From Leucoraja ocellata (lineage: Eukaryota), in assembly GCA_036785375.1 (NCBI GenBank), contig JAWMAR010000491.1:1364001-1428000 (forward strand): 64,000 bases of DNA. The letters run 5' to 3'. The notes beneath the pieces are model-generated. The model was given only the letters and a program-made list of their open reading frames with translations, did no database searches and had not been told where the DNA came from. The translations under genes and the position numbers were made by a program. Shown here in pieces: positions 1 through 64,000 of this stretch. The stretch's first letter is position 1. Every line of letters starts with the position of its first letter.

Positions 1-2815
1 AAACATCACCTATCCATGTTCCCCAAAGATGCTGTCTGACCCGCTGAATTACTCCAACATGTCTTTCTTATATATGAGCACAGCCACGGTTAGGAGATAG
101 AAGAGAGACCAGCCAATGTGAAACTCAGCCCAAAAAGTAGTGTTTATTCAGTTTTCAGGATCTGGGGGTCACTGAAGATATTAGCATTTATTTTCCATCC
201 TTACTTGCCCTGAAACTGAGTGGCTTGTTTTGGGTTAGTGCAGATTTGACAACCATAGTGGTTGTGGAGTCAAACATTGGCAAGAGCAAGGACGGTAGAT
301 CTCCTTCCTGAAGGAGGCTGGTGAACCTGATGGCTTTTGATTTTGATTTTGGACCTGATTTTGGATGATCAGCCATGATCATATTGAATAGTGGTGTTGG
401 CTCGAAGGGAAGAATGGCCTTCTCCTGTACCTATTTTATATGTTTCTATGTTTATAATTCCAGTATTGTGAAGGCAACTAAATTTCCAAATTATAGAGCT
501 AATTTTAAACTCGCTGGCTATTGTGAAATCTAGTATTTTGATGAAATGTGAACTCGTGACTCTAGATTACCAGAGACAAGACAGGCATTAAGTAGACAAG
601 GCAGAGATGGGTTACAGTCCTACTGCGGGCAAATTGGTTTATTCATGTCAATTATATTGCGATACAGCAAGGAAAAACTGCTTTGTGTACTATCCAGGCA
701 AATCCTACCATCATGAGTACACTAGATAGTGCAAAAGAGAAAAATAAACAGTCACAACTACAGAGAGAGTAATTACAAAAGTACAATGGTTGCAATGAGG
801 CCGATTGGAATATCAAGAATACATCCTTAGCATATGAGAGGTCCGTTCAGTAGTCTGATAATAATGGGGAAGTTGGTGAATATGTCATTTCAAGCTTTAG
901 TATCTTCTGCCTGACAGGTGAGGGGAAAGAATGACCGGTTATTAGCAGTCCCTGAAAATGGGATTAGTGGAGATGACAAAAAGGTCAGGATGGGCCGAAG
1001 GGCCTGTTTCTTATGTTGTAATTCAGCTGCTGTGAAAGATGAGATGTAGGTGCTGGTCCACTGCTATTGTTACATGAAAACTCCCCAGAGGAAATTTCCT
1101 TTTGCAGTTCTGTCCGTGTTTCGATTAGTAGTTTAGATGAATCTACCCATGACTTGTGTTGTAATTCAGACTGTGTTCATAGTTTAGATTAAATCCTTAA
1201 TTAACCTCCCCTGACCAGCTCTGCTTCAAGGCTCAAGGATAGCAACCCCATCCTCCCATTACTGATGTCTAAAAATACACCTAAATGTTATAGACAATAG
1301 ACAATAGGTGCAGGAGTAGGCCATTCGGCCCTTCGAGCCAGCACCGCCATTCAATGTGCTCATGGCTGATCATCGCTAATCATGGCTGATCATGTTGGAC
1401 TGCAACTGAATATTCCACTGATGATTCCTTGTTTTCTGACCCCTCTACCGCGCGGTAACGGCCTGCCGGCCCGCAGCCGCATTGAGACCTTACGCACCGC
1501 CTCGACACCGTATGCAGCGTCTTGACGCCGTACGTCACGCACGAACTTCCCGTGGACTTCGCTCGAACATTCCGTCAACTCGCACGGGATCACTCGACCT
1601 CTGCGCGGCCCCCGCTTCTGGTTTGGTCGCGCTCGCCGCATGCAGTCGCATGCTGGTGGGACCGGCCCTGTACGGGGATCACTCGACCTCTGCGCGGCCC
1701 CCGTTTCTGGCTTGGTCGAGCTCGCCACATGCAGTGTTGTGGAGGCAGATCCATTTGCAATGCTCAAAGTAGAGCTAGAAAAGGGAGTTGCAGGGAAGTA
1801 GGGAATGGGCAGGAGAGAGCAGTTACTTGGATTGTTTTTGCATAAAGCTAGTATCGACTCAATGAACAAAATGATTTTCTTCTGTAAAGATGTTGTGATT
1901 CTATGTTTTTAAAATAATGGTGAAGAGCTTATCAAGAACTTTAAAAGGGAGATAGGTGAATGGTGGGATAGATGTATGGAGAATTACATAGAATATTCAG
2001 CAAAGAAACAAGCCATTCAGTCTGTGCAGTTGGAGCCGTTTATCTTCTCACACCCCCTCCCCCACCCCTTTATTTTATTCCCTTGAATTTGTCGAACTTC
2101 CATTTAAATCCCTTTACCTTTTACTGTACCGTCACAGTCCCCCACTGGAAGTGAGTTTCTCCTGCATATGCTGGTAATTACCTTGTAATGGGGGAATGTC
2201 AGAGGACATTCCCTGCAATGGTGATGTGATGGAAATGGAAATGTGTAAGATGCCAGTCTTGGAAAGCAGATGTAGGGGTGCCAGTGATAACAAAATGAAA
2301 AATTATCCCAGCAAGTAACTGATCTGGGAACATGTGATCGCAGTTAACAATTTCACATTGTTGAGACATTTCTCCCTTGTGTGACGATACAGAATATAAG
2401 TGTCCGGACGGTTACTGGCGATCTCTACTGTGCAAAGTCAGGAATGAAATTCTCAGGACAAGTTCAAGAAAACTTCATCATCATAGACTGCCTGCATGTC
2501 TTAGCAGGATCATACAGGTGAGTGAACTCCGCTCCTCCAATACTGTTCGCAAATCAATTTGGTTAAAGTCAATGTGAGCAGTGAGGAAGGAAACACTTTA
2601 TATAATTTAAAAAAATTAATTTCAGAAATTCCGAAAGCAATTGACAGCTATTGGAATAATTTTGAAATGTAATTATTATTGTAAAATAGTCAAATGCACA
2701 AGTATGGTGAGGTACAGATACAATGAAAAATCGTGCTTGCAGCAGCAACACAGATGGTCTCAAACAATTTTAAAAATACATATTTACATATATATGGTTG
2801 TATTTTATTTATACA

Positions 2816-3896
2816 CTAGACCCAGTGCAGACCATTCCACCACTCACCCGTTCCCCCAATGCAGGCCGTTCCCACAACGTAATATTGCACCACTCATGCA
2901 TAGCCCCCAACTGCGCAGACGCGGCTAATTTATCCTCATCCCCCAGTATTCCTTCCTCTTCCTCTTCACCCTCCCTCTACAATCCCTAGAGAGGGAGGGG
3001 TGGTAGATAGGAAGGGGGGGGGGGGGGGCACAGAGAGGGAGCGGGGGGGGGGGGGGGGGGGAAAGAGGGAGGGGGTAGAGGGAGAGGGGAGGGGGTTGAG
3101 GGAGAGAGGGGAGTAGAGTGGGGGGAGGAAGGGTAGAGGACGAGGGAGAGGGAGGGGGATAGAGAGGGTAGATAGGGAGGGGGCATCTCCCCCCTCCACC
3201 CCTCGCCATCTCCCTCTATCACTGTACTCCCCACCCCACCTCCCTCTACCACCCAACTCCCTACCCCATCTCCCTCCTACTCATCCCCCTCACTCCCGTT
3301 CCCTGCCCCAGGACCTACCCAGGTTGTAGAGCAGCGCCAGGGCCTGGAACTCGGCCTGGTTCTCATACTCAGCCCGGCCCTGGCCATAGACTCCAGCCAT
3401 CAGCTCGGCCGCCGCCTGGGCTACAGTGCAGGCATCATCTCCGGGCTCGTCCCTGACCACGGACCCAGGCTCGTCCTTGGTTCCAGCGGCGGCTTCTTTC
3501 TCGGCCCAGGTCACGGCCCTATCCCAAGCCCCTGGCTCGGCCCTCACTCCAGCTCCAGCACCACATTCCCCACCAGGTGTCAGGCATTGGCAGCTGTAGT
3601 GCCCGTCCCTCCCGGAGTGTCTCGTCCTGCCTTGTGCGTGCATTGTGACGTCACTCGGGTTTTTGTCCGAAATGGGTGCGTTTTCGGGCTGTTTTGAAAT
3701 CTTTAAACGAGTAACAACTTCGGAAATATAGGTGGGAATGCGACGGGAAGATGTTTATCGCCTCAACGGGAAAAATGTTAGTAGAATGTATGAAAACGGG
3801 AAGGCTGTGGCCTAGCGTTTGGAAGAATATAGGAATTAACCAGATATTGACACACACACACAGCCACAAATAAGACGGAGATTTAGTATTATAAAG
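2816..3896 (-). mobile_element. Non-autonomous Helitron-like element
   Basis: On the minus strand it begins TCTTATAATACTAAA (3896) and ends ...GGGTCTAG (2816), sitting between A and T with no TSD. The interior is GC-rich/low-complexity. The 3' hairpin appears degraded. Confidence 0.55.
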
Positions 3897-3945
3897 ATAT
3901 ATATTTATATTTTTTTATACATATACATATATACGATACAACATT

Positions 3946-4097
3946 NNNNNNNNNNNNNNNNNNNNNNNNNNNNNNNNNNNNNNNNNNNNNNNNNNNNNNN
4001 NNNNNNNNNNNNNNNNNNNNNNNNNNNNNNNNNNNNNNNNNNNNNNNNNNNNNNNNNNNNNNNNNNNNNNNNNNNNNNNNNNNNNNNNNNNNNNNNN
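3946..4097. other. Assembly gap (N run)
   Basis: Run of N characters. Confidence 1.
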
Positions 4098-4099
4098 AG

Positions 4100-4460
4100 A
4101 GCTAATTTGGAGGTTGTCGTTTTAAGCTGCTTTGCCTTCTTTGTGATGGCAGAAGTGAAATGAGTGTGGTCAGGGTGTTGTGGGTCTCTGAGGATGATGG
4201 CTGGTTTTTTTTTTGAGGCAGTGAACCCTGTTGATCCTTACAATGATTGGGAAGTCAGTACCCGTGATGGACTGGGCAGTGTTCACCACTTTTTGCAATC
4301 TTTTCCATTCTTGGGCATTTGAGTTGGCGAACCAGGCATGATGCAACTGGTCAATAAGCTCTCTACCGTGCACCTGTAGAAGTTCAAGAGACTCTTCGTT
4401 GAAACCAAATCTCCTTATTCTTCTAATGAAGTAGAGGTGTTCATGGACTCTCTTTATAGG
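4100..4460 (-). mobile_element. Degenerate Rex1/Babar-type LINE 3' fragment
   Basis: Translation 'WFANSNAQEWKRLQKVVNTAQSITGTDFP' resembles the C-terminus of the Rex1-like ORFs at 29185 and 52873. Confidence 0.6.
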
Positions 4461-4719
4461 TGTAAGAAAGTAGCTCTTCTTGAATAGGGACCACTGTCAT
4501 CAATTTGTGCACGGCAACCCGCCTTCAAATAACAATGTTAGGGCCAGATAGTCTGCTTTAGTGATGTTAATGAAGGATAAATATTGGCCACTGCCCTGCT
4601 CTTCAAAATAATGTTTACTAGAGAGAACAGATTAGTTTAATTTAACACCTTCTCTAACACTGTTGCATTCCCTGAGTGGTGCATGGGGAGTGTCAGGCAG
4701 GAATCTGTGGAATGGTGTT

Positions 4720-4851
4720 CAAGAAGGAACTGCAGATGCTGGAAAATCGAAGGTACACAAAATTGCTGGAGAAACTCAGCGGGTGCAGCAGCATCTATGG
4801 AGCGAAGGAAATAGGCAACGTTTCAGGCCGAAACCCTTCTTCAGACTGATG
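4720..4851 (-). mobile_element. Penelope-like (pLTR-derived) short repeat with minimal hammerhead core at 4816-4844
   Basis: Minus strand reads CTGAAGA-A-GGGT-TTCG-GCCT-GAAACGTTG. Same family as the copies at 37707, 47159 and 54959. Confidence 0.7.
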
Positions 4852-5007
4852 GAATGGTACTTGGTTCTAACCAGAAGGTTTAGATTCAAGGCACATGCCC
4901 ACTGGACCACGGGTTATAAACAGACCATGCAAATAAATGATTTATTTTCTTCAGTTGGTGTGGTTATAGATTCTACTGATCATCCAGACTGGCTTTTCTC
5001 TCTGCAG

Positions 5008-5668
5008 TTTCACTTGGTTGTCGGCACAAGTCCACAAGAACTTCATCAGCTTCTATTCCGGGCACGTTGTGGAATGTTTTGATGAGGAGTTCCGCCGGCT
5101 CTACTCCCAGTCCAAGCAGGTGAAGGGGTTCAGCTCAGAAGAAGCTGAGCCCTGCTCCGCTGTGAACAGCCAGCCACGACCCTTCCTCACCCCGACGGCA
5201 GTGTGGCCTGAAAGTCGCAACACTCACTCGGGCACCCTCAGCAGCCTGTCCAACCTCAGTGACCCACATGACCGTCTACAACTTCAGTCTCCGCCTGTAG
5301 TGAGCAAAGACCGGCGGCACAGTAGCGCTGTCCCTCAGTACAGAGTAGTGTACACTCCTCTAGTCCAGCACAGGAAGCAACCATTCCCACTGCCCCTTGC
5401 CCACAAACTATGCCCTGCTCCAGCGACCTGCCTCCTCAAGGAGATTCCGAAACCTGGGACTTGCTCCAAGGACATTAACGTTCTCAGGGCAGGGAAAGAG
5501 GAGTTGCAGAGTTCATTCCAACTGTTGTCCATTGGGCAACTTTACCCCCCACCAGATACCAAACAATGCTTCAGCCCAGAGCAAAACCGCAGAGGGAAAC
5601 ACACCACAGACGTTCTGTTCAGACCTAATAATCTGATGGGCCCCAAGCATTTCAACCACAGATATTAA
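5008..5668 (+). CDS. FAM83A: FAM83A-like protein, terminal coding exon (end of DUF1669/SACK1 domain plus low-complexity tail)
   Basis: Acceptor ttttctctctgcAG at 5007; reads (S)FTWLSAQVHKNFISFYSGHVVECFDEEFRRLY, the FAM83 signature SFTW...FDEEFRxLY; stop TAA at 5668. Paralogue assigned by synteny with C8orf76 and ZHX1. Confidence 0.85.
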
Positions 5669-6815
5669 AATATTAACGGAAATATGGGCGCAGTATTGTG
5701 GGGGTCGGAATGTGTGTGGAAACTATGGGCATTCAAGAGCAGATATCCTCTCCTCATGTCATGATCTAGAGTCATCGCAACATGGAAACAGTCCCTTCAG
5801 CCCACCAAGTCTACGCCAATATGCCCAGTTACCTGAAGTTCACACAAACTCTGTTTTAAGCGGTTGGTAGGTTCTTAATTAATAATGGCATCAAAGGTTA
5901 CGTGGAGTAAGGTTAAGGCAAGAGATTGGGGTTGAAAGGAAAAAATAGATCAACTATGATCAAATGGTGGTGCAGACTCGATGACCCAAATGGCAGTATT
6001 CTGCTCCTGTCTTATGATCGTGATCATTTCGTCTCACAACCCTCCAGGGTTTCACCACTTTGAATATTTATATTTGTATGACCTTCTATGACCTGCTCTG
6101 CCTTTCCGTGCACTGCTGTGATTACCTTTCTCTGCCCGTACTTATTGAATAGAATCTCTTGCATTGTTTACTTATGATCCAAAATTATGATCTCCCCACT
6201 GATTCTTTTTGACTCTCTGCCCCAAATTTTGTTTATTCTCAAAATCTGCAAAGTCTTGGCCTTCATGGTTTGTTACGGTTATTCACTCTTTGATCAAGGG
6301 CAGTGCACAGTTTGTGAGAAAAAGGAAATAGTATCAGAAATAAAATACCATTGCCACAGAAGGCTGTGAAGGCCAAGTCAATGGATATTTTGAAAGCAGA
6401 GATAGATTCTTGATTAGTACGGATGTCAGGGGTTATGGAGAGAGGACAGGAGAATGGGGTTAGGAGGGAGAGATGAGGGATTGAATGGTGGAGTAGACTT
6501 GATGGTCCGAATGGCCTAATTCTACACTATCGCTTATGACCTTAGTGAGCAAAGTCAATAATTGCGTGTTTAAATTCTACAGCTGAGCGACTTGAGTTAT
6601 TGGAAGAACCAATTTCACATATACTTCCCCTATGCTCTAATATATTGATGATGATTTATGTATAACACCTAGCAATCAAAAGCCAACCCTAATTATTATG
6701 TACACATGATCCTGGAACATTACTTGATGAGCCTGAGGCTCAATTCTTTAGCCTAAAGCAAGGATGTTGGTTTTAATCACATTTAAGCGTTACTTTCACT
6801 CAAAGGTCTCATAGT

Positions 6816-6926
6816 CAGTGGCGGACTGGCCAGGTTGTCAGCTTGCCCGATGGCAAGTGGGCCCCTGATGAAGTGGGCCCCCTTTGTCTCCTGGCAACTA
6901 ATATTTTTAGACCCAGTCCGCTCCTG
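6816..6926. mobile_element. hAT-type MITE
   Basis: Imperfect TIRs CAGTGGCGGACTGG / CCAGTCCGCTCCTG with perfect 8-bp TSD CTCATAGT (6808-6815, 6927-6934). Confidence 0.85.
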
Positions 6927-7029
6927 CTCATAGTAACTTCATTTTGAGCATGCAAGGATATATATGGACTTTTTCAAACTGTAATGACAAACTTTTCAAA
7001 AAGGTTTTAAAAAGTTAGGTTTCAAACCA

Positions 7030-10000
7030 CACCGACTAGATTCTTAGATCACTGGGATCTGTTTTGGAGTAAGGGGGAACTGTACAAAAGGGACGGATTG
7101 CACCTTAACAGGTGGGGGACCGGTCTTCTGGAAGGCAGGTTTGCCACTGCTACACATGTGGTTTTAAACTAAATAAGGGGGGGGGGGGGTCAAATGGGAT
7201 AGCCAAGGACAGAGTTAAAGGGAAAGGGATAGTTAATGACCCACAAATTAATGGGAAAGAAAGCTCACAAAGGGATAGGAGAGTATGGCCAAGTGTAATA
7301 GGGATCGATGTGAAAGGTGAATAAAATTGTATATGAATGCGCGAAGTATAAGAAGTAAAGTAGATGAGCTTGAGGCTCAGTTAGAGGTTGGTAGATATGA
7401 CATTGTGGGGATTACTGAGACGTGGCTGCAGGAGAATCGGGCTTCGGAACTTAATATTCAGGGTTATACATCTTATAGAAAGGACAGGCAGGTGAGCAGA
7501 GGTAGCTCCGCTGGTGAGGGATGGAATTCAGTCCCTTTCGAGGGAAGACATAGGGACTGGCGGGGTAGAGTCACTGTGGATTGAGTTGAGGAATTGTAAA
7601 GGCAAGGAGACACTAATTGGTGTTATCTACAGACCCCCAAATAGTAGCCTGGATGTAGGGTGTAAGTTGCAGCAGGAGTTAAAGCTGGCATGTAACAAAG
7701 GTAATGCCACTATGGTGATGGGGGATTTCAATATGCAGGTAGCCTGGGAAAATCAGGTTGGTTCAGGACCCCAAGAAAGAGAGTTTATAGAATGCCTCCG
7801 AGATGGATCCTTAGAGCAGCTTGTAATGGAGCCAACCAGAGAAAAGGCAATTCTACATTAAATGTTGTCCAATGAACCAGATTTGATAAGAGAACTAGAG
7901 GTGAAGGAACCGCTTGGAGGTAGTGATCATATTATGATTAGTTTTAATCTGCAATTTGAGAAGGAGAAGGTTAAATCGGAAGTGTCAGTGATGCAGTTGA
8001 ACAAAGGGGACTATGAAGGCTTGAGAGGGGAGCTGGCCAAGGTAGACTGGAAAGTGATCCTAGCAGGAATGACGGTGGAACAGCAATGGCAGGAATTTCT
8101 GGGCATCATCCGGAAGACGCAGGATCATTTCATTCCAAAAAGGAAGAAAGATTCTAAGGGGAGTAGGAGGCAACTGTGGCTGACAAGAGAAGTTAGGGAT
8201 AGAATAAAACTAAAAGAAAAGATGTATAACACAGCAAAGAGTAGCCGGAAGCCAGAGGATTGGGAAACTTTCATAGGACAACAGAAGGAAATAAAACGGG
8301 CAATATGGGCTGAAAAGATGAAGCACAAAGGGAAGCTGGCCAGGACTATAAAGAAGGACAGTAAAAGCTTCTTTAGATATGTTAAGGGAAAAAGAATAGC
8401 AAAGTCAAATGTGGGTCCCTTGAAGACAGACACGGGTGAAATTATAATGGGGAACAAGGAAATGGCAGAAGAGTTGAACAGGTACTTCAGATCTGTCTTC
8501 ACTAAGGAAGACACAAACAATCTCCCACATGTACTGGAGGACAGAGGATCTAAGGGGGTCGAGGAACTGAAAGAAATTTTAATTAGGCGAGAAATAGTAT
8601 TGTGTAGGCTAATGGGACTGAAGGATGATAAATCCCCTGGGCCTGATGGTCTGCATCCCAGGGTCCTCAGAGAGGTGGCTCTAGAAATAGTGGATGCATT
8701 GGTGATCATTTTCCAGTGTTCAATAGATTCAGGATCAGTTCCCGTGGATTGGAGGATAGCTAATGTTATCCCACTTTTCAAGAAAGGAGTGAGAGGGAAA
8801 ATGGGGAATTACTGACCAGGTAGCCTGACTTCGGTGGTGGGAAAGATGCTGGAGTCAATTATTAAAGAAGTAATAATGGGGCATTTGGATAGCAGTAAAA
8901 GGATTAGTCCAAGTCAACATGGATTTATGAAAGGAAAATCATGCTTGACTAAGCTTCTGGAATTTTTTGAGGATGTGACAAGTAAAATGGATGAAGGAGT
9001 GCCAGTGGATGTAGTGTATCTAGACTTTCAGAAAGCCTTTGATAAGGTCCTGCACGGGAGACTGGTGACTAAAATTAGAGCACATGGTATTGGGGGTAGG
9101 GTGTTGACATGGATAGAAAATTGGTTGGCAGACAGGAAGCAAAGAGTAGGAGTGAACGGGTCCTTTTCAGAATGGCAGGCAGTGGCGAGTGGAGTGTCGC
9201 AAGGCTCGGTGTTGGGGCCGCAACTGTTTACCATATATATTAATGATTTGGAAGAGGGAATTAGGAGCAACACTAACATATAACATATAACAATTACAGC
9301 ACGGAAACAGGCCATCTCGGCCCTACAAGTCCGTGCCGAACAAATTTTTTCCCCCTTAGTCCCACCTGCCTGCACTCATACCATAACCCTCCATTCCCTT
9401 CTCATCCATATGCCTATCCAATTTATTTTTAAATTATACCAACGAACCTGCCTCCACCACTTCCACTGGAAGCTCATTCCACACCGCTACCACTCTCTGA
9501 GTAAAGAAGTTCCCCCTCATATTACCCCTAAACTTCTGTCCCTTAATTCTGAAGTCATGTCCTCTTGTTTGAATCTTCCCTATTCTCAAAGGGAAAAGCT
9601 TGTCCACATCAACTCTGTCTATCCCTCTCATCATTTTAAAGACCTCTATCAGGTCCCCCCTTAAACTTCTGCGCTCCAGAGAATAAAGACCTAACTTATT
9701 CAACCTATCTCTGTAACTTAGTTAAAGCAAGTTGTAACTAGCAAGTTTGCGGATGTCACAAAGCTGGGTGGCAGTGTGAACTGTGAAGTGGATGTTAGGA
9801 GGTTGCAGGGTGACCTGGACAAGTTGAGTGAGTGGGAGATGCAGTATAATATAGACAAATGTGAGGTTATCCACTTTGGCGGCAAATACAAGGGGGCAGA
9901 TTATTATCTCAATGGGGTTAGGTTAGCGGGAAGTACAGCGAGACCTGGGCGTCCTTGTACACCGGTCACTGAAAGTTGGTGTGCAGGTACAGCAGGCAGT

Positions 10001-10655
10001 GAAGAAAGCTAATGGAATGTTGGCCTTCATAACAAGAGGATTTCAGTAAAGGAGTAGAGGTTCTTCTGCAGTTGTATAGGGCTCTGGTGAGACCACATCT
10101 GGAGTATTGTGTACAGTTTTGGTCTCCTAATTTGAGGAAGGACATCCTTGTGATTGAGGCAGTGCAGCGTAGGTTCATAAGATTGATCCCTGGGATGGCG
10201 GGACTGTCATATGAGGAAAGATTGAGAAGACTAGGCTTGTATTCACTGGAGTTTAGAAGGATGAGGGGGATCTTATAGAAACATATAAAATTATAAGAGA
10301 ACTGGACAAGCTAGATTCAGGGATAATGTTCCCAATGTTGGGCGAGTCCAGAACCAGGGGCCACAGTTTCAGAATAAAGGGGAGGTCATTTGACTGAGGT
10401 GAGAAAAAGCATTTTCACCCAGAGAGTTGTGAATTAGTGGAATTCCCTGCCACAGAGGGCAGTGGAGGCTAAATCACTGGATGGATTTAAGAGAGAGTTA
10501 GATAGAGCTCTACTGGCTAGTGGACTCAAGGGGTATGGGGCGAAGGCAGGCACGGGCTACTGATTGGGGACGATCAGCCATGATCACAATGAATGGTGGT
10601 GCTGGCTCGAAGAGCCGAATGGCCTCCTCCTGCACCTATTTTCTATGTTTCTATG
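7030..10655 (+). mobile_element. CR1 LINE, nearly complete but disrupted ORF2 (APE endonuclease + RT)
   Basis: YMNARSI..DIVGITETWL, IGVIYRPP, MGDFN, GSDH (APE); [26 protein letters not shown] (RT); stops and frameshifts; 3' tail (ttctatg)n. Confidence 0.95.
9275..9725 (-). mobile_element. CR1 3' fragment (second subfamily) inserted antisense into the CR1 above
   Basis: ORF 9434-9703 'LYSLERRSLRGDLIEVFK..TRGH'; nearly identical to the 3' end of the CR1 at 41669-43093. The host RT resumes at about 9737. Confidence 0.9.
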
Positions 10656-10694
10656 ACGGAGTTGTATATTACTGTTCCTTCATAGTTGAGTTCT

Positions 10695-11320
10695 TAGCAA
10701 AAGGATTTGAGTATAGGAGCAGGGAGGTTCTACTGCAGTTGTACAGGGTCTTGGTGAGACCACATCTGGAGTATTGCGTACAGTTTTGGTCTCCTAATCT
10801 GAGGAAAGACATTCTTGCCATAGAGGGAGTACAGAGAAGGTTCACCAGTCTGATTCCTGGGATGTCAGGACTTTCATATGAAGAAAGACTGGATAGACTC
10901 GGTTTGTACTCGCTGGAATTTAGAAGATTGAGGGGGGGATCTTATAGAAACTTACAAAATTCTTAACGGGTTGGACAGGCTAAATGCAGGAAGATTGTTC
11001 CCAATGTTGGGGAAGTCCAGAACAAGGGGTCATAGTTTAAGGATAAGGGAGGAATCTTTTAGGACCGAGATGAGGAAAACTTTTTTCACACGGAGAGTGG
11101 TGAATCTCTGGAATTCTCTGCCGCAGAAGGTAGTTGAGGCCAGTTCATTGGCTATATTTAAGAGGGAGTTAGATGTGGCCCTTGTGGCTAAAGGGATCAG
11201 GGGGTATGGAGAGAAGACAGGAACAGGATACTGAGTTGGATGATCAGCCATGATCATATTGACTGGCGGTGCAGGCCCGAAGGGCCGAATGGCCTACTCC
11301 TGCACCTATTTTCTGTTTCT
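10695..11320 (+). mobile_element. CR1 3' fragment
   Basis: [15 protein letters not shown]...TRGH, followed by the CR1 3'UTR hairpin and tail. Confidence 0.9.
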
Positions 11321-12129
11321 AAATCCTGGAACTCCCTCCCCAAGAGCCCTATGGGTGATCTTCAACACACAGAATGTAGTTACACAATTCAGCTACAAAA
11401 ATATTTCTCAGTATATTGAATAATCAGTACTTTTTTTTAACATTATTAACAATTTTCTCTCTGCATAGAAGAATTCTGTACATTTACGACTTGCTTTCCC
11501 AATTGCAAAGGACTGATACTGCAGGAGAAACCTAACACGTTAGTCTAGTTGCCAAAGCTGGATTCATTTAACAGTCTTTGTGGGGTAACCGAGGATGAGG
11601 AATAACTGCTGACTTTGTCAACAACTGTAGCCAGAGATTTTTTTTGTTGTAAAAAACAGTATTATGTTTGTAAATCCTTTCATGAATTTTCAGTTCCTTG
11701 CTCCAATAAAAGCTCATAAATTCTGCTTTATGAAGTGACAAACCTGGAATTGGAGGACTTGTCTTTTTATTTAATTTGGTAGTGACTCTGTTCTCCACTT
11801 GAAAGGATTTGAAAGACAAAATAAATCCCCTTAGCATCTGGGTTGCAGTCAATATTCAGCAGAAACATAGTTTTGCCTTGTCACATTGACATGTTCTTTT
11901 CTTTGGAGAAAACATGAGGCTGCCAGATCTTGGCATCAATATTCCAAGCCTTCCCAATAAATCTCCCACACAGATGCCCAGGAGAGGCAGAGAGGTTTAG
12001 GGAGGGAGTTAGAGTTTGGGACTCGGGCAGCTGAAAGCATGGTTGCCAGGGGTACCGCAATTAAAATCAGAATTGGAGAATGCAGAAAAAAATAGAACAC
12101 AGAGCTATACCGCACACAAACAGGCCCTT

Positions 12130-12500
12130 CAGCCACGATATCTGTGCCAATTATGATGCTAATTTAAACCAAATCCATCTGCCTGAACATGATGGATAAT
12201 CCTCCATTCCATGCTTATTCATGTGCCTGTCTAAATGCCTCTTGAATGTTGCCTTTGTATCTGTTTCCACAACCTCTCCAGTAAGTTCCAAGTGGCTACC
12301 ACCCTGTGCAAAAAAAGACTTGCCTCGTAAATCTCTTTTAAACATTCCGCTGCTCGCTTTAAAGCTATGCCTTCTAGTTTTTGACATGAGTACCTTGAGG
12401 GAAGGACTTTATTTTCCCTTTCACAATTTTAGATACTTCTATCAGATCACCCCCCAGCCACCAATACTCCAGAGAAAACAATCCAAGTTTGTCCAATCTT
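12130..12500 (-). mobile_element. Old CR1 3' fragment
   Basis: Degenerate 'SKTRRHSFK..FKRHLDRHM' translation. Confidence 0.65.
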
Positions 12501-13699
12501 GGTACGCAAGGAGGCATGTTATTCATGACGTGTGAATTAGGAGCAGAAATGTCAACTCGGCCATCATAAGGACAGACTGCGGCCCCTTACATTTTCATAA
12601 ACCTTTCAACCTCGTGCTTAACAAGAATCTATCTACCTGTATCCTTCGAAATATTCAAAGACTGCGTCCACCAAGAAAGTTCCAAAAACTCACAACCCTC
12701 AGAGAAAGTATTGCCTGAAATGGGGAACGTTTTTAAAAAAAAAGTGACTTCTTATTCTACATTTACCCACAAAATATAGTATCTTAGAATGTAGAACATG
12801 GAGCACAGGAACAGGAACAGGCCCATTTGGCACACAACATCTGTGTTGAAACTAATCCCATCTATCTGCCCATGGTCTATATCCCTCTATTCCCAATCTG
12901 TTCAGGTGCCTATATAAATGCCTCTCAAACATATTTTCTACATCTACCCCGTTAAGACTTTATCGAGATCTTATATATTCCAAGCACCTCTAACAGTGTG
13001 GCACTCCTTCTGTATCCACTGGAATTATCAGTCCCAAATGATGTGCTCATTCACTGGAGCAGTTTGTATTCACAACCTATGCCTATTGATAAAACACAAT
13101 CTGCTGGAGGAACTCAGCAGATCAGGTAACATCTGTGGAAGACAGACAATGTCTATCATTTTACTCAGGATTTTAATGGAAAATGTAAAAGGAATCTTTA
13201 ATTATTCCTTCCTGCCTTTTCCACCACGGAAAGAAAAAAATGGGTATAACCACATTTTTTAAAAAAATGGGCAGAAAATCAAGATTTCAGAGCATCTTAA
13301 ATATAAAAGTTGAAATCACAGGACAAGAACATTGCTATTCACACTGTTGGCCACTGAGTTATATTATTGATTACAGAATGTGGCAGCGGTATCACTGATG
13401 AGACACAAGTGAGCATAGTGTGTATATCAGTGTGCTCTGCTGAGGTAAAGTACAAATCAGTTTTTATCTTTCGCCTCGTCTGCACGAGGCCGTTCTTCAG
13501 CAAGATTGTGAAGCACATGATCAATCCACCACGTGTGTGTTTCTGTTTTGTATTTTAGTTTTCTGACTGCTGTTCACTCAACGTACTCTCGGCAACATAG
13601 TTCTTTAATTGTCCATGATAAACAGAGATTATTTTCCACTCTCTTTAGCAATGATGGGAGCCACATTTGCAATATCCAAAGATCTTTCTCCTCTCCGCC

Positions 13700-13873
13700 C
13701 TATGATGCCTGTGATATTGATCTGCAGTCGGGCTTCTTAAACCATTTCTTCTCAAAGTCCGAGCCTGACTCAATGGTAAAGTTGGCCAGAGCTGATGAAT
13801 TGGGAAAAACTGCACACTTTTCAGTTTCAGCACCATTTTTGATTCTGTCTGACAAAAGGTCCTTCCCCATTGC
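13700..13873 (-). CDS. C8orf76: C8orf76 homolog exon 6 (terminal coding)
   Basis: Acceptor ttttAG; AMGKDLLSDRIKNGAETEKC..SDFEKKWFKK..QAS* matches the human C-terminus pattern VMGEDI..EFEDKWF. Phase 0 is consistent with exon 5. Confidence 0.85.
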   Translation of the reverse strand, partial: AMGKDLLSDRIKNGAETEKCAVFPNSSALANFTIESGSDFEKKWFKKPDCRSISQAS

Positions 13874-14329
13874 CTAAAAGGGATAGAAAAAAATGAATGC
13901 TCACTGAAACAAAACATTTACAATATTATTATACAATCAAATAGTACATAAAGGGGTCAGTTATACTCCATTGAGTATTGTCAACACTTCTGAAGGAATG
14001 ATCCAACTTTTCGATTCTTTCCCTGTAGCACGAAAAGTTTTCTCTTTGCAAGTAAATAAACAATCCTTTCATGAAAGTCAGTACTAAATCAACTTCCACC
14101 ACCCTTTCAGACAGTGTATTGTATTCAATATATTGTCATTATCTCATAAGAGACAACGAAATGGATTTTCCTTACAGTCAAGTACCATAAAATAAATAAT
14201 TTAAAAAAAACCATATTTAAAAAAAACTCAAACAGAGAAGTCCACGACACAACATAACCCCACAGTGGCACCAAAGTTGAGGAAGGTACCATAGTCCAGC
14301 CAGCCTCCCCGCCGATCTCTTTTGAAAAC

Positions 14330-15460
14330 ATCCAGTGAATTGGCCTCCACTGCTTTCTATGGTAGAGAATTCCACAGATTCACAACTCTCTGGGTGAAGA
14401 CATTTTTCCTCTTCTCAGTCCTAAATGGCGTACCCCTTATTCTTAAACTGTGACCCCTGGTTCTGGACTCCCCCAACATCAGAAACATTTTACCTGCATG
14501 TAGCCTGTCCAATCCTTTAAGAATTGTATACGTTTCTATAAGATCTCCTCTCATCCTTCTAAATTCTAGTGAGTACAAGCCCAGTCACCCCATTCGTTCA
14601 TCATATGCCAGTCCCGCCATCCCGGGAATTAACCTGGTGCGCACTTACGCAGCACTCCCTCCATAGCAATAATGTCCTTCCTTAAATTAGGAGGCCAAAA
14701 TTGCACACAATGCTCACCAAAGTGCGGTCTCACCAAGGCCCTGCACAACTGCATTTGGACCTCTTTGTTCCTAAACTCAAATCCTCTCGCAATGAAGGCC
14801 AACATGCCATTAGCTATTTTCACTGCCTGCTGTACCTGCATGCTTACTTTCAGTGACTAATGTACAAGCACACCCAGGTCTCATTGCATCTCCCCTTTTC
14901 CTAATCTGACATAATTCAGATAATAATCTGCCTTCCTATTCTTGCCACCAAAGTGGATAACCTCACATCTATCCACATTATACTGCCATCTGCCCACTCA
15001 ACCTACCTTTCCAAGTCACCCTGCAGCCTCATAGCATCCTCATCGCAGCTCACACTGCCACCCAGCTTTGTGTCATCCGCAAACTTGGAGATGTCACATT
15101 TAATTCCCTCGACTAAATCGTTTATTTTGTAAATAACTGGGGTCCCAGCACCAAGACTTGCGGCACCCCACTAGTCAGTGCCTGCCATTCTGAAAAGAAC
15201 CTGTGAATTCATACTCTTTGCTTCCTGTCTGCCAGCCAGTTCTCTATCCATGCCAATACCCCCAATACCATGTGCTCTAATTTTGAACACAAATGGCTTG
15301 TGTGGGACCTTGTCAAAGGCTTTTTGAAAGTCCAGGTACTCCACATACACTGGCTTTCCCTTATCCATTCTACTCGTTACATCCTCAACAAATTCCAGAA
15401 GATTAGTCAAGCATGATGTCCATGCTTCATAAATCCATGCTGACTTCGACTGATCCTGTC
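14330..15460 (-). mobile_element. CR1 LINE RT fragment (intronic)
   Basis: [32 protein letters not shown] motifs in broken ORFs. Confidence 0.9.
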
Positions 15461-16139
15461 AGTTATTCAAAGATTCAAGGCAATTGTGAGGAAAGTTGTT
15501 GCTGAAGATTATTCTAGAGGAGCCACATAGATTTACCAGAGCAACCTCAGCACCTCAGGGGTGAAAGGGCAGAGGACAATTCAATTTCTCACATTCCGAA
15601 CAATTACTTTTAATGCATTTCTAAACTCCGGATAATATGGACATATTCTTCTATAAAGCCTTTCTGCCAAGGAAACAATCCAGTAAACCTTCAATACACC
15701 TTCCCTGAGAACAAATATAAATAAGGTAAAGAGGTTGCAGTATTCCAAGTGTAGTTGCACCAAAGTCCTCACTACTCTGCTCTATGCTCCCTGCAATAAA
15801 GGCCAAGGCTCTGCATGTCTTTCTGATCAATCAGTACACCCACATTAACTGCCTCTTGACACAGTTCACATTGGGACACAGCTAAAAATTTGCTTGACAT
15901 GTGGCAAAACTCCATTAGTGCCTGTCATTCTCCTCTTAAATATAGCCTCTTGTTGAAAAGTTTCTCCATGATGCATCAATGAGCAATGCTTGGAAGTCTC
16001 ATTTACTAGAGCAGACTCCCCAGAGAATCCCATGTTGTCTCTTGATGTACACCTGGAAATAACTTGATGCAAACTGCCAAGCTAGCTGTCAGCGACAAGC
16101 ATGAAATGATTCCAAAGATTCCTTCAAAATTAAGCTGAT

Positions 16140-17560
16140 CATAGAAACATAGAAAATAGGTGCAGGATGAGGCCATTCGGCCCTTCGAGCCAGCACCGCC
16201 ATTCATTGTGATCATGGCTGATCATCCCCTATCAATAACCCGTGCCTGCCTTCTCCCCATATCCCTTGACTCCAGTAGCCCCTAGAGCTCTATCTAACTC
16301 TCTCTTAAATCCATCCAGTGACTTGGCCTCCACTGCCCTCTGTGGCAGAGAATTCCATAAATTCACAACTCTGAAAAAGTTTTTTCTCACCTCAGTCTTA
16401 AATGACCTCCCCTTTATTCTAAGTGGCCCCTGGTTCTGGACTCACCCAACATTGGGAACATTTTTTGTCCAGTCCTTTTATAAATTTATATGTTTCTATA
16501 AGATCCCCCTCATCCTTCTAAACTCCAGTGAATACAAGCCTAGTATTTTCAATTTTTCCTCATATGACAGCCTCTAGGGGCGCTGCACTGGCAGCAGCCT
16601 CTACCCTAACGTCTGTTATATCAATCTTTTTTAAAATTTTTAATTAGTCTAAAGTTTTGTGTTGGGGGAAACTTTAACTTTTCTATGTGGGGGAGGGAGA
16701 TAAGGGGGAAACCGTCTCCCAGTCTCTTCCTGGCGGGAACGCGACTATTTCTCCAAGTCGCGTCCTCGCCCCCCACCTCGCGGCCTACCAGCTGGATCGG
16801 AGCGGCCTTTCCTGCCGGGGACCGGGAACCGGACCGGGGCTGCTACAGCGGTGGCGCAGCGCTGGAGTCACCGTGGAGCGGGCGATGCCTACCTGGGTCG
16901 CCATTTGGAGCTCCGGAGCGTTGGGCCGTTGCTCCAACATCGTGGAGCTCTGGTGCGGAGAGCTTACAACGCGGGCGGCGCTGAACGACGTCGTGGAGTC
17001 CTGGGGCGCCTTGCAGAGGACCGCCAGCAGCAGTCTCCACCCGGCGCGGCCTACGGACTTTGGGAGCCGCCGACTCCGGTAGGAGGGGGCCGACTCTGTG
17101 TCCACGCCGCTGAGGATGTGCCGCAGCCCTGACGTCGGACTTGTATCACCTCGGCGAGCGGTCCTGGACATCGGGCCGCCCGTAGCTGCAACTGTAGAGG
17201 GCTTGGGGAGGCCCTGACCACGGGGAACAGTGGAGGAAGAAACTGACTTTGGTGCCTTCCCACACAGTGGGAAACTATGATTCTGCTGTGTGGGGATGTT
17301 TTATGTCAAATGCTATAGTGTGTGTTCTTTATTTTTTTTATTGTATGGCTGTATGGGAATTTCATTTCCCTGTGCCATCTGGCACATGCGACAATTAAAT
17401 GTATCTTGTATCTTGAATCTCTTGAATCTTGAGTCCCGCCATCCCAGGGATTAATCTCGTGAACCTACGCTGCACTGCCTCAATCACAAGGATGTCCTTC
17501 CTTAAATTAGGAGACCAAAACTGTACACAATACTCTAGATGTGGTCTCACCAGAGCCCTA
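16140..17560 (-). mobile_element. CR1 3' fragment, split by a GC-rich insertion
   Basis: CR1 sequence 'catatgacag|tcccgccatccc' is split between about 16570 and 17432. Confidence 0.85.
16571..17431 (+). mobile_element. GC-rich non-autonomous retroelement (SINE-like) with (tcttg[t/a]a)n tail
   Basis: Interrupts a CR1. Shares 5' and internal motifs (aacatcgtggagct, gccttcc..cacagtg) with the elements at 18418-20223 and 63460-64000. Confidence 0.6.
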
Positions 17561-18417
17561 TACATTCACATTTAATACTATCACATTTAATGCAAGCTCG
17601 CAATTTATTTTATATCATCAAATATGTTAGAAAACGTCTTGCAAAGGGATCTTATGGCGTTGATGGTATCCGCCAGACAGGAAAATTGGAAGCATTCAAT
17701 GCGCCTGATGAAATATCAAACAAAAGCTGCTGAGTGGCTTATGGAGAGGTGTGGTTCCTCACTCGTAGTGATGTCATTCATGTATGAAGCAGTAAAACGC
17801 CTTTCTGGAGACGTTTTGCATTACAACAAATTTCACATTTAAAACAAAACCTTTTGGGAAAGTTAAATGTAATCCTCCCAGACCAAATGGGTGGCTCCAT
17901 AGATAACGAAGGGATCAAATCAACTGGCATAGATGATACAATGAACTATTTTATATAGGAAATGATTTCCTGTTGCATGCCAATCGCAAGCAATCTCAGT
18001 CAAACAACCTTCACTGTTTGTTAACACACTAGGCTCACTTCCAGATGCTTTGGCTAATAACCGACCAAATTACATGCATGTGTTGCAGGCCCAACAATTC
18101 TGACATGGTCTAAACTAAACAGTACATTTTGTTCTGCCAACCGAGCTTTAAACTATCCAACCACAAACAAACTATTGCCAGATGGAATGGCAGACTTTTG
18201 AACATTATTCATATAGAATTATTAAAATGGATTCCAAAGAAATTCAAATTTAAAAAAAATTAAAACGGCTCCCAGAAAAATCGATTGTGATAGTTTACAC
18301 AAAATCAAAAACGCATCTGCACTAACTGATCACTTCACAGACATTTAAAAATGTTATATGCACCAAGAATTACTTGCTGTTGCAGAAGGCTGTGGAGGCC
18401 AAGGCAATGTATTATGG

Positions 18418-20223
18418 GCAATGGCTGCCTCGCCAACAGTCTGTCTCGTCCTTTTCCTTCTTTGTTGTTTTTTACTATGTGTTAAATGTATGTTTTAGTG
18501 TTCTTTAGTTTGTTTTATGTGTGGGGGGGGGGGGGAAACTTATTTACTCTCTTACCTCAACGGAGATGCAATTTCTTTCCGTATTGTATCTCCGTCCGCA
18601 ATGCGGCCTAACATCGTGGAGCTGGCGGCCTCTGCTGGGGACCGACCTTGGGAGCTCCAACCCGGGGAGCCTGCGGACTTTAACATCGTGGAGCTTGCGG
18701 CCCCTGGTTAGGGTCCGACTTCGGGAGTTCCAAGCTGCTGGAGCTTCGACCGCCCCGATCATCGGAGCTTCGATCGCCCCGACGTGGGAGCTCATATCGC
18801 CAGCTGAGGGAGCTTCAATCGCCCAGACTGCGAATGGTTCGACTGCCCCGGCCGCGGGAGAATAAGGAGGGAAGAAGATTAGACTTCATTGCCTTCCATC
18901 GTAGTGAGGAATGTGGTGGATGTTTATGTTACCTTTTATGTAGTCATAGAAACATAGAAATTAGGTGCAGGAGTAGGCCATTCGGCCCTTCGAGCCTGCA
19001 CCGCCATTCAATATGATCATGGCTGATCATCCAACTCAGTATCCCGTACCTGCCTTCTCTCCATACCCCCTGATCTCCTTAGCCACAAGGGCCACATCTA
19101 ACTCCCTCTTAAATATAGCCAATGAACTGGCCTCAACTACCCTCTGTGGCAGAGAGTTCCAGAGATTCACCACTCTCTGTGTGAAAAAAGTTCTTCTCAT
19201 CTCGGTTTTAAAGGATTTCCCCCTTATCCTTAAGCTGTGACCCCTTGTCCTGGACTTCCCCAACATCGGGAACAATCTTCCTGCATCTAGCCTGTCCAAC
19301 CCCTTAAGAATTTTGTAAGTTTCTATAAGATCCCCTCTAAATCTTCTAAATTCTAGAGTATAAACCAAGTCTATCCAGTCTTTCTTCATAAGACAGTCCT
19401 GACATCCCAGGAATCAGTCTGGTGAACCGTCTCTGCACTCCCTCTATGGCAATAATGTCCTTCCTCAGATTTGGAGACCAAAACTGTACGCAATACTCCA
19501 GGTGTGGTCTCACCAAGACCCTGTACAACTGCAGTAGAACCTCCCTGCTCCTATACTCAAATCCTTTTGCAATGAAAGCTAACATACCATTCGCTTTCTT
19601 TACTGCCTGCTGCACCTGCATGCCTACCTTCAATGACTGGTGTACCATGACACCCAGGTCTCGCTGCATCTCCCCCTTTCCCAATCGGCCACCATTTAGA
19701 TAATAGTCTGCTTTCCCGTTTTTGCCACCAAAATGGATAACCTCACATTTATCCACATTATACTGCATCTGCCAAACATGTGCCCACTCACCCAGCCTAT
19801 CCAAGTCACCTTGCAGTCTCCTAGCATCCTCCTCACAGCTAACACTGCCCCCCAGCTTAGTGTCATCCGCAAACTTGGAGATATTGCCTTCAATTCCCTC
19901 ATCCAGATCATTAATATATATTGTAAATAGCTGGGGTCCCAGTACTGAGCCTTGGGGTACCCCACTAGTCACTGCCTGCCATTGTGAAAAGGACCCGTTT
20001 ACTCCTACTCTTTGCTTCCTGTTTGCCAGCCAGTTCTCTATCCACATCAATACTGAATCCCCAATGCCTTGTGCTTTAAGTTTGTACACTAATCTCTTAT
20101 GTGGGACCTTGTCGAAAGCCTAGTCGTGTGTCTTGTTGCTTTTTTTAGTATGGCTGTCTGGTAATTGAATTTCACTGTCACTTAATTGGTACAAGTGACA
20201 ATAAAAGACATTTGAACCTTTGA
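18418..20223 (+). mobile_element. GC-rich SINE-like element (same family), split by a CR1
   Basis: Start atggctgcctcgccaacagtctgtctcgtcc; tail gtgacaataaa..tttgaacctttgaa. The halves rejoin across TSD TAGTC. Confidence 0.6.
18946..20120 (-). mobile_element. Young CR1 3' fragment
   Basis: RT C-terminus (GVPQGSVLGP, KFADD); 5-bp TSD TAGTC at 18941-18945 and 20121-20125. Confidence 0.95.
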
Positions 20224-20752
20224 AGGCAGGAGAATGGGGTTAAGAAGGAAAGGTAAATCAGGCATGATTGAATAACATAGTAGACTTGATGGGCCGAATG
20301 GACTTGCTATCCATGAAGTACACTGCAAGGCTGCGCAAAAAGCAAAAAGCAAAACTGATTGTTTGAAAGAGAAATGTTGACCGAGAGAATTCTCTGATCT
20401 TGTTTGAAATGACAGAATGGGTGTACATGTAGTGTTTAATATTCCATCAAATGAAGGCACTGTTGACAATGTAGCACTCTCTTCAGTAAAATACTTTCTG
20501 CTTTATCTTTGAATCAAACCCATAAACATCCAACTCAGCGATGTGTATAATGAACTGTCAAGATGAAGTCTCAAAGCTGTGTAGAAATCTTTGACATAGC
20601 AGTCTTTCCAAAGGGCAGATAAATCACAGGTCACTAATTGTTTGGCTGTTTCTAAAGAAGCATCAATGAAGACTAAAGTTCCTGTACATGGCTACAGAGA
20701 TCTGCACCAAATTTCACTTATTGGTCATTTGTGTGGCAAGCATTTCCAGTTG

Positions 20753-21105
20753 TAAGTACAAGTATAATATGGTGCAACACAACTCTGGAATTAAACCGAT
20801 TCACGAACAGGGTAATGGGTGTGGTGAGAAATGAAGCAGGTATATCAACACATAAGGATCTTTTTTTCTTTATTATTTTTGTTTTTTGTCTTCTTACTCT
20901 TCAATAGGCTTTTACTTGTTCATTCCTGGACTGCACCATCTGCTAGTCTAGGGGTTTACACATCACTATTTCTTTCACTCTCTCTTTCTTGCTCTTTCTC
21001 TCTTGTTCTAATTTTCTCTTGTTAAATTTAAAATAGATGTACATTAAATGTATTTTGTCATGTGCCGCAGTCTAAACTACTGTACATTGCTTCTAATTTA
21101 AAAAA
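20753..21105 (+). mobile_element. L1/Tx1-type retroposed 3' fragment with A tail
   Basis: 15-bp direct repeat AAGCATTTCCAGTTG at 20738-20752 and 21106-21120; insert ends in an A run. Confidence 0.65.
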
Positions 21106-21344
21106 AAGCATTTCCAGTTGCAGAGTCTTACAATCCCGTGTCATTTCAGAAAACAGGACAGAATCTATCATGTCCGAGACCGGACCATTATATTGACCAA
21201 AGTCAACGGTATCAAATTGTGAAAGCAGAATAAAATATACAGCCATGACCATATTGCACTTTTAAGATTAGTGATGGAGGACAATTATCTGCAACCTGGA
21301 ATTTAAAATAATAAAATATGTACGTGTTCTGGATATTAAAACAC

Positions 21345-21528
21345 TGTGGCGGCATCTGGTGGTTCGGCCATTTGCTACACGAACCATCGGCAGTCGGGGG
21401 GGGAGTCACGTGACTGGGCAATGGCGGGAAGGAGTTGTCATGCGGTATAGGGGTGTGCCTTAGTATATAACGAACCCCTGGTCAACCTTCCCTCTCTGCC
21501 TTTATTCACAACGTTTGGTGCCTCTACA
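21345..21528. mobile_element. Probable solo LTR
   Basis: TGTGGCGG...CCTCTACA termini, flanks AAACAC/AAACAT, CpG-rich interior with TATATAA. Confidence 0.5.
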
Positions 21529-21647
21529 AAACATCAGTTTCTGATACACCCAAACTATGCTTCAAATGAGGACAATTTTTCAGATGAAATCAATCTGAAG
21601 AAGGGTCCCAACCCAAAATGTCATGTGTCCATTTTCTTCCACTGATG

Positions 21648-22030
21648 AAACATAGAAAATAGGTGCAGGAGGGCGCCATTCGGACCTTCGAGCCAGCACC
21701 GCCATTCCTTGTGATCATGGCTGAGCGTTCCCTATCAATAACCCGTGCCTGCCTTCTCGCCATATCCCTTAACTCCACTAGCCCCTAGAGCACTATCTAA
21801 CTCTCTCTTAAATCTATCCAGTGATTTGGCCTCCGCTGCCCTCTGTGGCAGGGAATTCCATAAATTCACAACTCTCTGGGTGAAAAAGTTTTTTTCTTAA
21901 ATGACCTCCCCTTTATTCTAAGGCTGTGGCCCCTGGTTCTGGACTCGCCCAACATTGGGAACATTTTTCCTGCATCTAGCTTGTCCAGTCCTTTTATAAT
22001 TTTATATGTTTCTATTAGATCCCCCTCATC
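21648..22030 (-). mobile_element. CR1 3' fragment inserted into a degenerate Penelope/hammerhead unit (about 21591-22115)
   Basis: CR1 tail gaaacatagaaaataggtgcagg. The flanking unit starts CTGAAGAAGGGTCCCAACCC and resumes gctgagttcctccagc. Confidence 0.8.
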
Positions 22031-22166
22031 CTTCTAAACTCCAGTGAATGCTACTTGGTTCGCTGAGTTCCTCCAGCACTTTGCATTTTGCTGAAGTTTC
22101 TGGTGTTTGCAGTCTGTTATGTATCCATATAAAAATATACATTCAAGCAATCAAAGCTCACAGTAC

Positions 22167-22299
22167 CTTGTTTAGAGCATCAAGAACCTCTTCACTTATA
22201 TTTAGGCAGCTGAGTTGCTGACTGATCTCTTCTTGCATAGCCTGGTTCCTCTCCAGAGCAAATGACGACTGCTGAGACTTCATCACCTGCAACAGAAGC
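22167..22299 (-). CDS. C8orf76: C8orf76 homolog exon 5
   Basis: AG/GT bounded, 133 nt; (R)LLLQVMKSQQSSFALERNQAMQEEI versus human RLLLQFTQPQQTSFALERN. Confidence 0.9.
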
Positions 22300-23715
22300 C
22301 TGAGCCCAGATGGTTTCACAAGTTAGTCTCTAAAAATGCAAAGAAAGCTGCTTCAGATAGTAAAAGGCAAAGTCCACTCATTCCCAGTGCATCTTGCGTT
22401 GATGAGTTGAAACACATTTTAATTGCTCCACTCAAACTCAAGACAAATTGAATTTAGGAGCAGAAACTTTTCAAAAGGTTACTTTTAAGGCAACTATTTT
22501 AGAATATTTCTAGATTTGGGCAGTAAATGCACTCAGTACATTGTAGGGAACATGCTTGGCAACAACAGAGAGCAATTTGCTGTGTCACACTCATAAGGAA
22601 GGGATTTTGGAATGCAGGAACCATTAAGACAGGCATCAATTAATATTTCTATCTCTATATTGGAATATTTTGAAAAATAGGTTCAAGCAGAACAATGAGA
22701 TTACAAGGAGAATGTGGCAATGACAAAGAAAACCATTGTTTCAAAACAAAGTGTAATATTTCCAGAAGAATAAGGATGGGTCTAAGATGTTCAGCATCAT
22801 TGATGCTCATAGTAGCTGGTAACTCAGATGGTAGAGCAACATTCTGAGAAAAGCAGAGACCAGCCTTTTCAGCTTTTGGTGTTTAAATTTGGGTTCAAAT
22901 CCCAGCAATGCAGCAGCTGGGATCAGGAATAAAAAGGCTGGCATCGACAACAGTGACCATGTGCTGTTGCTATTGCAAAAACTCATTTGGTTCACTAACG
23001 TCTTATTGAAAAGGATATCTGCCATCTAGTCTATGTATGACATAACAACTGTTCTCCATCAACACTGTTAAATTCAATTAGGGATGGACAATAAATGTTG
23101 CCCTTCTATTGATTCTATTTTTCTATTAATGAACACAAATCACCATCAGATCTTTAAAGTGTTCAGTTTGCAGATGACAGCATTTATAAATAACATGCAA
23201 AGGAAAATTTAGGAGGAGCAGAACGGAGAAAGTAGCCTTCTCCTTCAAGCTGCACAATATCCTGTAATAGTAGAGAAATAATGCATAAGAGGAAAATGGT
23301 CTAGATGTTAACGTTCAGAACTTAAAAGAGATAAAAAGAGATGGTGGAAATACTCAGCAGGTGAGTCTGTGCCTGTGGAAGAGAAACAGAAAGATGATTG
23401 ATTTGAAATGTTGACTGCGTTTGTCTCTCCACAGATACTGCTTGACCTGCTGAGTATTTCCAACTTATGTCTGTTAAATGGCCGACGCAGACACGAGGAA
23501 CTGCAGGTCTTGTGTAGAACAGAAGTGCTGGGGGAACTCAGCGGGTAGACAGCATCTCTGGAGAACATGGCTAGGCAACGTTTTGATTCTGAAGAAGAAT
23601 CCCAACCTGAATGCCATCTATCCACATCCTCCAGATTTGCTGCCTGACCCACTGAGTCCTCCAGCACTTTGTGTTCTGATAAATGGCCAATGTAGTTCAC
23701 ACTCTAAAGGCATAC

Positions 23716-24254
23716 CTTGTTCTGACAAAGGAGGAACATGCAAAATGCCCCAGGTCTCCTCCAGTTGTGGACTTGATTTCAATGTTATTCCCGACAGTTG
23801 GATAGGAAAATGGAACATTTCCTGATTCAAATGGTTGCTTTCGACAGCTTGTCAACATCAGGACTGAAATCTTCTCTGTGGACTCACTTGCAGGACGGAC
23901 TGACTGCTGTTCACAAACCATAGACATGGGAGATCTTTTGCTCACATCTTGATGCTGTGCATTGCCTTGTTCAATTTTACAGGTTTCCGTCTCTCTTGCT
24001 GACTGCTGTGATGTTTTGAAGCCGTGCCTGTCCTTGCAGTCTGGGACAGATGGTGCTGTTAAAGACGACAACGCTTGATTGAGACCTAGGTAAACTTCAG
24101 CTAGTTTCTTCCAGTTCCACGGGTTGAGGGGGTGCAAGGAAATTAACTGTTGTAAACAGCAAAGTTCCTGGGTCAGATTTCCAGCATTCCGATAAATTTG
24201 AACATTGAGATTAAGAACCGTGGTGAGGTGATCGGTGTTCGTTACCATCGATCT
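23716..24254 (-). CDS. C8orf76: C8orf76 homolog exon 4
   Basis: AG/GTATGC bounded, 539 nt; TNTDHLTTVL..LISLHPLNPWNWKKLAEVYL..ACSSFVRTR. Confidence 0.92.
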
Positions 24255-24407
24255 CTTGGAAAAAATAACACATGAACAGAATTAAAAAGGTATAAGATAC
24301 GTTAGGACATGCATGGAGGGGCTCAGGGGTAATACATACTTAACTCTGCACTGTGATTAATGTTTATTGTATCTAGAATACAAAATTACAGAATGAGACA
24401 ACACAGT

Positions 24408-24505
24408 GTCTGAAGAAGGGTCGCAACCTGAAACGTCACCCATTCCTTCGCTCCAGAGATTCTGCCTTACTGAGTCCCGCTGAGTCACAGCATTTTGTGT
24501 CTACC
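24408..24505 (+). mobile_element. Penelope-like short unit with hammerhead core (24410-24437)
   Basis: CTGAAGA-A-GGGT-CGCA-ACCT-GAAACGTC (GUC cleavage triplet). Confidence 0.7.
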
Positions 24506-26149
24506 ACAGTGTTGACTGTTGGTCAATCACACTTGTGCTGAAACTTGGAAAGATTTCTCCAATTGGTTGCATTCCCCTGCAGGTTTTGCCTTCCAAACAA
24601 TTAAGAGGCACCTGGACAGGTGAGCTTAAATAAGCAAGGCAAGAAGGGCCCTGACTCAAAACATGACTATTTCCTGCAGATATGCTGCCTGATCTGCTGT
24701 GTTAATCTAGCACTTTGTGATTTACTCAAGGCACAGAGGGATATGGAATTAATGCAGGCAGGTGGGATTAGTATAGATGGACACAATGGTCAGCATAGAC
24801 TCAATGGCTCCAAGGGCCTGCTTCTATGTTATATACAACTCTATAACTATGATTACCATACACTTCAATTACATATGTTTCTGCACATTATTATAAGCTA
24901 GTTATCAATTTGTTTATTTATAATTCTTATTCCTATTTTTCACTGGACAAAGCATCTTCAATTGACTGCTATTTTTTTTCTGGGTTTGGAGCGCATGCCC
25001 AGTCTAACCTGCTGGACATGTCCCCATGCGCTGTATTTTGCAAATCCCACATCTTTGTGTCTATGCGTTCTCTCCCTCTCTCTCAACTGTGTCTATTTTA
25101 TATTGATCAGATACACCTAACCTATGGTTACTCCAGTTTTAAACCTTCAGAGACATTACCACCACACCTCTCCCCCCTCCCCCCTACCCACCCCCACGCA
25201 TTTGAAGCTTATTTTGTTTTCTTTCCAGTTCTGGCAAAGTGTCTTTGACCTGAAACGCTAGTTCCGCTTCCCTTCCACAGATACAGCCTGGCCACTGAGT
25301 ATTTCCAGGCTTTTCTGATTTTGCTTGAGACTTCCAGCATTTGCAGTATTTTTAAATTGCACGGGCCTTTTTCAACATCACTTGGCTAACCTGCACAGTT
25401 GGTATGCCTTGAATCTGTGTCCCTGTCCAGCAGTTTCAGCTGGAGCTGGAACTTGGTGCATGCACGAGTAATGAAATGGGGTCCACTACTCCAACACTAC
25501 ACAGTACAGCAAATCCACGTCACTCATTGCAAACATTTCTCATCAGAAACTGAATTCATTAGATTTTAATTTTAGTTTTAGAGATACAGCATGAAAACAG
25601 GCCCATCAGCCCACGCTGACCATTGATCACCCATACATTAATTGTATGTTATCCTACATTTTTCACACAAGGGGCGATTTACAGAAACCAATTAACCTAC
25701 GAACCTGCATGTCTTCTGAAATGGGAGGAAACCGGAGCACCCAGAGAAAAACCACATTCACAGGGAGAACATACAAACTCTGCACAGACAGCAGCCATAC
25801 TTAGGATTGAAGCCAGATTTCTGGCACTGCGAGGCAAAAAATGAAAAGGCACTTTCTAAGATCCTGTGGTTGCTGGGCTGATATCCATTCTTTAAAAGTG
25901 TCAGCTTAGAATAATATTTTACTTTCTAGAATTTACACATTGTGTTACATATTTCTAATACCTGTACTACCAATCAGCTACATTCATTTTTGAAGCAGTT
26001 TGAAACCTCCACTCAAGACGGTTTCTCACCCCGGGGTGCCACTTTCAGGACTGCATGAATAGTGATGGATTGGCCAATAATGATCAAGCCTCTAGCATTT
26101 GATCCTTCCAACTCACAGGTGATAATGCCACTCTAAGTCACTTTGTTAT

Positions 26150-26590
26150 ACCATATAACCATATAACAATTACAGCACGGAAACAGGCCATCTCGGCCCC
26201 ACAAGTCCGTGCCGAACAACTTTTTTCCCTTAGTTCCACCTGCCTGCACTCATACCATAACCCTCCATTCCCTTCTCATCCATATGCCTATCCAATTTAT
26301 TTTTAAATGATACCAACGAACCAGCCTCCACCACTTCCACTGGAAGCTCATTCCACACCGCTACCACTCTCTGAGTAAAGGAGTTCCTCCTCATGTTACC
26401 CCTAAACTTCTGTCCCTTAATTCTGAAGTCATGTCCTCTTGTTTGAATCTTCCCTATTCTCAAAGGGAAAAGCTGATCCACATCAACTCTGTCTATCCCT
26501 CTCATCATTTTAAAGACCTCTGTCAAGTCCCCCCTTAACCTTCTGCGCTCCAGAGAATAAAGAATAAAGACGTAACTTATTCAACTTATA
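26150..26590 (-). mobile_element. CR1 3' fragment
   Basis: ORF 26230-26526 'EVFKMMRGIDRV..TRGH'. Confidence 0.9.
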
Positions 26591-26661
26591 CACGACTGTA
26601 CAATTCACAAATGTCAAATGTAATTTAATTCTGCACTGCCATGGTTATGAGTATGACTAAC

Positions 26662-26805
26662 CAATTTTTGTGCTATATCCAAGGCATCTTTTCCTCTGCC
26701 AAGATAACTTAGACAACGAGCTTGAGCCTCCTGCATGTCTCTTCTGAGAGCTATGTTTGTGTCTGGAACAAGAGCCAGGCTACTGGTGTATTCTCGTAAT
26801 GCTTT
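26662..26805 (-). CDS. C8orf76: C8orf76 homolog exon 3
   Basis: CAG/GTTAGT bounded, 144 nt; KALREY..RRDMQEAQARCLSYLGR (TPR-like). Confidence 0.92.
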
Positions 26806-27117
26806 CTGTAAAAACAAAGGGTGTAGTACAATAATCACGAAACAGTCTTTGTTACTCAAATGAAAATTTTTAATATACTATTTAGGCAATTACAAAAACA
26901 TACTAAAGTTAAAGATAATAATGTTTGGTTTTATTCCAAATTGAAAACTTTATGCCGATGCAAAAACAAGATTACATGTGCTTTTTTTTCTGGCCACTCG
27001 ACTGAAGGGACAAAGAAAATGATGCCAGTGTTAATCATTTAAGTATCTGAACAAAAATGCAAATGTCAGAAAATGTAAGAAATCTGATATGGATCGAAGG
27101 AGCACAGTTTCAGTTAC

Positions 27118-27213
27118 CTGATAATCCTGACGCTTGAATGCCAGGTCTCCGCGGAACTTCAGTGCAGTCAGCTTCTCCACCTCGTCAGCTGTTGAGAGTT
27201 CATCCACAAACCA
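27118..27213 (-). CDS. C8orf76: C8orf76 homolog exon 2
   Basis: CAG/GTAACT bounded, 96 nt; WFVDELSTADEVEKLTALKFRGDLAFKRQDYQ versus human WFYEE..KFKGDLAYRRQEYQ. Confidence 0.92.
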
Positions 27214-29175
27214 CTGGCAAGTATTGAAATAGAAGAAAGTCTTCATTTGATTTTAAACTTGCTGACGAGTTGGCTCATTTTGCCATTTTTTGAATAGTAA
27301 ACAATTGGGGACATTTCACTTGGGCCAAGTTACTTTTAAAATAATTTAATTACTTTTTTTCAAAAGGTAGAGGCAAAACTGTAGATTAGCAACATTTACC
27401 TTTACACAGTTAATAACAGACAGGAATTTATGTTAAACGATTATAAATTTCATAATAGATCACGGCTGGAACATTGCGAGCGCCACACTTTAAGAAAGGT
27501 ATTAAGGGGCAGTGATTTGTCAGAATATTTTTGTTCATTTTTTTTTAGATTTGGGCTTGTCTAGCCAGCGCAGATTCATGATCCATTCTTCATTTCCCTT
27601 GAGAAGGTCGTGGTGACCTATTGAATCATTAGCGGTGGTGAAGGTGATCTTTTTGTATTTTTCGATACGGAATTCCAAAATTTAGACCCAGCAACAATAA
27701 AGGGACTAGTGCTATACTTCTAAACCAGGCTGGATTGAGACCTACAGGGGAACTGGGTTGTTGGTGGTGTTCCCATCTGCTTTATTCCTAGCAATAAAAG
27801 TCTAGGGTGCGGAAAATACTTTGTACAGCCAAGGTAAAGAGCGTTTTTTGCCCCCCCCCCCCCCCCCCCCGGATTTTGATAGTGATGAGCATATTGGCAA
27901 TAATGCCTCTTTCATCTCACCTCTGTTTTCAGCTTTTTAGTCCATGTTTGGACCAAGGCTGGTCCTGGTGGAACCCAAACTGGGCAGCAGTATGTTACAG
28001 ATGAGTAAATGCAGCTTGAATACACTGTCAGCATCATGTGAATATGGTTGATAACTGACAGCAAGGTTATTGGGTGTCAACTAGCTCTGTTGGTTTTGTG
28101 AATCCACATTGTCGGGTAAACGTCTGTGCTGTAATTGTACTGGGGCAGCCTGGCTTGAGGCACGACTTGTTCTGGACTCCACATGAATTATTCAGTCTAG
28201 AGTCATCCATTTTGGTTGGACATGGTTATAAAAGCTTCAGCTTTCTTTTTGTTCCCTGTCTTGGTTCAAGCAATCGTATTATTACAGCAATTGAGCATGT
28301 TAATTGTGAGATCACTTAGTTCTGCCTTGTGCTTTATAACATGCAGCTGGTCCTATACACCTGCAGAAATTTCGATGTGCTTGGTGCCCTTCCAAAATCA
28401 CTCTGCACTACTCATCAAACCGAGGTTAATTTTGGATTAGTTAAAGGCTTGATGTCATAGTACATTGAGTGATATGGTTGACGATGAGATTGTGGTGGTA
28501 GCCATTTCTGTTGCTGAGGATGCACACTTTTGAGATATGTTTTGAACCTATCCCATTTAGTATGAATTAATGCTGCACAGCATGATGGGGAGTGTCCTGG
28601 GTGTGAAGATTAAACTATTTTCACAAGTCAACAAGAACATAGTTATATGGATAGACTAGAGAAGTTGTCCTGGTTTGCCTTTGCCTCAAGGCAAACTGTG
28701 CCAATTTCCTAAATCCTTACAAATTGCTTAAAATTAAGGATTATGACATTGTAAATTGGGTGACTCTTGGGTGTATGTATAAGGAATTAACTGACAAAAA
28801 ATGATTCATTTCAACAGAAACAGGGATAGGGAAGGTTTGGGGGGGGATACACGTTAAACAGAAGCAGATATCTTTGACATGTAGCTTGATCCACACGGAT
28901 GAGTTGGCCAAATGGTTTGTTCCCATGCTCTATGACTCTAATGTAATCCTACTAGTGAGAAGGAAGGAAGGTGAATGAAAGCGTACCAGGCCATTTAGAA
29001 CGAGACAAGGAACCTTTTTTTCACAGAGAGTGGTGAGTTTGTAGAATTCTCTGCCTCAGAGGGCGGTGGAGGCAGGTTCTATGGATGCTTTCAAGAGAGA
29101 GCTAGATAGGGCTCTTAAAAATAGCAGTCAGGGGATATTGCGTACAGTTTTGGTCTCCAAATCTGAGGAAGGACA

Positions 29176-30025
29176 ACTAAGGAGATGGTTGTCGACTTCA
29201 GGAGGGCGCAGCCAGAGCATACACCGCTCAACATTAGTGGCACTGCAGTGGAGAGAGTGGAGAGCATAAAGTTCCTCGGTGTGCAGATAACGGACAACCT
29301 CACCTGGTCCAGGAACACCACTGGGACCGTCAAACGGGCCCATCAGCGACTGCACTTCCTGAGGAAACTAAAACAGGCCTCACTCCCCACCAACATCCTC
29401 AGGACTTTCTACAGGGGCACGGTGGAGTCTGTACTCACGTACTGCATCAATACGTGGTACTGCACCTGCAACTGCTCGGACAGGAAGGCTCTGCAGAGGG
29501 TAGTGAGGGGAGCAGAGAGGATTATTGGCGTCTCCCTACCCTCGGTACAAGAACTGTTCCAGAGCCGCTGTCTGAAGAAAGCACAGAGAATTGCCAAGGA
29601 CAAACTGCACCCCCTCCACACACACCTGGATCTCTTGCCATCAGGCAAGAGATATCGAAGCATCAAAGCCCGGACTACGAGGCTGCTAAACAGCTTCCTA
29701 CCACAGGCTGTGAGGCTGCTAAACAGTCACTCTGCACTCACAGTCACTTGACTTGACTCTGCGGCTGGCACGGACACTTTAATAACTGGCACTGGCCACT
29801 CAAATCAGCGGCCCCGGACATTTTTTTTATGATTGGTTTACTGTTTTTAACATTGTGTTTTTTACCTGATTTTAACTATTTATTCTGTTCCATCAGGGAC
29901 TGGATTGTTTTTTAGTGTTATTATGTGAGAAGTGTTTTAAATTTCATGTGCGAGGCTCCGCTATTCACTGGGAAACGTCTTTTCATTTTGCACTGTACTT
30001 GTTGCTTGCAAGATGACAATAAAGG

Positions 30026-30065
<40 letters not shown>
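29176..30065 (+). mobile_element. Rex1/Babar LINE 3' fragment with (TTGA)n tail, inserted in a CR1
   Basis: ORF 29185-29751 'VVDFRR..KFLGVQITDNLTWS..QRLHFLRKL..LLPSGKRYRS'; CR1 'gaggaaggaca|..ttgccatagaggg' is split around it. Confidence 0.9.
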
Positions 30066-30068
<3 letters not shown>

Positions 30069-30550
30069 CCATAGAGGGAGTGCAGAGAAGGTTCACCAGA
30101 CTGATTCCTGGGATGTCAGGACTTTCATATGAAGAAAGACTGGATAGACTCGGCTTGTACTCGCTAGAATTTAGGAGATTGAGGGGGGATCTTATAGAAA
30201 CGTACAAAAAGGGGTTGGACAGGCTAGATGCAGGAAGATTGTTCACGATGTTAGGGAAGTTCAGGACAAGGGGTCACAGCTTAAGGATAGAGGGGAAATA
30301 CTTTTAGGACTGAGATGAGAAAAACTTTTTTCACACAGAGAGTGGTGAATCTCTGGAATTCTCTGCCACAGAAGGTAGTTGAGGCCTGTTCATTGGCTAT
30401 ATTTAAGAGGGAGTTAGATGTGGCCCTTGTGGCTAAAGGGATCAGGGGGTATGGAGAGAAGGCAGGTACGGGATACTGAGTTGGATGATCAGCCATGATC
30501 ATATTGAATGGCGGTGCAGGCTCGAAGGGCCGAATGGCCTACTGCACCTA
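30062..30550 (+). mobile_element. CR1 3' fragment
   Basis: [22 protein letters not shown] plus CR1 3'UTR. Confidence 0.9.
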
Positions 30551-30942
30551 TTGTGTGTTGTCTATTCTCTCATCCATGAAGTGCTTTTAAAATAGTCATT
30601 GTCGTAAAGTAGGGTGCAGCAGTAATTTGCTCACAGCTCCCACAGGCGATGATATGATTGATAATGGCCGGTTAACTTTAAAAGAACATTTCCAGTAATA
30701 TCTCCCCCCACACGGTGACTTTCTTCTGACTGCCAGCAATGCATCGCCAAGCTGGCGAGGATGAGGAATCCCGCAAGAGGGTACAGAGGCTGGAGGTTTT
30801 GCGGGGACATCTAGTCGCCGCCTATTTATTACTCGTTGAGCAACATTTATTTGGCCAGATGTTGCCGCCCGGACCCTGTTTAGTGTTGGACCGCAGCACC
30901 GCCACCAACCCGCAGCTTTCTAATTATAAACGACCCCCTTGC

Positions 30943-31056
30943 CTCCGGCTCGCAGAACTTGGCTTTGTAGCAGCCGGGCTCCCTCCCCCGCGCCGCCTTC
31001 CTCGCCCGAAACTCCTCGAAAACAGAGTCGTCAAACTCGCAGCCCACGTCCGCCAT
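30943..31056 (-). CDS. C8orf76: C8orf76 homolog exon 1 (start codon)
   Basis: aacATGG; MADVGCEFDDSVFEE..YKAKFCEPE versus human EFEDSVFEE..YCAKLCEPQ; lies in a CpG-rich island; ends at donor AG|GCAAGG. Confidence 0.88.
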
Positions 31057-31126
31057 GTTGGCTCGGCATGTAGCAGCAGACAAATGGTTCCCCCGGAGCG
31101 CAGCGGAGCAGCACAAACGTTCCGGT

Positions 31127-31275
31127 CCCAGTCCCCATCCCCCAGTCCCCATCCCCCAGTCCCCATCCCCCAGTCCCCATCCCCATCCCCCATCCCAGCC
31201 CCAGTCCCCATCCCAGTCCCAGTCCCCATCCCCCAGTCCCAGTCCCCATCCCCCACCCCCCAGTCCCCAGTCCCA
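31127..31275. repeat. Imperfect (CCCAGT/CCCCAT)n tandem repeat upstream of the C8orf76 ATG
   Basis: Directly visible 6-7 nt repeat units. Confidence 0.9.
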
Positions 31276-31614
31276 GGTCCATGCGCGGACCAACATCGAC
31301 TAATAAAATAATAAACTGCTGGAGGAACTCAACGGGTTAGGCAGCATCTGTGGAGAAAAAATACAGACTCCGTTTTGAGCTGGGATCCTTCTTCGGACTA
31401 ATCAGATTCACTGCATTGTAACTGACGACGACTGGTTTTGAGCGGAGGAGTTGAGTGAAACGATCGCCGAGCCTGCTCTCGCTTGGTCTCCACACCTGGA
31501 ACAGCAGATGTGGTTGGAGGCGGTGCAAGTGAACATCTGCCTCACCTACAGGGTCCTTGGATGGAGTTGGGAGGAAGTATATGGACAGGTGTCTCTAACA
31601 AAACTACAGGTTTT

Positions 31615-31812
31615 GTTAGAAACATGGAAAATAGGTGCAGGAGTAGGCCATTCGGCCCTTCGAGCCTGCACCGCCATTCAATATGATCATGGCTGGTCAT
31701 CCAACTCAGTATCCTGTACCTGCCTTCTCTCCATACCCCCTGATCCCTTTAGCCACAAGGGCCACATCTAACTCCCTCTTAAACATAGCCAATGAACTGG
31801 CCTCAACTACCT
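31615..31812 (-). mobile_element. CR1 3' end
   Basis: gaaacatggaaaataggtgcaggagtaggcc tail, shared with the other CR1 copies. Confidence 0.85.
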
Positions 31813-32153
31813 TAGCTTTGGGTTACCTTCATATTTTCTGAGGCACAAGTCAGGAGGCTCCAATAGACCTTAATCTTATCATCTAGTCATTCATTATATA
31901 ACACAGAAACAGGCCTATGACCCAGCTCATCAATGCCAATCAAGTCGCCCAACTGAGCTTGCGCATTACCTAAATCTCTCCCAAACCTTTCCTCTTCGTG
32001 TACGTTTCCATCAAAGATCATCGAGCTTCGCTCTATAATCTTTGGTTTCCAAGTGACACCAAAATTTAAAATGTACAAGAATCTACCACTTTCTCTGGCA
32101 GCTCCTCCACCCTCCATACAGAACACCCTTTGTAAAAAACGGCTGATGGGCTT

Positions 32154-32255
32154 AAACGTGTTGGCATTGTATAATAAGGAGAGTTGGATTTCAGTGTTTC
32201 GTATTCGGTGTTTGGCTGAACCAGACTCGGGGATAAGATTAGGACCGGAATTACA
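32154..32255 (+). repeat. ERV 5' LTR remnant (R-U5 part)
   Basis: About 100 bp aligns with 45499-45604; ends in CA one base before the PBS. Confidence 0.85.
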
Positions 32256-32256
32256 T

Positions 32257-32274
32257 TGGGGACTCGTCCGGGAT
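32257..32274 (+). promoter_or_regulatory. Primer-binding site, tRNA-Pro
   Basis: TGGGGACTCGTCCGGGAT, 17/18 identical to the MLV PBS-Pro TGGGGGCTCGTCCGGGAT. Confidence 0.92.
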
Positions 32275-32841
32275 CTCAACGGATTGCCAAACATAAATTT
32301 GCGTTCAGGGAATTGAGTCGTGTCGGATTGCGAGAGAAGAAATCGGCGCAATGGTGCGACTTTCGCATCAGTTTTCCCCGCTCCGCTAAACGAAGACAAA
32401 TCGGTCATTCGCGTGCTTGTGTTTGGATTCCCAACGAGATCGATAAGATTAGTAGTCCTGGCGAAGCACTGAGGGCGAGGGTTTGAGGCCCTAGAAGGTT
32501 TGAGTCCCCGCCAAGGGGGTTAGAGGCCCCAAGGGTCTTTTGTGGGTTCACAAGGCTCTTCTCCAGCGGGTGAAAAGTCCCACACCTTTGGCAGTCAACA
32601 GCTGTTGCAATTGCAATCCACTGGTTTGGCCCAAGGTTTGAGGGTTGGTAGACACTGGGGTTTGAGGCCCCACTCAGCCTGGGGGATAAGATATTCATCC
32701 AAACATCTTGTTGCTTAAGTACATTTTGATCTTCCTCGTAGTCAAACTCATGCATGGTGGGACCCGTGCACTGTGGAAAGCTGTGACCTCTCCCCCATGC
32801 TTCTTCTTCCAACCTAAAACTACTAGCGTCTGCTAGTGACA

Positions 32842-34847
32842 ACGGGAAACCAAATTGAGATTGATACTGCAGAAGACCCTGAAAGCCCATTACAACTAGT
32901 TTGCAGTAAGTTCACTAAAGAGACAGAGAGCTTGAAGCATTTCTCAGGAACTTTGAATAAATAATTATGAGATGAGATGTGGTCTGAAGGAGGGCTTGGA
33001 ACCCTGGAGGGTGTGAGATATATTGAAAGGATTATATGGCAATGTAGTCAAAGTGAAATCACAAAGGAACTTATTGGACTGTGGAGACAATATTATGAAG
33101 GATTAAGAGAATGCAGAGAGGCTGCAATAATGGAGAATTGTCAGGAGGCAGCTTTGAAACTTGGAATAGAATTGAAAGATGATGAAGGAAACAAACCTCT
33201 AGATACCATAAAGAAGGAATGTGGATGTGCTTCTAGAGAACATAAGGAACAGGAGACAAAGAGGACTCCTGAAGGGAAACTGGCTCTTGTAGAATTAGAG
33301 TTGATGCTTTGGAAGGGTATTTGGAAGATTGGGAGAGTCTTGGTTATTTGGAAGATTAAGAGAAGTTTGCAGCCTCCACCTTATCCCCCTTGTGCTCCCT
33401 TTCTGCCACCTCCACATCCAGCACCTCATGTGCCTCACATATCTCATCCTGTGCCTGCAGCACCACTCACACCCCCTGCTGATCCTATAGTATCACCTGC
33501 TCCCAAGACAGCAGCACCAGCAGAGTTATTTTACTCCCAACAGCTCCAGCACTAACAGATATTCCAGTAACGCTGTACAAGGAGCAAGACAAAGAAAATA
33601 GCTCCCGTGTTTAAAGACAAAGTGCGATCACCAGAACCTTTTTATGATCCTAAACCTAGGAGAATAAAATGACTACCTAGAGAGACAAGATATGCATTTT
33701 AAAAATATCGCCTTCCCCCTAGTGATGAGGATGATACACTGGAGGGTGAAGTAGTCTCTGGGGACACTGAGAGCAAGTCAGACATAGGAAAAATTATGAA
33801 GGAAGACCAAATATCCCGTCGTCAGTTCCCAATGGGGAGATGCCTAACCCAGCCTTTGATCCGGCTAATGCAGTTGGTGCAAACAATCCTCGAACCATTG
33901 ATGTGTATTCCCCATGGAAACCAAATGAAATGATGGCAGTACTGAGTAAAATACCTGACAGAAAGAAATCATCTGCTTCCTTTGTGGACTATCTCCGGAC
34001 CACTATGCATGTGTATCACGTGGACTAGAGAGATTTGTGGGCTGTAATACAACAGATCATAACTCCTACAGAGCATACCAGGTTCCTAGCAACTTTAGGA
34101 CACCCAACTCACGGGGTACCGGCCAAGGTAATTGCTGATTACAATGCAAGAGAAGATGCAGTTTTAACTGCTCATGCCACTACCCTCCAAAAGCCAATAG
34201 ACATCGCTAGGATTCTGGATGTTAGACCAAAGAAAGGAGAGGGAGCAGATGAGATTTTAGAAAGGTTCTCAGAACTATATATGGGTCAGTCAGGCGATTT
34301 AAATTTTCGGAATGGGGCAAGTTCTCCCCAGTACTGCGCAATATTGTTAAACTGTCTGCCAACTAATGTAGCAGAAGCAATCAAGACAAACAACATGGAT
34401 TGGTCGGAGAACAGTGCAAGTCAAATGGCTCGGACAGTTAGGTATCACTGGAAAGATATCAGAAAACAAGAGAACCAGCCAGTAGTTAAGGCAAAAACTG
34501 AATATGTAACGAAAAAGGAGGCGCCAAGATCTAATTTAGACTTATGGAATAGTCTTCAGACAAGAGCAAGGCATGATGCGCCAGATTGGACAAGGGCACC
34601 AGAACCTGATTCTCCAGGTTACCCTGAAGAACCACCTCCCTTAGAACCAATTTGCCCAAGACTACACTGGAAAGGGGATAGTATATTGGGACCAGACCAA
34701 TGTTATACTTGCGGTGGACGAGGTCACTGGAGTGGGGAGCGCCCGACACAAAAACGACAGGAAGGAGGGGGCCAACAGAGAGAGCAAAGAGGTAACTGGC
34801 AAAGAAAATCAGGGGCAGAGAAGACAACCATCCTTCTCTCAAAATAA
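32842..34847 (+). pseudogene. gag: ERV gag (disrupted)
   Basis: ACG-GGA-AAC (mutated Met-Gly myristoylation start) is in frame with ORF 32977; PPPY late domain; capsid 'YSPWKPNEM'; degenerate knuckle CYTCGGRGHW; several stops and frameshifts. Confidence 0.85.
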
Positions 34848-35118
34848 CCCATTGTCACGTTCCTGATTAGCTAACTTGGTGGTGAACGGATGCAAATCTG
34901 ACGAAGAACCTATACTGTCATTACGAGTAGAAGGAAGGATATGCACCTTTTTGCTAGATACAGGGGCATCCATGGCATCTCTTCAATCCATTTATAACCT
35001 TCCCAAGTCTAGTGAAGTTCAGAGCCTGCCCGGATTTCAGGGACAAGTTTGCCAGCACCCTATCCCTGGGCCAATCGAAGTAGTGTACCAAGACAAAGCA
35101 GTAAAACATACATTCTTA

Positions 35119-35270
35119 AGGGCATATCCCACTTGCATTCGCACGCATAGTGCGTGATGACATAGGCAGTGACACGTGGACGCGCGCGGCGCCCCAGGTT
35201 TTTGGGATTCACAAAATCTTCGCGCGCCACCTGCGTGACGCACAAATGACGCCCAAGTGGGACAGGTCCT
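35119..35270. mobile_element. PIF/Harbinger-type MITE inside ERV protease
   Basis: TIRs AGGGCATATCCCACTTG / CAAGTGGGACAGGTCCT; TTA TSD; removing it restores KHTFLVT. Confidence 0.8.
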
Positions 35271-37629
35271 TTAGTAACCACTGAAAATTTTGCAAGAAAA
35301 GAGTCACTGGAAAACACCCCAGAACTAAAATAACAGCCAACCCCATGTTTCCCTGAAAGCACATTTTAAAGTCAGCAAAGTGGTAAAATCAGATGCTTGC
35401 ATTAACTGTGGTCAGCGAGGCTATTGGAGCAAGGAATGCCCGGCATGGAGACAAAAAGAAAAGAGACTATAGCAAGAGCAAAGGGAAGGCTGCAGAGAAA
35501 CTAAGAGGGGAGACAAAATAACTGCTAAGATGACTCGTAAAGGAAAAAATTGGAATGTGAATAATTTGGCACGGATAAGAGGACAAGAAGGAACTGCAGA
35601 GTACGTTAAAATACTTCTAGACCTATGGAAACGAGCTGCAGAAGTTGCTCCACACATCACGAGAAAGGCGAATTTTCCAGCAAGTGCAAAAGACTTGGGA
35701 GCAATGGGAAAGAAAGCAATTGATCTGGCATATCCGAATATATCTGAAGAACAGAGCGTATCTAACCAATGTACTCCCAAGTTGAGTTTGATCAGACACC
35801 CGAGGACAGTTGTTGCCCAGCTATGACAGCATCTGGGGAGTGAAGTATGTGAGTATGTGGACCTGCAAGTGTGGGCAGAAGACGCAACTCAGGTAGGATG
35901 TGTTGCATTGATCCCATCCAGGTAGCTCTCCAGAAAGGGGTGACACTGCCTTCGATACAACAGTACCCATTGAAACAACAGGCAATTCCTAATATAGATA
36001 AGCTGATTCGGGGATTGCTGGAACAAGACATCTTAGTGAAGTGCCAGTCTATTTGCAACACACCAATCCTTGCTGTGCCCGAGGCAGGAAAAGAGGGCCA
36101 GTACAGACTGGTTTGAGAACTTAAGATCTGTCAATGCAGTGGCAGAACCGCTCCATGCCTTGGTGCTAAACCCGGCTCATATTTTAGTGTTGATTCCAGC
36201 GGAAGCGAAGATTTTTTTGAAATGTAGACCTGCAGCATGTATTTATTTTTTTGAAATGTAGACCTGCAGCCAGTATTTATTTGCCTTTACTTACAGGGGG
36301 CAACAATATACATGGACAAGACTACCTCAGGGATTCATTAATTTGCCTACCTTGTTTTCTCGATTACTTCAAGAACAGTTAAGCACCTTAAATTTTAAAA
36401 GGAAATCCACTTTAGTTCAGGATGTAGACGACTTGTTAGTGGCTAGTGTAGATGAGCAGAGCAATTGTGAGGACACTGGTCAATTATTGAACCACTTGGC
36501 AACCTTAGAATATGTGGTCTCCCAGTCCAGAGTATTAATGGCTCAACAAAAAGTAAAGTTTTTGTGAGTGATAATTTCGGCCACGGAAAGAAGTCTAGAA
36601 AGCAGCAGACGAATCAATTTGCAAATTTCCTGTACCAAAAGAGGCAAAGCAGATGAGAGTGGCTCGGTGTGGCGAACTACTGCCGACCCTGGATCCCTGA
36701 TATTGCACTAGACATCAAGGAATAGACTCCTTATACTAACCTAGAGGGTGAATTTCAGTTGGCCAAAGAAGCTCAGAAAGCTTTTGAGAATTTAGAAATC
36801 TTTAATGCAGGCTCCAGCACTAGGAAGGCCACTCTACGATAGACCCTTCCAACTTTAATGTACCATCCTTTCCGAATGTTCAACTGCAGTCCTCACCCAA
36901 AAACATGGGGATTAGCACAGACCAGTGGCTTATTATTCTTCAAAGCTCGACCCAGTAACGAGAAGGCACCCAATATGCACCCAGATCTTAACAGCAATCT
37001 ATAATAGTCTACAGTCTGCTGTAAACCTGATCTAATAGCAGGAGATAGTAGTGTGCAGTTCCCATTCAGTGGCAACCTTGTTGGGACAACTGCAAACTCA
37101 GCATCTGACAATGGCTCGTCAAAACAAATATGAAATGTATCCATTGAACAATCCAAAACTCCAATTCAGACACTGTACAACTTTTAATCCAGCATCTTTC
37201 CTCATTTCACCTCCGGAGGAAGTCAGTCAGAACATTACTGTTTGTTCATAACACAAGAAGAAATATCTGCAAGGGAAGATCTAAAAGACGCTCCTATGAA
37301 GACCCTGATATGACACTGTATGTGGATGGGAGTGCATCCGTTGGGCCCCAGGGAGAGAGACTTTCTGGGTAGGCTATTGTAGACCATGATGGGAACAGTG
37401 TAGAGGCAGCTGCTTTTGAATCACCCTATTCAGCAACACAGGTTGAGCTGTTCGCTTTAATCAGAATATGTATTATTGGAAAGTATCTCAAAGTAAACAT
37501 ATATACAGATTCTAGATATGCATTTGGAGTAGTACATGGCTTTGGACAGCGGTGGAGAAATAGAGGATTCCCAACTTTGTCAGGAACTCAAATATCCCAT
37601 AAGTAGAGCCAGGATTTTGCCACTTTGAC

Positions 37630-39515
37630 CCTGTAGGTCCCTTGCAGTCAGAAACAGGTGAGTTTATCATGGGGAACAAGGATATGGCGGACCAATTGAA
37701 TAACTATTGGCTGAAGAAGGGTTTCGGCCCGAAACGTTGCCTATTTCCTTCGCTCCATAGATGCTGCTGCACCCGCTGAGTTTCTCCAGCTTTTTTGTGT
37801 AACCTCCAATTGAATAACTACTTTGGTTCCGTCTTCACTAAGGAAGACATAAATAATTTGCCGGAAATAGCAGGGGACCGCGGTTAGGCGGGAAGTGGTG
37901 TTGGGTAAATTGAATGGATTAAAGGCCGATAAATCCCCAGGGCCAGATAGGCTGCATCCCAGAGTACTTAAGGAAGTAGCTCCAGAAATAGTGGATGCAT
38001 TAGTAATAATCTTTCAAAACTCTTTAGATTCTGGAGTAGTTCCTGAAGATTGGCGGGTAGCAAACGTAACCCCACTTTTTAAGAAGGGAGGGAGAGAGAA
38101 AATGGGGAATTACAGACCAGTTAGTCTAACATCGGTAGTGGGGAAACTGCTAGAGTCAGTTATTAAAGATGGGATAGCAGCACATTTGGAAAGTGGTGAA
38201 ATCATTGGACAAAGTCAGCATGGATTTACGAAAGGTAAATCATGTCTGACGAATCTTATAGAATTTTTCGAGGATGTAACTAGTAGCGTGGATAGGGGAG
38301 AACCAGTGGATGTGGTGTATCTGGACTTCCAGAAGGCTTTCGACAAGGTCCCACATAAGAGATTAGTATACAAACTTAAAGTACACGGCATTGGGGGTTC
38401 AGTATTGATGTGGATAGAGAACTGGCTGGCAAGCAGGAAGCAAAGAGTAGGAGTAAACGGGTCCTTTTCACAATGGCAGGCAGTGACTAGTGGGGTACCG
38501 CAAGGCTCAGTGCTGGGACCCCAGCTATTTACAATATATATTAATGATCTGGATGAGGGAATTGAAGGCAATATCTCCAAGTTTGCGGATGACACTAAGC
38601 TGGGGGGCAGTGTTAGCTGTGAGGAGGATGCTAGGAGACGGCAAGGTGACTTGGATAGGCTGGGTGAGTGGGCAAATGTTTGGCAGATGCAGTATAATGT
38701 GGATAAATGTGAGGTTATCCATTTTGGTGGCAAAAACAGGAAAGCAGACTATTTTCTAAATGGTGGCCGACTAGGAAAAGGGGAGATGCAGCAAGACCTG
38801 GGTGTCATGGTACACCAGTCATTGAAAGTAGGCATGCAGGTGCAGCAGGCAGTGAAGAAAGCGAATGGTATGTTAGCTTTCATAGCAAAAGGATTTGAGT
38901 ATAGGAGCAGGGAGGTTCTACTGCAGTTGTACAGGGTCTTGGTGAGACCACACCTGGAGTATTGCGTACAGTTTTGGTCTCCAAATCTGAGGAAGGACAT
39001 TATTGCCATAGAGGGCGTGCAGAGAAGGTTCACCAGACTGATTCCTGGGATGTCAGGACTGTCTTATGAAGAAAGACTGGATAGACTTGGTTTATACTCT
39101 CTAGAATTTAGGAGATTGAGAGGGGATCTTATAGAAACTTACAAAATTCTTAAGGGGTTGGACAGGCTAGATGCAGGAAGATTGCTCCCGATGTTGGGGA
39201 AGTCCAGGACAAGGGGTCACAGCTTAAGGATAAGGGGGAAGTCCTTTAAAACCGAGATGAGAAGAACTTTTTTCACACAGAGAGTGGTGAATCTCTGGAA
39301 CTCTCTGCCGCAGAGGGTAGTCGAGGCCAGTTCATTGGCTATATTTAAGAGGGAGTTAGATGTGGCCCTTGTGGCTAAGGGGATCAGAGGGTATGGAGAG
39401 AAGGCAGGTACAGGATACCGAGTTGGATGATCAGCCATGATCATATTGAATGGCGGTGCAGGCTCGAAGGGCCGAATGGCCTACTCCTGCACCTAATTTC
39501 TATGTTTCTGTTTCT
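37630..39515 (+). mobile_element. Young 5'-truncated CR1 with open RT ORF (37895-39430)
   Basis: 511-aa uninterrupted RT C-terminal ORF and CR1 3' tail. Confidence 0.95.
37707..37805 (+). mobile_element. Penelope-like ~100-bp unit with hammerhead core (37711-37738)
   Basis: CTGAAGA-A-GGGT-TTCG-GCCC-GAAACGTT; 15-bp TSD CCAATTGAATAACTA (37692-37706, 37806-37820). Confidence 0.85.
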
Positions 39516-39644
39516 AAATGCCATGTGCCTTTTCATGCCTTTTTTGATGATTTCAGGAATCCTTTTTCAGGATCGTGCTTAAATCAGTCTTTTTTGCCGT
39601 TTTAACATAATTTACAAGAACATTTACACCACCGGGGAAAACCT

Positions 39645-40080
39645 GGGTGTAAGTGGGTGTTAAGTGGTGATTGAAGAGAGGTGCGTGGGAAAGGGTCCAG
39701 TCTTTGCAAATTGGAGTCATGCTTTAAGTTGGTGTGAAGTGGTGATTGGGGAGGAGTAGGTGAAGGGTCCAGTCTTTTCAAACTGGAATCAAGCTGTGAG
39801 TAGGTGTGAAGTGTTGGTTGGGGTTACCGGCGTTAAGATTCTGTTTATCGAAACTACAGTTGAATTCGTTCAGGTCGTTGGTCAGCTGACTATTGTCCAA
39901 GGACCGGGGGGTTTTCCTCTTGTAGCTTGTGATTTCTTGCAAACACTTCCATAGTGAAGAAGAGTCATTTGCTGAGAACTTGTTCCTCAAATTCTCAGAG
40001 TACCTTTCCTTGGCAGCTCTGATTCCTCTTCTTAGCTTGTACTTGTAGAGGTCTGCGTCCCCGCTCCTGTAGGATCTACC
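39645..40080 (-). mobile_element. Rex1/Babar LINE internal fragment
   Basis: 'YRSGDADLYKYKLRRGIRAAKERYS..SSLWKCLQEITSYK..LNEF', a typical Rex1 ORF segment. Confidence 0.7.
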
Positions 40081-40500
40081 CTTGCAAGCGTCAAAAATGC
40101 CTAAAGTCAAGTCAACACCTTGTAAAAAACTGAACGATTTAGTGAGAGTGTATGGGAGTGATATATTCTCTACAGACAATTGTGTGCTGTTTTGCAATGC
40201 ATGTGAGAAAACATCCTGGCTCTACTCATAAGCAATTGGTGACTGATTTATTGAAGGCTCTGCTGCTACCTAGGCAAATTTTGGTAATGAAGTGTAGCAC
40301 TCACACAAAGGGACAGACCCCGAAAGACATGGGGAATCGCTGTGCTGATCAAACAGCAAAGGAGGTATCCCTGGAACGCAAGGTGGTGGTGCCAAAGATG
40401 AGGCAATAAAAAGTTCAAGTAACAAATCTCACTCGAAAAAGCCACTGCCAACCATCTAGGAAATTATTCAGTTGCAAATAGATGCTCCTGAAGGGGGATA

Positions 40501-43500
40501 CAGTGGCTTGCAAAAGTTTTCATACCACTTGAACTTTTCCACATTTTGTTACGTTACAACCACAAACGTAAATGTATTTTATTGGGATTTTATGTGATAG
40601 ACCAACACAAAGTGGCGCATAATTGTGAAGTGGAAGGAAAATGATACATGGTTTTCACATTTTTTTACAAATAAAAAACTGAAAAAAGTGTGGTGTGCAA
40701 AAGTATTCAGCCCCCTTTACTCTGATACCCCTAAATAAAATCCAGTGCAACCAATTGCCTTCAGAAGTCACCTAATTAGTAAATAAAGTCCACTTGTGTG
40801 TAATCTAATCTCAGTATAAATACAGCTGTTCTGTGAAGGCCTCAGTGGTTTGTTAGAGTACATTAGTGAACAAACAGCATCATGAAGCCCAAGGAACACA
40901 CCAGACAGGTCAGGGATAAAGTTGTGGAGAAGTTTAAAGCAGGGTTAGGTTATAAAAAAATATCCAAAGCTTTGAACATCTCACGGACCACTGTTCAATC
41001 CATCATCCGAAAATGGAAAGAGTATGGCACAACTGCAAACCTACCAAGACATGGCCGTCCACCTAAACTGACAGGCCGGGCAAGGAGAGCATTGATCAGA
41101 GAAGCAGCCAAGAGGCCCATGATAACTCTGGAGGAGCTGCAGAGATCCACAGCTCAGGTGGGAGAATCTGTCCACAGGACAACTATTAGTCGTGCACTCC
41201 ACAAATCGGGCCTTTATGGAAGAGTGGCAAGAAGAAAGCCATTGTTGAAAAAAAGCCACAAGATGTCCCGTTTGCAGTTTGCCACAAACCATGTGGGGGA
41301 CACACCAAACATGTGGAGGAAGGTGCTCAGATGAGACCAAAATTGAAGTTTTTGGCCTAAATGCAAAACGCTATGTGTGGCGGAAAACTAACACTGCACA
41401 TCACCCTGAACACACCATCCCCACTGTGAAACATGGTGGTGGCAGCATCATGCTGTGGGGATGCTTTTCTTTAGCAGGGACAGGGAAGCTGGTCAGAGTT
41501 GATGGGAAGATGGATGGCGCCAAATACAGGGCAATCTTGGAAGAAAACCTGTTAAGAGTCTGCAAAAGACTTGAGACTGGGACGGAGGTTCACCTTCCAG
41601 CAGGACAACGACCCTAAACATAAAGCCAGAGCTACAATGGAATGGTTTAGATCAAAGCATATTCATGTTTCATTGTTTAAAAAGGGTTCTAAGAGTAAAC
41701 CTAGCAATTATAGACCTGTTAGTTTGACTTCAGTGGTGGGCAAATGGAAAAGATATTTAGAGATAATATATATAAGCATCTAGATAAACAGGGTCTGATT
41801 AGGAACAGTCAACATGGGTTTGTGCCTGGAAGGTCATGTTTGACTAATCTTCTTGAATTTTTTGAAGAGGTTACTAGGGAAATTGACGAGGGTAAAGCAG
41901 TGGATGTTGTCTATATGGACTTTAGTAAGGCCTTTGACAAGGTTCCTCATGGAAGGTTGGTTAAGAAGGTTCAACTGTTGGGTATAAATGCAGGAATAGC
42001 AAGATGGATTCAACAGTGGCTGAATGGGAGAAGCCAGAGGGTAATGGTGGATGGCTGTTTATCGGGTTGGAGGCAGGTGACTAGTGGGGTGCCTCAGGGA
42101 TCTGTGTTGGGTCCTTTGTTGTTTGTCATGTACATCAATGATCTGGATGAAGGCGTGGTAAATTGGATTAGTAAGTATGCAGATGATACCAAGATAGGGG
42201 GTGTTGTGGATAATGAAGAGGATTTCCAAAGTCTACAGAGTGATTTAGGCCATTTGGAAAAATGGGCTGAAAGATGGCAGATGGAGTTTAATGCTGATAA
42301 ATGTGAGGTGCTACACCTTGGCAGGACAAATCAAAATAGGATGTACATGGTAAATGGTAGGGAATTGAAGAATACAGTTGAACAGAGGGATCTGGGTATA
42401 ACCGTGCATAGTTCCTTGAAGGTGGAATCTCATATAGATAGGGTGGTAAAGAAAGCTTTTGGTATGCTAGCCTTTATAAATCAGAGCATTGAGTATAGAA
42501 GCTGGGATGTAATGTTAAAATTGTACAAGGCATTGGTGAGACCAAATCTGGAGTATGGTGTACAATTTTGGTCGCCCAATTATAGGAAGGATGTCAACAA
42601 AATAGAGAGAGTACAGAGGAGATTTACTAGAATGTTGCCTGGGTTTCAACAACTAAGTTACAGAGATAGGTTGAATAAGTTAGGTCTTTATTCTCTGGAG
42701 CGCAGAAGGTTAAGGGGGGACCTGATAGAGGTCTTTAAAATGATGAGAGGGATAGACAGAGTTGATGTGGACAAGCTTTTCCCTTTGAGAATAGGGAAGA
42801 TTCAAACAAGAGGACATGACTTCAGAATTAAGGGACAGAAGTTTAGGGGTAACATGAGGGGGAACTTCTTTACGCAGAGAGTGGTGGCGGTGTGGAATGA
42901 GCTCCCAGTGGAAGTGGTGGAGGCAGGTTCATTGGTATCATTTAAAAATAAATTGGATAGGCATATGGATGAGAAGGGAATGGAGGGTTATGGTACGAGT
43001 GCAGGCAGGTGGGACTAAGGGGAAAAAAATTTGTTCGGCATGGACTTGTAGGGCCGAGATGGCCTGTTTCCGTGCTGTAATTGTTATATGGTTATGTGTT
43101 AGAATGGCCCAGTCAAAGTCCAGACCTAAATCCAATTGTGAATCTCTGGCAAGACTTGAAAATTGCTGTTCACAGACGCTCTCCATCCAATCTGACTGAG
43201 CTTGAGCTATTTTGCAAAGAAGAATGGGCAAAAATGTCAGACTCTAGATGTGCAAAGCTGGTAGAGATATACCCCCAAAAGACTTGCAGCTGTAATTGCA
43301 GCGAAAGGCAGTTCTACAAAGTATTGACTCAGGGGGGCTGAATACTTTTGCACACCACACTTTTCAGTTTTTTATTTGTAAATAAATTTGAAAACCATGT
43401 ATCATTTTCCTCCACTTCACAATTATGCACCACTTTGTGTTGGTCTATCACATAAAATCCCAATAAAATACATTTACGTTTGTGGTTGTAACGTGACAAA

Positions 43501-43543
43501 ATGTGGAAAAGTTCAAGGGGTATGAAAACTTTGCAAGCCACTG
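40501..43543 (+). mobile_element. Tc1 (DD34E, Passport-like, IR/DR) transposon; transposase pseudogene 40882-43327
   Basis: TA TSDs; ~215-bp TIRs CAGTGGCTTGCAAAAG..; [59 protein letters not shown](V)NLW; frameshifts, catalytic E changed to V. Confidence 0.95.
41669..43093 (+). mobile_element. CR1 RT fragment inserted in the Tc1 transposase
   Basis: 424-aa RT ORF 41744-43018 (KYADD); splits transposase KHIH|VLEWPSQS; short ATGT duplication. Confidence 0.95.
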
Positions 43544-44804
43544 TATAATATTATGGAAACAGCTTGGATGTACAATAGATTGTATGTCGGGATTGTGGGT
43601 TACTCCAGCAGGGCAGACTGGTATGACAGATCTTCTTGCAGATTGGGTTGTGGAGTGCACGTATTTTGCGACTCACTGTGGTGCAAGAGCAATTGGTGAT
43701 GCTTTCAGCTACAAGGGTGGCATCCAAGATTACAAACTTTCGCCCAAAAAGTGAGTAGTTGCTGTATTATTTGTCAGAAATATAATCCTGGGAAAGGAGT
43801 GGGTTGTGAGGATGGAAGAACACCTTTGCCCATGGGTCCTTTTGAAACTCTTCAAATGGATTATGTCGAGCTGGAGAAGTGCCAAGGATATTGATATATA
43901 CTTGTGATTGTCGATGTATTCAGCAAATGGATCGAGGCCTGCCCAACACTTGATAACAAAGCGGCTACTGTTGTCAAGGTGCTCCTGCAAGAAATTATCC
44001 CTAGATTCTGTATCCCAATTCGGCTTAGTTCTGACAATGGTCCTCATTTCATTGGGCAAATTAATAAAGAATTCTGTGAACAGCTGGGCATCCAACAGCA
44101 ACTGCACTGTGCTTATCGACCACAGGCTGCTGGACCTGTCAAATGTGCAAATCAGACCCTGAAAACTAAATTAGCTAAATTGAAGGCGGAGACAGGAATT
44201 AGTTGGATCAAATTACTCCCTGTAGCTTTGTTTCAGATGTGTGTCACGCCTGCAGGGAAATCGAGACTGAGCCCAGCTGAAATTGTTTATGGATGTCCTT
44301 TAAGAACCCCGTCGAGCCAAAATGCCACAGAGGCAGTGTTTCCATCACATGACTACGGAGATGACCAATTACGTTCTGACCTTGCCTCAGGCACTAAGGG
44401 ATTTGCATACTAGGGTGCGAGCAATATATAATGAATTACCTCCTTTGGTTTCTTCCATTAAGGTCAAGCCTGGTGATTATGTACTAGTGAAGAATTGGGT
44501 AAGGAAAGGTTTGGAGGCTTGGTGGGAGGGACCTTACCAGGGTCTCCTGACGATTCCAACCACTGTTAAGGTAGAAGGAAGGAATGCGTGGGTCCATCTT
44601 CACCATTGTAAGAGTATTAGTGGAAGAGTGAGCTGCTAACTTGTTTAATTCAAGGATTTTTTTTAGGTATAGGAACATCGTACCCATCGAGAATCAAGAG
44701 TACATTAAGCTAACGTGATGGACAAAGAGGATTCATGCCCATGCAAACTCGGGAGATGGAGACTCGTCAGTCAGAAATCATGAAAAATCAGGAAGTTATT
44801 TAGA

Positions 44805-45299
44805 GTTTAAACAAAGCCTATATTTTACTCAGAAATAAAATATGTGGTGTATGGATTTTTCTTTACGGAAGTAATCTTGCAGCTCACGGAAGAAAACGAG
44901 AATTGATGATTCTCCATATTGGTTCTTTATTCAAAGGCTCCACTGAAGACTTTTACTTATTTGCTGTTCCAAAAGAATAAATGTAAATCTATCAGGAAAT
45001 TTATAAGCAGTCTTTTAAAACTCTTTCATCGACACAATAGTTGCTCCTCACCGTAGCATTTTCAATTAGCTTCAAGATGTTTGCAGGACATAAATATTAA
45101 TCGTCTTCTAAAGTAATATTCATATTTGTAGTTTCTAAGATATTTAATGAAAGATCATTCTGCCTTGCTATCAAAAATTCCTTCAATGGCCATATTTATT
45201 CTATTTCAACTAACCAACTCGCGTACCTCTGGACGTTTTGCTTTTTCTATGTTGTTACCAACGTTTAATTAACCGAGGAAATGCAAGAGAAGACAGGAA
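44805..45299 (+). repeat. Copy of host segment 50179-50674 inside the ERV, flanked by duplicated viral sequence (44622-44807 / 45296-45457)
   Basis: Direct visual alignment, about 25 differences in ~495 bp; junction microhomologies GTT and GGAA. Confidence 0.95.
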
Positions 45300-45498
45300 G
45301 AGTGAGCTGTTAACTTGTTTTCATCAAGGATTTTTTTTTAGGTATAGGAACATCGTACCCATCGAGAGTCAACTGTACATTAAGCTGCCCATGCAAACTC
45401 GGGAGATGGAGACTCGTCAGTCAGAAACCATGAAAAATCGGGAAGTTATTTAGAGTTCTGATAAAGTAAATTGCCATCATTGTTAAATTGTAGAACAG

Positions 45499-45604
45499 AA
45501 ACAGTATTGGTGTTGTATAATAAAGGGAGTTGGATTCCAGTGTTTTGTATTTTTGATGTTTGACTGAACCAGACTAGGGGGGTAAGATTAGGACCGGAAT
45601 TACA
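45499..45604 (+). repeat. ERV 3' LTR remnant
   Basis: Matches the 5' remnant; AATAAA at 45519-45524; ends TTACA. Confidence 0.85.
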
Positions 45605-46307
45605 TAATCAGTACCTTGTCAAAGATTTTGCTAACTCCATGTACACGAGGTCTTCTGCACTTTCCCCGTCAATTTTCCTTGTCATCGCTTCAAAAAATAA
45701 AAACATTATGAGACAAACCTCCCATAAACAAAGCCATGCTGACAATCCTTTTTGCCCTTCCTTACTACCCTCTTAAATGTAAAAAGGTGAAAGTTATTTA
45801 ACCAGTATCCAGGGGTCTAGCAAATTTCATTCCTGCAAATGCTTCGAACTTAACTTGAAAGAAAGAAATTCAACTTTTAAATTTCACAGGTGATCATATG
45901 GCAGTAAAATATCATTAATTTATTCAACTACCAAGTTATTTGAAAAAAAAAAATCATGTTTTTCAGGGAAGGAAACCTTCAATCCTTAACCAGTCTCCTC
46001 TCCACTATCACAGCCGGATCCCCTCCTGATGCCTCTGTGGTGCAGACCCAGGCCCCAGCCACAGGGCTCCAGTTCCGACCCACGGTGGGGTCCCCCCTCC
46101 AGTTCAGGTAAAATCTGTCCCTCTTGTCCAGGTCATCTCTGCCCCAGAAGAGATCCCAATGGTCCAAAAATATGAATCCCTATCTCCTGCACCAAATCAG
46201 CCATGACAGCACTGTCCCAAGTTCATATACTACCATCATTAACATGTGGCACAGGGAATAATCTGTAGATCACTGTCTTAGAAGTCCTGCGTTTTACCTT
46301 TGCCTAA

Positions 46308-46489
46308 TGCCCCTGTCCCACTTAGGAAACCTGAACGGAAACCTCTGGAGCCTTTGTGCCCACCGTGCGGTTCCCGGAGGTTTTTGTCAGTCTCCCTACC
46401 TGCAACCTCCGGGAACCGCACGGAAACCTTGGGTGGGGCGCAAAGTCTCCAGAGGTTTCCGTTCAGGTTTCCTAAGTGGGACAGGGGCA
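46308..46489. mobile_element. PIF/Harbinger-type MITE
   Basis: About 43-bp perfect TIRs TGCCCCTGTCCCACTTAGGAAACC..; TAA TSD. Confidence 0.9.
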
Positions 46490-47158
46490 TAACTCCCTAT
46501 ATTCATTGTGCAGCACCTCAACCCTTTTCCTATTTATGCCAATGTGCACAACAACTTTTGGCTGCTCACTTTCCCCCTTGAGAATGTTCTGCAGCCGCTC
46601 TAAGACTTCCTGGATCGTGGCACCAGGGAAACTGCACACCATCCTGGAGTGTCATTTGTAGCCACACAATCTCCTGTTTGTCCCCTTAATGATAATCTCC
46701 TGTCACTGTAGTCCTATCTGACTTCAGCCTATCGTACCGTGCCTCAGAGCCAGGTCTAGTGTACAGACCCTTTCTGCTGGTAACACAGCCTTATAACTAA
46801 AAAAACTAGACATTCCGGTGTTCAAGTTGTTGACTTTGTGTGTCAGTGTGACCAGACATGTTTAGCATAGCACTGATGGGAAACAATGCAGAGCTTGTGT
46901 TCAGTTCCCATCGTATGAAGTGTTGCCCATGATCATGGCAAGATGGAAGAACAGTTCAGTTCCCACATATCCAGATCAATATCAGTTCCACAAATCTACA
47001 TTATTTAATAATCATTATCTAATTATTATCACATCACTGTTCTATGGAAGCCTACCATGGACATATTATCCACCAAGTGACTATATTTCACAATGATTCA
47101 ATACATTTTTCAAGGGCAGGTTTACTTTAGTTTAGAGACACAGCATGGAAACTGGCAC

Positions 47159-47247
47159 ACAAAAAAAGCTGGAGAAACTCAGCGGGTGCAGCAGCATCTA
47201 TGGAGCGAAGGAAATAGGCAACGTTTCGGGCCGAAACCCTTCTTCAG
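47159..47247 (-). mobile_element. Penelope-like ~90-bp unit with hammerhead core (47219-47247)
   Basis: Core identical to the one at 37711; 11-bp TSD GAAACTGGCAC (47148-47158, 47247-47257). Confidence 0.85.
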
Positions 47248-48004
47248 AAACTGGCACTTTGGCCCTGAGTCCATGTCAACTATTGATCACCCATTCACAT
47301 TGGTTCTGTGCTCTCCCACTTTTGTATCCACTCCCTGCACACCAGGGACAATTTACAGAGGTCACTTACCTACAACTCTACAGGTCTTTGGAATGTGGGA
47401 GGAAACCAGAGCACCCGGAGGAAATCCACATGGTTCACAGGGAGAACGTGCAAACTCTTGTTGAGAGATTAAATGTCAGCAGTTTACATTGGTTTTTCAC
47501 CACGTTTACTTTTTCATAATCTCACTGAGGTTCAAAGGTTCGAGACCCACAACAGTCTATGAGCATTGACATCAGGGGATCGTACATTACTTAATTTCAA
47601 GGTAAATAGATCACTTGGGATAAGGAAAGGTAATAGGTCTGAGAATGTGGACTCAGAAAAATGAATCACTGCTTTGGCTGTGATTCACCTAATCTCAGGT
47701 ATTCACGCTTTGTCTTACCCACTTTTCTGAATTTTCCCCGTTGCATTACTTCTCCCAGATCCGTGCCACATATTTGCAAGTTTAATCCATCTCTTTGTTC
47801 AACCCGACTTGATTTTCTTCTAAAAATAATATAATTGTTTCAACACTAACAAAGATAATGCGGTACTCAGCCAGCAATAAATAAAAAGTTCAAACATTTT
47901 CCTTTTACGGCACGTTACGAAACAATCAATGAAAATGTACAAATGCAGAGTAATAAAAACGTCTGCTGCAGACATACAGAAAGTAGCACAAAATCTAACT
48001 CAAT

Positions 48005-50630
48005 AAATCACAGCATCGAGATTTATTTTGAAACATTATATTCACATATTACAATCATTGTATCGTAGTCAATGGAAAATGACATCAGATCTACAAACAC
48101 AACTTTCAAGACAGATCTGCAAAAAAGAACTAAACAGATCTGTTTTAAAAAAATCCATGGCAAAAAAGCAGATAAAATATTTCAAAAAATAACAATAAGC
48201 CTTTACAAAATCTCCACAAATCTGTATAATGTGCTGTTACCTTGAAACTGCTCAGAATGGTATATGTGCTGGCTGATTATATTGGATAGTCACAGATATT
48301 CTTAAAACAAGATTGCAGTGCAAACCCAAAATAAGGGCAAGTATGAGGGTACTGTGAAGATTTATTGGACTTTTGAGTTGGGAGAGAGGACTATTTGTAA
48401 ATGGCAAGAACAGTTCTGCAAGGCCTGTAACTAATGCCGTAGCCAAAAAGACTCAAGTCACTGGGTTACGTAACAATAAAATTATGATTCGATAACAAGG
48501 TATCTTGGGGGAAAAAAATCAACATGTGATGTATTAAGGCCTCTACAATTTTGATTAAATATGAACTCTGACACTTCAAAACTCCTTCATTTTATTTTCT
48601 ACACAATTCTTCTTGAGGAGGGGTCTAAAAAAATGGAGAGGATACAATGAGCACTATTTCGAGTTCCATTTAGAAAAATGCATGGGCTGGTTATTTTCTC
48701 ATCATTCATTACTGCAGTGATAACTATTAACATTTTTAAAACACGATGCTATATTTTTACGATGACTAGTTCTCCGTGCAAACTAAAACCTGCAGCACCA
48801 GCAAGCCAGAACAAGTATTAGGTCCCACTAGCTAGTATTTCCCAAATGTGTTTGGAACAACAAATTGCATAGTAATGTGCAACAAAAGCTTTTGCCAAAT
48901 TACCATTGGTATACTTTTTTAAACCTGAAGATCTGACCAAGCCCAATGTCCATATTATTATAAATTTACACTTCAAATTTCATCATGATCCAGATGAATA
49001 TTAAAACTGTGAAGGAAAATTAAAAGTTTAACTATTTTTGAGAATTGCTAGTGCAGGCCCAAATATTATCATGACTTGCATGTGCCAGTAGAGGTTAGAC
49101 AGCCAAAGTTACAATCTAATAATGATGAAACTTTGAAGAATCTAGTATACAGTACTTGTATAATAACCGTGCAAATACGTTTTGCATAATAAAATTGCGC
49201 ATTCACCAGCCATGACTGTAGTCATGATTGAAATTTGTATAGAGATCAACATTTTCTATAGAAATAGGTATCTAAAACTAAATTTGACTGGTTTACCTCA
49301 CCATTAGTGCTTCGTAGATTTTTTTTTCTTAATTTTCAGAAAATAATCTAAACAATAAGTACTGAAAGTGATGAGCATGAATGGTCAATTCTTGAACAAG
49401 CAAAACATACTAACTACAGATAGCTACTGTAGTGAATTGCTAACTACTAAAAGTAAAATAATCTCTTCAATGTTTATTCTCACAGTACACATAGAAGTAC
49501 AATAAATAGTGTGGAAAAATTAGAACTGTTTTTTGTTTTTCAAACCACAGCTTGCAACCCCCTTAACGCATATAATATTTAAATACTATATATTATATAA
49601 ATGTAGTACTGTATATATAGAAGCAACATTTTTCTAATTTCAGCATACAAAATGACTTGCAGAAGTTACCAAAAAATACTAGCAATTGGAATATGGCTTC
49701 TGATGAAAATAAGTAGAGGGAAACAACTCTGCTGGCTTTATCTACACCTACAATAAATGTCATTTCAAGTAGCTACTAAAGACTAAAGCATAGAATTGAG
49801 GAGATTGAGGAGGTGTTTTTCCAGCACATGTACAAAAAACACCATGCATAATTATGTCACAAATATAAGCGTTTACATTTCTTTACTGATAAGTGATTAC
49901 CAGTATTTTAATCTATTGCGATCAGATAGCTCATATTTTACTCCAACTGCAGAATCAGGCGAGGGCAAACTATTACATCAGACTGAACCAAACTGCACAG
50001 TTGATGTTAAGAGCTTGCTAAAATCTAAAAAAAAAAAAAAATTGTGCTCAAAGATATCTCCAAAATTAAACTTCAGTAAAAATGTAATAAAATCCCAAAC
50101 TGTACAAATTTGACCCTTAACAATAGCTATATACAAAAGTTATTTTCAGTTGTATTAAAACTTTGGCAATGTGGAAATGTTTAAAAAAAAGCCTATATTT
50201 TACTCAGAAATAAAATGTGTGGTGTATGGATATTTCTTTATGGAAGTAATCTTGCAGCTCACAGAAGAAAACGAGAATTGATGATTCTCCATATTGGTTC
50301 TTTATCCAAAGGCTCCACTGAAGACTTTTACTTATTTGCTGTTCCTAAAGAATAAAAGTAAATCTATCAGGAAATGTATAAGCAGTCTTTTAAAACTCTT
50401 TCATAGATACAATAGTTGCTCCTCACCGTAGCATTTTCCATTAGCTTCAAGATGTTTGCAGGACATAAATATTAATCGTCTTCTAAAGTAATATTCATAT
50501 TTGCAGTTTCTAAGATATTTAATGAAAGATCATTCTGCCTTGCTATCAAAAATTCCTTTAATGGCCATATTGATTCTATTTCATCTAACCAACCCACGTA
50601 CCTCTGGATGTTTTGCTTTTTCTATGTTGT
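48005..50630 (-). other. ZHX1: Probable ZHX1 terminal non-coding (3'UTR) exon
   Basis: Repeat-free AT-rich 2.6 kb; minus-strand AATAAA at 48022-48027; pyrimidine tract and AGs near 50620-50680; ZHX1 CDS ends at a splice donor. Boundaries approximate. Confidence 0.55.
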
Positions 50631-50712
50631 TACTCGGATTTAAATAACCGAGGAAATGCAAGAGAAGACAGGAATAAATTAATTCCATACGTCAATTGGG
50701 AATGATCTATAC

Positions 50713-51474
50713 CGGGGTCTCCACATCTGGCATGCCACGAGATTTTACCTGGCCCGTAGCAACACGTTCCGCGCGGCGGGCTATTTAGTGGGTTTTGTGG
50801 TAGCGCGGGAATTTACACGTCAGTTTGCCATAGGCTATCAAGTTGAGGGTTTGTGTGTAGCTGCTAACAGGTTACCGGTAGTTGTATGTGACGGATACTC
50901 AGGGGTGCAGTGCTGTAAAACAAAAGCCAAAATAAACAGCGGGAAATTTTAATTAGGGGGTGTGTGGTCAGGGTAACCTGGTTGAAAGAGTGGGAAGGGG
51001 AAGTCCCATCACTACTGAGGTTCCCTGTAGGATGGGGGGGGGGGGGGGGGGGGGAGAGGGGGTGGAGAAAGAACACTAGAACGCAGCAGAGCCAGACCAT
51101 GTGCTGTCTGCATAGTGGAAGTTGTGGGCCTGGTGCTGAGCTTGGAACTCTGGTGAGGTGACGCCTCCAGCCCGCTGGTGGCCAGTGGAGAGGCGAGGGT
51201 CGGCAGAGTCACTGGTGGAGGCCCCAGGTGGTGGGCTGGAGTAGAGATATGGGTTGGTGCCAGCAGCATCGATGGCCCCGGGGAGACAGTGAAGATCGGC
51301 GACAGCAGCGGCACTGCTGAGTTAGTGGGTGGGTGTGTGAGCGCGCGTGTGTATGTGTGTGTGAGCGCGTGTATGGGTATGAGCGCGTGTATGTGTGTGA
51401 GTGTGTGTGTGTTGCCCTAAAAAAATATGCCAAATATACAATATGGCCCTCAAGCTGAAAAGTTGAGGTCCCTG
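50713..51474. mobile_element. hAT-Charlie-type non-autonomous element
   Basis: Degenerate TIRs CGGGGTCTCCA / TTGAGGTCCCTG; perfect 8-bp TSD ATCTATAC. Confidence 0.8.
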
Positions 51475-52257
51475 ATCTATACTATTAATGTACACAATCA
51501 CAGTCCCTGTAGTGCAGTTTCCATGGAGCGTCTTTCAAATGGGAAGGAAATGCAACGCTGAACCCATACATGTAACTAACACATGGATGGAAAATGTGGA
51601 AACTTGACAATGTCACGGAGAAGTCATAGGCCTCCCTAGTAAACTCATATCAAGAAATTATTTAGAAGATCAGAGCTCTCTCTCAGTGTTGTGGCACACT
51701 TAAGATCAGCACACACCCATCTTTCAAAGAAGAACTCAAGATGAGATTAGTTGTTCCCATTCCAGTGCAAACATTGATAATGAATACAAATTTACACTTG
51801 TGTGAATTCATGTTTAATACATTCTGTTTACATTAAGTTACACGCATGTGCACACACTAGGTTGCCACCAATCTGAAAAAATGGCCCAATTTTGGAGCAA
51901 AAAGCAAAGTGCTTGAGCAACTCAGCTGGTTGAGCAGCATCTGTAGAGATGGACAGTCAACGTTTTGGGTTAAACGATTTTGTATACATGCATTAGATAA
52001 TTTGATCTTTAGAACATAGATGAAATGTTTACAAATCAAGGAATTCTCACCATTTATATGAAAATGCTTAAACTTGATTTCTTACAATTAAATTTAGATA
52101 TGAACAGCTTTGATGATTAGTTGAGGCCCCATCATTTATCGTCTAAATCTTATGTTCACAACTATGTAAAAATATATAATAATATAAGAGTTACTGCATG
52201 AAATATACAAGTAATGAATTTATACTTGTTACAAACATATAAAATTCTTATAAAAAC

Positions 52258-53575
52258 CCAGTGCCTAAGAATGCCTCTCCAGCCTGCTTGAATGACTATC
52301 GACCGGTTGCCCTCATCTCAGTGGTCATGAAATGCTTCGAGAGGCTGATCAAGAACTACATCTGTGCCGTCCTCCCTCACACCATGGACCCGCTGCAGTA
52401 CCATCCGAACAGATCCACGGATGATGCGATCTCCCAGGTTCTGCACACCACTCTCTCTCACCTTGACAGCCAGAAGGGGGGGCTACGTGAGGATGATTGA
52501 TTTCAGTTCAGCTTTCAACACCATAGTCCCCACCAGACTGGCTGAGAAGCTGCTGGAACTGGGGCTGAACACTCCCCTGTGTGCCTGGGTCCTGAACTTT
52601 CTCACTGCCAGGCCCCAGGTGGTCAAGATGAGGAGACATACCTCCAACCCCCTCACCCTGAACACAGGATTCCCCCAGGGTTGCGTCCTCAGCCCCCTAC
52701 TGTATTCCCTGTACACACACGACCGTGTGGCCAGGTTCAGCACCAACTCCATCATCAGGTTTGCTGATGACACTGTGGTGGTGGGCCTGATTTCCGATAA
52801 AGATGAGAAGGCCTACCTGGAGGAGGTGGCTGACAAAAGCCTCCTCTTTAATGTCACTAAAAGGAGCCGATTGTGGACTTTAGAAGGGCTCAACAACCAA
52901 GAACGTACAGGCCACTGAAGATAAATGGGACTACTGTGGATAGGGAGAGCAGCTTCAAATACCTGGGAATCCACATCACAGAGGATCTGACATGGACAAC
53001 ACACACTACCGCACTAGTGAGGAAGGCAAGGCAGCGTCTTTACCACCTCAGGCAGCTGAGGAAATTCAGAGTATCTCCGAGGATCCTTCAGTCCTTCTAC
53101 TCTGGGGCTGTAGAAAGCATCATGTCAGGTAACATCACAATCTGGTTTGGGAACAGCTCTGCCCAGGACAGGAAGGCTCTGCAGAGAGTACTGCATTCGG
53201 CCGAACGCACTGTGGGAACTACATTCACCGCCCTGCAAGACCTATACACCAGGTGATGCAGATCCAGAGCCAGCAAGATAATGAAGGACCCCTACCACCT
53301 CAGCAACGGACCGTTCCAGCTGCTACGGTCAGGCAAGCGCTTCCGCTGTCACGCTGTGAAAACAGAGGATGAGACGGAGTTTCTTCCCACTGGCCATTAG
53401 GACTGTAAACTCTAATCTCACCAGGAACTAATATACTGTTGTGTTGTGTCTTTTTTATTTTTCTAAAATGTAAATACCGGTTCTGTTCTGTTGTTTTGGA
53501 CAATCCGCAGGCATTGCCACTTTCATTTCACTGCACATCTTGTATGTGTATGTGACAAATAAAGTTGACTTGACG
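52258..53575 (+). mobile_element. Rex1/Babar LINE RT 3' half (disrupted)
   Basis: [47 protein letters not shown]; tail aataaagttgacttgac. Confidence 0.92.
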
Positions 53576-54958
53576 ACTTATGTTATACAAAATTGTAGCA
53601 TAACCTGAAAGTTAAAATTGTATTCCTGACAACTTTGTTGAAATTTACCAGCGTTCCTCAGAAAGACTGAAATGGATGTTTAGGCTTTTCCAAAAGCCTT
53701 CATAAGCTGCAATTGCACCTGGAATTGATAAATACATGTTTTTGTGAGTTCCCACTTGCAACCCGTGATTTATTTGTAATCATTTACTAGATTGCAATCA
53801 AAAGTGAAATACTGGTTCAATGTTCCCCTCTTTGGTCCATATTGGCAAGAACAAGTGGTATAGAAGTGTGAAAACAAGCATGTCCAGATTCAGGGACAGT
53901 TTCTTCCCTGCTGTTATCAGGCAACTGAACCATCCTACCAACAACTAGACAACAGCCCTGAGCTACTAACACCCTCATTGGAGACCCTCGGACTATCTTT
54001 GATCTGACTTAACTGAACTTTATCTTGCACTAAACAGTACTTGTCATTTTCTTTATCATGTATCTGTGCACTGTGGATATGTCGATTGTAATCAGGTGTT
54101 GTCTTTCTGCTGACCGATTAGCAGACAACAAAAGATTTTCACTATACCTCGATACAAGTGACAATAAACTAAACTCAAACTAAAAACTAAAACTCTGTGG
54201 ACTCAATAGGTTAATAAAGATAATTTGTGTTCTGAATTTAATCATAGAGTTGTGCAGCATGGAAACAGGTCCTTTGGCCTAATGTCCATGGAATAAAGTC
54301 CTAGCTGTCCAATCTCTCACTATAACTTAGGCCCTCAAGTGCTGGCAACATTCTTGTAAATCTTTTCTGCATTTTTTCCAGCTAAACAATATCCTTCCTA
54401 TAGCAGGGTGGGTGACCAAAACATAGTACTCCAAAAGCACTCTTTCCAAGAGAGATGTAGGTTTTAGAGCCAAAGCAATCAAGGGATATGGGGGAAAAGC
54501 CGAAACGGGGGACTGATTTTAGATGATCAGCCATGATCAGATTGACTGGCGGTGCTGGCTCAAAGGGCCAAATGGCCTACTCCTGCACCTATTTTTCTGT
54601 TTCTTACCAATGCCTTGTATAACTGTAACATAACATCCCAACTTCTGTACTCAATACCCTGACTGATGAATGCGAATGTACCAACAATCTTCTTGACTAC
54701 CCTATATACCCGTGACGCCACTTTCAAAGAACTATGTACCTGCACAGGGGCGGCATAGTGGTGTAACGGGAGAGTTGCTCCCAAGTCGCTGTTATCAGGC
54801 AACTGAATCATCCTACCATAACTAGAGAGCAGTGCTGAACTACTATCTACCTCTTTGGTGACCCTCAGACTATCCTTGATCGGACTTTGCTGGTTTTGCC
54901 TTGCAACGTTATCACCTTATCATGTAATATACACTGTAAATGGATCGATAGTAATCAT

Positions 54959-55160
54959 TGACTGCTCTAATTTCAGGTAGTCCTTACTGTCTCCTCCCCT
55001 TCTCAGCTCTCCCTCTGGCTCCTCCTCTTCCTTTCTTCTTCCCGCTCCCCTCACCCTCACATCAGTCTGAAGAAGGGTTTCAGCCCGAAACGTTGCCTAT
55101 TTCCTTCGCTCCATAGATGCTGCCTCGCCCGCTGACTTTCTCCAGCATTTTTGTCTACCT
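54959..55160 (+). mobile_element. Penelope-like element 3' fragment: ORF end + pyrimidine tract + hammerhead core (55067-55094)
   Basis: Begins (A)TTGACTGCTCTAATTTCAGGTAG (IDCSNFR*), resembling PLE ORF C-termini; core CTGAAGAAGGGTTTCAGCCCGAAACGTT; 14-bp TSD TCGATAGTAATCAT. Confidence 0.75.
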
Positions 55161-56515
55161 TCGATAGTAATCATATTTTGTCTTTCTGCTGTCTAGTTGG
55201 CAGAAACAAAAGCTTTTCACATTCACGTGACAATAAACTAAACTGAAACAAGGTGATGATCCCCTTTTTATATACACACGCACACACATTTAAAAAAAGG
55301 CAATTGTAAATGAAATGCAGTGGAATTTTATTTTAAGTAGATTGAAGAACTTCAATAAAATATAGTCAACTGCAGAAACAGGCACACAATTTGTACATGG
55401 AAAAGGAGGGATGGGGAAAAAACACAATGCAGAGCAACTAAGTATGAGGACATGGTTTGTAATTTCAAATTAACACACTGAAGTATTTGCAACAATATGC
55501 AATTTGCCATAGGGATCAAATAATGTTGTTTTACACATTGATGGATATTGTGAATCAAACTTTTAATTGATAACTTACTTTATTTTTCAACAGCGAAGAA
55601 ACCAATTAAAAAAAAAAAGAGATTCTGACTTTAGTAATCAACTACTGGAATCAGATAAACCAAAACATTTTCAAGACATACCTTATGTTTCATAAACGTA
55701 TTAATTACAACCATTTTTGACCACCTAGAGGTGAATATTTCATGAACAAATCAGTTCACTTTTTTTCCCCTGACATTAGGAATTCAATTAATAATGGCAT
55801 TTTAGTGTAATTTCTTTTAAAAAAAATTACAAATTGCAAGCAATTAAATGACTGAGTTGACAAAATTTAAACCACTTTTTAAAATAGATATTGAAAAATA
55901 TTTACTTATGAATATCACTATGTGTATGTGACAAATAAACTTGACTTGACATGACATGACATTGGTTCCCATTTGTCCCGGTCCTATTAAAAGTAGCATA
56001 GATCAAAATCTTGACATATAGCCCTGCAAGTACAAGAACAAACATATGTGCCATGGTATAATTAACCGTGTAAACTTCCCATTACTTAAACAAAAGAAAG
56101 TATCTAACACATTTCTGGGACCACCTGATTTTAGTCAGATGGAACACAAAAAAATCATAAAAGCTGTAAAGTTAATTGAAATTATGAAGTATCACCTTGT
56201 ACTAATGGGAATCATAAAATAGGCTAGAAAGGTCCTCTACACCAGCCATACTAAGTACAACGGTCACCATCAGAATACTTTCAAAATATTCTATATACAA
56301 ATAAAAATCTTCCATTCTGCAAGTAGATGTGCTAAATCAATATCTGGTGGAACACATCATGGGAATAATAGAGAATTCCAGATTCATTTGCTAAAAGGAA
56401 AATGTTAACTTTTAGTATTGTGCTGTACTATTTCCCAATTGTGGTTTGAGATTTCTTAGTACAAAATGTAAAATATACTTATATTTACTTACATTTTTAT
56501 GTTAGAATTCTCTAC

Positions 56516-59197
56516 CTAGTGTTCATCATCTGGTTCAGTTACTTCATTTTCTTTTTGCGATGGAGGCTTCCACACATCACTGCTGCCACTTCCTTCAGAA
56601 GCATCATCTTCATTCTCTTCACCAGCCCAATCATCATCCTCTTCAAGTGGCTCATTTTTCTCATCTTCACCAGGGTACTGTCCATTTGAATTGTTGCTCT
56701 CCGAAACAACAACTTCCGTTTGCCTTTGTACAAACCATTCCCTGATATTTTCATAACTCATGCCTGATTTTGCCACAAGATCATCAAGATCTTCTTCATT
56801 TAAATATTTGTGTTTCAAGTAATATGGTTCAAGAAAATTTCTCCCTGAAGCGAGTTCCGTAGATACTTTGCTTGACGTCATTCCGCTCCAGTTGCGAGAC
56901 CTTCCATTCCCCCTTGCTCTTCCTCTTCCTCGTGGTCTGCCTCTCAATCTACCTCTACCTTTAGTCCTTCTGGAGGAAACCTGGGTTTGCCCATTTTGAG
57001 TGTCCATGTTACCACTTTGATAATAATAGTACCATTTCAAGTTGCCATTTTTCCAAGCATACCTGGTATCTCCGAACCAACTTACAATATCAGTTCTGGC
57101 CAGCCCAGTGTCTAGAGCTAATTGGTCATATACCTCTGGGGATGGCCAGTGCGTGCGAACAAATGCGCTTTTAAGCAGATGTAGCTGCTCTGGAGTTTTC
57201 TTATATAGTCTGCTAACTGCAGTTGCCATTACTCTTGGAATTGCTAAGCCACTGGCCAAAGATGTGGTATGAATTTGCCCATATTGTGATTTTGTGCTCC
57301 CTGCATCAGAGTCCTTATGTTTGACATCAACTTCGCCGTCTATCAATTTTCCGCTCTCATCATTTTTATCTTCTGAATTTTTAATTTTCCTCCTCTCACA
57401 AAACCAGACGTCAATCTCTCTTCTAGTGAGTTTTGTTTCAGTCCTTAGCTTGTTAATCTCATCATCAGTGGGAAATGGACTAAAATGAAAACTTTCTTGG
57501 AGAATCTGAAGCTGTTCTGCGCTTTTCTCTTTGAACTTCTGAGGAGTAAAATCTGGGAAAGCATGCCACCCATGTTTACGTTGCTGATTTACTGCAAGCG
57601 ATTCAGAAATCATGTCATCTCCAGAATCCAAAATGATGGTGCTGCTGACTTCAGCAATATTGACATTTTGATTACATTTTGAATTTCTATGGTTGTACCG
57701 TGTATCACTGAACCACTTCTTTATGTCACCTCTTGTGAGGCCTGATATTTGTATGATTCTAGCAATTTCTGCATCACTGGGAAATGCATTCCTATTGAAG
57801 CTGGCTTTTAGTTCATTCAGTTGCTCTTTTGTCTTTTTGAGGCGGACGATGTATGGATCTGTACTCGAGACAGAATTAAGGGAACTTCCTTGTGAAGCAA
57901 ATTGAGGAAGCTGAGAGTTGTTTAGCCGTTTTACTTCAGGCCCTGTCTCACCCTCCTGCATTCTGCGCTTTTGCCACTGCATTTGATTTGTAACTCCTGC
58001 AACGGTGACAGTGACCGGAGAATTCCCAGTGACCACGTTTTTACTGGTAACCTGTGCCAAGACAATACCTGGCTGACCAACTATCTGACAAGGTTGGAGG
58101 ATCTGCTGCAATCCATTAGCAGATGTTGAAATCTGTGCAGGTATGACTGTAATTGTTTGCGGTATAGTGTGCACAGTGCCATTAAATTGTCTCTTTTTGG
58201 CATCTTCCACCTCCTCTGGGGTCCAGCTGATGCCATGCTTGAGCCGTTGAGCAGTGAACCAGATTTTAATCTGTTCCTCTGTATATTTTGTCTGAGTTTT
58301 TAACGTTACAACTTCTGACTGCGTAGGATAGGGAAATTTGTTGAATGAGTTCACTAGGTGAGTATTTACATCCATATTAGTGTTATAAGTTGGAATGCTG
58401 TTTAATGGAATCATAACTTTTGGAATACAATTAGAATTTGGAGACTGTATCAATTGGCTAATACCTACTGAATCAATTATAACACCATTTCCTTCTTGGT
58501 TAATACAAATTCCACTGGTACTAGTAGATCCCAAGACCGAGTTGGTGCCCATTGTCTCATCGTTGTTTTCTTGTCTAGCTGTGAATTCATCCACAAAACT
58601 TGGAGACAGAGAGATTCTTTTGGTCTCATTTTTATTTTTTATCTTCATGATTGGCGTTTTACTTATTGATATTCCTGTCGGAGTGGTGTCAATGTTTTCG
58701 GACTGATCTTCATTTGTAGGAACCCCATTACTATTGCATTCTTCAACAGTCTGTTCAAAGACAGTTTGATTGTTGTGTTTCACCATTTTAAGCTTAAAAT
58801 TTATTTCACCCGAATGATATCTAGCATTGTGGTCATTAAGAGTATCATACCTTTTGGTCATAAAATTACATTCCATACAGAAATAGGATGGATTGAGAAT
58901 AACATTTGGGTGCTTTGAGTCAACGTGCACTGTAAATTCATTTAAGTCTTGTGTTTCAAAAGTGCAATATTTACACTCATAGCCTCCTTCTAGTTTCTTG
59001 ATTTGGTTATCTTGTACTTCCTTTTCTGCAATATTCTCATCATCAACTACAGCACCATCTGCTGCCATACTCTCATCAGAAGTGTCTGGAGGAAGATCAT
59101 CATCAACATCTGTAATCATATCCAGATCTTGGTTCTGATCCAGAGTTTCATTTGCAGGGACCATGCAAGGAATTTTAGACTTCCTTTTGCTGGCCAT
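56516..59197 (-). CDS. ZHX1: Zinc fingers and homeoboxes protein 1 (2 C2H2 fingers, 5 homeodomains), single coding exon, 893 aa
   Basis: accATGG start MASKRKSKIPCMV; GGYECKYC..HVDSKH, CMECNF..H; homeodomains IKIWFTAQR, IKKWFSDTR, IDVWFCERR, IVSWFGDTR, IREWF; exon acceptor at 59301; synteny with C8orf76. Confidence 0.96.
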   Translation of the reverse strand: MASKRKSKIPCMVPANETLDQNQDLDMITDVDDDLPPDTSDESMAADGAVVDDENIAEKEVQDNQIKKLEGGYECKYCTFETQDLNEFTVHVDSKHPNVILNPSYFCMECNFMTKRYDTLNDHNARYHSGEINFKLKMVKHNNQTVFEQTVEECNSNGVPTNEDQSENIDTTPTGISISKTPIMKIKNKNETKRISLSPSFVDEFTARQENNDETMGTNSVLGSTSTSGICINQEGNGVIIDSVGISQLIQSPNSNCIPKVMIPLNSIPTYNTNMDVNTHLVNSFNKFPYPTQSEVVTLKTQTKYTEEQIKIWFTAQRLKHGISWTPEEVEDAKKRQFNGTVHTIPQTITVIPAQISTSANGLQQILQPCQIVGQPGIVLAQVTSKNVVTGNSPVTVTVAGVTNQMQWQKRRMQEGETGPEVKRLNNSQLPQFASQGSSLNSVSSTDPYIVRLKKTKEQLNELKASFNRNAFPSDAEIARIIQISGLTRGDIKKWFSDTRYNHRNSKCNQNVNIAEVSSTIILDSGDDMISESLAVNQQRKHGWHAFPDFTPQKFKEKSAEQLQILQESFHFSPFPTDDEINKLRTETKLTRREIDVWFCERRKIKNSEDKNDESGKLIDGEVDVKHKDSDAGSTKSQYGQIHTTSLASGLAIPRVMATAVSRLYKKTPEQLHLLKSAFVRTHWPSPEVYDQLALDTGLARTDIVSWFGDTRYAWKNGNLKWYYYYQSGNMDTQNGQTQVSSRRTKGRGRLRGRPRGRGRARGNGRSRNWSGMTSSKVSTELASGRNFLEPYYLKHKYLNEEDLDDLVAKSGMSYENIREWFVQRQTEVVVSESNNSNGQYPGEDEKNEPLEEDDDWAGEENEDDASEGSGSSDVWKPPSQKENEVTEPDDEH

Positions 59198-59924
59198 GGT
59201 CAGTGGTGAAAAGTGAATTGGTTTCAAAAAATGTTAATCCCGCTGCAGGTTGATCTACCTTCAGGCCTATATCTTAGGTTCCTCCCCACAGTGGATTCAT
59301 CTGTAGATAAAAATTAAGAAAATGTTACTTCATGACTACAAAAAATGCTTACCACTTAAAAATTAGTCCATATTTTTGATACGTATCATTGGAGCATTGG
59401 CTAAATAAAGGATTGAAACATGGAAAATCGACCCTCATCTCAGCAGAGTTCAACAGCAAGATACCAAAAACTCACACATTTTAATTACATAAATTTAAAC
59501 GGTGAAATAGGATTACACACAAAACCAATTGCAACTTTTCAGAAAAAGCAGCCCAAGCCTGCATATACTAAGACCAAAACTTTCACAGTGATTATAAGAA
59601 ATGTTAAGTCGACCCGCCGACCATTGATGTACAACAGGGTTATTATCATCAACATTCCGAGTGTCACCATTGATCAGAGATTTCGCTGAACAAACCACAT
59701 AAATACTGAAAATTCTCCCTAAACTGTAGTAGTTGGAAATCTGAAATAAAACCAGAAAACAATGGAAACATTCAGTAGATCAGGCAGCAACCATTGAGGG
59801 AGAAACTGTTAATGTGTCAGGTCTTTCTGATGAAGAGTCCCAGAGCTGAAACATTAGCTTTTTTCTTCCCACAGATATTGCCTGGACTGTTGAATGCATT
59901 TCCCATGTTCCCGGTTTCTAAATA

Positions 59925-60190
59925 CAATAGACAATAGGTGCTGAAGTAGGCCATTCGACCCTTCGAGCCAACACCGCCATTCAATATGATCATGGCTGAT
60001 CATCCCCAATCAGTACCCCGTTCCTGCCTTCTCCCCATATCCCCTGACTCCGCTATTTTTAAGAGCCCTATCTAGCTCTCTCTTGAAAGCATCCAGAGAA
60101 CCCGCCTCCACCACCCTCTGTGGCAGAGAATTCCACACTCACCACTCTCTGTGAGAAAAAGTGGTTCCTCGTCTCAGTTCTAAATGGCTT
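59925..60190 (-). mobile_element. CR1 3' end
   Basis: acaatagacaataggtgc tail and CR1 3'UTR. Confidence 0.85.
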
Positions 60191-60638
60191 ATGAAGGTTT
60201 AAAAAAAATCGTGAGATCAGCAGATTGGTTTTCTCGCCTGTCAGTCACCATGAAGGTAACGCCTCTTCTGGCACCTGCTGGAGAATAAAGCCTCGGAGGC
60301 AGGGCTGAGTCCACAAGTGCAAATTGAGTCCGCAAAAGTGGAGTCGGGAAAGCCGCTGTGTGGAGTCGGTAAAATCGCTTTGTGGTGCTGCGGCCGGCAG
60401 CCGCTGAGTGGAGCCCCCCCCCCCCACCAGTCCACGCCACTCCCCCCACGCTACACTCCTCCCCCGCAACACCATCCCTTTCCCACGACAACCCCCCCAA
60501 CCCCCACAGCAGCCCCCCCCTCCCTCACACTACCACCGCCTCTCCCACACCATGGTGGAATATTGCATTGGGGAATGGGTTGCATTGGGGATCAGGCCTC
60601 CTGTGTGACTGGGACCCAACGGGTCCCACTTAGTCTAG
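60190..60638 (+). mobile_element. Helitron-like element 3' part
   Basis: Hairpin GGGACCC-AAC-GGGTCCC (60611-60627), then CTAG (60635-60638) followed by T. Confidence 0.65.
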
Positions 60639-62464
60639 TAATGTGTAAAGCTACAATGGGGAGTAGGAAGGAATACTTGCCTAGATGACTGCATCTTCTA
60701 CAATACTTGACTGAACAGACATCAGTCATGAGAAAGTAAGCTCATTTGCACAATCCACTACCCTTAACCTTCACAATCTCCATTTTGTAGATGGTATACC
60801 ATCTGAAAAATGTATTGCAGTTTCTTGCGAAGCCTAGTCTGATTGAACCTCCCAAACACATGACCTCTACAAGAGGCAGTGGTAAATTGGAACACTACTA
60901 CCTTAGATTTCAATCCATGATATTGACAAACCTGATTTGAAAATTTATCACTGATCCATCATGGTAGCTCTGCCTAAAACTTGAAACTCTCTACTCAATA
61001 GTTGTGTATTTAACCAATTTAAAAACAATAAAGAAAAATTTTAATGTGTGTGTGCTTTGGATGCACCAGCACCCACTGTATTGGAAACATTCTCATTTGA
61101 CAGAGAAATGGGAGCAGTCACAACTGAAGCACAAATGCAGATGGATAGACTGAGTCAGCGCCCGTGACACACACACACACACACAGTGCTGTTAGGTTAC
61201 TGAATCAGCAGCTAGCTTTCTAGTCGACTGATCCGCAGAGGTTGAAATGCCATGCAGCAGCTGCAGAATTTAAATTCAACAAATTGAATAAATCTGAAAT
61301 TTAAAAAGCTTCCCCCCCCCAATAATCATAAGCAGCAAAAGTACTAGACTGTCATTAAAAATTCATATCAATGTACCTCAGGGAAATAAATTTACCATCC
61401 TTATCTTGTCTGGTCGATGTATGTATGTCTCAAGATCTACAGCAATGTGGTTGACTCATTGCTGCTTCCTGAGTTCTTGGGGTAATTAAGAATGAACAAT
61501 AATTGCCAACACAGTCCACATTCAGTGAATAAATAGGAATGCACAAGTAAATGCATCTAAAAAGGCTCACTTCAATTTATGGCACAATAACAAAATCAAA
61601 TTATCAATGACTCAGAAAACCTGTCAGGCACAGAAAAAAATAGATCTGAGGGACACAAGTGTGTGGCATAAACATTAAGATAAACAAGCCTATAGTAAAT
61701 CCCAAAAGGTGCATTCAAAAATGTTGCATTGAGACAGGCATGTACTCGTGAATATTGTATTTACATGCGTTAAGTACTCACACCAAGGTAAAGAATTTGT
61801 GTTGACAGAATAACCAAACAAATCTTCAGCTTGTCCTAAGGTGTTGAACTTCAGATTATTATTAGTGTAGAAAAAGTACTTTCCTGATTTTGTTTCTTCA
61901 TGGCCTGGCTCTAATTTGATTACATACCTCAAGTTCTTTTATGTTACAAGACATCAGGCAAATGACACAGCTTGGTAATCTGTTTTTGTTATACGGATGA
62001 GGGATATTTATGGCCAAAAAAAACAGAAAAGCTTTCAACTCTGAGAATAGTCACTGTATATTTTGTTATAATGTGGCTGAATAAGCCTTGGTTTGACATC
62101 CGGATTGAAAGCCGACACTTCCAATAGTAAGTAAGTGGAAAGTAACGAGCAAGAAGTCTTTAATAAATATAACACCCACTCAACCATAATTTCTAGAGCC
62201 AAAAGATTCATTTGCCCAAGTATATAACCAAATTTGGACTCAAACAAAATGTAACTATAATTTGATTAAGATTTCAATAAATAGGTCTCATAAATAAATA
62301 CATCAATCTCTGTGCACATTTTGCACAGAACTGCAGAGTAAGGTTCACCAGCACCATCCCTGATACCACCAACAATACTATATACTTTGAATTTTATATT
62401 GCAGGTATAACATTCAAGTTTAGCCATGTAGCTTGCCACATTTGGACAAAGAGTAGGGAGGGAG

Positions 62465-62745
62465 GAAATAATCTTTGAGAACAATAGGACATAGGTTTAA
62501 AGTGAAGGGGGAAAGATTTAATAGGAACCTGAGGGGTAACATTTTTTTTTACACAAAGGGTGGTGGGTATGTGGAACAAGTTGCCGGAGGAGGTAGTTGA
62601 GGCAAGTATTATCATAATGTTTAAGAGACATTTGGACAAGTATATGGATAGGATAGGTTTATGTGCCAAGTGTGGGCAGGTAGGACGTGCATGTTGTTTA
62701 GCATGAGCAAGTTGGACCAAAAGACATGTTTTCACGCTATACGAC
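62465..62745 (+). mobile_element. Old CR1 3' fragment
   Basis: ggacataggtttaaagtga..tttacacaaagggtggtgggtatgtggaac..gacatttggac. Confidence 0.8.
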
Positions 62746-63459
62746 TATAACTTTAGATTGTCCCCAAACAATGTAATTTTATTTTACAATACCGGTTAGG
62801 TTCCACAACAGAAAATGAAAACATTTGTCTCTACTTTTAATCTGCTCTTTAAAATGTTCCTTTAAATTGAACAGTGTTTTTCTTTTAACTTCATCACTTC
62901 TCAATTTTTTTTAGTCCAGAACATAACAGTCCAATGAGTCATCAGAACACCATGAACTTAAAACAGATTAGTCACAAATTGTTAGATTCTTCCCCATCAA
63001 TGGAATAAATTCTGTAGGCCCTAGTTCCCTATACACTGTGTCTAAACCTTAAAATCATGACAAAAATGATAACTTCAAAGAATATTAACAAAAACTAAAC
63101 TCATTTAATTTGCAAAGACCACAAAACCATGCACAAGACACAATTCCCTAAGTGGTGCATTCATTTAAAATGTGCAGCTTCAGTCCTTTAAGCAAGGAGA
63201 GGATAGGATGTTCTAATCATGAAAAATACAGAATTGGTAAGAAAACTATATGGGAGATTAAAGCTTGGCCAGGCAGTTGAAACTGCACATAGGACTAGCT
63301 TGTCGAGGTCTTCATGATGTACAAAAGACACACCTGTCAGTAAGCAGAGTTCTTTTTTTAAATATGAAGGTTGAGCTGAGCTATCATCATAAAGGCACAA
63401 AGGTTACTTCCTGTGGCTTGTCATGAAGTCAAGATAACAAGTAGAAAACCTTCACCATC

Positions 63460-64000
63460 GGGTGGCGCCCGTAATGGCCGCCTCGCCAGCAGTCTGTCTC
63501 GTCCCTTCTGCTTTTATTATTTTAAGTTTGTCTTGAATGTTTGTTTTAATGTCTCTTGGTATTTTTTATATGGGCGGTGGGGGGGGGGGGGATCAAGGGA
63601 AACTTTTTCCAGTCACTTACCTTGACAGAGATGCGATTTTTCTCTGTGTCGCATCTCCGTCCCCCCCTGCGGCTTACAACGTGGAGTGGTGTGGCCTTTC
63701 CTGGAGACCGGTCCGGAGCTTCAAGCGCGACCATCATGGAGCCTGGGATCTTTTGCCGAAGATCGCCAGTGTAGGAGCTCTGACCGCGGAGCCTGTGGAC
63801 TTTAACACCGTGAAGCAACAGTCTGCGGTAAGAAGCAGCCGACTCGGGAGCTTCATGCCGCGGAGTGCTCCGATCCATCCCGACACCGGAGTCTCATCCC
63901 GACGAGAGGGCTTGAACAGCGGACCGTTGGCAACAGCAAGTGCGAAGGGTTCAGTCGCAACCGTGAGTGAACAAAGGAGGAAGATGACTGAACTTTATCG
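63460..64000 (+). mobile_element. GC-rich SINE-like element (family of 18418), runs off the window
   Basis: atggccgcctcgccagcagtctgtctcgtcc start and a G run, as at 18421. Confidence 0.6.

Follow-up and report, generated by a model that had tools for sequence, protein, structure and literature searches.

A segment from the 3' region of ZHX1 copied between duplicated viral blocks inside a decayed provirus of Leucoraja ocellata, probably by local DNA synthesis

In the 64,000 nt of Leucoraja ocellata DNA analysed here, referred to as the window (contig JAWMAR010000491.1, positions 1,364,001 to 1,428,000), a decayed retrovirus-like insertion with broken frames lies on the plus strand between ZHX1 and a DUF5588 gene. 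Inside this insertion a copy of a host segment from the 3' region of ZHX1 (X', 44806-45299) stands between a viral block (A, 44622-44807) and a second copy of the same block (A', 45296-45457). The arrangement A-X'-A' is a real, old local duplication common to related organisms. It was probably made on DNA after integration of the provirus, by one event of repair or replication restart with two template switches, and is probably inert.

In a self-comparison of the window, X' was colinear with its genomic donor X (50181-50674) over 494 nt without gaps and with 94.7% identity. The 26 differences comprise 13 transitions and 13 transversions, five of the 26 being clustered at 45259-63, which confirms the copy between two A blocks and the approximately 25 differences counted by eye in an earlier sequence-only reading. 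That reading had also placed the donor 5.4 kb downstream in the same orientation, and both segments indeed lie on the plus strand with a start-to-start distance of 5375 nt. Block A comprises the last integrase codons and 3' non-coding viral DNA, overlaps the end of the MLVIN_C frame and contains an acceptor-like motif at 44666. Its plus-strand repeat A' lacks 25 nt and shows 9 mismatches in 161 columns. The LTR remnant described behind the second block is present, but it does not follow immediately: 47 further internal viral bases (45458-45504, plus strand) come first, then about 707 nt are missing in comparison with the family copy L011, and only after this stand the last 100 nt of the LTR. 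This deletion, which has GT at its join in the comparison with L011 and L008, removed the purine tract and the greater part of the 3' LTR that L011 retains.

The microhomology proposed for the junctions was found at both joins, with an overlap of GTT at join 1 and of GGAA at join 2. Among 200,000 simulated random virus-host joins, at least three letters were shared in 5.8% and at least four in 1.9%, which corresponds to a joint chance of about 0.002. Past the exact overlaps the similarity was not significant at either join (P=0.13 and 0.56). Splicing as the origin of the joins was ruled out by eye: however the overlaps were shifted, neither strand offered GT..AG or an equivalent. Microsimilarity at both joins fits retroviral transduction and a DNA route alike and is therefore not diagnostic.

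A search of the whole 3.4-Gb assembly with X returned four candidates, two at the window locus and two at the matching locus of a second contig, C287. A dispersed repeat family was ruled out accordingly, since X lacks many copies and all four places belong to this one locus in two contigs. C287 carries a second copy of the region that is about 98% identical and has its own insertions and deletions; it is probably the other haplotype. Between positions 2747500-2751000 of C287 and 29175-43094 of the window the two copies of the region show a strong structural difference. C287 is without window positions 34800-40208, where about 600 other bases are found instead, and also without the inserts 29176-30064, 40646-40991 and 41669-43093. 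At the place of the 5' LTR it has 200 N.

Moreover, contigs from four public runs were aligned to positions 44700-46300. They represent organism A, a further sample of the study from which the window may derive, and organisms B, C and D from three other studies. Join 1 was bridged in at least three of the four runs (organisms A, B and D), join 2 also in at least three (A, B and C), and all four organisms show at least one join. The flanks differ from the window at 16 of 599 positions in organism B, 15 of 568 in C and 17 of 591 in D. The join between LTR and host at 45604 was crossed by a contig in all four runs with 28-30 letters on the viral side, which is below our 31-letter rule and thus suggestive. 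An orthologous provirus without the insert was not seen in the four runs over 44700-46300. Because a second contig carries the arrangement and the joins are bridged in organisms from three other studies, the duplication is not an assembly error, nor is it a private variant. The notion of an assembly artefact, against which the 5% divergence of the copies and the variants specific to the second contig also speak, is refuted and retains practically no probability.

X' contains 11 CpG sites and X contains 6, and it had been suggested that the proviral copy keeps CpGs that were lost from the host copy. This is partly right. The site at 44866 was lost in X, as C stands there in the contigs of organisms B, C and D, and 44888 and 45234 are losses private to X of the window contig. 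The CpG at 45221 is a gain private to X' of the same contig.

The provirus resembles an env-less endogenous retrovirus with an MLV-type integrase C-terminus. A reverse transcriptase fragment (36262..36567, Pfam RVT_1, E 1.8e-10) and an integrase remnant in two frames (43895..44639, rve, E 5e-14, and MLVIN_C, E 7.7e-15) are recognisable on its plus strand, and at least 40 family matches were scored. The best PDB matches of the integrase core were foamy-type entries with modest E-values, and these do not give its placement. The 5' end of the element is lost. What is left of the 5' LTR (32158-32255, plus strand) is followed on the same strand by an 18-nt primer-binding site at 32257-32274, presumably of the tRNA-Pro type. 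The 3' LTR remnant (45504..45604, plus strand) corresponds to approximately the last 100 nt, matches the family LTR ends and shows 12 mismatches to the 5' remnant over 98 positions; in the family copy C371 the LTR measures about 760-790 nt. Both remnants consist of the last 100 nt or so only, and within the family LTR both begin at one and the same GTATTG-rich spot. That the two LTRs, lying between two genes, are without their upstream parts might be due to selection against interference or to a slippage-prone spot.

Within pol, inverted arms of 218 nt (40498-40715 and 43333-43546) flank a transposase-like frame at 40870-41617, which we take to be of the Tc1 type, and this insertion is itself interrupted by a LINE-like frame (41723-43018). 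A 184-nt self-complementary element, MITE-like by its shape, is located at 46307-46490.

The family was sampled from 304 candidates, of which 40 were scored and 30 returned as loci. We read 28 other loci, corresponding to about 18 independent ones after near-identical loci had been paired by eye. Five near-identical copies (L024-L028) follow one another on contig C692 with a spacing of about 78 kb, which suggests a large tandem segmental array. Block A was present once per locus, save for a weak second partial match in L022, and X was found in 0 of the 28 loci, which represent the best-scored part of the 304 candidates. The purine tract is located 271-286 nt past the start of A in 16 of the 28 loci and at 686 nt in one, with no pattern match in 11; a distance of 271-286 nt leaves no room for env, and env is absent from the family copies read. 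The "env position" assigned to the insert in the sequence-only reading is thus to be understood positionally. The LTR end lies 1021-1172 nt past A in 12 of the 28 loci.

In a tree of 32 block-A rows, A and A' of the window and of C287 formed one clade of four local blocks with a support of 98/94. A and A' share a 14-nt deletion and five substitutions that occur in 0-2 of the 28 other copies, while rare changes number about one in A alone and three, together with the 25-nt deletion, in A' alone. A 24-nt pattern across the 14-nt deletion, searched with at most one mismatch, matched only the four local places; given copies that are about 9% diverged, this test would catch an estimated one third of sister copies. 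The changes common to A and A' could also derive from an unsampled viral progenitor.

X and X' differ at 26 of 494 positions and A and A' at 9 of 161, and this equal divergence (P=0.84) is what one event predicts. The pooled duplicates (35/655, 5.3%) are less diverged than the two LTR remnants (12%, with a 95% interval of 6.5-20% on 98 sites; P=0.013) and than the nearest family integrase (58/688, 8.4%; P=0.031). They are more diverged than the flank of organism D (P=0.033). In another family copy the LTR pair differs by 8.1%. Judged by these sequence divergences, the simplest order would be integration, some decay, duplication and then the split of the four organisms. The copy would hence have been made in place, on DNA and after integration, because X is confined to a single locus and absent from the family loci read, A and A' are sisters, and the divergence of the duplicates is lower.

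The dating is soft, given the small LTR sample and signs that short tracts were converted between X and X' over 5.4 kb. The donor letter is found at 44817 in the window contig and at 44931 in C287, where the relatives retain the other letter (chance of about 0.006 under a rough model), and organism D has T at 44873 in both X and X'. Gene conversion would depress the divergence between X and X' as well as between A and A' and make the duplicates look younger. A 344-nt stretch for which organism D has one contig for both X and X' was not counted as a long conversion tract, since bubble removal during contig building fits it equally well.

Host sequence that was taken up by retroviral transduction is often located 3' of pol, and the insert sits at such a place. 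According to classical transduction, a virus would have taken up ZHX1 RNA and the chimera would have integrated here. The provirus would then have landed within 5.4 kb of its donor in a 3.4-Gb assembly, for which the odds are about 1 in 10^5 to 10^6. Besides, the insert is antisense to the ZHX1 mRNA relative to the viral RNA, and the duplicates look younger than the LTR pair. No chimera was encountered away from the donor or in further copies, and the host insert did not replace viral sequence, as A is duplicated. We regard this origin as largely refuted and exceedingly improbable. The sequence-only reading had left two inferences side by side: the local templated insertion is supported by our data, and transduction is disfavoured, with no other provirus carrying X and a duplication that looks younger than the integration.

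In a variant of transduction, the product is written back into the parent provirus. On the viral sense strand X follows the provirus; therefore, a read-through RNA could contain it, and such an RNA could have been reverse-transcribed with two switches and its cDNA recombined into the provirus. Reverse transcriptase is able to produce the identical order of sequences, most of the 3' LTR is missing here, and in a Drosophila study a double switch at short overlaps has been documented in LTR elements (PMC5131818). The inserts described there replaced viral sequence in all cases, with a median overlap of 6 bp and a new integration as the model, as opposed to the duplicated viral sequence, the overlaps of 3-4 bp and the product next to its donor in our case. 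The event also seems to be later than the locus-specific decay, and X is absent from sister copies. Among the matches listed for cDNA recombination with read-through, none concerned write-back into a vertebrate provirus, as judged by title and start of the abstract. We therefore consider this route unlikely. Still less probable is its extended form, in which the provirus took up its downstream flank by transduction, the chimeric cDNA was written back into it, and the resulting antisense copy of the ZHX1 3' region, still present in related species, may feed small RNAs against ZHX1.

We favour a single event on DNA. DNA synthesis would have run to the end of A, left the provirus there and resumed 5.4 kb downstream with GTT as the primer; after copying 494 nt it would have returned on GGAA to the start of A. 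Since the return point lies 186 nt before the exit point, A would have been copied twice. Point changes, the 25-nt deletion and probably short tracts of gene conversion would have followed later. The sequence re-replicated at the return point comes from the same locus, as the sister blocks A and A' have private changes in common. Templated inserts made by Pol theta (TMEJ) are typically short and local. Pol theta had been proposed earlier as one possible agent, but with an insert of 494 nt and a donor at a distance of 5.4 kb it is unlikely.

The same product could also have arisen in two DNA steps, first a 6.05-kb tandem duplication of 44622-50674 with the GGAA join and then a 5.4-kb deletion in the first copy with the GTT join. 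This route yields the observed order A-X-A-LTR-spacer-X, and its end product is letter for letter identical to that of the single event. Other deletions have affected the provirus as well: block A lost 25 and 14 nt, the 3' end lost about 707 nt, and in C287 a large internal part is missing. However, two rare events are needed, the second of which has to end neatly inside the first copy, and no intermediate was found among the four runs over 44700-46300. Two steps are thus a doubtful, though not negligible, alternative to the single event.

Similar captures have been described for other elements. The available text on Pack-TIRs reports that 160 of 281 single-copy cases (56.9%) lie within 15 kb of the donor with a median microhomology of 2 bp, and that 91 of 97 primate cases were captured after insertion of the element (PMC8277862). 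The duplication favoured here as a single event shares with single-copy Pack-TIRs, which are attributed to transposition-independent gap filling, the single copy, a donor in cis at less than 15 kb, short microhomology, an internal breakpoint and a capture inferred to be post-insertion (PMC8277862, available part). In contrast to these, our element is an LTR retroelement and no TIR transposon, 186 nt were copied again with no gap left, and no outgroup without the capture was found among the four organisms (PMC8277862, same part). Likewise, in cycles of templated insertion, as presented in the accessible portion of PMC7025897, a copied segment is inserted, the path returns and part of the host chromosome is re-replicated, for which block A would be the counterpart. 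Those cycles are somatic, typically join different chromosomes and string together two to seven templates, whereas the present case is germline, with one local template and 0.7 kb in total (PMC7025897, same portion). LTR-mediated retroposition or retroviral transduction, as far as the accessible text of PMC5131818 describes it, resembles our case in the host sequence within an LTR element and in the short overlaps at both joins. It differs in that here neither a new integration site nor further copies were found, viral sequence was duplicated, and the insert has an antisense orientation to the host mRNA, with no lost intron shown (PMC5131818, accessible text).

The host gene in question is identified by a minus-strand coding exon of 893 aa (56516..59197) with the Pfam domains zf_C2H2_ZHX, Homeodomain and Homez, and the four best PDB matches are ZHX1. 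On the other side of the provirus the first coding stretch of the DUF5588 gene (30883..31059, minus strand) matches PF17826 with an E-value of 3e-6, which is below the cut-off for this piece; more matching minus-strand stretches follow at lower window coordinates. We take this gene to be C8orf76. We found no paper that combines ZHX1, C8orf76 and an endogenous retrovirus, and the literature on ZHX1-C8orf76 contained, judged by title, none on this question. X, located by the genome search, belongs to the last intron or the 3' UTR of ZHX1.

It had been proposed that the insertion duplicates a viral splice acceptor and may add a second acceptor of the ZHX1 type. The acceptor-like motif is indeed doubled, but in the family copies read it is followed by no env, and our home-made acceptor score did not rate 44666 highly. 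Over 448 AG sites, this score, which cannot single out the true acceptor, ranked 50024, 51024, 53353, 50344, 56023, 50977 and 50912 as the top seven. Within X the best-scoring acceptor is the one with its exon start at 50344 (rank 4 of 448). It reads TG for AG in X' of both contigs, and a second ZHX1-type acceptor is not supported. At this site the contigs of organism B have the AG letter in both copies and organism C shows both letters. Of two possible donors after the ZHX1 stop, the one assumed at 56515 is the poorer match: by a simple count on the minus strand, the candidate donor at 56492 (AAT/GTAAGT) agrees with 8 of 9 consensus positions at the ZHX1 exon end and 56515 with fewer than 7.

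Between the two contigs, X' differs at 6 of 493 and X at 6 of 491 positions, compared with 34 of 2363 in neutral sequence (P~0.83). The segment 48310-49200, one of 13, shows only 2 differences in 891 nt (P=0.002), as low as the ZHX1 coding exon; judged by this sequence conservation, it is likely to be the constrained core of the 3' UTR. Minus-strand AATAAA motifs are found at 48027, 48366 and 48596. The longest open frame over A-X'-A' has 79 codons, and X' likely does nothing, as far as its sequence indicates.

An effect of X' on ZHX1, either as a source of antisense or small RNA directed at the 3' region or by providing a spare 3' end on the minus strand, appears very unlikely. ZHX1 lies on the opposite strand to the provirus; therefore, X' read as viral RNA is antisense to ZHX1 RNA, and a plus-strand transcript of it would have 95% complementarity to any ZHX1 RNA containing X. 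Such small-RNA cross-talk from captured fragments is described for maize in the available part of one report (10.1101/777037). In addition, X' was kept in four organisms and contains a minus-strand AATAAA at 45200 that is absent from X, a difference fixed in both contigs. On the other hand, AATAAA is frequent in A+T-rich DNA, X' is unconstrained between the contigs, its best acceptor is gone, and both LTRs are without the upstream parts where a promoter would be expected.

When a provirus contains host DNA and the two joins show microhomology, this looks like retroviral transduction, and local copying of DNA can produce the picture as well. Copy number, the distance to the donor and the ages of the parts discriminate between the two. 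The duplication would gain greater importance only if X' proved to be transcribed against ZHX1. The pair of X and X' could be used to gauge gene conversion over short range, and the two joins are a clean character uniting the organisms in which they occur.
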